Assembly: GCA_964617655.1 (NCBI GenBank)
Contig: CAZTXN010000004.1
Coordinates: 1-39,351, forward strand
Length of the DNA: 39,351 nt
Reading direction: 5' to 3'
DNA from: an uncultured Nitrospiraceae bacterium
Lineage (GTDB): Bacteria; Nitrospirota; UBA9217
Part shown: one piece after another, positions 1 to 39,351 of the stretch
Layout: each line of letters opens with the position of its first letter
How positions within the stretch are numbered: position 1 is the first letter of the stretch
Position numbers and translations under genes: made by a program
The notes under the pieces: generated by a model
Seen by the model: the letters and a program-made list of their open reading frames with translations, nothing else
Told to the model about the DNA's origin: nothing
The model's database searches: none

Positions 1-110
1 CGAGCCAGCACAAGAAGGTCAACCGCCGGACCACGGAGCAGGAGTATGACCAGGCGTACGACGTCAAGATGAAGTATGGATTGAAGAAGGGATGGGTGCA
101 GGATATCTAA
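1..110 (+). CDS. 3' end of an unidentified gene (partial, runs off left edge)
   Basis: Open frame enters from the window edge (...YDVKMKYGLKKGWVQDI) and ends at TAA 108-110. Too short to assign a family. Confidence 0.3.
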   Translation, partial: SQHKKVNRRTTEQEYDQAYDVKMKYGLKKGWVQDI

Positions 111-113
111 GGA

Positions 114-236
114 AAATCCCAAATGACAAATCCCAAATAGCAAACAGCGTTCCCCTCCGAGCGGTCTCATGGTCCTACTCGTTGGCAATTGGAGCTTGGT
201 CATTATTTGGGATTTGTGATCTGGAGATTGGGATTT
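114..236. repeat. Heptamer-array inverted repeat (AAATCCC words)
   Basis: Five tandem 7-mers AAATCCC/AAATGAC/AAATCCC/AAATAGC/AAACAGC at 114-148. Complementary 7-mers GGGATTT/GTGATCT/GGAGATT/GGGATTT at 209-236. About 60 nt spacer. Lies between the upstream stop and the carB start. Confidence 0.75.
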
Positions 237-263
237 AGCATTATCGAAAGAGGTGTTCAATAC

Positions 264-3544
<3,281 letters not shown>

Positions 3545-3548
<4 letters not shown>

Positions 3549-4027
3549 GCAAGAAAGTACCCATGACGAGGGACGGCTACGACAAGCTCAAGAAGGAGCT
3601 TGACCACCTGCTGAAGGTGGAGCGTCCGAAGAACATCAGGGACATCGAGGAGGCCCGCGGCCACGGCGACCTCTCGGAGAACGCGGAGTACCATGCCGCC
3701 AAGGAGCGGCAGGGGCATATCGATGCGAAGAAGCGCGAGCTCGAGCACAAGCTGGCCCATGCGCAGATCATCGACACCTCCAGGCTCTCGAACGAGAAGG
3801 TGGTCTTCGGCACCACCGTGACCGTTGCGGACACCGAGACCGGCGACACCAAGCGGTTCACCCTCGTCGGCCAGGAGGAGGCGGACATCAAGCGGGGCAA
3901 GATCTCGGTCCAGTCGCCCGTCGGCAAGGCGCTGATCGGCCACAAGGCCGGGGACACCGTCAAGGTCCGGACGCCGGCCCGGCTGGTGGAGTACGAGATC
4001 CAGGAGATCGAGATTGCCGCCGGGTAG
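3545..4027 (+). CDS. greA: Transcription elongation factor GreA
   Basis: [13 protein letters not shown]...[16 protein letters not shown] motif. 160 aa. ATGA overlap with the carB stop. Confidence 0.95.
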
Positions 4028-4859
4028 GCTCCATCAGGCCGAGGTCCGGTCGCATGCTCCCGCCGGGAGCGAATACTTCCGGCTGGTCCTGCGCGCCCCC
4101 GCCCTGGCACGGCAGGCGAAGCCCGGCCACTTCCTCATGCTCCGGGTCACCGGGAACCTGGACCCCCTCCTGGCGCGTCCCTTCGGCATCGCCGCGGTCC
4201 TGGCGAACCGGGAGATCGAGCTCTATTACCGCGTGGCGGGGAGGGGCACCGGTCTGCTGACCGCGGTCCGTCCGGGAGGCGCCCTTACCGCCGTGGGGCC
4301 GCTGGGCAACGGTTTTTCAGCGCCGCCCCGTGGCGCGGCGCCGCTCCTGGTGGCGGGCGGCAGCGGCTTCCCGCCGCTCCTGTTCTTCGCGGCGCGCCAC
4401 GGCGGGAAGGCCCATTTGTTCAGCGGCTCCCGCGACCGGGCCTGCCTGCCCCCGCCGGAGGCGATGCGGCAGTTCCGTGCCCGGGTCCAAGCGGTACACT
4501 ACGCGACCGAGGACGGCAGCCGCGGCGCCTGCGGTTTCGTGACCGATCCGCTCGCCCGCTTCCTGGCCTCCGCCGGGGCGGAGGGACGCTATGTCATCTA
4601 TGCCTGCGGCCCCCGGCCCATGCTGGCAGCGGTGAGCAGGGTCGCGGCGGAGCGGGGCATCACCTGCTACGTCTCGATGGAGGAGCGGATGGCCTGCGGT
4701 CTCGGGGTCTGCATGGGCTGCTCCGTGCCGGCGGCGTCCGGCGGCTACAAGCGCGTCTGCAAGGAGGGGCCGGTCTTCCTTTCCACGGATATTGATTGGG
4801 GCGGTAGCGTACCGCTCGAGCGTGCGAGTGCGGAGTCCGGAGTGCGGAGTGCGGAATGA
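4014..4859 (+). CDS. pyrK: Dihydroorotate dehydrogenase (class 1B) electron-transfer subunit
   Basis: Ferredoxin-reductase-like N-terminus ([18 protein letters not shown]). C-terminal 2Fe-2S cysteines CGLGVCMGC...VCKEGPVF. The only in-frame start ahead of the conserved N-terminus is TTG 4014. The last ~12 codons are encoded by a heptamer array. Confidence 0.85.
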
Positions 4860-4897
4860 AGAGATCCCGATCCGAAATCCGCAATCCGCGATCCGCA
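4821..4897. repeat. Heptamer-array hairpin spanning the pyrK stop and pyrD start
   Basis: Left arm has five 7-mers (CGTGCGA, GTGCGGA, GTCCGGA, GTGCGGA, GTGCGGA; 4821-4855). Right arm has ATCCCG plus ATCCGAA, ATCCGCA, ATCCGCG, ATCCGCA (4864-4897), complementary to TGCGGAT. The loop holds the ATGA start/stop overlap at 4856-4859. Confidence 0.8.
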
Positions 4898-5818
4898 ATT
4901 GCCAGGCCTGATCTCTCCGTCGAGGTCGCGGGCATCAGGCTGAAGAACCCGGTCCTGACCGCGTCCGGCACCTTCGGCTACGGCGAGGAGTACCGGGACA
5001 TCGTGGACCTGAACCGGCTGGGCGGCGTGATCGTGAAGGGCGTGTCGCTCCGGCCGATCGCCGGCAATCCGCCGCCGCGCATCTGGGAGACCCCGTCAGG
5101 CATGCTGAACGCCATCGGCCTCGAGAACCCCGGCGTCGAGGTCTTCCTCCGGGAGAAACTGCCCTACCTCCGCCGGTTCGAGACCGCGGTCATCGTGAAC
5201 GTCTTCGGGTACAGCCGCGAGGAGTATGTCGCGGTGGTGGAGCGGCTGGACGGGGCGCCGGGCGTTGCGGGGCTCGAGGTGAACATCTCCTGCCCGAACG
5301 TGAAGGCCGGCGGCATCGTCTTCGGCACGAACGTCAAGGCGTCATTCGAACTGCTCTCGGCGCTGCGCAGGGCGACGAAGCTGCCGCTGATCGCCAAGCT
5401 CTCCCCGAACGTCACGGACATCACGGAGTTCGCCCGTGCGGCGGCCGACGCGGGCTGCGACGGGCTCTCGCTCATCAACACCCTGCTCGGCATGGCCATC
5501 GACGTCCGCACCCGCAGGCCCCGGCTGGCGAACCGGACCGGAGGCCTGTCGGGCCCGGCCATCCGGCCGGTGGCGGTGCGCATGGTCTGGCAGGCGGCGC
5601 AGGCCGTGCGCCTGCCCATCATCGGGATGGGCGGGATCCTGACGGCCGAGGACGCCCTGGAGTTCATCCTCGCCGGAGCGACGGCCGTCGCCGTGGGGAC
5701 GGCGAACTTCGTGAACCCGCGGGCGACCCTGGACGTGGCCGAGGGGATCGAACGGTTCCTGGCGCAGGAGGGCATCGGGTCGGTGCGGGAGCTGGTGGGC
5801 AAAGCGGGGGCGGAGTGA
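4856..5818 (+). CDS. pyrD: Dihydroorotate dehydrogenase class 1B, catalytic subunit
   Basis: [42 protein letters not shown] motifs. Follows pyrK with an ATGA overlap. Confidence 0.92.
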
Positions 5819-7293
5819 GATTCGCCACCAGCCTCAGGAGCAAGATCATCCTCTCGATCTCCGGGATCCTGGCGGTGATCATCGGCGTCGGCACCTGGAT
5901 CAACATCGGCTACCAGCGCGGCCAGATGGAGTCGGCGCTGCAGGACAACGTCCTCATCATCTCCAATACGATCGAGAAGAGCCTGGCGAACGCCATGCTG
6001 GACGGCAGGAGCAAGGAGGTCCAGCAGATCCTCGAGGCGGTCGGCACCTACCACAACATCCGGGAAGTGCGGATCTTCAGCCCCAACGGCGTGATCCTGA
6101 AGTCGTCGAAGCGGTGGCAGATCGGCAGGAAGGTCGACAGCGCCACCCAGAAATGGTTCCTCGAGGGGAAGTTCAAGAAGCCGATCAAGCGTCGCAGTGA
6201 TGGCGTTTTTTCCGTGCTGTTTCCGATAGAGAACGCGGAGCCATGCTACCGCTGCCACGGCGCCATGGCCCGGCTGAACGGCATCCTTGCCGTGGATGTC
6301 TCCATGGCGGCGACGCAGGAGAAGGTGGGGGAGCTGAGCAAAACCATGATCCTCTGGGCACTGGGCATCACGGCGATCCTGGCGATCTTCCTCTCGCTCT
6401 TCCTGAGCCATTTCGTCACGAACCCGATCCAGGACCTGATGGCCACCATCGAACGCGCGGAGCAGGGGCTCGAGGCGCGGGTTCCGGTCAAGAGCAGCGA
6501 CGACATCGGGAGGCTGGGTGAGGCGTTCAACGCGCTGCTGTCGAAGCTGGAACGCGCGCGCCGCCGGGTGGAGCACTATCACTACGAGCAGATGAAGCGG
6601 GCGGACCGGCTGGCCTCGATCGGCGAGATGGCCGCCGGCATCGCCCATGAGATCAAGAACCCGCTGGCGGGCATCGCGGGCGTGATCCAGGTTCTGAAGA
6701 AAGACCTTTCGCAGGGGGATACAAAACGCGCGGTGCTGGACGAGGTGCTGTCCCAGGTCGAGCGGATGGACAAGGCGGTCCGCAACCTCCTCTCCTTTGC
6801 CCGTCCGCCGGAGCCGAAGATGCAGATGGCGGACGTGAACGAGCTGATCGGGAAGCTGCTGGACTTCCTGGCGCCGCAGTTCGCCAAGTGCGGCATCACG
6901 GCGGAGCGCAGGCTCGCGGCCGGCCTGCCCTGGGTATTCCTGGACCCGGATCTGATGCAGCAGGCGATGTTGAATATCGCATTGAACGCCATCAAGGCCA
7001 TGCCCGAGGGAGGCCGGTTCGCCATCGAGACGCAGGGCCGGCAGGACGGGGAGGGGAGGGGCGGAAGCATCAGCATCGTCCTGTCCGACACCGGGCAGGG
7101 GATCGCGCCGGAGAACCTCGGCCGCATCTTCAATCCTTTTTTCACCACGCGCCAGCAGGGCACGGGGCTGGGCCTCTCGATCACCCAGCGCATCGTGGAG
7201 CAGCATCGGGGCGACATCAGTGTCCAGAGCACGCGGGGCCAAGGCACGGTCTTCACCATCACGCTGCCGGCCTCGGCTTCAGCGGACGACTAG
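5815..7293 (+). CDS. Sensor histidine kinase with a periplasmic CxxCH-containing sensor domain, HAMP, HisKA and HATPase
   Basis: TM1 ([15 protein letters not shown]), ~150 aa loop ending in CYRCH (6244-6258), then TM2. HAMP, H-box [13 protein letters not shown]-box [11 protein letters not shown] start overlaps the pyrD TGA. Confidence 0.9.
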
Positions 7294-7336
7294 ACCGGGC
7301 CTGCCGCTGGTCCCTCCATGAAGGAGCGAACGATCC

Positions 7337-8704
7337 ATGTCCTACAAGATCCTGGTCATTGACGACGAGAAGCTCATTCGCTGGACCCTGGAGCAGCACC
7401 TGGCGAAGGACGGCTATGAGGTCATCACCGCGGACTCGGCCGAGAAGGGGTTCCAGCTGATCACGGACGAGGCGCCGGACCTCGTCCTCCTCGACAACCG
7501 CCTCCCGGAAATGTCCGGTCTGGAGCTGCTCGAGAAGCTCAATCCGGCGGAGCGGGGCGTCATGGTCATCATGATCACCGCGTACGGCCTGGTCGAGACC
7601 GCGGTCAAGGCGATGAAGCTCGGCGCCTACGACTATATCAGCAAACCCTTCAATCTCGAGGAGATCTCCTTCGTCATCCGGAAGGCGCTCGAGGCGGGCT
7701 CGCTGCGGCGCCAGGTGAAGCAGCTCCGGGGCAGGGTGGACTCCATCGTCGGCGAGACCGAGCAGATGAAACGGGTGGAGGACCTCATCATCAAGATCGC
7801 CCGGAGCGAGGCGACCACGGTCCTGATCCAGGGCGAGAGCGGCACGGGCAAGGAACTGGTGGCCAAGGCGATCCATCACGCGAGCTCCCGGGCGGACAAG
7901 CCGTTCCTGGCGATCAACTGCGCCGCGCTGCCGATCACGCTGCTCGAGTCCGAGCTCATGGGCCACGAGAAGGGCGCGTTCACCGACGCGAAGACCGCCA
8001 AGAAGGGGCTGCTGGAGCTGGCCGACGGGGGCACCATGTTCCTCGACGAGATCGGGGACATGGACATGAACATGCAGGCCAAGCTGCTGCGTGTGCTCGA
8101 GGAGCGCTCCTTCCGGCGGGTCGGCGGCGTCCGGGACATCAAGGTGGACGTGCGGATCATCTCGGCCACGAACCAGGACCTCCAGGCGGCGATGAACGAG
8201 GGGGCTTTCCGGAAGGACCTCTTCTACCGGCTCCAGGTCGTGCCCATCCTGCTGCCGCCGCTCCGGGAGCGGGGAGGGGACATCCTGCTGCTGGCCCGCC
8301 ATTTCATGGAGCAGTTCTCCCGCGAGTGCCACCGGAAGGCCGTGGGGATCTCGCCCGAGGCGGAGCAGGTCATGCTCTCCCATTCCTGGCCGGGCAATGT
8401 GCGGGAGCTCAAGAACGTGATCGAGCGCGCCATGATCTTCGATATCGAGGGCGACCTGCTGCCAGAACACCTGCCGCTGGAGCTCATGGAGGCGCAGCAG
8501 GCGCCGGTCCTGCGGTCCGGCGGCCAGTTCACCCTGGACTGCATCACCATCCCCGAGGAGGGGATCTCGATCGAGGACGTGGAGCACGCGCTGGTGAAGA
8601 AGGCGCTCGAGACCGCAGAGGGCAATCAGACCCGGGCCGCCCAGCTCCTGCGGATGCCGCGGGACGCCTTCCGGCGGCGGATGAAGCGGTACGGTCTCGT
8701 CTGA
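7337..8704 (+). CDS. Sigma54-dependent response regulator (NtrC family: REC + AAA+ + Fis-type HTH)
   Basis: KILVIDDE...LLDNRLP receiver. Walker [15 protein letters not shown] (GAFTGA-type sigma54 contact loop). C-terminal [34 protein letters not shown] upstream. Confidence 0.95.
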
Positions 8705-8795
8705 TCCTCCCTGCAGGCTGAGGGAAGATCGATTCTGAGCATCTGCAGGCCATCACCTGTTCCGCCGGTCCCCGGATCGAGGCTGAAGATATCTA

Positions 8796-8821
8796 CTCAG
8801 CTGATGAGCGAAACTGCTCAG
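8796..8821. promoter_or_regulatory. Candidate enhancer (UAS) dyads for the NtrC-type regulator
   Basis: TGAGC-N6-GCTCA at 8805-8820, overlapping CTCA-N5-TGAG at 8796-8808. Further CTGAGC/CTGCAGG copies at 8711-8749. About 90 bp upstream of the -24 element, with an A/T-rich tract (8845-8900) in between. Confidence 0.35.
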
Positions 8822-8900
8822 GCCGCTAGTTCCGTATGGTCTTTCATGATTTTTTTTATTTATATATCAGTTGGTTGTAGGGAAAAGACCAATAAATAGC

Positions 8901-8916
8901 AGGCACATTTATTGCA
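8901..8916 (+). promoter_or_regulatory. Sigma54 (-24/-12) promoter
   Basis: aGGCACatttaTTGCA compared with consensus TGGCAC-N5-TTGCA. GG and GC are exactly 12 nt apart. It is ~70 nt upstream of ATG 8987, which has SD GAGGAG at 8973-8978. Confidence 0.6.
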
Positions 8917-8986
8917 ACCAACAAACAGTTGAACTTCTTTCCTTCCGTGCCCTTACATATCTTTTGCCGCTGAGGAGCCATCCGTC

Positions 8987-10339
8987 ATGGGGAAACGCCT
9001 AGCAGTCGGTGCCAGTTTTGCCTTCCTGCTCGCCCTCTTCACAGTCCTGGTCCTGTCCGCTCCCCAGGAACTGGGTGCGCAGGCCCCGGCAGCAGGGGAC
9101 AGCTGTGTGACAGCAAAGTGCCATGCATCCTTCGGCAAGGGCGCTGCCGTTCATTCGCCGGTCAAGGAAGGCATGTGCGCCGCCTGCCACATGGCGGTGG
9201 CGGACCCCCAGAAGGGATCGAAGCATCCGGGCAACCTGGTCATCACCCTGATGCAGCAGGGCAGCGAGCTCTGCGCCATGTGCCATGGTCAGAAGGGCGC
9301 CAAGAAGGTGGTGCACGCACCGATCATGGGCGGGGACTGCACGTCCTGCCATGATCCGCACCAGTCGGCGCACAAGGGCATGCTGAAGGCCGCGATGCCC
9401 GATCTCTGCTTCCAGTGTCATCCGGACAGTATGGTCAAACAGCCTGTCCTGCATCCGCCCGTGGCCGGCGGAGACTGCTCGTCCTGCCACGACAACCACG
9501 AGAGCGATTTTTCCGGCCGGCTGGTGCAGGACGGGAACGCGCTCTGCTTCATGTGCCATCCGGACAAGGAGGAGGGACTGAAGACCAAGAAGGTGGCCCA
9601 TATGCCGGTGCAGGCGGCCTGCGTCCAGTGCCACAACCCGCATGGCGCCGCCGCGCCGGCCATGCTCCCGGCAGCGGTGCCGGACCTCTGCGCCGGGTGC
9701 CACCCGAACGAGGTCATGATCGGCCGGAGGGCGGTGACGAAGCACGCACCCATGGGTGACGGCAAGAGCTGCCGGAACTGTCATGACCCGCACTTCTCGG
9801 ACCAGCCCAAGCTCCTGCTGACGGCCCAGGCGGCCATGTGCCTTGCCTGCCACGACCGCGAGCTCGAGACCGGGACCGGCAGGATCGCCAACATGAAGGA
9901 CCTGCTCCAGAAGAACAAGAACGCCCACGGCCCGCTCAAAGGCGGGGACTGCGTCTCCTGCCACGGCCCGCACGGCACCGACTACTGGCGGCTGCTGGTG
10001 CGGTACTATCCGGCCGACTTCTACACGCCCTATTCCGACGGGATGTACGCCCTCTGCTTCTCCTGCCATGACAAGGCGGCGTTCGCCGAGCGCCGGACGA
10101 CGAAGGCCACGGGCTTCCGTGACGGGGACAAGAACCTCCACTTCATCCATGTGAACAAGACGGCCAAGGGAAGGAGCTGCCGCGCCTGCCACGAGGTGCA
10201 CGCGGACAGCGACCGCCCGCACCATGTAAAGCAGCATGTGCAGTTCAGCGGATGGGCGATGCCGATGAACTACGCCGCGGGCAAGAACGGCGGGAGCTGC
10301 CTGCCGGGCTGCCACGGAGAGAAACGGTACAGCAGGTAG
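8987..10339 (+). CDS. Secreted multihaem c-type cytochrome (13 CxxCH + one CX4CH + one CX3CH)
   Basis: Signal peptide MGKRLAVGASFAFLLALFTVLVLSAP. Motifs: CVTAKCH, CAACH, CAMCH, CTSCH, CFQCH, CSSCH, CFMCH, CVQCH, CAGCH, CRNCH, CLACH, CVSCH, CFSCH, CRACH, CLPGCH. Alternating LCxxCH / GxCxxCH(D/N)PH pattern typical of paired-CxxCH cytochromes. Confidence 0.9.
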   Translation: MGKRLAVGASFAFLLALFTVLVLSAPQELGAQAPAAGDSCVTAKCHASFGKGAAVHSPVKEGMCAACHMAVADPQKGSKHPGNLVITLMQQGSELCAMCHGQKGAKKVVHAPIMGGDCTSCHDPHQSAHKGMLKAAMPDLCFQCHPDSMVKQPVLHPPVAGGDCSSCHDNHESDFSGRLVQDGNALCFMCHPDKEEGLKTKKVAHMPVQAACVQCHNPHGAAAPAMLPAAVPDLCAGCHPNEVMIGRRAVTKHAPMGDGKSCRNCHDPHFSDQPKLLLTAQAAMCLACHDRELETGTGRIANMKDLLQKNKNAHGPLKGGDCVSCHGPHGTDYWRLLVRYYPADFYTPYSDGMYALCFSCHDKAAFAERRTTKATGFRDGDKNLHFIHVNKTAKGRSCRACHEVHADSDRPHHVKQHVQFSGWAMPMNYAAGKNGGSCLPGCHGEKRYSR

Positions 10340-10378
10340 TTCCGGTCCCCGCTGAGGGACGTTCCGAAAGGAAGCCGA

Positions 10379-12316
10379 ATGGTGATCCGACGACGCGTGA
10401 TGTTTGCAGCTGCAGGTGCGGTCCTGGCGGGACTGCTTCTTCTCCCGGCACTGCCCGTGCGTTCCGCGGACCAGGCCGCTGTGCCCGCGCTTTCCATCCT
10501 TTACCCCAAGCATGAGTCTGCCGTGGGGCGGCGGGTGAACGTGGTGCTCGATCCCCTCACGGACTGGTCCGTGGCGCCCTTCTTCCAGGTCGTGGTGGGC
10601 GGCGCGGAGCATCCGGTGATCGACGCCTCCAGCGGCAGGCATGCGATGCAGGGCGTTCCCCTGGCGCCGGGCATGAACACCATCACCGTGCGGGCGCTCG
10701 CGCCGGCTCCCAAGGACTCCAAGCGGGAAGAGAACAAGTACCGGGTGCTCGCTTCACGCACGCTGGCGGTCTTCAACCGTGAAGGCAGCTTCACGCCGGT
10801 CACCGGCGCCTTCGAACCGCAGTACTATCACACCCGGGAGAACGAGGCGGACTGCTCCGGCTGCCACCGGCTCGAGGCGGAGCAGCAGGACCTCCGGCCG
10901 AAGGGACCGGACGACGTCCTCTGTATCGCCTGCCACCGCGAGGTTCGCAGGGGCAGGCATATCCACGGCCCGGCGGGGGTGGGGAACTGTCTGGCCTGCC
11001 ATGATCCCGAGCTCTTCCCGGTGAAGTACCAGTTCGATACCGTGGACCCCTGGCAGGTGACCAAGACGACGGCGCCGGTCGAGCCCGCGGTCTTCACCGT
11101 CTCGGCCGATGCGCTCTTCCGCCGCCAGAGCGCGGGGTTCGTGAGCGACAGCGTGCCGCCGCTCCCCCGCACCCGGGGCAGGCAGGACGCGGCGAAGGAG
11201 CAGGAGCTCCGCAGGCAGCGCGACGCGGAGGTCGCTGCGCTCAAGGCGAAGGAGCGGGAGCTCTTCCAGCCCTTCCTGGAGTACGTGAAGCAGAACCCGG
11301 GCGACAAGGTCCGCGTCGAGGTCCATGTGGACACCACCGAGCTCCCGGCCATGAAGGACAGGAAGGCGAAGGGATACCGGAGCCACCAGTCGCTGACCGC
11401 GGCGCGTGCGCGGGCGATCCAGAAACTGCTGGCCGCGTACGGCATAGCGGACAAGGAGCAGGTGTCCGTCGTGGGAATGGGAAGCTCCCTGCCCAAGGCG
11501 CCGAACACGACGGCCGAGAATCGGGCGTTGAACAACCGTATCGAGATCGTCGTGCACCCGGCTGATGTGAAGGTCCGGAACAGCCAGAAACTCCCGGTCC
11601 TGGCGGACCGCCGGCGGGTGATCGTGCACATGACCTATACCCAGGGCATTGCCGAGGTGAAGGACCTCAAGTTCATCGAGCGGCTGCCCCCGGGGTTCCA
11701 GTACGTGAAGCGGACCGGCGTCTACCGGGGGAACGCGCTCGACCCGAAGGCCGCGGGCGATGAACTGGTCTGGACGCTGGGAAGCCCGGGCAGCTACTTC
11801 CAGGAGGCCCTGTCCTTCGTGGTGCGGAAGGACCGGGGAGCGAAGGGCGACGTCGGTCCGGCGGCCCGCCTCCGCTTCCTTGCCGGCACGCAGGAACGCT
11901 CCCGGGAGTTCGATCCGCAGAGGCCGCAGAAGAACGGCCTGACCGTTCCCGAGACCTGCAGCAAGTGCCACGGCACGATGCTGACCGGCGCGTATTCGCA
12001 CGGGCCGGCGGCCGCGGGCCTCTGCACGCTCTGCCATGATCCCCATGCCAGCGACTACCGGGCCTGGACGCGAAAACAGTCGTGGCTGCTCTGCACGACC
12101 TGCCACGCGGAGAAGAAGAGCGAAGTGCATGTCATCCGGGGAGTCGTCCGCAACGTCTCCCATCCTACGCGGAAGCATCGTGATCCGTCGCGGCCGGGCA
12201 AGCGCCTGGCCTGCGTGAGCTGCCATTCCCCGCACAGCGCCGGGACGCAGGACCTGCTGAACTTCGGCGCCCGGAGCAAGTTCGAGCTCTGCGGCGTCTG
12301 CCATCCGAAAAAGTAG
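10379..12316 (+). CDS. Chimeric 8-haem cytochrome with internal OmpA-like peptidoglycan-binding and DUF11-like domains
   Basis: - Signal peptide: MFAAAGAVLAGLLLLPALPVRSA.
- N-terminal haem motifs: CSGCH, CIACH, CLACH (nt ~10853-11002).
- Coiled-coil segment, then OmpA-like block VRVEVHVD...SLTAARARAIQKLL...GMGSSLPKAPNTTAENRALNNRIEIVV (nt ~11261-11557).
- DUF11-like block LPPGFQYVKRTG...LVWTLG.
- C-terminal haem motifs: CSKCH, CTLCH, CTTCH, CVSCH, CGVCH. Confidence 0.88.
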   Translation: MVIRRRVMFAAAGAVLAGLLLLPALPVRSADQAAVPALSILYPKHESAVGRRVNVVLDPLTDWSVAPFFQVVVGGAEHPVIDASSGRHAMQGVPLAPGMNTITVRALAPAPKDSKREENKYRVLASRTLAVFNREGSFTPVTGAFEPQYYHTRENEADCSGCHRLEAEQQDLRPKGPDDVLCIACHREVRRGRHIHGPAGVGNCLACHDPELFPVKYQFDTVDPWQVTKTTAPVEPAVFTVSADALFRRQSAGFVSDSVPPLPRTRGRQDAAKEQELRRQRDAEVAALKAKERELFQPFLEYVKQNPGDKVRVEVHVDTTELPAMKDRKAKGYRSHQSLTAARARAIQKLLAAYGIADKEQVSVVGMGSSLPKAPNTTAENRALNNRIEIVVHPADVKVRNSQKLPVLADRRRVIVHMTYTQGIAEVKDLKFIERLPPGFQYVKRTGVYRGNALDPKAAGDELVWTLGSPGSYFQEALSFVVRKDRGAKGDVGPAARLRFLAGTQERSREFDPQRPQKNGLTVPETCSKCHGTMLTGAYSHGPAAAGLCTLCHDPHASDYRAWTRKQSWLLCTTCHAEKKSEVHVIRGVVRNVSHPTRKHRDPSRPGKRLACVSCHSPHSAGTQDLLNFGARSKFELCGVCHPKK

Positions 12317-12317
12317 G

Positions 12318-13379
12318 GTGCAGCAGCCGATGTTTTATGCTATCATGAGGACACGGAAAGGCCCGGACCTGCCGATGCTACAGCGAACATCCCTCATCCT
12401 TGCAATCTGCAGTTCCCTCGCCCTGCCGGGCTGCGCGCTCATCCTGGGAACAAACGATGCTGCCGGACCGCAGGCCGGCGGACCGCGCGTCAGCTATGTG
12501 GAGACGCTCCGGAACCAGGCCAGCTTCGGCGCAGCCCGGTTCCTCGAGACGGACCCGTCGGCCAGCCCGGCGGCCTCGCTCCAGCGGCCGGTCGCGGTGG
12601 CAGCCGATGATTTTCGCGTGTATGCCGCGGACCGCTCCCCGGCCGGCCGGCTCGTCGTCTTCGACCGCCAGGAACGCACCGTGACCTTCTTGACCGGCCC
12701 GACGCCCACGGCGGTCACCTCGTTCACCTATCTGGAGCCGGCCGCTGTCGCCGTGGACGGGACCGGCGCCATCTATGTCGCTGATGCCCATCAGGGCATG
12801 GTGGTCGTTCTCGACAGGAACGGGGCGCTGCTGCTCACCATCGGCCGCCGCGGCGAGCTCTCGTATCCGGCGGGCCTTGCTCTCGACGCGAAGCGCGGGC
12901 GGCTGTTCGTGGCGGACAAGCATGCCGGACTTGTCCGCGTCCTCACCCTGCGGGGCGAGCCGCTCTTCGAGATCGGCAGGTCAGGTCGGAAGGACGACCT
13001 GCGGACTCCCGTTGCCGTCGCCCTGGACAAGGACGGCTCGATCGCGGTCCTCGACAGCGGGAGAAGGAGCGTCCATCTCTACGGTCCCGAGGGAGCGCAT
13101 CTCAGGACGTTCCGGATCAGCGCCGGCAGGGAGGAGCAGCCGGCGCGGCCTGCAGGCATCGCCGTGGACAGCGCGGGACGCATCTCGGTCACCGATACCG
13201 CGACGAACAGCATACTGGTATTCGACCGGGAGGGTTCCCTGCTCGCGCGTTGGGGCGGGATGGGAAGCCGCCAGGACGAGTTCTGGTCTCCCGCAGGGAT
13301 CTTCATCGGCTCCCGGGACATGGTCTACATCGCCGACCACATGAACGGCCGCATCCAGGTCTATCAGTACGAAAAATGA
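12318..13379 (+). CDS. NHL-repeat six-bladed beta-propeller lipoprotein (paralog 1)
   Basis: Six repeats of the type PxGxAVDxxGxxYVADxxNxRIxVF, for example PAAVAVDGTGAIYVADAHQGMVVVLD and SPAGIFIGSRDMVYIADHMNGRIQVYQY. Lipobox-like LALPGC. Start is ambiguous (GTG 12318, ATG 12330/12345/12375). 1 nt after the upstream stop. Confidence 0.85.
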   Translation: MQQPMFYAIMRTRKGPDLPMLQRTSLILAICSSLALPGCALILGTNDAAGPQAGGPRVSYVETLRNQASFGAARFLETDPSASPAASLQRPVAVAADDFRVYAADRSPAGRLVVFDRQERTVTFLTGPTPTAVTSFTYLEPAAVAVDGTGAIYVADAHQGMVVVLDRNGALLLTIGRRGELSYPAGLALDAKRGRLFVADKHAGLVRVLTLRGEPLFEIGRSGRKDDLRTPVAVALDKDGSIAVLDSGRRSVHLYGPEGAHLRTFRISAGREEQPARPAGIAVDSAGRISVTDTATNSILVFDREGSLLARWGGMGSRQDEFWSPAGIFIGSRDMVYIADHMNGRIQVYQYEK

Positions 13380-14404
13380 TGCTTCTGAAAGGTCCGATCC
13401 CGATGCACGGCGTGCTCGCAGCATGCGCGGCCGCCGTCCTTCTCGTTGCCTGCGCCCAGCCTCCTCCCCGGCCGGAACCCGACAATCTCATCTGGCCCCT
13501 GCCGCCGGCCCAGCCGCGGATCAAGTATGTCCGCTCGATCTACACCGAGGACGATCTCGGCCGGGAGTATTCCTTCCTGGAGAAGCTGTTCGGGAAGGAT
13601 TACTACGACGGCATGGCCCGGCCCTACGGAGTGAGCATCGGTCGCGGCAAGCTCTTCGTCTCCGATGTGATGCTTCGGCGCGTCCTGGTCTTCGACCTCG
13701 AACAAAAGCGCATGTCCAACGTGGGCGGAGAGGGCGGATTCCAGCTGCCGGCGGCCGCGGCGCCGGACGCGGCCGGCAATCTCTACGTGGCCGACACCGG
13801 CGGCTCCAAGGTGGTGGTCTATGATCCCCGGGGCGCCTACCGGACCGCGTTCCTGCTTGATGAGGGAAGGCCGGTCGGTCTGGCGGTGAACAACGCACTG
13901 TCCCGGCTCTATGTGGTGGACCGCGCAGGACACCGCGTGGTGGTCTTCGGGCTGGACGGCTCGCTGCTCTTCCAGTTCGGCGGCCGGGGCGCCGCGGAGG
14001 GAAAGTTCAACATACCTCTCGACATCGCCATCGAGCCTGACGGGACGGTCCATCTGCTGGACAGCGGCAACTTTCGCGTGCAGTCCTTCACGCCTGACGG
14101 CGCCTTTCTGTCCGCCTTCGGCGCCGTGGGCGACGCGCCGGGCATGTTCGCGAATCCCAAGGGCATCGCGGTCGATTCCGACGGCCACCTCTACGTGACC
14201 GATGCGGCCTTCTCGAACTTCCAGATCTTCGACCGCAGGGGGAACATCCTGCTGCATGTGGGCGAGGCGGGCGTCCTGCCGGGATCTCTTCGGATGCCCG
14301 CGGGGATCGCGATCGATGAGCAGGACCGCATCTATGTCGCCGACCAGATGAACGCACGGATCCAGGTGTTCCAGTACCTGAAGGGGGCCGGGGGGACGCG
14401 GTGA
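13376..14404 (+). CDS. NHL-repeat six-bladed beta-propeller lipoprotein (paralog 2)
   Basis: Lipobox LLVAC after MMLLKGPIPMHGVLAACAAAV. Six NHL repeats, for example NPKGIAVDSDGHLYVTDAAFSNFQIFD and MPAGIAIDEQDRIYVADQMNARIQVFQY. ATGA overlap with paralog 1. The ORF-track start at 13250 was rejected. Confidence 0.85.
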   Translation: MMLLKGPIPMHGVLAACAAAVLLVACAQPPPRPEPDNLIWPLPPAQPRIKYVRSIYTEDDLGREYSFLEKLFGKDYYDGMARPYGVSIGRGKLFVSDVMLRRVLVFDLEQKRMSNVGGEGGFQLPAAAAPDAAGNLYVADTGGSKVVVYDPRGAYRTAFLLDEGRPVGLAVNNALSRLYVVDRAGHRVVVFGLDGSLLFQFGGRGAAEGKFNIPLDIAIEPDGTVHLLDSGNFRVQSFTPDGAFLSAFGAVGDAPGMFANPKGIAVDSDGHLYVTDAAFSNFQIFDRRGNILLHVGEAGVLPGSLRMPAGIAIDEQDRIYVADQMNARIQVFQYLKGAGGTR

Positions 14405-16215
14405 TGGAAAAGAAAGCGGCCGTACGCGGCATCATCCAGTCCCTCGGCCTGGTCTTCGGGGACATCGGCACCAGCCCCATCTATACGATCACGGTCATCT
14501 TCCTGATCACTGCCAAGACCGAGGAGAACGTCATCGGCGTGCTCTCGCTCATCGCCTGGACGGTCATCCTGCTCGTGACGGTCAAGTATGCATGGCTTGC
14601 CATGGGACTGGGAAAACGGGGTGAAGGCGGGATCATCGTGCTGACCGAGATCCTCACGCCCTACCTGACCTCGGCCCGCCAGGCCGCCTTCGTGACGTTC
14701 ATCTCCTACGTGGGCATCTCGCTCTTCGTGGGCGACGGGGTCATCACGCCCGCCATCAGCATCCTCTCGGCCGTGGAGGGGCTGCTGCTGATCCCCGGAC
14801 TCGAGGATACGCCGCAGACCGTCCTCATCCTGGTCGCGGGCGTGATCGCCATCGTGCTCTTTTCGGTCCAGCGGAAGGGCACCGAGAAGGTGGCGGGCTC
14901 CTTCGGGCCGATCATGCTGGTCTGGTTCCTGGTGCTGGCCGCTTCGGGGATTGCGTCCATCATCGAGATGCCGTCGGTGATGAAGGCTCTGAGCCCGGTG
15001 TACGGGATCCGGTTCCTCGACCAGAACATCCTGGCCGGATTCTTCATCCTCGCGGAGGTGATCCTCTGCGCAACGGGCGGCGAGGCGCTCTACGCGGACA
15101 TGGGCCACCTGGGAGGCGAACCCATCCGGCGCGCCTGGAACTTCGTCTTCCCGGCCCTCATCCTGAGCTACTTCGGCCAGGGGGCCTTCCTTGCCCAGCA
15201 TCCGGAGACGAAGAACGTGCTGTTCGAGATGATCTACTCCCAGGCGCGGATCCTCTACATCCCGTTCCTGCTCCTGAGCATCAGCGCGACCATTATCGCA
15301 TCCCAGGCGATGATCAGCGGCATGTTCTCCCTCGTCTTCCAGGGCATCATGACCAGGATCATGCCGATCCTGAAGGTCGACTTCACGTCCCACGAGCGTC
15401 AGTCGCAGATCTATATCGGCACGGTGAACTGGGCGCTGCTCATTGCGGTGCTCTTCATCATCGTGGAGTTCGGCGCCTCCAGCAAACTTGCGGTGGCCTA
15501 CGGCCTCGCGGTCACCGGCACCATGACCGTCACCGGCATCATGATGATCTGGATCTTCCTGAAACGGGGGCAGCTTGTCCGCGCCTGGGCCTCGGTGCTC
15601 GTGACCCTGATCGCTTTCGTCTACCTGCTCTCGAACACCACCAAGATCCCGCACGGCGGGTACTGGTCCCTGGTCATCGCCGCGATCCCCTTCGGGGTGA
15701 TCCTCCTGTATACGATCGGCCAGCGCAGGCTCTACCGGGCCATGCAGCCGCTCCCCCAGGACGTCTTCCTGCTGAGCTACAACCAGATCTATGCCGCGAT
15801 GCCCAAGATCCGGGGAACGGCGCTCTTCTTCGCCAAGGACCCCCGGGAGATGCCGCCCTATGTCGTCCACACGATGTTCAAGAACCACATCATCTACGAG
15901 GACAATATCATCGTCTCGATCGTCCGGCGCCAGGACCCCTTCGGCGTCACCGGGTTCTTCAAGGACGACCTGGCGCCCGGCCTCCGTTCCTTCGAGATCC
16001 AGGTGGGCTACATGGAGGTCATCGACGTGGACGATATCCTGCGCGACAACGGGATGAACGAGAAGGCCATCTTCTACGGCGTCGAGGATATCCTGTCCGG
16101 CAACATCTTCTGGAAGGCCTTCTCGGCCATGAAGAAGCTGACCCCGAACATCGTGCAGTTCTACAAGCTTCCCTACAACAAGCTGCACGGCGTCGTGACG
16201 CGCGTGGAGATGTAG
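14404..16215 (+). CDS. kup: Kup/HAK/KT-family K+ transporter (copy 1)
   Basis: GLVFGDIGTSPIYT signature, ~12 TM core, GGEALYADMGHLG, cytoplasmic C-terminal domain. ATG 14404 overlaps the NHL-2 TGA (TGATG). GTG 14401 is an alternative start. Confidence 0.93.
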   Translation: MEKKAAVRGIIQSLGLVFGDIGTSPIYTITVIFLITAKTEENVIGVLSLIAWTVILLVTVKYAWLAMGLGKRGEGGIIVLTEILTPYLTSARQAAFVTFISYVGISLFVGDGVITPAISILSAVEGLLLIPGLEDTPQTVLILVAGVIAIVLFSVQRKGTEKVAGSFGPIMLVWFLVLAASGIASIIEMPSVMKALSPVYGIRFLDQNILAGFFILAEVILCATGGEALYADMGHLGGEPIRRAWNFVFPALILSYFGQGAFLAQHPETKNVLFEMIYSQARILYIPFLLLSISATIIASQAMISGMFSLVFQGIMTRIMPILKVDFTSHERQSQIYIGTVNWALLIAVLFIIVEFGASSKLAVAYGLAVTGTMTVTGIMMIWIFLKRGQLVRAWASVLVTLIAFVYLLSNTTKIPHGGYWSLVIAAIPFGVILLYTIGQRRLYRAMQPLPQDVFLLSYNQIYAAMPKIRGTALFFAKDPREMPPYVVHTMFKNHIIYEDNIIVSIVRRQDPFGVTGFFKDDLAPGLRSFEIQVGYMEVIDVDDILRDNGMNEKAIFYGVEDILSGNIFWKAFSAMKKLTPNIVQFYKLPYNKLHGVVTRVEM

Positions 16216-16244
16216 TTCACGCCGCAGCTGCGAAAGGTCCCGGG

Positions 16245-18074
16245 ATGCCGGGAGACATGAACACGAACTGGACAGCGCCCTTCCGGGGCACCGTGAAGTC
16301 CCTCGGCCTGGTCTTCGGCGACATCGGCACAAGCCCCATCTATACCCTTACCGTCGTCTTCCTCCTGACCCGGCCCACGGAGCAGCATGTCATCGGCGTG
16401 CTCTCCCTCGTCTTCTGGACGCTCGTCCTGCTCGTCACCGTCCAGTATGCCTGGCTGGCCACCAGCCTGGGAAAGCGCGGAGAGGGCGGGACCATCGTGC
16501 TCCGGGAGATCCTCGCGCCGATGCTGCGATCCGGCCGCCAGGCCGCGTTCGTGACCGCCCTGACCTATATCGGGATATCGCTCATGATCGGCGACGGCGT
16601 CATCACGCCGGCCATCAGCATCCTTTCCGCCGTGGAGGGCATGCTGCTGATACCGGGCCTTGCGGGGACCGGCCGATGGGTCCTGATCCTGATCGCAGGC
16701 GCCATCGCCCTGACGCTCTTCCTGGTGCAGCGGCAGGGGACGGAGAAGGTCGCGGCGGCATTCGGCCCGGTCATGGCCCTCTGGTTCATCGTGCTCGCAC
16801 TCTCCGGCGCGGCATCCATCGTCCGGACGCCGTCGGTGCTCACGGCGGTGAACCCCCAGCACGCTGCGGCATTCCTGGCGGAGAACGGCGTGGCTGGGTT
16901 CTTCATCCTGTCCGAGGTGGTGCTCTGCGCCACCGGAGGCGAGGCGCTCTATGCCGATATGGGACATCTGGGGCGCAGGCCGATCGTGCTGGCATGGCAC
17001 TTCGTGTTCACGGCGCTGGTGGTCAATTATATGGGCCAGGGAGCTTACCTGGTGCGGAACCCGGAGGCAAAGAACGTCCTGTTCGAGATGATCTATCAGC
17101 AGGCCAGCGCGCTCTACATCCCGTTCCTGGTCCTCTCGGTCCTGGCCACGATCATCGCTTCCCAGGCCATGATCAGCGGCATGTTCTCCATCGTCTACCA
17201 GGGGATCGCGACCCGCATCCTTCCCATGCTGCGCATCGCCTATACCTCGGTGGAGCGGCGGTCGCAGATCTATATCGGTGCGGTGAACTGGTTTCTGCTG
17301 GGGTCGGTGCTCTTCATCATGGTGGAGTTCCAGGAGTCGAGCAGGCTGGCCGCCGCCTACGGACTTGCGGTGACCGGGACCATGACCCTGACCGGCATCA
17401 TGATGACCTGTATCTTCCGCCTGCAGCGGAAGTACGGCCGCATGGCGGCGGCGATGCTGGTTACCGCGGTTTCCGCCGTCTATCTGCTCTCGAACACCAC
17501 GAAGATCCCGCATGGCGGGTACTGGTCGCTCATCATCGCGGCGCTGCCGCTCTGCGTCATCCTGATCTATACGCAAGGCCAGCGAAAGCTCTATGAGGAG
17601 CTTCGTCCGATGCCGTTCGAAGTGTTCCTGCCGAGCTACCAGCAGCTCTACCAGGGGATGTGCCGCATTCCGGGCACGGCGCTCTTCTTCGCCAAGGACC
17701 CGATGACGGTGCCGCCCTATCTGTCGCACACGATGATCAAGAACAACATTCTCTACGAGACCAATATCATCGTATCCATCCTCCGGCGGGAGGATCCCTT
17801 CGGCGTGGCGGCGTACTTCAAGGACGATCTGGCGCCCGGCCTGCGGGTGTTCGAGGTCCAGCTGGGCTACATGGAGGTCCCGGACCTGGAGGCGCTCCTC
17901 CGGGAGGCGGGCATATCGGAAAAAGCGATATTCTACGGCGTCGAGGACATCTATGCCTCGAACTGCCTCTGGCAGACTTTTTCCGTCATCAAGAAGCTCA
18001 CCCCGTCGCTCGTTCAGTTCTATCAGCTTCCCTCCAACAGGCTGCATGGCGTGGTCACCAAGGTCGAGATGTAG
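16245..18074 (+). CDS. kup: Kup/HAK/KT-family K+ transporter (copy 2, tandem paralog)
   Basis: Same signatures (GLVFGDIGTSPIYT, GGEALYADMGHLG, NTTKIPHGGYWSL). Collinear with copy 1 along its full length. 29 nt after copy 1. Confidence 0.93.
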   Translation: MPGDMNTNWTAPFRGTVKSLGLVFGDIGTSPIYTLTVVFLLTRPTEQHVIGVLSLVFWTLVLLVTVQYAWLATSLGKRGEGGTIVLREILAPMLRSGRQAAFVTALTYIGISLMIGDGVITPAISILSAVEGMLLIPGLAGTGRWVLILIAGAIALTLFLVQRQGTEKVAAAFGPVMALWFIVLALSGAASIVRTPSVLTAVNPQHAAAFLAENGVAGFFILSEVVLCATGGEALYADMGHLGRRPIVLAWHFVFTALVVNYMGQGAYLVRNPEAKNVLFEMIYQQASALYIPFLVLSVLATIIASQAMISGMFSIVYQGIATRILPMLRIAYTSVERRSQIYIGAVNWFLLGSVLFIMVEFQESSRLAAAYGLAVTGTMTLTGIMMTCIFRLQRKYGRMAAAMLVTAVSAVYLLSNTTKIPHGGYWSLIIAALPLCVILIYTQGQRKLYEELRPMPFEVFLPSYQQLYQGMCRIPGTALFFAKDPMTVPPYLSHTMIKNNILYETNIIVSILRREDPFGVAAYFKDDLAPGLRVFEVQLGYMEVPDLEALLREAGISEKAIFYGVEDIYASNCLWQTFSVIKKLTPSLVQFYQLPSNRLHGVVTKVEM

Positions 18075-18115
18075 ATCTCCTCTCTGTGCCGTTCTTCGGG
18101 CAGCGTCGGGTCGCA

Positions 18116-18144
18116 TTGCATTCTCCCGCGGCCTGTGCTACAGT
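18116..18144 (+). promoter_or_regulatory. Candidate sigma70 promoter (TTGCAT-17-TACAGT)
   Basis: Hexamers at 18116-18121 and 18139-18144 with a 17 nt spacer, upstream of the cupin gene. Confidence 0.3.
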
Positions 18145-18185
18145 CGGGGCATCGAGGGGCCTGCTATCCGGGAAAGGGTGCGGTC

Positions 18186-18515
18186 ATGCGGATCTTTGAC
18201 GTTGCAGAAAAGGTTGCCGGCTCGGGCGAGTACATCCTGGGCGCGGACGCCACCGGCAGTCATGCCTGTTACCTTATCTACGGCGTGCTGCGGCCAGGCG
18301 AGGAGGGGCGGGAGCTGCGGCCGGGAAGCGGCCATGAAGAGATGGTGCTCTGTCTCTCGGGTGAACTGCGCCTGACCGGGGCATGCACGGGCTCCCTGCG
18401 GGCGGGCCAGGCGGTCCATCTGCGGGGCGAGGAGCGCTGTCTCGCAGCGAATCCCGGTGCTGCCGAGGCTCGGTACGTCATCGCAGGCGGTCATTCCAGT
18501 GAAGGACATCACTGA
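18186..18515 (+). CDS. Small cupin-fold protein
   Basis: MRIFDV...GSGHEEMVLCLSGELRLT...GQAVHL pattern typical of single-domain cupins. SD GAAAGGGTG lies before ATG 18186. Confidence 0.6.
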   Translation: MRIFDVAEKVAGSGEYILGADATGSHACYLIYGVLRPGEEGRELRPGSGHEEMVLCLSGELRLTGACTGSLRAGQAVHLRGEERCLAANPGAAEARYVIAGGHSSEGHH

Positions 18516-18603
18516 CCGCGCCTGAAGGAGCGGTTCGCAGGGAGCGGGAGCGGTCCCGGACGGCTGCGTCGCGTTCGCAGGAAGGGCAGGGCAGGGGAGG
18601 AAC

Positions 18604-20233
18604 ATGGGAGGAGCGCGCACTGACGACGGCCAGGACTGGCTGGTCGTCTACAAGAAGCGCATCATCATCGGCATCGTCGCCATCCTGACGCTGACCATCG
18701 TCCTGACCCTGTTCTTCATCGTCTGCACCATGCGCCAGCGGCTGATGGAGGAGAGCAGGCACCGGGCCGAGGAGCTTGGCACGGTGCTGCACTCCAGCCT
18801 CTCCCATCTCATGGAGGCGCGGGACCCCGACCGGATGCAGCGGACGTTGGTGGCCGTGGGCCGGGGAGATACGACGATCCTTCGAGCGGCCATCATCGAC
18901 AACCGCGGCCGGATCGCCTACTCTTCGAACGAGCGGGAGGTCGGGTCGGTGGTCGACCGGGCGGCGGACCCCTCCTGCACCGGCTGCCACCGCGGCACCG
19001 AGGTCACGACCCACGAGACCACGACCACCCTGACGCTGCATGGCGAGCAGGCACTGCGGTACGTGCATATCATCCCGAACGAGCCGTCCTGTCATGCCTG
19101 CCATCCGCCCTCCGTGCGGATCAACGGCAAGCTGATCATCGACCGTTCGCTCGAGCCCACCCGGACGCTGGTGGGCGCCATCGTCGTCATCATCTCGGGG
19201 CTGGGCGTCGTCTGCCTCGCCATCCTCATCCCGTTCCTCTGGAGGATCCTCTCCCGGGGCGTCAATACCTACATCGACGAGATCCGCCTGCGGTCGGCCG
19301 AACTCGGGATGCTCTATAACGCCGTGGACCGGCTGAGCGCCACGATCGAGTTCGAGGCCCTGAAGCGCGTCATCATCGAGATCATCAGCGAGACGCTGGA
19401 TGCGGACGAAGTGGACATGGTGCTGCCGAGCGAGTACAAGGACCTCGGCGCAACGGTCTGGAGCAGGATGGACGGAGCTATCGCGCGGAAGAAGGTGGAG
19501 CAGGGAGCGATGCTGCACACGGTCATCCGGCGGTGGCTCGACGGCGGGCTGACGGAGCTCGAGCTGGACCGGTCGGGACGGGAGATCGTGGCGCCGGTCT
19601 CGAAGGCCGGGAACCGCGTGGCCCTCATCGTGGTCCGGTCGGGCGAGACGGGCTTCACGGCGGCCCAGCTGCCGCTCCTGCGCGCCATGGCGAACCATAT
19701 CGCCGTGGCCTTCGAGAACGCCACGCTCTACCAGATGGCCATCACGGACGAGCTGACCGGGCTCTACTCGAACCGTCATTTCCGCCATACGATCATCCGC
19801 AAGTACGCGGCGTTCCAGGAGTTCGGCGAGAAGATGACGCTGCTCATGGCGGACATCGACAACTTCAAGCGGATCAACGATACCTACGGCCATCCGGCAG
19901 GGGACGCCATCCTGAAGGACGTGGGCAGGTGCATCCTGAACTCGATCCGCGAGGACGACCTGGCCTTCCGGTACGGCGGCGAGGAGTTCGCGGTCATCCT
20001 GCCCGCCACGGACATCCCCGCCGGCGAGGCGGTGGCGGAGCGCATGCGTGCCCTGATCGCCCATTTCCCCTTCAAGGCGGACCAGCACGTGCTGACCGTG
20101 ACCGTGAGCATCGGGGTCTCGGCCTGGCCGGCGAGCGCCGAGAACGTGAAGGACCTGGTCATGGAAGCCGACAAGGCGCTCTATGAGGCGAAGCACACGG
20201 GCAAGGACCGGGTGAAGGTGAGGAAGAAAGAGT

Positions 20234-20235
<2 letters not shown>
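18604..20235 (+). CDS. Diguanylate cyclase: periplasmic 2x CxxCH sensor domain - TM - GAF - GGDEF
   Basis: TM1 IIIGIVAILTLTIVLTLFFIV. CTGCH (18976-18990) and CHACH (19090-19104) precede TM2. GAF region follows. Active GGEEF with an RxxD I-site (REDD-x5-GGEEF). SD GGGGAGG. Confidence 0.9.
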
Positions 20236-20289
<54 letters not shown>

Positions 20290-20292
20290 CTG

Positions 20293-21393
20293 CTAGAGCG
20301 GCAGCTTCTTGTTCTCCTCGATCGCCGGGCCGGCCTCGGCGCCGCTCAGGGAGCGGAGCCGGTCGTCGAACTTGCCGAGCCGCTTCTCAGCGTCGTCGTA
20401 TTTCGTCCGCATGTTCGTGAGGTGCTTGCCCACGAGTTCGAAGTCCGACCGGAACCGGTCGAAATCGCCCGCGAGCTGGGCGAGGCCCTTCAGGATCTCC
20501 TGGGCACGCTCCTCGATATGCATGCCCTTCAGGCCGAGCAGGATGGTCTGGAGGTAGGCATAGAAGCTGTTCGGCGAGACCGGGATGACCCGCCGGGCGA
20601 AGGAGTAGTTCAGGAGCCCCTTCTCGGTCTCCACGGCCTCGTCCTTGATGATCATCTCGTAGTAGACGTTCTCGGCCGGGATGTACATGAGGGCGAAGTC
20701 GAAGGTCCCCTCGTCCGGCAGGATGTATTTCACCGCGATCGCGTCCACATGCTTCTTCACGTCCGCCAGGAACTTTCTCCGCGCCGCCTTTGCTTCGTCC
20801 TCCGGCGCGGCCTCGATCATCCTCTTGAAGTTCTCGAGCGGGAACTTGGCGTCCACCGGCGCCAGGTTGCCGCCCAGCCGGATCACCGCGTCCACCACCT
20901 CGCCGCTCCGGAAGCGGTGCTGAAGGCTGAAATGGGCCGGCGGCAGGATCTGGGCCAGCAGGTCGCCGAGGAAGAGCTCGCCCAGTCCGCCGCGCAGCTT
21001 GGGCGACCGCAGGATCTCCTGCAGGCTCGCGATGTCCTTCCCCACGTCGAAGACCTTCTTCGTCGCCTCGGAGAGCCCGCCCAGCCCCTTGCTCACCTCG
21101 GATACGACCCGGGCCGCGTTGTCCAGCCGGGTGTTCAGGTCGCCGGTGGAGCGCTGGAGCTGCTGGGTCACGTCCGTGAGCCGCGTATTGACCTGTCCGG
21201 TGATCTCCACGAGCTGCTTGTTCACCATCTCCTGGTTCCTGAGCATGGCGTCGGAGAGCTGGCCGCGGAGGGACTGGACCTCCTGCTGGAGCAGGGGGAT
21301 GGAGGGGTCCGCGGTTCGCGTCCGGCTCTGCAGCACGAGCCAGAGGAGAAGAATAACGATGACCGCAAGAGATATGAGAATGGTCGTGAGCAT
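20293..21393 (-). CDS. rmuC: DNA recombination protein RmuC
   Basis: N-terminal TM helix, long coiled coil, and a C-terminal block (GELFLGDLL...PVDAKFPLENF...ALMYIPAENVYYE) characteristic of RmuC. Confidence 0.92.
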   Translation of the reverse strand: MLTTILISLAVIVILLLWLVLQSRTRTADPSIPLLQQEVQSLRGQLSDAMLRNQEMVNKQLVEITGQVNTRLTDVTQQLQRSTGDLNTRLDNAARVVSEVSKGLGGLSEATKKVFDVGKDIASLQEILRSPKLRGGLGELFLGDLLAQILPPAHFSLQHRFRSGEVVDAVIRLGGNLAPVDAKFPLENFKRMIEAAPEDEAKAARRKFLADVKKHVDAIAVKYILPDEGTFDFALMYIPAENVYYEMIIKDEAVETEKGLLNYSFARRVIPVSPNSFYAYLQTILLGLKGMHIEERAQEILKGLAQLAGDFDRFRSDFELVGKHLTNMRTKYDDAEKRLGKFDDRLRSLSGAEAGPAIEENKKLPL

Positions 21394-21401
21394 AGGTGAT
21401 T

Positions 21402-21471
21402 CGGTACAGAGTACACAGTACAGCGTACAGAAACAAGATGTTTTGTGCTCTGTGCCCTGTACTCGGTACCG
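21402..21471. repeat. Heptamer-array hairpin (GTACAGA words)
   Basis: Left arm GTACAGA/GTACACA/GTACAGC/GTACAGA (21404-21431). Right arm TGTGCTC/TGTGCCC/TGTACTC/GGTACCG (21444-21471). Lies between the rmuC start and the nadA stop. Confidence 0.8.
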
Positions 21472-21474
21472 TCT

Positions 21475-22470
21475 TTAGCCGATCTCCAGCATCCGGTCGA
21501 GCGCCTGCTTCGCCCTGACGCGGGTCTCCTCGGGCACGGTGATGACATGCTGCATCTTCTCCATGGCAGCGAGCACGCTCGAGAGCTTCGTGCGCTTCAT
21601 GTTCGGGCAGACCATCTTGCGGGAGAGGAGATGGAACGTCTTCTCCGGGCTCTCCTTCCGGAGGCGGTGCAGGATGCCCTCCTCGGTCCCGATGATGAAC
21701 TCCCGGCGCTCCGACTCCCTGCAGAAGCGGAGCATGCCCGAGGTGCTGGTGATCCGGTCCGCCAGGTCCTGGACCCCGGGCGGGCATTCGGGATGCACGA
21801 CCAGCAGGGCCTGGGGATGCTCGGCCCGGGCGCGGACCGCGTCATCGAGCGTGAGCTGGACGTGGTGCACGTTGCAGAACCCGTCCCAGGAGATGATCCG
21901 CTTCTTCGTGCGCTTCGCCGCGTAGGCCGAGAGGTTCCGGTCGGGGATGCAGATGACCGTCTCCTCCCTGAGCGACTCCACGACCTTCACCACGTTCGAG
22001 GAGGTGCAGCAGATATCGCTCTCGGCCTTGACCGCGGCCGAGGTGTTCACATAGGCCACCACCGGCAGGCCGGGGTGCTGCTGCTTCAGGTCCTGGATCG
22101 TGAAGTCGTCGGGGAACTGGAAGGAGATGTCGTAGAGCTCCCGGAAGAGGTCGCGTTTCGTCGTCCGGCTGCCGGCCGCGGTCACCATGTCCGCCATGGG
22201 GCAGCCGGCGGCGAGCTCGGGCAGCAGCACGGTCTTGTCGGGCGAGAGGATGGCCGCGCTCTCGGCCATGAAATGGACGCCGCAGAAGACGATGACCCGG
22301 TGGTCGGTCCGCGCCGCGGAGCGGGAGAGCTCGAGGGAATCGCCGGTGATGTCCGCGATGTCCTGGACCTCGGGCCGCTGGTAGTTGTGCGCCAGGATGA
22401 CGGCGTTCAGGTCCTTCTTGAGCCGGAGGATCCGTTCGCGGGTCTCGGCGATGTTCGCTTCGGTGGTCAT
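21475..22470 (-). CDS. nadA: Quinolinate synthase
   Basis: [38 protein letters not shown] and CPNMK motifs. 331 aa. Confidence 0.95.
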
Positions 22471-22489
22471 AAGGGATCGGGGAAACCTT

Positions 22490-22569
22490 TGACAGGATAA
22501 CAGGATCGACAGGATGGACGTGAAGAAAGGGGTCGGTATTGTATCCGTTCTTATCCTGTCATCCTGTCA
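22490..22569. repeat. Word-array hairpin (ACAGGAT words)
   Basis: Left arm has ACAGGAT x3 with 1-2 nt spacers (22492-22515). Right arm has ATCCGTT, ATCCTGT, ATCCTGT (22543-22567). Lies in the divergent nadA/era intergenic region. Confidence 0.8.
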
Positions 22570-22694
22570 AAACGGTATTCCTGCTTTTTCGGTGAGATGA
22601 TAATACTGGTACGATGGATAGGTGTCAATCCAAATCTGTCTTATTTTCCGGTGATATAGCTTGCGCGGCCGGTATGATTCGGGTATTGTATGCA

Positions 22695-23594
22695 ATGCTC
22701 CAGGACAACGCATACCGCTCGGGGTTCATCGCCATCGTGGGCAGGCCGAACGTGGGCAAGTCCACGCTCCTGAACCGCCTCCTGGGCGAGAAGATATCGA
22801 TCATCTCGGACAAGCCCCAAACCACGCGCAACCGCATCCGCGGCATCCTGACCCTGCCGCAGGCGCAGCTCGTCTTCATCGACACGCCCGGCATCCACAA
22901 GCCGGTCCACCGGATGAACGACGTGATGGTCAAGGCGGCGGTCCGGACCTTCGGCGAGGTGGACGTCATCCTGCTGCTGGTCGAGGCGACGGAGCGGCCG
23001 GGCGCGGGCGACCGGTTCATCATCGATGCGCTGGCCGGCGTCCGGACCCCCGTCTTCCTGCTGATCAACAAGGCGGACCTGGCGCCGAAGGAGCGGCTCC
23101 TGCCGCTCATCCAGGAGTGCAGCGCGCTCTATCCCTTTGCCGAGATCGTCCCGGTCTCGGCGCTCACCGGCGACCTGGGCCGGCTGGTGGACACGGTGGT
23201 GCAGCGGCTGCCGGAGGGGCCGAAGTACTTCCCCGACGACCAGCTGACGGACCAGCCGGAGCGGTTCATCGTGGCCGAGCTCATCCGGGAGAAGGTCTTC
23301 GCCCTGACCAAGGAGGAGGTGCCGTACTCCACCGCGGTGGCGATCGAGCAGATGCAGGAAGAGGGAGACCTGACGCGCGTCCATGCGGTCATCTACGTGG
23401 ACCGGGAGTCCCAGAAGGGCATCGTGATCGGGAAGCGCGGGGCGCTGCTGAAGGAGATCGGGAGCCGGGCGCGGGCCGACGCGGAGAAGCTCCTGGGCGT
23501 CAAGGTCTTCCTGCAGCTCTGGGTGAAGGTCAAGAAGGGCTGGCGCGAGGACGACGCCATGCTCCGGAACATGGGGATCCTGGAAGAAGAATAG
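22695..23594 (+). CDS. era: GTPase Era
   Basis: SGFIAIVGRPNVGKSTLLN (G1), DKPQTTR, DTPG, NKADL, and a C-terminal KH domain (VIGKRGALLKEIG). ATG 22695 fits the usual short Era N-terminus. The ORF-track start at 22614 was rejected. Confidence 0.92.
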   Translation: MLQDNAYRSGFIAIVGRPNVGKSTLLNRLLGEKISIISDKPQTTRNRIRGILTLPQAQLVFIDTPGIHKPVHRMNDVMVKAAVRTFGEVDVILLLVEATERPGAGDRFIIDALAGVRTPVFLLINKADLAPKERLLPLIQECSALYPFAEIVPVSALTGDLGRLVDTVVQRLPEGPKYFPDDQLTDQPERFIVAELIREKVFALTKEEVPYSTAVAIEQMQEEGDLTRVHAVIYVDRESQKGIVIGKRGALLKEIGSRARADAEKLLGVKVFLQLWVKVKKGWREDDAMLRNMGILEEE

Positions 23595-23598
23595 CATA

Positions 23599-23732
23599 CA
23601 ACAAGCACGAAATAGCAAGTTACAAATCCCAGGTAAACACCAAGCACCAAGTTCCAAACGAAGGACATTCTGGTCATTGGATATTCGTGTTTCAATATCA
23701 TTTGTAATTTGATGCTTGGGATCCGGAATTTC
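23599..23732. repeat. Degenerate word-array element (CAAGCAC/CAAATCC/CACCAAG words and partial complements)
   Basis: 7-nt periodicity of CAA/CCAA at 23603-23660. Partial complements ATTCGTGTTT and CTTGGGAT at 23683-23722. Shares the CAAATCCCA/TGGGAT vocabulary with the element at 114-236. Pairing is looser than in the other elements. Confidence 0.55.
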
Positions 23733-23748
23733 ACACGGGAGTGTGTCC

Positions 23749-24381
23749 ATGCATGAACTGATCCTCTGGCTGGTGAACACCATCGGGAAGCTGGGATACC
23801 CCGGCATCTTCCTGCTCATGACCATCGAGAGCTCGGCCTTTCCCTTCCCGAGCGAGATCGTGATGATCCCCGCGGGCTATCTCGCCCAGAAAGGCCAGAT
23901 GAACCTGGCGCTCGCGGTCCTCTGCGGCACGGCCGGGAGCCTCGCCGGCGCGTACATCAACTACTACGCCGCGCGCTACCTCGGCCGTCCGCTCATCCTG
24001 AAGTACGGAAAGTACATCCTCCTGACCGAGGAGAAGTACGCCAGGGCCGAGGCCTTCTTCCGGGACCACGGGGAGGTCTCGACCTTCGTCGGCAGGCTCA
24101 TCCCGGGCGTGCGCCAGCTCATCTCGCTGCCCGCGGGGCTTGCCCGGATGAACCACCTCCGCTTCTCCCTCTATACCGTCGCGGGCGCGGGCATGTGGGT
24201 CACGGTCCTTGCCTGGATCGGGCATTTCGCCGGCGCGCGGGAGGACCTGGTGCGGCAATATGCCAACCACGCGGTCGTCGCGGCGGTCATCTTGGGAGCT
24301 ACCGTCGTGGCCGTGTATGTCTGGCGCCACCGGATGAACAGCAGGAAGCGCTCAGCCGCGCAGGTCCCGGACGCGGAGTGA
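23749..24381 (+). CDS. DedA-family inner membrane protein
   Basis: GYPGIFLLMTIESSAFPFPSEIVMIPAGYL and FVGRLIPGVRQLISLPAG motifs. SD GGGAG before ATG 23749. Confidence 0.85.
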   Translation: MHELILWLVNTIGKLGYPGIFLLMTIESSAFPFPSEIVMIPAGYLAQKGQMNLALAVLCGTAGSLAGAYINYYAARYLGRPLILKYGKYILLTEEKYARAEAFFRDHGEVSTFVGRLIPGVRQLISLPAGLARMNHLRFSLYTVAGAGMWVTVLAWIGHFAGAREDLVRQYANHAVVAAVILGATVVAVYVWRHRMNSRKRSAAQVPDAE

Positions 24382-24423
24382 GAGGCTGCAGAGACATCCC
24401 CTATATTTATTAACGAGGACCGG

Positions 24424-25176
24424 ATGAGATCCCGCACCGAATCCATCATCCTCGGCAGCATGCACCTCGGCGAGGCGGACAAGCTCGTCACGTTCTTCTC
24501 CCTCGACCGGGGGAAGCTCCGGGGCGTGGCCCGGAACGCCCGCAAGTCCTTCCGCCGCTTCGGCGCGGGACTCGAGCCCTTCACCCACTGCCGCCTGCAG
24601 CTCTACGAGCGGGAGCACCAGGAACTGCTGCGCATCGAGTCCGCCGAGATCCTGACCCAGCACTTCACCCTGGCCTGCGACCTGGACCGCCTTGCCGCAG
24701 CGGCGCCCGCCCTGGAGCTCGTGCGGGAGCTCGCGCCGGAAGGGGAGCGCAACGCGGCGGTCTTCCTGCTGCTCGGCCATATCCTGAACCTGCTCGAGAC
24801 CTCGCCGGACCCGCTCTTCCTGCTCCGCATCTTCGAGATCCGGCTGCTCTCGCTGCTGGGCTACCAGCCCAAGCTCGACCGGTGCCTCTCCTGCGGCAGC
24901 CCGGCGGACCGGCGGATGGTCTTCTACGGACCCAAGGGCGGCGTGCTCTGTTCCGCCTGCCTCGCGGCAGACGGGGACGCAGAGCTTACGGTCTCGCCCG
25001 GCGCCGTGGGGTTCTACTACCATGCCCTGCGCATGGACCTGGACAAGCTCACCCGCCTGCGGCCTTCGGCCGCGATCCTGCGCGAGCTCGACCAGGCCCT
25101 CTCGACCCACTTCCTCCATATCCTCGGCCGCAGGCTGCGGTCCGCGGCCTTCCTGCGTTCGCTCTGCCGGCCCTGA
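24424..25176 (+). CDS. recO: DNA repair protein RecO
   Basis: N-terminal OB fold (GEADKLVTFFSLDRGKLRGVARNARKS) and zinc-finger cysteines CLSCG...VLCSAC. 250 aa. Confidence 0.9.
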   Translation: MRSRTESIILGSMHLGEADKLVTFFSLDRGKLRGVARNARKSFRRFGAGLEPFTHCRLQLYEREHQELLRIESAEILTQHFTLACDLDRLAAAAPALELVRELAPEGERNAAVFLLLGHILNLLETSPDPLFLLRIFEIRLLSLLGYQPKLDRCLSCGSPADRRMVFYGPKGGVLCSACLAADGDAELTVSPGAVGFYYHALRMDLDKLTRLRPSAAILRELDQALSTHFLHILGRRLRSAAFLRSLCRP

Positions 25177-25201
25177 TATTGTTGATGAAGCCGAAAGAAC
25201 C

Positions 25202-25364
25202 CTGAGCGCACCACTGAGGCACGGAGGGCGCGGAGAAAGACCGCTGCCTTGCGGAAGGGAATTCTTCGTGTCACGGTGCATCAGCAGCAGGCGCCGACCT
25301 TTCGAATGACTTCCCGATCGCTTTGTTCTCCGATAGATCGCAGATGATCGCAGGATCGCAGCGG
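25202..25364. repeat. Imperfect hairpin (CTGAGGCACGG.../...CACGGTGCATCAG) plus GATCGCA repeats
   Basis: Arms at 25202-25239 and 25263-25292 are partly complementary. GATCGC(A) occurs at 25316, 25336, 25346 and 25354. Lies in the convergent recO/lnt intergenic region. Confidence 0.5.
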
Positions 25365-25370
25365 GGCCGG

Positions 25371-26954
25371 CTATGCCGCCCGGTCGCCGGTATCCGCCTC
25401 GCCGGAAGCAGGCGGTGCGGCCTCATCAGGCAGGGCAGGGGGACGGCGGGACGGGAAGGCAAGGAGGCTGATGCCGACCAGGAGGCAGAGCGCACCGAAG
25501 ACGTCGCCGTTCCTGGTGTAGAACGTCCGCGCCTTTCCGGCCGGCGCGAGATCGCGCACCAGGACGGCCTCGGTGAAGAGGGGGGAGCGCTCGAGCACGC
25601 GGCCCCGGGCATCGATGAACCCGGAGATGCCGGTGTTCGCCGCGCGCGCGACGGGGACGCGGTTCTCCACCGCGCGAAGGACGGCCATGGCGAAGTGCTG
25701 CGCCGGCATGCCGGTCCTGCCGAACCAGGCGTCGTTCGTGATCGTGGTCATGACCGCGGCGCCGCGGGCCGCGAAGCGCCGCACCAGGTCCGGGAAGATG
25801 ATCTCGTAACAGATGACGGTGCCGAGGAGCACGCCGCCTTCCGGGCCGCGGACCTCTGCGAGGGTATGCTCGCTTCCTGCCTCGAAGTCGCCGGGCGCCT
25901 GGACGAGCCGCTCGGTGAAGAAGAGGAGGCCCCGCAGGAGCGCGTACTCGCCGAAGGGCACGAGGTGAAGCTTGTGGTAGACCTGGCTGGTCCTGCCTGC
26001 GCGGTCCAGGAAGAAGGCTGAGTTCCGCAGGCGATACCGGAGCCCGTCCTTCTCGAGGGTCGGGCTGCCGAGGAGGAGCGGCACGCCCGCTTTGCGCACG
26101 AGCTCGCGGAGCTCTGCGGTCATGGCCCGGTCGGTCTCTCCCGGTCCGTCGAAATAGAAGGGCGTGCTTGTCTCGGGCCAGATGATCAGGTCCGGCCGCG
26201 CGGTGAGCGCATCCCGCGTCAGGCGCTGATAGGCCGCGAAGACCTCGCTCCGGAAATCCGGGTCCCACTTCCTGGACTGGTCGATGTTCCCCTGGATGAC
26301 CGCGATGCGCAGCCCGTCATGCCCCGGCCGCTCTCCCAGCCGGTGCCGGCCGTATGCCAGGACGAGGACAAGCGCCAGGGCTGCGGCGGTGAGGGGAAGG
26401 AACCGCCGGCGGTCTGCAATGAGCTCCGCGATCGCTATGTTCACGAGCACGACCAGGTACGATACGCCGTAGACGCCGGTAAGATCCGCGATCTGGATGA
26501 CCGGCAGGACGGAATGCTGGCTGTAGCCCAGCAGGGACCAGGGGAACCCGGTCAGCAGGTGGGTGCGGACGAGCTCCAGGCCGGTCCAGAGCGCGGCAGC
26601 AGCGACGGGGAAGAGCGGCAGGCGCCGCTCGCGGAGCAGGACCGCTCCTGCGCCGAAAAGCGCGGGATAGAGAGCGCAGTAGGCGCAGAGCAGGAGCGTG
26701 ACGAGCGATGCCGCGGGGAGCGGGAGCCTGCCATGGACCTGGAGCGGGTGCGCGACCCAATAGAGGGTGCCGCAGAAGAGGATGATGCCCGCGACGCCGC
26801 CGAGCCGGAACCCCTGTCGCAGGGTCCGGCCCCGCAGGCCGGCCAGCAGGGGGACCAGTCCCGTCCAGGCAAGAAGAGGGAGGTCGAAGGGCGGGAGCGA
26901 GAGGGCGAGCAGCGCTCCTGCCAGTGCGGCAAGAGCAAGGGAGCGGCCGGGCAT
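25371..26954 (-). CDS. lnt: Apolipoprotein N-acyltransferase
   Basis: Multi-TM N-terminal half plus a CN-hydrolase domain (RIAVIQGNI, WPET, VICYEIIFPDL). 527 aa. Confidence 0.92.
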   Translation of the reverse strand: MPGRSLALAALAGALLALSLPPFDLPLLAWTGLVPLLAGLRGRTLRQGFRLGGVAGIILFCGTLYWVAHPLQVHGRLPLPAASLVTLLLCAYCALYPALFGAGAVLLRERRLPLFPVAAAALWTGLELVRTHLLTGFPWSLLGYSQHSVLPVIQIADLTGVYGVSYLVVLVNIAIAELIADRRRFLPLTAAALALVLVLAYGRHRLGERPGHDGLRIAVIQGNIDQSRKWDPDFRSEVFAAYQRLTRDALTARPDLIIWPETSTPFYFDGPGETDRAMTAELRELVRKAGVPLLLGSPTLEKDGLRYRLRNSAFFLDRAGRTSQVYHKLHLVPFGEYALLRGLLFFTERLVQAPGDFEAGSEHTLAEVRGPEGGVLLGTVICYEIIFPDLVRRFAARGAAVMTTITNDAWFGRTGMPAQHFAMAVLRAVENRVPVARAANTGISGFIDARGRVLERSPLFTEAVLVRDLAPAGKARTFYTRNGDVFGALCLLVGISLLAFPSRRPPALPDEAAPPASGEADTGDRAA

Positions 26955-26955
26955 G

Positions 26956-27357
26956 CTACTTGGAGGTCTTCTGCTCCTGCATCCAGCGCAGGAGCCCTTC
27001 CTTCATGCCGGTATTGATGCCGGAGCTCGCCGGGGCGTCCGGCGCCTTTGCCGCCTGGCGCCGGGGCTTCTGACTGCCGGCCTCGGCCCGGTCGCGCTTC
27101 CTGGCCTCGGCAGCGGGTTTCTGCCGCTCAATGCGCTGCCGGGCAGGACGACGCTCCTGCGCCGCGGCGGACGGAGAGAGGTGCGCGACGGCGTGGCGAT
27201 AGACCATCTCGTGCTTCGCGCTCTCCAGGGCGATGATGTAGTTGTCGAAGGCCCGGATCCGGCCGGTCAGCCGCGTCCTGTTCTGGAGCACGATGGTCAC
27301 CGGCGTACGCTGCTCCTGGTACGCAGCGAGCATCTTGTCGAGCAGGTTGACCTCCAT
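26956..27357 (-). CDS. hfq: Hfq-like Sm protein with a long basic C-terminal tail
   Basis: Sm1/Sm2 pattern: LLDKMLAAYQEQRTPVTIVLQNRTRLTGRIRAFDNYIIALES..EMVYRHAV. Followed by ~65 aa rich in R/K/A/P/Q. SD GGAGG. Its stop is 1 nt from the lnt start. Confidence 0.72.
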   Translation of the reverse strand: MEVNLLDKMLAAYQEQRTPVTIVLQNRTRLTGRIRAFDNYIIALESAKHEMVYRHAVAHLSPSAAAQERRPARQRIERQKPAAEARKRDRAEAGSQKPRRQAAKAPDAPASSGINTGMKEGLLRWMQEQKTSK

Positions 27358-27432
27358 GGAGCACCTCCGGAAGGGGGAAGTTCCCTCGCCGGCGGCGCAG
27401 CGCAGGACGCGGGACGCGCGGCGCCGTGCCGG

Positions 27433-27888
27433 CTACCGGTTGATCGTGGTGATCGCGTGCTTGTAGTACAGGTGCTGCCTGCCGCCGTCGCGGAGGAGCA
27501 GCGTGAAATTATCGTATGCCTCGATGGTCGCCCTGATGCGCTGGCCGCTCAGGAGGAAGATCGTGACCGGGTGATGCTCGCGGACCACTTTCTCCAGGAA
27601 TTCCTGCTGGATGTTCGGCCGGGCAGGGGCTGCGCCCTCCTTTGCGGCAGGCGGCGCTTCGGGGACCGCGGGAGCGATCAGGGGTTCGGGGGAGGAAAGG
27701 AAGGAGATGTCCTGCTTCAGGACGGTGATGACGCCGTCGGCGGTCTCCACGTTGATCTCATAGCGCCCGATCTCGCGGAGCACGCCCTCATGCTCCGAGC
27801 GGTTCACCTGGCCGATCCGGAGCGCTGCGCCCCGGGAAAAGGCCTGGGAGAGGAACTCCGGTTCGATCGCGCCTGCAGCAGCATCCAT
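27433..27888 (-). CDS. hfq: Hfq with an N-terminal extra Sm-like domain
   Basis: The C-terminal half is canonical Hfq: NIQQEFLEKVVREHHPVTIFLLSGQRIRATIEAYDNFTLLLRDGGRQHLYYKHAITTI. The N-terminal ~85 aa has a second Sm-like pattern (LRIGQVN..EHEGVLREIGRYEINVETADGVITVLKQDISFL). There is no internal start before the Hfq half. Start is ATG 27888 or TTG 27897. Confidence 0.72.
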   Translation of the reverse strand: MDAAAGAIEPEFLSQAFSRGAALRIGQVNRSEHEGVLREIGRYEINVETADGVITVLKQDISFLSSPEPLIAPAVPEAPPAAKEGAAPARPNIQQEFLEKVVREHHPVTIFLLSGQRIRATIEAYDNFTLLLRDGGRQHLYYKHAITTINR

Positions 27889-27896
27889 CGGACTCA

Positions 27897-27925
27897 ATCA
27901 TAATGCAATGCCCGAAGGTTTGCAA
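27897..27925 (-). promoter_or_regulatory. Candidate sigma70 promoter (TTGCAA-17-TATGAT) for the Hfq pair
   Basis: Read on the minus strand: -35 at 27925-27920 and -10 at 27902-27897. This would put the TSS within a few nt of ATG 27888, giving a near-leaderless transcript. Confidence 0.3.
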
Positions 27926-27970
27926 GCGGTTTTTCCCGTCATGCAGGCCGGTCGCGCCGGACAGCGTCTG

Positions 27971-27979
27971 TGCTATAAT
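27971..27979 (+). promoter_or_regulatory. Candidate extended -10 promoter (TGCTATAAT)
   Basis: TGnTATAAT at 27971-27979, ~85 nt upstream of the 28066 gene. The -35 is poor. Confidence 0.3.
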
Positions 27980-28065
27980 CAGCGCAGCACGACCAAGAGC
28001 CTTGCGAGAAAAACGGGTCGGACCCCGTAGCATCGCTTGCCGTTCCGGGAGATGGCATTGGCGGA

Positions 28066-28452
28066 ATGAACGACGATGAGATGCAGGCCATGTTGATCGA
28101 CCACATGGGCAGGGGCTTCCTGGAGAACATCATCGCCCTCTTCCGCCAGGAGCCGGAGCTCATGCGGTTCATCCCGGCCATGGCGGCGGACGATGCGATC
28201 GCCGTGCGCATAGGCGCCACGGCGCTGGTGGAGGAGATGGCGGCCGGGCGCCGGGAGCAGCTGCGCGTCGCCGTGCCCGGCCTGGTCCGCCTGCTGGGGA
28301 ACGGGAACCCGACCATCCGAGGCGATGCGGCGAACCTGCTGGGGCTGATCGGCGGCGGACAGGCCGTTGAAGCGCTGCGGGGGCTCCGGAAGGACCCGAA
28401 CGCCGCGGTGCGGGAGATCGTCGAGGACGCGCTGCGGGAGCCTGGGGCGTAA
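28066..28452 (+). CDS. HEAT-repeat protein
   Basis: Repeated helical motif of the PBS-lyase HEAT type: LLGNGNPTIRGDAANLLGLIGGGQAVEAL..L.KDPNAAVREIVEDAL. Confidence 0.65.
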   Translation: MNDDEMQAMLIDHMGRGFLENIIALFRQEPELMRFIPAMAADDAIAVRIGATALVEEMAAGRREQLRVAVPGLVRLLGNGNPTIRGDAANLLGLIGGGQAVEALRGLRKDPNAAVREIVEDALREPGA

Positions 28453-28524
28453 GATAAAGACGCGTGGGAAGTGATCGAGGCGCGCCCGGGAGGGCGCGCC
28501 TCTTCCTGGTGTGCCGGACCGCTG

Positions 28525-29721
28525 CTACCAGCCCAGGTTGAGCGTCAGGAGATGGCGCTGGTCCCGGTCCTGGCCGGCGGATGCGCCGATCTCCTCGCCG
28601 TACATCGCGTAGGAGACCGAGAGGATGAGGGTGCGGAGCTCGGCGCCGAAGGTCGGGTACCCCTGGTACATGCCTGCCCGCAGCGCGAGCTCGAGCAGCA
28701 TCCGGTCGAAGAGCTGAAGCTCCGCGCCGTACCGCAGCCGCTTGGCCAAGTCCCTGTCCTGCTCGAACTCCTTGGTGATGTCCACGAGATCGGCGCCAAG
28801 GAGGAGCGACCGGAAGACGGGGATCCTGGGATTGACGGAGACGCCGGCGTTCACGGTCATCGGGATGGTCCCGGCGCCCCCGAAGTCCAGGTCGCCGATG
28901 TTCATGACCGACACGCCGGCCGCGGGACGCCACCAGGAATTGACCGCAAACTTCCAGAGCAGCCCCGCGTCCCAGCCCAGCGCGTCGCCTTCCCGCCGCA
29001 GCTCATTGGTGATGTAGCCGTCCAGGTCTTCCTGGTTGTTCACGAGGTCGTCGGCCGTGAAGATGTGCGCCAGCGATTCCCGGTGCAGCGCTTTGAGCGA
29101 CGCGCCGGCGTAGAGGCCGTCCCCCAGCGGCAGGCTGAATCCTGTGACAACGCCCCAGGTGGCGTCGGCGCTGATCTCGAGCTCGGCAAGGGGGCCGGCG
29201 TCCAGGCGGGGGGTCGCGTCGAGCCGGCCGCTCGCGAAGGCGCCGAGACCGAAGGCAAAGGAATCATAGCTCCTGCCGATGGAGGTGAGGTTGGCGGCAC
29301 GGAGATGCATGTTCCTGCCCTGGTTGGCCAGCAGCAGGTCGTTCACCGCCAGCACCTGATCGTCCGTCGCCGATCCGTTGCTGTTCAGGTCGCCGGTGGT
29401 CAACGCCGCGTCCAGGTCGTCGGCGAAGTCCAGGGTGTTCTTGCCGACCTCGGCGCTCAGGTGTACGAGGTTCACTTCCCACCCCTTGTCCTGCGGGATG
29501 TTCGTCAGGCCCGCGGGGTTGTAGAAGAGCGTGTCCACCCGGCCGCCGACGGCGGTGTACGCACCGCCCATGCCCATGGCGCGCGTTGATTTGTAGAGAT
29601 AGGGGTGTTCGAGCGTCGAGGCTGCCGCTGCTGCCGGTCCTCCCGCGAGCAGGAGCACGGTGCAGATGAGCGGGAGCATACGCATGATCGATCTCTTGAG
29701 ACGGGTGATGGTACGGTGCAT
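28525..29721 (-). CDS. Outer-membrane beta-barrel protein (FadL/TraF-like N-terminal motif)
   Basis: Signal peptide MHRTITRLKRSIMRMLPLICTVLLLAGGPAAAAA. GMGGAYTAVGG...LFYNPAGL motif. Alternating-hydrophobic strands. C-terminal ...LTLNLGW. ATG 29721 is preceded by GGGAGG. Confidence 0.78.
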   Translation of the reverse strand: MHRTITRLKRSIMRMLPLICTVLLLAGGPAAAAASTLEHPYLYKSTRAMGMGGAYTAVGGRVDTLFYNPAGLTNIPQDKGWEVNLVHLSAEVGKNTLDFADDLDAALTTGDLNSNGSATDDQVLAVNDLLLANQGRNMHLRAANLTSIGRSYDSFAFGLGAFASGRLDATPRLDAGPLAELEISADATWGVVTGFSLPLGDGLYAGASLKALHRESLAHIFTADDLVNNQEDLDGYITNELRREGDALGWDAGLLWKFAVNSWWRPAAGVSVMNIGDLDFGGAGTIPMTVNAGVSVNPRIPVFRSLLLGADLVDITKEFEQDRDLAKRLRYGAELQLFDRMLLELALRAGMYQGYPTFGAELRTLILSVSYAMYGEEIGASAGQDRDQRHLLTLNLGW

Positions 29722-29815
29722 GGGGCCTCCCTTCCTGGGGGTGATATGAGGGAATTGTAGCGGCAAGTGAGGCGTTCCGTCAAGGTACGGATCACCACCT
29801 GACGGGCCGCCGGGA

Positions 29816-30010
29816 TCAGAGCAGTCCCCGTTCGCGGAGCGCATGGGCGATCAGCACGCCGGAGAGCCAGACCATGCCGGTGATGCCGATCGCCGAGAGG
29901 AGGGAATAGATCGTCCTGCGCAAGGGGGAATAGGGCGATGTCCGGATCGTGCGGAGATGGACGAGCAGGCTGAAGCCCAGCCCCAGGAGCAGGAAGACGG
30001 TCTCGATCAT
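29816..30010 (-). CDS. Small two-TM membrane protein
   Basis: 64 aa with two hydrophobic helices (VFLLLGLGFSLLV; LLSAIGITGMVWLSGVLIA). The ATG is 4 nt after the greB stop, with GGAAGGG upstream. Confidence 0.5.
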   Translation of the reverse strand: MIETVFLLLGLGFSLLVHLRTIRTSPYSPLRRTIYSLLSAIGITGMVWLSGVLIAHALRERGLL

Positions 30011-30014
30011 GGCG

Positions 30015-30539
30015 CTACCCTTCCGCTTGTCCGGACAAAGGCGGTCCGTAGGACACGCTCACCACGGTGTAGCAGATGTCGCCCCGGGGCCGGCGCACGG
30101 TGATCTCATCGCCCTCCTGCTTCTTCATCAGCGCCCGCGCCACCGGCGAGTCCATGCTGATGAATCCGCGCTCCGCGTCGAACTCGTCGGGCCCCACGAT
30201 GCGGTAATCGACCTGCCGCCCGGTCTCGTCCTCCAACCGCACCCAGGCGCCGAAGAAGATGCGGTTCCTGTCGGACGGCGCCGCATCCACCACCACGACA
30301 TCCTCGAGCCGCGTCTTGAGGAAATGGATGCGGCCGTCGATCTCCCGGAGCTGTTTCTTGCGGTAGATGTACTCCGCGTTCTCGGACCGGTCGCCCTCTG
30401 CGGCCGCCGCGGCCAGTGCCGCAGTCACCTCGGGACGCCTGACCTTCCAGAGGAGATGGAACTCGTCGATCATCCGCTGCCTGCCCTCAGGGGTTATGTA
30501 CTTCGAGCTGGAGGGACGAGGTGGCCGTTGTCTGCTCAT
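30015..30539 (-). CDS. greB: Transcription elongation factor GreB
   Basis: LLWKVRRPEVT, GDRSENAEYIYRKKQLREID and FFGAWV motifs match GreB rather than GreA. Confidence 0.88.
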   Translation of the reverse strand: MSRQRPPRPSSSKYITPEGRQRMIDEFHLLWKVRRPEVTAALAAAAAEGDRSENAEYIYRKKQLREIDGRIHFLKTRLEDVVVVDAAPSDRNRIFFGAWVRLEDETGRQVDYRIVGPDEFDAERGFISMDSPVARALMKKQEGDEITVRRPRGDICYTVVSVSYGPPLSGQAEG

Positions 30540-30677
30540 GCAGAGCGCCTTTCGGTCGGAAGAGGATCAGGGATACGCTGCCAGGCCATTATACCCTGCT
30601 CCTGCCGTCGTTGCAATGCAGGCCGCGGTCATGGTAGAATTTTCTCCGCCCGGATCCCGGGCGCGGAGGGGGAGAGG

Positions 30678-31328
30678 ATGCGGAGGTGCTGGAAGCTCGT
30701 TGCCCTGGGCATGCTGCTCTGGACCGCCGGGATGCGGTCCGGCGGAGCGGAGCCGACGCCCGACGCGGAACTGATCGAACAGACGGGATTCAGCAGGGAG
30801 GCGCTCCTGGTCATCCGGCAGGAGACCGGCGGCGTGCTGCGCCGTCTGAGCGGGTATGACGAGAACGGTTTCCAGGTCATGGCCGCAGGTATCGCGGTCA
30901 CGGTCCCGGAGGACCGGCTCGGGTCCGTTCTTGCGGCCCTGCGCAGGAAACTGCGGCCCCTGGACTACCAGGCCTTTCTGATCGAGGAGAACGAGCTGGT
31001 CCATACCGGCCGGATCGGCGTGCTGAAGGGGCACGACCAGTTCGATATCCTGAGGATCATGCAGACCAACGGCCGGCGGCAGGGCGTCTCCCACGAGGCG
31101 GTCCTTGAGGCCCTCACGGCCTGGCAGGGCCGGTTCCGGTTCGAGATCATCGGCGCGGAGCATGAATGGGCGGAGGTCCGGTTCCTGACCCTTCCGAAGG
31201 ACCTGGCCGTCCTGGCGGCCGAGATATTCGAGCTCTGTCCCGATGCGGCGGACGGCGGCCCGGGGGGCATCCCTGCCCTGGTGCGGGAGCTCCGGGACCG
31301 GAAGCGGCTGCTGCTCTCCTGGGAATGA
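30678..31328 (+). CDS. DUF4253-like protein with an N-terminal signal-like segment
   Basis: The C-terminal block W..RF.FEIIGAEHEWAEVRFLTLPKDLAVLAAEIFELCPD...LLLSWE resembles DUF4253. ATG 30678 follows GGAGGGGGAGAGG. The ORF-track N-terminal extension is antisense to greB and was rejected. Confidence 0.7.
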   Translation: MRRCWKLVALGMLLWTAGMRSGGAEPTPDAELIEQTGFSREALLVIRQETGGVLRRLSGYDENGFQVMAAGIAVTVPEDRLGSVLAALRRKLRPLDYQAFLIEENELVHTGRIGVLKGHDQFDILRIMQTNGRRQGVSHEAVLEALTAWQGRFRFEIIGAEHEWAEVRFLTLPKDLAVLAAEIFELCPDAADGGPGGIPALVRELRDRKRLLLSWE

Positions 31329-31352
31329 TGGCATCGGCCCGGACCGCGGAAC

Positions 31353-31378
31353 AAAAAACAGGCGCTTGAGAGCGCCTG
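31353..31378 (-). terminator. Rho-independent terminator
   Basis: Stem CAGGCGCT/AGCGCCTG (31359-31366 / 31371-31378) with loop TGAG. On the minus strand it is followed by a T6 run (A6 at 31353-31358). Confidence 0.7.
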
Positions 31379-31444
31379 CTGATCAGTACCGCTAGGATGA
31401 CTGTTCGTCCGTCTGGTGGATGGATGATATGCAGGCGGAGAGGT

Positions 31445-31675
31445 CTACTTCGTTGCCGGAGCCGCCGGATAGGCCGGAGCCGCGGGCGCTGCAGCAGCGG
31501 GTTTTTGCTCGGTCTGCTTGGCAGCTGCTTTCTTCTTTTTCTTCTTCTTGACCGGAGCCTTTTCCTCGGCCTTCTTCTCGGTTGGCGCCGGGGCTGGCGC
31601 CTTCTCCTGGGCGAACGCAATGCCGAGCGTCAGGGAGAAGACCAGTGCCGTCAAGAGCGCAACGAACTTTCTCAT
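31445..31675 (-). CDS. Small secreted Lys/Ala/Pro-rich protein
   Basis: MRKFVALLTALVFSLTLGIAFA|QEK signal peptide. The mature ~54 aa is K/A/P-rich and includes a K7 run. Strong SD AGGAGG 7 nt before ATG 31675. Confidence 0.65.
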   Translation of the reverse strand: MRKFVALLTALVFSLTLGIAFAQEKAPAPAPTEKKAEEKAPVKKKKKKKAAAKQTEQKPAAAAPAAPAYPAAPATK

Positions 31676-31703
31676 GGATATCACCTCCTTTCCAGATCAG
31701 GAT

Positions 31704-31720
31704 GGGCAATAGTAATCCCT
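31704..31720 (-). promoter_or_regulatory. Candidate sigma54 promoter for the K-rich protein gene
   Basis: Minus strand reads GGGATTACTATTGCC: GG-N10-GC spacing is correct and the -12 TTGC is intact, but the -24 is degenerate. About 30 nt upstream of ATG 31675. Divergent from a sigma54-activator operon. Confidence 0.35.
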
Positions 31721-31953
31721 GCAGACGCGGCTGTCAAGAGACTGCTTTGAACGTCTTTCCCGCAGGCTCGGCGCCATGAAACACCATGAAAATCAATACG
31801 ATGCATGGAGTGTCGACCATCGGAACGCAAGTTTGAACTTTGCATCATGACTGGCTTGTTGTACAATGGTCCCAGTGCGGCTGAACGTGGTTCCCCTCAG
31901 GGAGGGGCGGTTCCTGACCGCATGGTCACCATGAAGAAGGAAGGTCCTGACCG

Positions 31954-33045
31954 GTGAAGCTTGAAAGCCGCGCGGTACGAACTGCAGTGGTCGCGGGCGT
32001 GCTGCTCCTCATCACCATCCTCCATTCCCTGCTCGGGACAGCCGGTTCGGGCTGGCTGCACAGCCTGCTCGGCCATCTCTACATAGCGCCGATCATCATG
32101 GCCGCCTACTGGTTCGGCTTCTCCGGCGGCGTGCTCGCGTCGATCTGCTCCATGATACTGTTCCTCTGGCACTTCTTCTTCCACTGGCCGGAGCAGTTCG
32201 TGGACATCTACAACTTCGTCGAGCTCTTTCTCTTCCTGGTCATCGGCGTCACCACCGGCGTGCTGAGCCAGATGGAGCGGAACCAGCGGCTGCGGTACGA
32301 GCAGGCGCTGGTGCGGCTGGACGAATCGCACCGCAAGCTGCGGGAGCAGACCGAGGTCCTGTTCCAGACCGAGGAGCATCTCCGGCGGGCGGACCGGCTC
32401 TCGGCCCTGGGCGAGCTCTCCGCCGGCATGGCCCACGAGATCCGGAACCCCCTGGGCTCCATCCGGGGGGCGGCGGAGATCCTGAAGGACGACTACGGAC
32501 CGGGGACCCCCAAGGCGGAGTTCGTCCAGATCCTGCTGAAGGAGACGGAGCGGCTGAACACCATCGTGCAGGAGTTCCTGAACTTCGCCCGGCCCCGGCA
32601 GCCGGAGTTCCATGAAGCGGACGTGAACGAGGTGCTCGACTCGGTGCTGACCCTGACGGCGCAGCCCGCGCGCACGGCCGGGATAACCGTGGAGCGGCGG
32701 CTCGATCCGCTGCTGGGAAAACGGAACGTGGACGCCGGCCTGCTGAAGCAGGCGTTCCTGAACCTCGTCCTGAACGCCATCCAGGCAATGCCGCAGGGCG
32801 GGACGCTGGTCGTGGCGACCGCCCTGCGCGACGGCGCCCTGGAGGTCCGGGTGGCGGACAGCGGCGCCGGCATCGCGCCGGAGCACCGGCGGAAGCTCTT
32901 CAGCCCCTTCTTCACCACCAAACGGGACGGCACCGGCCTGGGGCTGGCAATCACCTACCGCATCATCGAGAACCACCGGGGGACCATCGACGTGGAGAGC
33001 GAACCGGGAAAGGGCACGACGTTCACCGTGCGGATACCCACATGA
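31954..33045 (+). CDS. Sensor histidine kinase with a membrane-embedded (DUF4118-like) sensor, no periplasmic domain
   Basis: Four short TM helices with several His/Trp (LHSLLGHLY, LFLWHFFFHWPEQF). H-box SAGMAHEIRNPL and G-box GTGLGLAI. GTG 31954 follows GAAGAAGGAAGG. Confidence 0.87.
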   Translation: MKLESRAVRTAVVAGVLLLITILHSLLGTAGSGWLHSLLGHLYIAPIIMAAYWFGFSGGVLASICSMILFLWHFFFHWPEQFVDIYNFVELFLFLVIGVTTGVLSQMERNQRLRYEQALVRLDESHRKLREQTEVLFQTEEHLRRADRLSALGELSAGMAHEIRNPLGSIRGAAEILKDDYGPGTPKAEFVQILLKETERLNTIVQEFLNFARPRQPEFHEADVNEVLDSVLTLTAQPARTAGITVERRLDPLLGKRNVDAGLLKQAFLNLVLNAIQAMPQGGTLVVATALRDGALEVRVADSGAGIAPEHRRKLFSPFFTTKRDGTGLGLAITYRIIENHRGTIDVESEPGKGTTFTVRIPT

Positions 33046-34391
33046 AGAGACCTGCCGTCCTGCTGATCGACGACGATGCGAGCCTGCGGCGCGTGATCGA
33101 GTACAGCCTGCTCGAGAGCGGCTACACGGTCCACGCCGCGGCGAGCGGCGAGGAGGGTCTGGCCCTGCTCGCCAAGGAGCGCTGCGACGCCGTGGTCACG
33201 GACATCACGATGCCCGGGATGAGCGGCATGGAGGTGCTCGCCCGCGTGCGCGCGGCCGATCCCGGCATGCCGGTGATCATCATCACGGCCTACGGGACCA
33301 TCGAGAGCGCCGTGGAGGCCATGCGGCAGGGCGCCCATGACTATATCACCAAGCCCTTCAACCGAGACGAGCTGCGCATCACGCTGGAGCGGGCACTCCG
33401 GCTCCGCCGGCTCGAGCGGGAGAACGTCGAGCTGCGCGCCGCGGTGATCGAGCGCCATCAGTTCGCCGGCATCATCGGCAACAGCGCCGCGATGCATGAG
33501 CTGCTCGACCTTGCCGGCCGCGTGGCCGCCAGCGACGCCACGGTGCTGATCACCGGCGAGAGCGGCACGGGCAAGGAGGTGCTCGCCAAGGGGATCCATT
33601 ACACCGGCGGCCGGTCCGGCGGCCCCTTCGTCGCGGTGAACTGCGCGGCGATCCCGGAGAACCTGATCGAGAGCGAGCTCTTCGGCCACGTGAAGGGCTC
33701 CTTCACCGGAGCGGTGCGGGACCGGGAGGGGAAGTTCGAGCAGGCCGACGGCGGCACGATCTTCCTCGACGAGATCGCCGAGCTCCGGACCGACCTGCAG
33801 GCCAAGATCCTCCGGGCGCTCCAGGAGCGGACCGTGGACCGCGTCGGCGGCAGGCCGGTGAGCGTCGATGTCCGGGTGATCGCGGCGACGAACCGCGATC
33901 TGGAGCGCGCGGTGAAGGAGGGATCGTTCCGCGAGGACCTCTTCTACCGTCTCAGCGTCGTGACGCTCCAGATGCCGCCGCTGCGCGAGCGGCGGGAGGA
34001 CATCCCCCTGCTGGCGGAGCATTTTCTGCGGAAGTTCGGGCGGGGCGCCGCGGCATCGATCGAACCCGATACGCTGGCCGCCCTGACCGCCTACGGGTGG
34101 CCTGGGAACGTCCGGGAGCTCGAGAACACCATGGAGCGGGCGCTGGTCCTGAAGCGGGGCGAGAGCATCACGACCACGGACCTTCCCGAGCGGATAACCC
34201 GCGGCAGGGAAGGGGCCTCGGACATCATCCTGAACCTGCCGGAGGAGGGCATCTCCCTCGAGGAGCTCGAGCGCACGCTGATCCGGATGGCGCTCGAGAA
34301 GCAGAAGGGAAACCAGACCCGCGCCGCGGAATACCTCGGCATCACCCGGCCGACGCTCATCTACCGCATGGAGAAGTACGGATTGAAGTGA
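33042..34391 (+). CDS. Sigma54-dependent response regulator (NtrC family)
   Basis: REC (VLLIDDD...VVTDITMPGMSG), [14 protein letters not shown] loop, C-terminal HTH NQTRAAEYLGITRPTLIYRMEKYGL. ATGA overlap with the kinase. Confidence 0.95.
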   Translation: MKRPAVLLIDDDASLRRVIEYSLLESGYTVHAAASGEEGLALLAKERCDAVVTDITMPGMSGMEVLARVRAADPGMPVIIITAYGTIESAVEAMRQGAHDYITKPFNRDELRITLERALRLRRLERENVELRAAVIERHQFAGIIGNSAAMHELLDLAGRVAASDATVLITGESGTGKEVLAKGIHYTGGRSGGPFVAVNCAAIPENLIESELFGHVKGSFTGAVRDREGKFEQADGGTIFLDEIAELRTDLQAKILRALQERTVDRVGGRPVSVDVRVIAATNRDLERAVKEGSFREDLFYRLSVVTLQMPPLRERREDIPLLAEHFLRKFGRGAAASIEPDTLAALTAYGWPGNVRELENTMERALVLKRGESITTTDLPERITRGREGASDIILNLPEEGISLEELERTLIRMALEKQKGNQTRAAEYLGITRPTLIYRMEKYGLK

Positions 34392-34461
34392 GCGCCGCAA
34401 CGCCGCGGCGCGCGCGCCGGCTGGAACGGCGTTCGTTTCCCGGCGAGCGATGCGTGCGCAC

Positions 34462-34490
34462 TTGCCTCGCGCCGCTCCATCCGGTAAGAT
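34462..34490 (+). promoter_or_regulatory. Candidate sigma70 promoter (TTGCCT-17-TAAGAT)
   Basis: Hexamers at 34462-34467 and 34485-34490, ~50 nt upstream of the copZ-like ATG. Confidence 0.35.
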
Positions 34491-34539
34491 GCAGGCGCCC
34501 TGCGGGGCGCGGTCCTCATCTCAGTTCAGGAGGCTCATC

Positions 34540-34749
34540 ATGACGAAGACGACGATCAAAGTGCAGGGGATGACCTGCAATCACTGCGTGATGCGGGTCC
34601 GGAAGGCGCTGAAGGCGGTCGCGGGCGTGCAGGATGCGCAGGTGGACCTGCAGAAGGCCGAGGCGGCCGTCTCCTTCGACGAGGCCAAGGTCTCCCCGGA
34701 CAAGCTCGTCGGCGCCATCGTGGAGGCCGGCTACAAGGCCGCATCGTAG
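34540..34749 (+). CDS. copZ: Heavy-metal-associated (HMA) domain metallochaperone
   Basis: MTKTTIKVQGMTCNHCVMRV... (GMTCxxC motif). 69 aa ferredoxin-like fold pattern. SD CAGGAGG. Confidence 0.85.
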   Translation: MTKTTIKVQGMTCNHCVMRVRKALKAVAGVQDAQVDLQKAEAAVSFDEAKVSPDKLVGAIVEAGYKAAS

Positions 34750-34768
34750 GGGCCGGCGCCCGCGCTGC

Positions 34769-34797
34769 TTGACATCCCCGGGCTATGTTCGTATAAT
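34769..34797 (+). promoter_or_regulatory. Consensus sigma70 promoter (TTGACA-17-TATAAT)
   Basis: Exact -35 (34769-34774) and -10 (34792-34797) hexamers with a 17 nt spacer, ~65 nt upstream of ATG 34863. Confidence 0.7.
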
Positions 34798-34808
34798 CTC
34801 GTCTGCAT

Positions 34809-34847
34809 GCGGCCTGCGGGTCGCAGGCATCGGCCCGCAGAAGCCGC
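34809..34847 (+). other. GC-rich leader with two mutually exclusive hairpins
   Basis: CCTGCG-GGT-CGCAGG (34813-34827) competes with GCGGCCTGCGGG (34809-34820) pairing to CCCGCAGAAGCCGC (34834-47). Confidence 0.45.
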
Positions 34848-34862
34848 GACAGGCCACGGACC

Positions 34863-35639
34863 ATGGACGCTTACTCACGCTGGAAATACATCATCTTCCG
34901 GAGCCATCGGCGCAGGCAGCTGCCGCTCGACCTGCAGCACTGCTCGCCGATCTCGCTCCGCAACATGATCCTCGATGTGCGAACGCCCGCAGAAGTGCTG
35001 GACCAGATCGCCCTGGCCTATGCCGACGATGAGTACGTTCTCCGGGACCTCGTCCGCTGCCCGAACCTCTCCGAAACGACCCTCGCCTTCATCTCTCTCA
35101 CCGCTTCCGACGAGATCAAGACCTTCATCACCGGGACGCGCGTCCTGGACCTCGTGGTCTACGAGGAGCCGAAGGAAGGCGCCGCGAAGGCCGCCGCGGC
35201 CGGCACGGATAAGAGCAAGCTGAACGTCACCCAGGCGGTCAACCGGATGACCACGCCGCAGAAGATCAAGCTCGCCCTCTCGGGCAGCAAGCAGGCCCGG
35301 GGGCTGCTGATCCGGGAGTCGAACAAGCAGATCTCCACGGCGGTGCTGGACAATCCGCGCATCACCGATACGGAGATCGAGTTCTTCTCCCAGTCCACGA
35401 ACCTCTCCGAGGACTGCATGCGCAAGATCGGCATGAATTCCGAATGGACCAAGAAGTACAGCATCGCCCACGCGCTGGTGAACAATCCCAAGTGCCCCCC
35501 CGGCATCGCGGTCCAGTTCGTCACCCGCATGATGGATAAGGACCTTGCCCTGCTCGAGAAGAGCAGGAACGTTTCCGAGGCCGTTCGAGCGGCGGCACGC
35601 GGCCTGATAGCCAAGAGGAAGCTGGGCAAGAAGGGCTAG
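34863..35639 (+). CDS. Helical-repeat protein of unknown function
   Basis: Good GC3 coding signal. Repeated NP(R/K)xxxxxxxxF/L helical motifs (DNPRITDTEIEFF, NNPKCPPGIAVQFV) and a basic C-terminus. Start is uncertain (34863 or 34965). Confidence 0.65.
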   Translation: MDAYSRWKYIIFRSHRRRQLPLDLQHCSPISLRNMILDVRTPAEVLDQIALAYADDEYVLRDLVRCPNLSETTLAFISLTASDEIKTFITGTRVLDLVVYEEPKEGAAKAAAAGTDKSKLNVTQAVNRMTTPQKIKLALSGSKQARGLLIRESNKQISTAVLDNPRITDTEIEFFSQSTNLSEDCMRKIGMNSEWTKKYSIAHALVNNPKCPPGIAVQFVTRMMDKDLALLEKSRNVSEAVRAAARGLIAKRKLGKKG

Positions 35640-35717
35640 GCGAGCGCTCCGTACGTCCTTCGCTCTTTTCCCGCGCCCGGACCCGCTGAACCCGCATCCC
35701 CCTGACAGGAGCCCTTC

Positions 35718-36704
35718 ATGCTTCGCAACGGTCTCCCGCTCATCGTCCTCTTCCTGCTGCTTCCGGTGATCGGCTGCACGCGCTCCCGGACGGTCCAGCG
35801 GACCGAGACCATCATGGGCACTCAGGTGACGATCACGGTGTCCGCGGCCACGGCCGGGGAGGGACGGCTGGCCCTGGACGCGGGCATGCAGGAGCTCCGC
35901 CGGCTCGATGCGCTGCTCTCCCTTTACAAGGACGACTCGGAGGTCGCCAAGGTGAACCAGGCGGCAGGGGTGTCGCCGGTGAAGGTGTCCCGGGAGATGA
36001 TCGAAGTGGTCGCGCAGGCCCTCGATACTGCAAGGCTTACGGGCGGTGCGTTCGATCCCACGATCGGTCCGCTGGTGGTCCTCTGGCAGATGCGGCTGAA
36101 GGAAGGTGCGGCGCCGTCGGACCGGGAGATCGACGGCGTTCTGCGGCTGGTGAACTACCGGAACGTCGTGGTGGACCGGAAGGCATCGACCATCTACCTC
36201 AAGAAGAAGGACATGGTGCTGGACCTGGGCGGCTGCGCCAAGGGGTATGCGGCGGACCGGGTCCGCGACCTCTTCCGGGAACGCGGCGTGCGGAACGCGG
36301 TCATCGCCGTGGCCGGGGACATCTGGGCCCTGGGCAGGCGCGAGGACGGCGGCCCCTGGCGCATCGGGGTGCAGCATCCGCGGGAGCAGGACCGGGTGCT
36401 GACCGTGCTCGAGCTGACCGACCGGTACATCTCCACGTCCGGAGACTACGAGCGGTTCGTGATCCGGGAGAAGAAGCGCTATCATCACATCCTCGACCCG
36501 CGCAGCGGCAGGCCCGCCGCGGGCATCATCTCGGCGACCCTGATCGGCGAGAACGGGTCGCTGATCGATCCCCTCACCACGGCGGTCTTCATCCTCGGCA
36601 GGGAGAAGGGCATGGCGCTGGTGCGGAAGGTAGGCGCGGAGGCCCTGCTGGTGGATGAGGCGGGCGCCGCGGTGAGCACCGGCGGGGTGGCGCTGCAGCA
36701 GTAG
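35718..36704 (+). CDS. apbE: FAD:protein FMN transferase (ApbE family) lipoprotein
   Basis: Lipobox PVIGC. MGTQVTITV, GAFDPTIGPLV, DLGGCAKGYA and STSGDYER motifs. Confidence 0.9.
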   Translation: MLRNGLPLIVLFLLLPVIGCTRSRTVQRTETIMGTQVTITVSAATAGEGRLALDAGMQELRRLDALLSLYKDDSEVAKVNQAAGVSPVKVSREMIEVVAQALDTARLTGGAFDPTIGPLVVLWQMRLKEGAAPSDREIDGVLRLVNYRNVVVDRKASTIYLKKKDMVLDLGGCAKGYAADRVRDLFRERGVRNAVIAVAGDIWALGRREDGGPWRIGVQHPREQDRVLTVLELTDRYISTSGDYERFVIREKKRYHHILDPRSGRPAAGIISATLIGENGSLIDPLTTAVFILGREKGMALVRKVGAEALLVDEAGAAVSTGGVALQQ

Positions 36705-36770
36705 CCGCGTCCGTCGTCCGGAAAGGAACGATGCCGAACCAGGTACGGTGGAGGAACAGCGGCCCTGATC

Positions 36771-37626
36771 GTGCTCCTCGCCATGCTCTTCCCTGGGGCA
36801 GGAGCTGCGGCCGACGGAGCGGGGCCGCTTGCATTCCCGGCCGACGCATCCTTTCCGCGAGAGTACGACCGGGCGGCGGAAGCCCCGTTCGAGGACGCTG
36901 CGCCGGCGTCCGACCGGTCTGCCGCCGCGGGCGGACGGGAAGGGGAACGTGCCTTCCGGTCCTGGCTCTGGGACTATCTTACGCGCGGCGCCGGCATCGG
37001 GACCCGCCAGGCCGAGCTGACCGTCACGGACAAGCGTACCCAGGCGAGCGGCACGATCATGCAGCGGGACGACGAGGCCTATTTTTTTAAGCTACAGCAC
37101 GCGTCCTTCCTTCTTCGGTTCCACGCGGTTCGGCTGCACCTTCCTGTTCAACTTCACGACCTTCCAGACGGACCGGCAGGAGGTGGCCAAGGACGTCTAT
37201 GCGGACCTCGGCACGCGCATCCGGGGCCGCCTCGCTTATTTCGCGCCCACGGCGTTCTTCCAGCTGGGCGAGCACGGCCCCCGGGGCAGGTTCATCCGGC
37301 CGGCCGCGGCCAAGTTCAAAGGGGACATCTTCCTGGACGATCCCGCCGCTCCCGGTCCGGTGCATATTGCGAACGGGGCCTATGATCTCAAGGTCGCGGC
37401 AAGCGTCTTCCTGGAGGCCCGCTACCGGCCCTGGGGTGTCAGCATCAGCGTCGCCGGCCCGCCCTGCGACGACGATGCTTACCAGTACAACCTCTCCGAT
37501 ATCGCCTATATCTCGGGTATACATATTTTTAGCAGTTCCCTGCCTTCCGAACGGCCTGGATGCAGATGCGGCGCCGTATCTTTTGACCCGCACCCGGACA
37601 GGACTTTTTTGACAAGTCGAAATTAA
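36771..37626 (+). pseudogene. Disrupted secreted/beta-rich protein gene (frame change at a T7 run)
   Basis: The GC3-rich coding signal runs in frame 0 up to TATTTTTTTAAG (T7 at 37082-37088), then continues in frame +1 (SYSTRPSFFGSTRFGCTFLFNFTTFQTD...). Removing one T fuses the two frames. The N-terminus may also be out of frame with ATG 36731. Confidence 0.45.
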
Positions 37627-37637
37627 ATGGATACAAT
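37609..37637 (+). promoter_or_regulatory. Near-consensus sigma70 promoter (TTGACA-17-TACAAT)
   Basis: Hexamers at 37609-37614 and 37632-37637, with a T-run just upstream. About 75 nt ahead of the kinase ATG 37712. Confidence 0.6.
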
Positions 37638-37711
37638 CATGCAGTAAGCATCACCAGGGACGGAGAAGAGGCGGACCGCCGCACCTCGCGTGAGCGGGCG
37701 CAGAACGAACA

Positions 37712-39253
37712 ATGAACCACGGACCGAGCATAGGGGCCGGACCGCGGAACCACGGCAAGGGCGGAGCGCAGCCACCGGCGCTCCGGCAGCAGCTCATTGT
37801 CATCATCCTGATCATCACGGCGTTCGCGCTCATCCTCACCAGCATCATCATGGTCACTGCGGCGCTCTCTTCCTTCCGGCAGGGGCTCCTGCGGGACATC
37901 GCGATCAAGGCCGAGATTCTCGGGGACCAGTGCTCCGCGGCGCTGCTCTTCAATGCGCCGCGGGAGGCGGAAGCGATCCTGGGGCTGCTGCGCGCGGACG
38001 AGCAGATCGAGGTGGCGGCTGTCTATACCAGGACGGGCGCGCTCTTTGCCGCATACCGCCGGGACGGCGCCGTGGCCCTTCCGCCGGCAGCGCCGCCGCC
38101 GGAGGGCCATGTCTTCACCGTCCACCACCTCACGCTCCTGCATCCCATCGTTCTGGACAATGAGCGCATTGGCGTCATCCTGGTGCGCTCCGATCTGGGG
38201 AACCTGCATGCGCTGCTCCGGAGGCACGGCGCCGCGGCCGTGCTCGTCCTGCCGACGGCCCTGCTGATCGCCTACATCCTGGCGTCCCGGCTCCAGCGGC
38301 GCATCACCCGTCCGGTGGCGAACCTGGTCGAAGTCATGGAGCATATCACCCGGGACAAGGACCTGGCGGTGCGCGCCGGCAAGGAAGGTCCCGAGGAGCT
38401 TCGGTCCCTGGCCGACGGCCTGAACGAGATGCTCGAGACCATCGGGGATCGGGACCAGGAGCTTGCCCGGCAGCGCGTTCATCTCGAGAGCACGGTGGAG
38501 CGCCTCGAACGGTCCACCCGGGAGCTGCAGGAGGCGAACCGGAAGCTCAAGACCCTGGACAAGCTCAAGTCCGACTTCGTCTCCACCGTCTCCCATGAGC
38601 TCCGCACGCCGCTGACGGCCATCAAGGCTTTCGTCGAGCTGGTCCTCATGAAGCCCGCCATGGAGCCGGAGCGGAAGCTCCGGCTGCTCCGGACCATCGA
38701 CGAGGAGAGCGACCGTCTGGGCAGGCTCATCAGCGACCTGCTGGACCTTTCGCGCATCGAGGCCGGGACCATGCAGTGGCGGTTCGAGGAGCTCGATCTG
38801 GGAGAGATCGTGGGGACATCTGTCGAGAAGATGCTGCCGCTCTCGCGGAACAAGAGGCAGCGGCTCTCCCTGGCGCTGCGCACGGAGCTTCCGCCGCTGC
38901 GCGGGGACCGCGACCGCCTGGTCCAGGTCGTGACCAATATCCTGTCGAACGCTGTCAAGTTCACGCCCCACGGCGGGAGCATCGATGTGTCGGTCAGGCG
39001 CGAGGGGACCCCCCGGCAGCAGATCGTCGTGGAGGTGAGGGACAGCGGCAGCGGCATCCCGTCCGAGGACCTGGAGCTGATCTTCGACAAGTTCCACCGC
39101 GCCGGGGATCCGCTCACGAGCGGCATCGAGGGGACCGGGCTCGGCCTCTCCATCTCCCGCCAGATCATCGAGCACCACGGCGGCAGGATATGGGCGGTCA
39201 ACAACAACAGCGGCGGAGGCAGCACCTTCTTCTTCACCCTGCCGCTCAGCTAA
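37712..39253 (+). CDS. Sensor histidine kinase (periplasmic sensor domain - HAMP - coiled coil - HisKA - HATPase)
   Basis: Two TM helices flank a ~150 aa loop. HAMP, H-box VSHELRTPLTAI, N/G boxes NAVKFT and [18 protein letters not shown]. Confidence 0.9.
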   Translation: MNHGPSIGAGPRNHGKGGAQPPALRQQLIVIILIITAFALILTSIIMVTAALSSFRQGLLRDIAIKAEILGDQCSAALLFNAPREAEAILGLLRADEQIEVAAVYTRTGALFAAYRRDGAVALPPAAPPPEGHVFTVHHLTLLHPIVLDNERIGVILVRSDLGNLHALLRRHGAAAVLVLPTALLIAYILASRLQRRITRPVANLVEVMEHITRDKDLAVRAGKEGPEELRSLADGLNEMLETIGDRDQELARQRVHLESTVERLERSTRELQEANRKLKTLDKLKSDFVSTVSHELRTPLTAIKAFVELVLMKPAMEPERKLRLLRTIDEESDRLGRLISDLLDLSRIEAGTMQWRFEELDLGEIVGTSVEKMLPLSRNKRQRLSLALRTELPPLRGDRDRLVQVVTNILSNAVKFTPHGGSIDVSVRREGTPRQQIVVEVRDSGSGIPSEDLELIFDKFHRAGDPLTSGIEGTGLGLSISRQIIEHHGGRIWAVNNNSGGGSTFFFTLPLS

Positions 39254-39302
39254 GGGGTCACCCATTTGAAGGCACGTTGTCAAGGGAAAAAGGCCGCCCC
39301 GT

Positions 39303-39327
39303 GACGAGAAAATGAAATTTTCTCGTC
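39303..39327 (+). terminator. Perfect 11-bp hairpin (possible terminator)
   Basis: GACGAGAAAAT-GAA-ATTTTCTCGTC, followed by a T-containing tract GATGGTTGTTTC. 50 nt after the kinase stop. Confidence 0.45.
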
Positions 39328-39351
39328 GATGGTTGTTTCAGTTATCGATCA

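Follow-up and report, generated by a model that had tools for sequence, protein, structure and literature searches.

Gene content and organization of the locus

The window, by which we mean the whole analyzed stretch of 39,351 nucleotides from an uncultured Nitrospirota bacterium, contains six ORFs at 8987–18074 that all run in one direction. They encode two multihaem cytochromes, two NHL-repeat propellers and two Kup-type K+ transporters, and lie downstream of genes for a sensor histidine kinase with a periplasmic CxxCH and an NtrC-type sigma-54 regulator (Table 1). Profile searches returned the domains that the initial annotation had named for these proteins, and re-reading of the ORFs reproduced its junctions: cyt1 and cyt2 are 39 nt apart (10340–10378), NHL1 and NHL2 share ATGA (13376–13379), NHL2 and kup1 share TGATG (14402–14406), and the kup1–kup2 spacer is 29 nt. 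The exception is a 1-nt gap between cyt2 and NHL1 (12316/12318), which presupposes a GTG start at 12318. NHL1 probably starts at ATG 12375, leaving a gap of 58 nt, because the signal peptide of the lipoprotein (MLQRTSLILAICSSLALPGC) is conserved and the gaps in orthologous loci are 41–72 nt. An alternative kup1 start at GTG 14401 gives a 4-nt overlap with NHL2, as in all orthologous loci, and kup is probably translationally coupled to NHL2.

Table 1. Features of the locus and their positions in the window.
Feature	Position	Strand	Evidence or remark
Sensor histidine kinase, periplasmic haem-c PAS-like sensor	5815..7293	+	PF21563, HAMP, HisKA, HATPase_c
NtrC-type sigma-54 enhancer-binding response regulator	7337..8704	+	REC - AAA+ - HTH_8
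Perfect palindrome TGAGCGAAACTGCTCA (TGAGC-N6-GCTCA)	8805..8820	.	Candidate enhancer (UAS), ~95 nt 5' of -24 element
Sigma-54 -24/-12 promoter AGGCAC-N5-TTGCA (AGGCACATTTATTGCA)	8901..8916	+	70 nt 5' of cyt1 ATG
cyt1, periplasmic 14-haem cytochrome c, Sec signal peptide	8987..10339	+	13 CxxCH + 1 CxxxxCH
cyt2, 8-haem cytochrome c chimera	10379..12316	+	Pfam OmpA, Paired_CXXCH_1, Cytochrome_C7
NHL1, NHL-repeat propeller lipoprotein (probable start)	12375..13379	+	Pfam NHL E 1.8e-25; lipobox Cys at LPGC
NHL2, six-bladed NHL-repeat propeller lipoprotein	13376..14404	+	Pfam NHL E 3.7e-31; lipobox LVAC
kup1, Kup/HAK/KT K+ transporter	14404..16215	+	K_trans E 1.6e-150, K_trans_C
kup2, Kup/HAK/KT K+ transporter, tandem paralogue	16245..18074	+	68% identical to Kup1
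109-aa ORF, no known family	18186..18515	+	Between kup2 and GGDEF gene
Diguanylate cyclase (GGDEF), periplasmic sensor with two CxxCH	18604..20235	+	GGDEF E 2.8e-45, weak PF21563

The claimed absence of terminators also held: a scan yielded 8 weak matches where 6.2 ± 2.2 were expected, of which none was convincing and none fell inside the spacers of the six genes; no terminator was found 3' of kup2. The block is presumably transcribed as a unit in which the kup genes are included. The genes from carB (189) through the GGDEF gene (20235) all lie on the + strand and are closely packed, and therefore tight spacing alone is little functional evidence. The kinase gene starts with a GTG and shares 4 nt with the end of pyrD, and this overlap is kept in three related loci (L008, L017, and L021).

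In cyt1, the Pfam family Paired_CXXCH_1 was matched at E 2.2e-72, and residues 55–275 align with chain 6r2q_A, which we take to be MtrA (E 1.9e-15). The score against the DmsE family TIGR03508 was 120 bits, under the cut-off of 192. These matches mark cyt1 as a haem wire of the MtrA/DmsE-like "paired CXXCH" type. Cyt2 carries three and five CxxCH motifs on either side of an OmpA-like domain, and its AF2 model shows, in order, a signal peptide, a beta-sandwich, a three-haem c7-like module, a long helix, a MotB-type OmpA-like peptidoglycan-binding domain, a second beta-sandwich and a five-haem module, the last of which also aligns to MtrA. Across 38 homologues, none of the eight CxxCH motifs varies, and conservation extends to D318, R343, and R387; the OmpA-like domain thus retains its peptidoglycan-binding Asp and Arg residues. 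The top Foldseek matches of this domain were MotB periplasmic domains, and its profile matched solely OmpA-like domains in the PDB. Binding of cyt2 to peptidoglycan through the inserted MotB-type domain is therefore predicted, and both cytochromes are expected to be loaded with haem. A peptidoglycan anchor within a cytochrome occurs in about five representatives (at 50% identity) among 1.84 billion proteins, and the named ones are all from Nitrospirota.

The lipobox Cys of NHL1 is invariant in the eight orthologues aligned, which share no invariant His or further Cys. No protein of the cluster is more conserved than NHL2 (mean column identity 70%, versus 54% for the cytochromes), which has a conserved N-terminal extension, a lipobox Cys that is kept and one invariant His (H186). 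Its AF2 model (pLDDT 91.8) has six blades closed by an N-terminal strand, and the best Foldseek matches were the NHL domains of Thin and TRIM2/3/71, with PAL and streptogramin lyase among the weaker ones. No cluster of conserved metal-binding or catalytic residues was found in the orthologue alignments of either propeller. In a distant locus, the order is cytochrome-NHL-cytochrome-NHL, which suggests that one propeller is paired with each cytochrome. In L090, NHL1 and NHL2 occur in the same context with both cytochromes missing, and therefore the propellers may also have a role that is independent of the cytochromes.

The kinase has a single CxxCH (C144) in a sensor flanked by two transmembrane segments, which scored 29.9 bits against PF21563 (cut-off 27). 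The sensor of the GGDEF protein is its paralogue (E 5e-9) with the CxxCH aligned, and this motif and Met61 are invariant in the kinase orthologues and the GGDEF sensor. Both proteins share their sensor fold, with one conserved CxxCH and a conserved Met, with the GSU0582/GSU0935-type sensors of Geobacter (Pfam PF21563, Mcp40H-20_sensor), which reportedly bind c-type haem in structures from 2008; these belong to chemoreceptors, whereas the sensors of the present locus are joined to a histidine kinase and a diguanylate cyclase. The regulator matched Sigma54_activat (E 3.4e-70), Response_reg and HTH_8 in Pfam, and its sigma-54 contact loop, GAFTDA, is conserved in its orthologues, which are 73–81% identical with a near-identical HTH.

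Conservation of the cluster and its regulatory DNA

We compared about 95 related loci (numbered with the prefix L), all of them MAG or metagenome sequences whose proteins are annotated as "hypothetical." The order cyt1–cyt2/OmpA–NHL1–NHL2 was found in every chimera-bearing locus with enough flank, and it persists across two upstream and three downstream neighborhood types. The initial annotation had proposed a synteny search, and in this comparison the four genes form the conserved core; Kup is accessory. Neither the operon nor any of the 20 or more orthologous loci contains a porin gene. The kinase and regulator genes adjoin the cluster in eight further loci, as had been described for the window.

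The -24/-12 element is the sole match to TGGCAC-N5-TTGCW with ≤ 1 mismatch across the 39 kb, and the description of such an element ahead of the operon was borne out. Its position is kept in 13 related loci, and it lies 54–80 nt 5' of cyt1 in L002, L003, L004, L007, L008, L009, L010, L012, L016, L019, L021, and L092. The palindrome TGAGC-N6-GCTCA has a single match in the window, is found 5' of cyt1 in 12 loci, and forms invariant columns in an alignment of six diverged spacers. Across spacers that are 60% identical, invariance is confined to the palindrome, the GG-N10-GC/TTGCA element and the ribosome-binding site. Promoter and palindrome are retained even where the kinase and regulator genes are not adjacent. 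A second kinase/EBP pair lies in the window at 31954–34391, and the regulator adjoining the cluster is, by adjacency alone, the candidate partner of the palindrome.

Comparison with described systems

The cluster had been put forward as an undescribed system, which is not the case for its general type. In Desulfovibrio ferrophilus IS5, multihaem cytochromes are encoded with NHL beta-propeller proteins and no porin (DFE_0448-0451 and DFE_0461-0465; PMC5815863), and the propellers have been proposed to stabilize the cytochrome complex (PMC5815863; PMC9769857). Thus, the porin is indeed absent here, but propellers in its place are not new. Deletion of such cytochromes in D. ferrophilus left Fe(III) oxide reduction unimpaired (PMC9769857); the role of the DFE cytochromes is itself disputed, and the function of the whole class of clusters is unsettled. 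Compared by description, both systems have several periplasmic or outer-membrane-associated cytochromes termed MtrA-like, adjoining NHL genes and no beta-barrel porin. The present locus differs in that one cytochrome contains an internal MotB-type peptidoglycan-binding domain and two beta-sandwich domains, and in that the propellers number exactly two and are both lipoproteins. It also has sigma-54/haem-sensor two-component wiring and, in this lineage, a fusion to Kup.

The Uet (undecahaem electron transfer) system of Ca. Tenderia electrophaga and Gallionella likewise encodes UetH and UetI, a pair of NHL-repeat proteins, beside cytochromes of the multihaem and trihaem c7 types. Its beta-barrel porin (UetC), peptidyl-prolyl isomerase, cupredoxin and extracellular tetrahaem cytochrome have no counterpart here. 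With MtrCAB, Pcc and Ext of Shewanella and Geobacter, the cluster shares paired-CXXCH wires, as seen in the MtrA alignments of cyt1 and the cyt2 C-terminal module, whereas a porin and a lipoprotein or extracellular decahaem cytochrome are absent and cyt1 falls under the DmsE-family cut-off. The suggested resemblance to TolB/Pal, which rested on a six-bladed propeller and an OmpA-like peptidoglycan binder, is superficial and we rejected it: the propellers belong to the canonical NHL type and not to TolB/PD40, the anchor lies inside a cytochrome and is nearest to MotB C-terminal domains (Pal only at E about 1e-3), and there are no TolQRA genes. At the level of sequence, the new features are the cell-wall anchor built into a cytochrome, the conserved sigma-54/enhancer wiring of a cytochrome-propeller cluster, and the operon fusion of this cluster with Kup.

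Possible roles of the cluster and the place of Kup

We lean toward the view that the locus is a sigma-54-dependent operon whose core is a four-gene, porin-less electron-transfer module of the periplasm and outer envelope, with Kup as a downstream addition. The haem sensor of the kinase would report the periplasmic redox or ligand state and pass the signal to the NtrC-type activator, which would bind the TGAGC-N6-GCTCA enhancer and open the promoter 5' of cyt1. Cyt1 would serve as the 14-haem wire and cyt2 as an eight-haem cytochrome fixed on the cell wall, and the NHL lipoproteins would most likely be membrane-tethered scaffolds, one for each cytochrome. Counting against this view are the missing promoter immediately 5' of cyt1 in L005/L006, the NHL pair of L090 that stands without cytochromes, and the D. 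ferrophilus deletions that left Fe(III) oxide reduction intact. A further point against it is that the operon encodes neither a quinol oxidoreductase of the inner membrane nor an exit through the outer membrane; it is thus not a complete form of the "machine" that had been suggested, and which way and between which partners electrons would pass is conjecture.

K+-coupled electron transfer had also been proposed, in which K+ (with H+) flux through an integral Kup would compensate, for example, charge or pH during transfer by the cytochromes and propellers. Both Kup proteins carry GDIGTSPIYT, although Kup1 does not reach the equivalog cut-off for E. coli Kup, and they are the only inner-membrane proteins of the operon. 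The 4-nt NHL2/kup overlap is kept in the window and in L003, L005, L007, L008, L009, L011, and L095. The tandem duplication is kept in five loci (also L008, L009, L020, and L095; kup is single in L003, L005, L007, and L011), and L095 retains Kup in a six-gene block although its downstream neighbor is UvrC. However, kup is missing from the deeper-branching clusters (L002, L016, L021/L022, and L092), in which an integrase-like gene or HEAT/HD genes lie 3' of NHL2, and L093 and L094 have Kup orthologues without any cytochrome or NHL gene that are as close (72–73% identity) as cluster-linked ones, one of them adjoining the same RmuC-NadA neighbors. Synteny in the lineage also preserves the plainly unrelated RmuC, NadA, and Era, Kup has no redox cofactor motif, and we found no paper that joins Kup, NHL proteins and cytochromes. 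We consider K+ coupling improbable; because clusters occur without Kup and Kup orthologues without the cluster, the kup pair is, by its distribution, a lineage-specific downstream addition that is neither conserved nor mechanistically required.

A periplasmic redox enzyme, detoxification or electron-storage complex, rather than a conduit to the outside, is unlikely; a substrate or metal would then be bound by the propellers, with the cytochromes supplying or absorbing electrons under envelope redox stress. In its favor, a porin, a lipoprotein cytochrome and an extracellular cytochrome are all unencoded, and sigma-54-mediated induction by a redox or ligand sensor is what one typically finds in stress and conditional regulons. 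The NHL fold includes enzymes such as the weaker structural matches noted above, the cytochromes are less conserved than NHL2, and the NHL pair of L090 stands without them. Against this, NHL2 offers one invariant His with no Cys and NHL1 neither, so that no metal or active-site cluster is visible, the NHL domains matched best in structure (TRIM and Brat) are of the interaction type, and a 14-haem wire with an anchored eight-haem protein resembles long-range transfer more than enzyme supply. Slightly less probable even than K+ coupling is a proton-motive-force-linked envelope machine in which the cluster and a stator-type module (FliG-like/MotA/MotB/MotB/TPR) form one sigma-54 regulon. This module is adjacent in many relatives, divergent beside the cluster in L003, L005, L007, L009, L016, and L090 and co-directional in L092. 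In L005/L006/L016, a GG-N10-GC element of its own and a copy of the palindrome accompany it; the cyt2 anchor is also MotB-like. However, the module is absent from the window and from the other loci with an adjacent kinase and regulator, the palindrome lies near it in few loci, the association could be positional, and the anchor is ~31% identical to the neighboring MotB domains, a generic OmpA-like similarity.

Downstream of Kup, the GGDEF gene is kept in L003, L007, L008, and L011. The 109-aa ORF before it had no match in Pfam or NCBIfam and was missing from the gene list of the initial annotation; L008 has an ORF of 72% identity in the corresponding place, and L005 has one of 65%.

Gene content and conservation of the cytochrome-NHL core

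Genes in the window were called by ORF listing and translation, and their domains were assigned with Pfam and NCBIfam scans (see table). Gene content and junctions agreed with the initial annotation, except for the start of NHL1, the first of the two NHL-propeller lipoprotein genes that follow the cytochrome genes cyt1 and cyt2. The most likely start of NHL1 is ATG 12375 and not GTG 12318, because the conserved lipoprotein signal peptide begins directly after this ATG; the gap between cyt2 and NHL1 is then 58 nt and not 1 nt. As had been claimed, the spacers between the six genes from cyt1 to kup2, the second of the tandem Kup/HAK/KT transporter genes, contained no terminator-like hairpin, and none followed kup2. 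GEMM-type leader RNAs accompany cytochrome genes in Geobacter. An Rfam scan of the window and of the spacer 5' of cyt1 returned no element, and a riboswitch or leader RNA ahead of cyt1, such as one of the GEMM types, was ruled out on this basis.

Features of the window, with coordinates on the contig
Feature	Coordinates	Strand	Description
Histidine kinase	5815-7293	+	PF21563 haem-sensor domain with one CxxCH (C144), periplasmic, between two transmembrane helices
Sigma-54 activator	7337-8704	+	REC - AAA+ - HTH_8
cyt1, 450 aa	8987-10339	+	13 CxxCH and one CxxxxCH
cyt2, 645 aa	10379-12316	+	OmpA-like domain flanked by 3 + 5 CxxCH
NHL1, lipoprotein	12318/12375-13379	+	NHL repeats
NHL2, lipoprotein	13376-14404	+	NHL repeats
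Kup/HAK/KT transporter 1 (kup1)	14404-16215	+	68% identical to transporter 2
Kup/HAK/KT transporter 2 (kup2)	16245-18074	+	tandem paralogue of transporter 1
Conserved 109-aa ORF	18186-18515	+	between kup2 and the GGDEF gene
GGDEF diguanylate cyclase	18604-20235	+	periplasmic sensor paralogous to that of the kinase
439-aa ORF	28525-29844	-	signal peptide, C-terminal Trp, no Pfam match
Second histidine kinase and sigma-54 activator	31954-34391	+	DUF4118 kinase; activator loop GSFTGA
Third kinase	37712-39253	+	CHASE8 sensor

The block is extended by two more conserved genes, the 109-aa ORF and the diguanylate cyclase gene. The former has no Pfam or NCBIfam family, and is 65-72% identical to the ORFs at the same position in L005 (65%) and L008 (72%), two of the related loci (handles beginning with L) compared with the window. 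From carB to the GGDEF gene the whole + strand is co-directional, with an overlap between pyrD and the gene of the kinase; therefore, packing density alone is weak evidence for a functional unit. The 4-nt overlap of the kinase GTG start with the pyrD stop (5815-5818) recurs in L008 (4006-4009), L017 (1701-1704) and L021 (5526-5529), and from this conserved overlap the two-component genes seem to be co-transcribed with carB-greA-pyrK-pyrD.

Synteny was analyzed by comparing the window proteins with 89 loci by tblastn and by reading the gene tables. In every locus with the cyt2-type chimera (a cytochrome with an OmpA-like insert) and sufficient flank, cyt1 lay directly 5' and NHL1-NHL2 directly 3', and the adjacency of cytochrome and NHL genes was also kept in many distant loci. 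The four-gene core cyt1-cyt2-NHL1-NHL2 was kept among relatives whichever of two neighbourhoods lay upstream (carB-greA-pyrK-pyrD-kinase-regulator, or a FliG-like/MotA/MotB/MotB/TPR operon in divergent orientation with an RCC1-repeat gene) and whichever of three lay downstream (Kup...GGDEF-RmuC-NadA; Kup-Kup-UvrC; or an integrase-like gene with a gene of the CBS/poly(A) polymerase family), so the cluster is indeed conserved. A conserved ORF of ~100 aa (~300 nt, minus strand) without a family match lies just 5' of cyt1 in L003, L005, L007, L008, L009, L090 and L095, where it separates the upstream neighbour from the promoter region of cyt1; the 282-nt spacer of the window is too short for it.

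Sigma-54 promoter, palindrome and haem sensors

The sequence AGGCACATTTATTGCA (8901-8916) was the sole match, with ≤ 1 mismatch, to the sigma-54 consensus within 39 kb. The -24/-12 element previously noticed ahead of the six genes is thus unique in the window, and it is kept among relatives: in 13 loci it precedes cyt1 by 54-80 nt. An exact palindrome, TGAGC-N6-GCTCA, was found upstream of cyt1 in 12 loci. When the spacers 5' of cyt1 from six loci were aligned as a footprint (~60% mean identity), only four islands were invariant: the palindrome, GG-N10-GC/TTGCA, the Shine-Dalgarno sequence and the ATG. The promoter has its -24 GG and -12 GC at the correct spacing, with a predicted enhancer upstream. 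Promoter and palindrome are kept even at loci whose kinase/regulator pair is non-adjacent, which argues that the cluster belongs to a sigma-54 regulon with a conserved predicted enhancer.

The kinase/regulator pair adjoins the cluster in the window and in L002, L008, L014, L015, L017, L018, L019 and L021, and from this adjacency the regulator may be the protein that acts at the palindrome. It has the receiver, sigma-54 AAA+ and HTH_8 domains of such an activator; its sigma-54 contact loop reads GAFTDA versus GAFTGA and retains F and T. Orthologues share this variant and have a near-identical HTH. The periplasmic CxxCH that had been reported for the kinase falls within a haem-sensor domain; the sensor of the GGDEF protein is a paralogue in which this CxxCH and a conserved Met are found at the aligned positions.

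The FliG-like/MotA/MotB/MotB/TPR operon, which is absent from the window, adjoins the cluster in L003, L005, L007, L009, L016 and L090 (~900-5900 and minus strand in these six) and in L092 (1-2068); it is divergent in most relatives and co-directional in L092. Its proteins match flagellar-stator types of NCBIfam, all with scores below the cut-off. In L005, L006 and L016, this operon has its own GG-N10-GC element (GGTAT-N5-TTGCA) with the palindrome TGAGC-N6-GCTCA upstream, which hints that the operon and the cluster share a sigma-54 regulon. This recurring, apparently sigma-54-driven neighbour is an intriguing lead beyond the window.

Cytochromes and propellers

Both cytochromes have Sec-type signal peptides with no lipobox Cys. 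Residues 55-275 of cyt1 align to PDB chain 6r2q_A (E 1.9e-15), and we take 6R2Q to be the Mtr complex of Shewanella and its chain A to be MtrA. On the strength of this alignment, cyt1 is a predicted MtrA-like haem wire with 14 predicted haem sites; its score against TIGR03508 was 120 bits (cut-off, 192). The output labelled 6r2q_A "cystathionine beta-synthase", a name that misfits a 333-residue multihaem match.

For cyt2, ~40 full-length homologues were found (45-76% identity), all from metagenomes or MAGs; every homologue with a named source belongs to Nitrospirota and is annotated either as hypothetical or as "cytochrome c3 family". When 1.84 billion representatives at 50% identity were searched with a profile, only ~5 full-length examples of the full architecture were returned, along with well over 100 proteins of ~320-340 aa in which the 3-haem module and the 5-haem module are matched as two stretches. 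From this imbalance, cyt2 is best read as an 8-haem cytochrome of a widespread type to which three parts have been added; in the AF2 model, these are an N-terminal beta-sandwich, an insert made of a long helix and the OmpA-like domain, and a second beta-sandwich. A search of genome contigs with a single chimera sequence gave one weak, irrelevant match (L001), and our literature search found no report of an OmpA/MotB-type domain inside a multihaem cytochrome.

The OmpA-like domain scored 39.6 bits with Pfam OmpA (cut-off, 27.2) and matched MotB/OmpA structures, and the best structural match of the insert was to MotB periplasmic domains, linker helix included. In this domain, D318 is mostly conserved, R343 is at least 90% conserved and R387 is invariant. 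We presume D318 and R343 to be the DAP-contacting Asp/Arg pair of OmpA-like structures, a placement made by motif position (HxD...LSxxRA) and not by structural alignment. The peptidoglycan anchor proposed earlier for this cytochrome was therefore retained, with peptidoglycan binding as a prediction. An origin of the anchor from the neighbouring MotB genes was ruled out, the identity of ~31% being generic.

The lipobox Cys is kept across all orthologues of NHL1 and NHL2 alike. No other protein of the cluster is as conserved as NHL2 (70% column identity), which includes a conserved N-terminal extension (residues 34-80). The AF2 model of NHL2 (pLDDT 91.8) has six four-stranded blades closed by an N-terminal strand, and its closest structures are NHL domains of the interaction type, those of Thin, TRIM2/3/71 and Brat (TM-scores 0.82-0.87, normalised to the target, for Thin and TRIM2). 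The NHL1 and NHL2 alignments show no cluster of conserved His, Cys or acidic residues that would point to catalysis; an enzymatic role for these proteins was accordingly set aside and is kept as a minor rival. Propellers of the NHL2 type far outnumber the chimera, with 2917 matches at E ≤ 1e-20. The gene order in distant loci is cytochrome-NHL-cytochrome-NHL, which suggests that each cytochrome is paired with one propeller. The same chromosomal context, lacking both large cytochromes, holds the NHL1-NHL2 pair in L090 (9006-11044) and NHL2 alone in L091 (10001-10996); the propellers may have a cytochrome-independent role, or these loci may be deletion variants.

The Kup genes, known systems and a proposed mechanism

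In the initial annotation, the cluster was read as a possible sigma-54-induced electron-transfer machine coupled to K+ flux and was not recognised as a described system. Its sigma-54 wiring, haem sensor, peptidoglycan anchor and conserved cluster held up, whereas the K+ coupling and the novelty of the combination did not. Both predicted K+ transporters have the K_trans membrane domain, the C-terminal domain and GDIGTSPIYT of the Kup family, and both scored 384-387 bits against the E. coli Kup equivalog cut-off of 883. In the window, L003, L005, L007, L008, L009, L011 and L095, the start of a Kup gene overlaps the end of NHL2 by a conserved 4 nt; in L020, too, Kup lies downstream of NHL2. It is absent from L002, L016, L021/L022 and L092, the loci whose chimeras are the most divergent from that of the window. 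Conversely, Nitrospirota MAGs contain Kup orthologues with no cytochrome or NHL gene nearby. These are 72-73% identical, no more distant than the cluster-linked copies, and in one case adjoin the same RmuC-NadA neighbours. The occurrence of the cluster without Kup, and of equally close Kup without the cluster, contradicts K+-coupled operation, and points to Kup as a probable resident gene fused to the operon within one sub-lineage rather than a defining component. Our literature search found nothing that links Kup to cytochrome/NHL clusters. The analysis as a whole disposes of the proposed K+ coupling as a misleading lead.

The combination of propellers with porin-less cytochromes has a precedent in Desulfovibrio ferrophilus IS5, in which multihaem cytochromes occur with NHL propellers and no porin; a stabilising role in the complex was proposed for the propellers (PMC5815863). 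Deletion of the cytochromes in this species left Fe(III) oxide reduction unimpaired (PMC9769857). The Uet cluster of Tenderia/Gallionella likewise contains two NHL proteins. The likeness to the DFE_0451/0463 and UetH/I clusters is one of gene content, cytochrome genes beside NHL genes. The Mtr/Pcc/Ext conduits have an adjacent outer-membrane porin and an extracellular lipoprotein multihaem cytochrome, whereas the cluster has neither: no porin-like gene was found in 5815-20235, as stated earlier, nor in the orthologous loci, and membership of the porin-cytochrome family was rejected on both counts. The only candidate barrel in the window, the 439-aa ORF, looks like an outer-membrane beta-barrel; its gene is on the other strand, 10 kb away from the cluster and with no evident link to it. 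The suggested analogy with TolB/Pal fails on domain family. Tol-Pal comprises a TolB-type (PD40) propeller, the Pal lipoprotein and TolQRA; in contrast, the propellers here gave NHL-type matches only, Pal matches were weak and no TolQRA genes occur in the window. A 2026 paper on a multihaem selenoenzyme of sulfur respiration was considered and is unrelated.

From the observed parts, their conservation and the regulatory DNA, we infer the following course as the most likely. Transcription, the loading of haem, binding to peptidoglycan and assembly into a complex are predictions in it, as are the partners and direction of electron flow. The haem-c sensor kinase would sense the redox or ligand state of the periplasm and signal to the NtrC-type activator, which would open the sigma-54 promoter from the conserved palindrome. 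The transcript would encode the 14-haem wire, the wall-anchored 8-haem cytochrome and the two lipoprotein propellers, and in the lineage of the window would continue into the two kup genes and possibly on to the 109-aa ORF and the gene of the haem-sensing cyclase. The propellers would tether and organise the cytochromes, and together these proteins may form a porin-less electron-transfer module of the periplasm and outer envelope. The operon has no quinol oxidoreductase and no outer-membrane exit, so it is not to be called a complete conduit. We consider it improbable that the anchored cytochrome, the MtrA-like wire and the propellers form a fixed, porin-free conduit spanning the cell wall, representing a new architecture of envelope redox machine in Nitrospirota, under a dedicated haem-sensing sigma-54 switch and functionally tied to ion-motive parts of the inner membrane, namely Kup here and the FliG/MotAB-like stator in relatives.

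Clusters of multihaem cytochromes and NHL propellers are appearing in many anaerobes, and have been proposed as porin-independent routes of electron exchange. The present cluster offers three handles on them: the putative peptidoglycan anchor of the cytochrome itself would fix the position of the haem chain within the envelope; two cytochromes are apparently paired with two propellers; and the footprinted sigma-54 promoter/enhancer, with a candidate haem-based sensor, predicts when the system switches on. Through its anchored cytochrome and cleanly footprinted regulatory DNA, the cluster thus opens an obscure but widespread class to experiment. Elsewhere in the window, the additional kinase/activator pair and the third kinase indicate that several sigma-54 two-component systems lie close together in this organism.

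Follow-up and report, generated by a model that had tools for sequence, protein, structure and literature searches.

Among the closest described systems to the locus reported here are clusters, proposed for extracellular electron transfer, in which large doubled-CXXCH cytochromes adjoin NHL propeller lipoproteins, a likeness of gene content. They include DFE_0448-0451 and DFE_0461-0465 of D. ferrophilus (PMC5815863, PMC8322314), the Uet clusters of Tenderiales and Gallionella (bioRxiv 10.1101/2022.05.06.490989, PMC10734462), and Gmet_0556-0558 of G. metallireducens. For related cytochrome/NHL clusters an outer-membrane or extracellular site has been put forward (PMC5815863, PMC8322314); the localisation of the D. 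ferrophilus cytochromes is disputed, and it is uncertain even on which side of the outer membrane each subunit lies (PMC9769857). In the D. ferrophilus island, DFE_0455 is an OmpA family protein in its own right (PMC8322314), and this island is the only such cluster for which a separate OmpA gene has been reported. The papers on the DFE, Uet and Gmet clusters report no cytochrome with an internal OmpA-like domain. Porin-cytochrome conduits (MtrCAB, PCC3, OetABI) offer a second comparison, being multihaem proteins that are thought to carry electrons through the envelope with the cytochrome sheathed by a beta-barrel porin. We rejected the Oet cluster as a propeller-type relative, because OetABI is a conduit of this kind and has no NHL component.

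Our analysis concerns a cytochrome/NHL operon in the window, by which we mean the whole stretch of 39,351 nucleotides from an uncultured Nitrospiraceae bacterium that was analysed (Table 1). The gene order is cytochrome-cytochrome-NHL-NHL, followed by Kup transporters, and the content is that of a DFE/Uet-type module, with a 13-CxxCH cytochrome (8987-10339) and NHL lipoproteins (12318-14404) on either side of an octahaem cytochrome. The 13-CxxCH partner carries one CX4CH and one CX3CH motif in addition, and the two NHL genes share an ATGA start/stop overlap. An 11-14-haem counterpart adjoins the octahaem in nearly every locus, NHL genes stand beside it wherever flanks were inspected, and the synteny of the module is still conserved at 45% identity. 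Unlike the DFE and Uet clusters, the window operon comes without a PPIase, a porin (UetC in Uet) or tri- or tetrahaem genes, and the missing porin gene also sets it apart from the porin-cytochrome conduits. Pfam searches found no PPIase or porin-like gene in the 5.8-20 kb part of the window and no secretion-system gene near the octahaem; genes for an inner-membrane quinol oxidoreductase or an outer-membrane porin are absent from the window. By eye, a SurA/PpiC-like gene lies 3' of the NHL gene in one Sulfurimonas locus (L030). A profile search with the insert-less core returned no D. ferrophilus or Tenderia protein among the 120 of 427 matches listed, whose names are generic or absent.

The four genes appear, from their sequence, to form one sigma-54-dependent transcription unit. 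The -24/-12 element ahead of the first cytochrome is the sole match in the window with at most one mismatch (0.66 expected across the window), and it also precedes the operon in L001, L003, L004, L006, L007 and L008, that is, in seven of the eight insert-bearing loci examined, the window counted. Neither sigma-70-like promoters in 8600-14800 nor terminators inside the operon were found above chance. A kinase and regulator pair (5815-8704) lies directly upstream of the operon, with synteny conserved in L001, and we suggest that this sensor kinase and NtrC-type regulator would switch on the four-gene unit. Sigma-54 regulators are also close by in a Desulfuromonadaceae cytochrome/NHL locus.

Table 1. 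Features of the octahaem gene and its surroundings, in window coordinates.
Feature	Positions	Strand	Basis or detail
Histidine kinase, periplasmic sensor with CxxCH	5815-7293	+	Pfam
Sigma-54-dependent (NtrC-type) response regulator	7337-8704	+	Pfam
Sigma-54-type -24/-12 promoter element (aGGCAC-N5-TTGCA)	8901-8916	+	71 bp upstream of first cytochrome ATG
'Doubled CXXCH' multihaem cytochrome, 450 aa, upstream partner	8987-10339	+	Pfam, NCBIfam, motif count
Whole gene: octahaem c-type cytochrome with OmpA-like and DUF11-like cassette	10379-12316	+	645 aa
Candidate Sec-type signal peptide (aa 1-30, ending LPVRSA before DQ)	10379-10468	+	Read from sequence
N-terminal all-beta (Ig-like) domain (aa 35-145)	10481-10813	+	AF2 strands only, pLDDT ~80
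Haems 1-3, c7-like trihaem block (aa 146-221)	10814-11041	+	PF14522 33.7 bits, cut-off 24.8
MotB-type OmpA-like domain (aa 222-395)	11042-11563	+	PF00691; PDB sequence match; Foldseek; alignment to OmpA/Pal/MotB
Variable charged helix within OmpA-like domain (aa 258-290)	11150-11248	+	Overlaps predicted helix H271-295
Beta-sandwich, remote DUF11-repeat homologue (aa 396-511)	11564-11911	+	phmmer, family HMM, AF2 strands pLDDT ~90
Haems 4-8 (aa 512-645)	11912-12313	+	Paired_CXXCH_1 (PF09699) 88.8 bits
NHL beta-propeller lipoprotein 1	12318-13379	+	PF01436 88 bits; likely ATG 12375; lipobox LPGC
NHL beta-propeller lipoprotein 2	13376-14404	+	PF01436 105 bits; lipobox LVAC

A sequence-only reading of this DNA had described one secreted protein that carries haem motifs, an OmpA-like block and a DUF11-like segment, and the single ORF that encodes it (ATG start, TAG stop at 12314-12316) was confirmed. 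The signal-peptide region has a basic-hydrophobic-VRSA pattern by eye, varies across the family (25% identity) and is the sole hydrophobic segment of the protein; inspection of it revealed no lipobox Cys. We compared the protein with 38 homologues that are 45-76% identical to it, and the invariance of its motifs across sequences this diverged excludes a chance origin of the features.

The eight CxxCH motifs fall where they had been placed, three before the OmpA-like block (CSGCH 159, CIACH 182, CLACH 204) and five near the C-terminus (CSKCH 527, CTLCH 549, CTTCH 572, CVSCH 612, CGVCH 638), and all are invariant in the 38 homologues. Eight invariant or near-invariant His outside the motifs are available for bis-His ligation of the eight haems. 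H541, H556, H584, H595 and H619 in the second haem block are invariant, as is H88 in the N-terminal domain, a candidate distal ligand. With its CxxCH motifs, conserved candidate distal His and profile matches, the protein is a multihaem c-type cytochrome. Mean pairwise identity is 62% in the haem 1-3 block and 54% in the N-terminal domain, which by sequence and alignment is also present in insert-less orthologues. The proposal that this N-terminus is Ig-like stood in so far as AF2 models it as all-beta (pLDDT ~80); the Pfam Ig-like matches of the segment are all sub-threshold.

Profile and structure comparisons bear out the OmpA/MotB-like block. PF00691 matches aa 286-385 with 39.6 bits (gathering score 27.2), and the best sequence match in the PDB is H. 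pylori MotB-C (E = 1.2e-8). Many NCBIfam models for MotB, TssL, YiaD and Pal hit the PF00691 region too, though none of them reaches its own full-length cut-off. AF2 models aa 222-395, and likewise the central 300 aa, at a pLDDT of ~90. In a Foldseek search of the PDB the top match is 3s0y, MotB-C (E = 2.4e-7, probability 1.0), followed by OprF, AbOmpA, TagL and YiaD; OmpA, OprF and TagL also match at probability 1.0, and proteins of the Dot/Icm and T6SS TssL/TagL complexes are among the fold matches as well. The fold is thus shared with MotB/PomB-C, Pal, OmpA-C, OprF-C and TagL (TM-score up to ~0.7 on target), and the long loop from the pocket Asp to the Arg is of MotB style (window KGYRSHQSLTAARA, E. 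coli MotB KGYSNWELSADRA).

Whether the peptidoglycan pocket is intact had been raised as a check, and both of its key residues, D318 and R343, are present in the window protein. When aligned, they fall opposite the Asp of GHTD and the Arg of LSxxRA in OmpA, Pal and MotB, and we take them to be the equivalents of D241 and R256, which hold diaminopimelate in E. coli OmpA. The references in this alignment were OmpA, Pal, E. coli MotB and the H. pylori MotB fragment of the PDB match. The Asp is kept in 31 of the 38 family members (G, A, E or a gap in the other seven) and the Arg in 35, with Gln in three; P0047 and P0049, which are divergent, have A or G in place of the pocket Asp. H316, A344 and R387, the last within the NxxR motif, are invariant. 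The sequence-only reading had also described a charged coiled-coil segment. The helix is indeed predicted (H271-295), but we rejected it as a separate module, for it is part of the OmpA-like domain, set between beta1 (FTVSADALF; FTLKSDVLF in OmpA) and alpha1. It is 2-35 aa long and 30% identical, the sole poorly conserved part of the insert, and in nine homologues (P0029, P0031-P0038) it has shrunk to a few residues.

Because a true OmpA-like domain with D318 and R343 is present, it is reasonable to read the protein as a multihaem cytochrome with an internal peptidoglycan anchor. The OmpA-like domain shares its Asp/Arg pocket and NxxR motif with anchors of the MotB, Pal and OmpA type. Unlike those, the window protein has no stator transmembrane helix, MotA partner, lipid anchor or beta-barrel; its OmpA-like domain is internal to a cytochrome and has the additional variable charged helix. 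We rejected a MotB/PomB stator, since there is no hydrophobic segment besides the candidate signal peptide and no MotA-family gene nearby. OmpA matches 5-6 kb from the cluster in three loci (L003, L008, L010) were likewise set aside as cluster anchors, being ordinary MotB-like stator pairs, and the Desulforhopalus and Desulfuromonadaceae islands yielded no separate OmpA gene beside their insert-less clusters. A full-text literature search found no report of an OmpA-multihaem cytochrome fusion, in keeping with the earlier suggestion that known cytochromes are not normally built this way.

The DUF11-like segment fared less simply. The Pfam DUF11 model (PF01345) does not match it, either in the full protein (E <= 1) or in aa 394-520 alone (E <= 10). 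By phmmer, however, the segment matches 26 stretches of a 4419-aa protein (P0048; E = 2.7e-29) that Pfam describes as 30 DUF11 repeats (1148 bits), and the family's own beta-sandwich HMM matches all 30. The suggested kinship therefore holds transitively, as a real but remote homology that the Pfam model misses.

We ran HMMs of each protein block against 81 loci. The OmpA-like and DUF11-like blocks are confined to Nitrospirota loci L001-L009; all other octahaems are 320-390 aa long with the identical 3+5 layout, and such insert-less orthologues occur in at least seven other phylum-level groups. Their hosts include Campylobacterota (Sulfurimonas), Aquificota, Desulfobulbales, Desulfuromonadales/Geobacter, Acidobacteriota and other Nitrospirota. 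These ~340-aa 'cytochrome c3 family / doubled CXXCH' proteins share with the window protein the Ig-like N-terminus, the 3+5 CxxCH motifs, the invariant distal His and the adjoining 11-14-haem cytochrome, as well as the NHL genes where flanks were inspected, but their insert columns hold 0-18 residues against ~290 aa. The sequence-only reading had pictured an anchor that keeps two haem modules apart, one to each side. That picture falls, for the orthologues join both blocks almost directly, and the 3-haem and 5-haem blocks thus make one octahaem unit from whose surface the cassette, as a loop insertion, must project. This geometry of the cassette relative to the haems we infer from the orthologues only.

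The cassette itself has relatives elsewhere. An OmpA-like domain followed by a DUF11-like one, 13-21 residues apart, occurs in 34 non-cytochrome proteins, including a Bacteroidota 'OmpA family protein', and its insertion into the cytochrome shows the pair to be a mobile two-domain cassette. Large proteins of this kind (for example P0052, Bacteroidota, 2198 aa) share the unit and its spacing with the window protein but lack haem motifs and carry many DUF11, SdrD_B and CarboxypepD_reg repeats. Taken together, the alignments and the core tree show that one Nitrospirota clade inserted a pre-existing OmpA-DUF11 cassette in the short loop that joins haem 3 to haem 4. In that tree the insert-bearing proteins form one clade, with the insert-less L010 and L011 nested beside P0032 at 85-89% core identity to an insert-bearing member, and these two members later lost the cassette cleanly. 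The cassette is accordingly dispensable in at least some backgrounds.

Its loss from L010 and L011 without destruction of the gene is what a selectively neutral hitch-hiker might leave behind. Yet the deepest branches keep the cassette, the insert is 46-53% identical on average, near the 54-62% of the haem and Ig blocks, and its variability is confined to the internal helix. The related concern that two genes were joined artefactually in this ORF, which the sequence-only reading had named as an assembly error that would undo it, is effectively refuted: about 40 full-length metagenomic homologues, from independent assemblies and several studies or sources, have the same in-frame architecture and synteny. 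We regard a neutral or artefactual insert as very improbable.

In our best explanation, to which we give a probability of roughly 0.6, the window protein is a probably periplasmic octahaem c-type cytochrome whose cassette would tether it, and the complex to which it belongs, non-covalently to peptidoglycan. Once the protein has been exported by Sec and its haems attached, its OmpA-like domain would bind the peptide stem of peptidoglycan through D318 and R343. The octahaem would then be held in a fixed place at the cell-wall layer instead of diffusing, and through the octahaem so would its partner of 13-15 haems and the lipid-anchored NHL propellers. The DUF11-like domain is probably a spacer or a docking surface; that it was inserted along with the OmpA-like domain and has no known peptidoglycan role counts against the anchor model. 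Complex formation and physiological electron flow are presumed in this explanation.

It is also conceivable, though we think it unlikely, that the cassette serves protein-protein docking or spacing, for instance towards the NHL propellers or the 13-haem partner, and that its OmpA-like fold has ceased to bind peptidoglycan. The substitutions at the pocket Asp and Arg described above, the dispensability of the cassette in L010 and L011, and the inclusion of a DUF11-like domain with no known function are all compatible with this, as is the part that OmpA-like domains play in multiprotein complexes like T6SS TssL/TagL and Dot/Icm. However, the OmpA-like domains of TagL, MotB and PomB in such complexes are themselves peptidoglycan binders. 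Most members, the window protein included, keep both pocket residues and the invariant R387 of NxxR, and the domain is conserved in the way of a canonical OmpA-like one.

A further possibility places the octahaem on the cell surface, where the cassette would act as an adhesin for an extracellular polymer or mineral during extracellular electron transfer. DUF11 repeats are typical of cell-surface proteins, the giant cassette proteins with SdrD_B and CarboxypepD_reg resemble surface adhesins, and an outer-membrane or extracellular site has been proposed for related clusters, as noted at the outset. Surface export is nevertheless improbable in our judgement. The octahaem has no lipobox, neither a secretion-system gene nor a porin gene lies nearby, and the fold matches are all periplasmic peptidoglycan-binding domains; to our knowledge, every characterised OmpA-like domain works on the periplasmic side.

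The peptidoglycan-tethered octahaem of our preferred explanation bears on a wider question. In metal-respiring and electrode-using bacteria, the way in which electrons get over the 20-30 nm of periplasm and past the cell wall is still under debate, the alternatives being small diffusing cytochromes and fixed wires. It is tempting to speculate that the sacculus serves as the scaffold of a static periplasmic relay, in which the cassette docks the octahaem, its 13-15-haem partner and outer-membrane-anchored NHL propellers at a set height within the periplasm; we advance this only tentatively, as a possibility that we doubt more than we favour. If true, a fixed haem chain, and not diffusing carriers, would take electrons across the cell-wall layer, and the insert-less octahaem of cytochrome/NHL clusters would be a periplasmic subunit and not a surface one. 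A natural fusion to a peptidoglycan-binding domain is a clue of the Rosetta-stone kind, suggesting a periplasmic, wall-located role for the octahaem subunit, and it may extend to the cytochrome/NHL clusters of D. ferrophilus, Tenderiales, Gallionella and Geobacter relatives. Should the domain prove to have no peptidoglycan binding, the finding would shrink to an unusual lineage-specific domain insertion. In L010, L011 and their insert-bearing relatives, nature supplies matched variants with and without the cassette. Public annotation of these proteins ('hypothetical protein', 'cytochrome c3 family protein') overlooks the OmpA-like/DUF11-like insert.

The comparative evidence assembled here shows that the window's octahaem cytochrome is a genuine composite protein, carrying a MotB-type OmpA-like domain (aa 222-395) and a DUF11-like beta-sandwich (aa 396-511) as one cassette between its third and fourth haem motifs. 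The most likely function of this cassette, to which we assign a probability of roughly 60%, is that of a non-covalent tether holding the octahaem, with its partners, on the periplasmic peptidoglycan. The cytochrome family is known and the anchor domain is known; their combination is new, and the full-text literature searched contains no report of an OmpA-like domain inside a multihaem cytochrome.

The architecture itself is certain. The protein contains exactly the eight CxxCH motifs listed in the sequence-only reading (residues 159, 182, 204, 527, 549, 572, 612 and 638), and Pfam recognises Paired_CXXCH_1 (88.8 bits), a Cytochrome_C7 match at aa 150-209 and an MtrC/MtrF II-IV-like stretch at aa 525-643. 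All eight motifs are invariant across a 38-sequence homologue alignment, as are eight or nine further histidines (H88, H151, H541, H556, H584, H595 and H619, with H196 in 37 of 38), a number that would allow all eight haems to be bis-His ligated. Protein searches recovered about 40 full-length homologues (45-76% identity, 585-686 aa) from independent NCBI, ENA, JGI and Logan assemblies, nearly all with precomputed PF00691 and cytochrome domains. The most distant, at 45% identity on a 282-kb contig, keeps the window's gene order, the common arrangement being carB, greA, pyrD, histidine kinase, sigma-54 regulator, multihaem cytochrome, OmpA-cytochrome, NHL, NHL. The concern that an assembly error had fused two genes was therefore not borne out, and we reject an artefactual ORF on the strength of these independent homologues and the syntenic contig.

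The OmpA/MotB-like middle block proposed earlier is well supported. PF00691 matches aa 286-385 with 39.6 bits against a gathering score of 27.2; the MotB, MotD, TssL, YiaD and Pal NCBIfam models also match this stretch, each under its own full-length cut-off. By sequence, the closest PDB entry is the H. pylori MotB C-terminal domain (E = 1.2e-8). An AlphaFold2 model built from the 38-sequence alignment has a pLDDT of about 90 over aa 222-520, the haem regions being poor, as expected without haems, and Foldseek matched MotB-C, the type VI secretion proteins TssL/TagL, OprF-C, A. baumannii OmpA-C, YiaD and YfiB in the PDB with probability 1.0. The domain begins before Pfam's boundary, with strand FTVSADALF aligning with FTLKSDVLF of OmpA. 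In an alignment with OmpA, Pal, E. coli MotB and the H. pylori MotB fragment from the PDB match, VEVH316-V-D318 falls on GHTD/GHAD and LTAAR343A on LSERRA, so the window protein has the diaminopimelate-binding Asp and Arg. Across the family the Asp is kept in 31 of 38 sequences and the Arg in 35 (Q in three), and R387 is invariant. It is possible, though unlikely, that the cassette docks to something other than peptidoglycan. As in MotB, a long loop (KGYRSHQSLTAARA) separates the Asp from the Arg. The segment read earlier as a charged coiled coil is indeed helical (H271-295), but it sits inside the OmpA-like domain, between beta1 and alpha1, and is the only poorly conserved part (30% identity, 2-35 residues long, few residues left in nine homologues).

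The DUF11-like label held as homology but not by the Pfam model, which gave no match even when aa 394-520 were searched alone at E <= 10. When 1.84 billion representative proteins were searched by phmmer with aa 222-520 as the query, 1238 matches were returned at E <= 1e-3. Among them is P0048, a protein of 4419 aa in which the beta-sandwich part on its own has 26 matching stretches (E = 2.7e-29); Pfam finds 30 DUF11 domains in it (1148 bits), and an HMM of the family's beta-sandwich matches 30 of 30 repeats, which makes the segment a remote DUF11 homologue. Five other proteins (P0052, a Bacteroidota 'OmpA family protein', P0055, P0057, P0083 and P0106) share the window protein's arrangement of an OmpA domain followed 13-21 residues on by a DUF11-like domain. 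This tandem occurs in 34 non-cytochrome proteins, mostly of 560-2700 aa, among the best 147 representatives, in which the only cytochromes with it are ten members of the window protein's family. The tandem was thus a pre-existing two-domain cassette. That it serves here as a surface adhesin seems improbable.

Our scan of one genome per species (80 loci), in which an HMM of each block was run on all six-frame ORFs, confined the OmpA and DUF11-like blocks to nine Nitrospirota loci (L001-L009). The counterpart elsewhere, in Sulfurimonas and other Campylobacterota, Aquificota, Geobacter/Desulfuromonadales, Desulfocapsa, Binatia, Acidobacteriota and several other Nitrospirota, is a 320-390-aa protein that keeps the 3+5 CxxCH layout with nothing between the haem blocks. 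It has the Ig-like N-terminus wherever sequences were read or aligned, almost always adjoins an 11-14-haem 'doubled CXXCH' cytochrome, and lies beside NHL beta-propeller genes in the loci whose flanks were inspected; searching with a profile of these proteins gave 427 relatives at E <= 1e-10, those among the matches listed having no more than generic annotations. Tandem duplication of the insert-less gene is seen in Aquificota and some Campylobacterota (L016, L041, L047, L054, L057, L060, L062, L065 and L067), one copy often having only 6-7 CxxCH.

At the place where the window protein has about 290 residues, the loop in the protein of Nitrospirota locus L010 is YPVKYQFAAAGSRPGDPKKPTVPGLTIRDTC. 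Because orthologues join the blocks by 0-18 residues, these must pack as a single octahaem unit, from which, judging by this comparison, the cassette must project as a loop insertion. The earlier model, in which the anchor holds two haem modules apart, is not supported. By a probable non-covalent hold on peptidoglycan, the projecting cassette would keep the octahaem and its partners at the periplasmic wall. The insert is conserved (mean pairwise identity 46-53%, the haem and Ig blocks having 54-62%) and so is under selection; that it is neutral, or an artefact, we consider very improbable. More divergent insert-bearing members (P0047, P0049, P0050 and P0061) retain 31-38% insert identity, and the two whose source is named, the P0047 and P0050 clusters, come from Nitrospirae/Nitrospiraceae MAGs, where the annotation is 'hypothetical protein'.

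Neighbour-joining on the shared core groups the insert-bearing proteins into a single Nitrospirota clade, within which the insert-less proteins of L010 and L011 nest beside P0032 (85-89% core identity). The simplest history has the cassette gained once and later cleanly lost once. From both octahaem genes (L010, 9149-10219; L011, 2-694), which belong to Nitrospirota MAGs from different studies, the cassette is wholly and cleanly absent, with 6-18 residues left in the insert columns. These proteins offer a natural deletion control, and the cassette a testable handle on the cell-envelope position of a widespread cytochrome module.

A role in extracellular electron transfer has been proposed for the clusters of multihaem cytochromes and NHL propellers in D. 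ferrophilus (PMC5815863; PMC8322314), Tenderiales (the Uet cluster; bioRxiv 10.1101/2022.05.06.490989), Gallionella (PMC10734462) and G. metallireducens (Gmet_0556-0558). Where the D. ferrophilus cytochromes are located is stated to be uncertain, and deleting them caused no Fe(III)-reduction defect (PMC9769857). The D. ferrophilus island includes a separate OmpA family gene, DFE_0455 (PMC8322314); none occurs in the two other insert-less islands inspected, from Desulforhopalus (L082) and Desulfuromonadaceae (L083). Both of these encode, between NHL and cytochrome genes, a 639-887-aa protein with no Pfam match (L082, 2097-4016; L083, 1603-4266), with TPR/CcmH-like and thioredoxin-like maturation genes alongside. 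It might be an uncharacterised outer-membrane component; the Nitrospirota operon, unlike these islands, lacks it.

Features of the window in and around the cytochrome operon
Feature	Position	Strand	Remarks
Histidine kinase	5815-7293	+	Periplasmic sensor, Pfam Mcp40H-20_sensor
Sigma-54 -24/-12 element	8901-8916		aGGCAC-N5-TTGCA; 71 bp before first ATG of operon
Multihaem cytochrome	8987-10339	+	13 CxxCH, one CX4CH, one CX3CH
Octahaem cytochrome	10379-12316	+	645 aa; ATG start; TAG stop 12314-12316
Two NHL propellers	12318-14404	+	Lipoboxes LPGC, LVAC; second gene overlaps first (ATGA)
Kup-type K+ transporter, tandem paralogue 1	14401-16215	+	604 aa; after operon; start overlaps end of second NHL gene (14404)
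Kup-type K+ transporter, tandem paralogue 2	16245-18074	+	609 aa; after operon
GGDEF diguanylate cyclase	18604-20235	+	Downstream of operon; periplasmic sensor, Pfam Mcp40H-20_sensor
Second kinase (DUF4118) with own sigma-54 regulator	31954-34391	+	
ApbE flavin-transferase	35718-36704	+	
Third kinase (CHASE8 sensor)	37712-39253	+	

Between 8600 and 14800 there is neither a sigma-70-like promoter nor a credible terminator. The sigma-54 element is the only match with at most one mismatch in 39 kb (0.66 expected anywhere), and most insert-bearing loci have rGGCAy-N5-TTGCA upstream of the first cytochrome gene (L001 8522, L003 7232, L004 7224, L006 6521, L007 7293 and L008 7577). Just before the window's element, 8845-8900 is strikingly AT-rich in a genome of about 66% GC. 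The histidine kinase lies directly upstream of the operon, together with a sigma-54-dependent response regulator. Genes for a porin, a PPIase or a quinol oxidoreductase were not found nearby. The periplasmic sensors of this kinase and the GGDEF protein are homologous (BLASTP E = 2e-8) and share a CxxCH at the aligned position (PCYRCH/SCHACH), the GGDEF protein having a second (CTGCH). Both look like the haem-c periplasmic sensors of the Geobacter MCP type, a resemblance that suggests redox or ligand control over both the operon and c-di-GMP signalling.

Several 230-380-aa ORFs at 20-30 kb lack a Pfam match, whichever strand is read. The window lacks the MotB-like stator gene pairs that several related Nitrospirota loci carry 5-6 kb downstream of their cytochrome cluster (L003 15121-16472, L010 14423-15756 and L008 16027-17076, all on the minus strand), which encode a transmembrane helix and a GHTD...SNWELS.ARA OmpA-like domain. 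In the otherwise syntenic L001 (ERZ25039462 contig_28309) several genes are broken up or joined: the kinase falls into two pieces, the regulator is cut short, the upstream cytochrome forms two ORFs, and a phage-integrase domain is fused to an NHL gene, probably through frameshift errors in that assembly.
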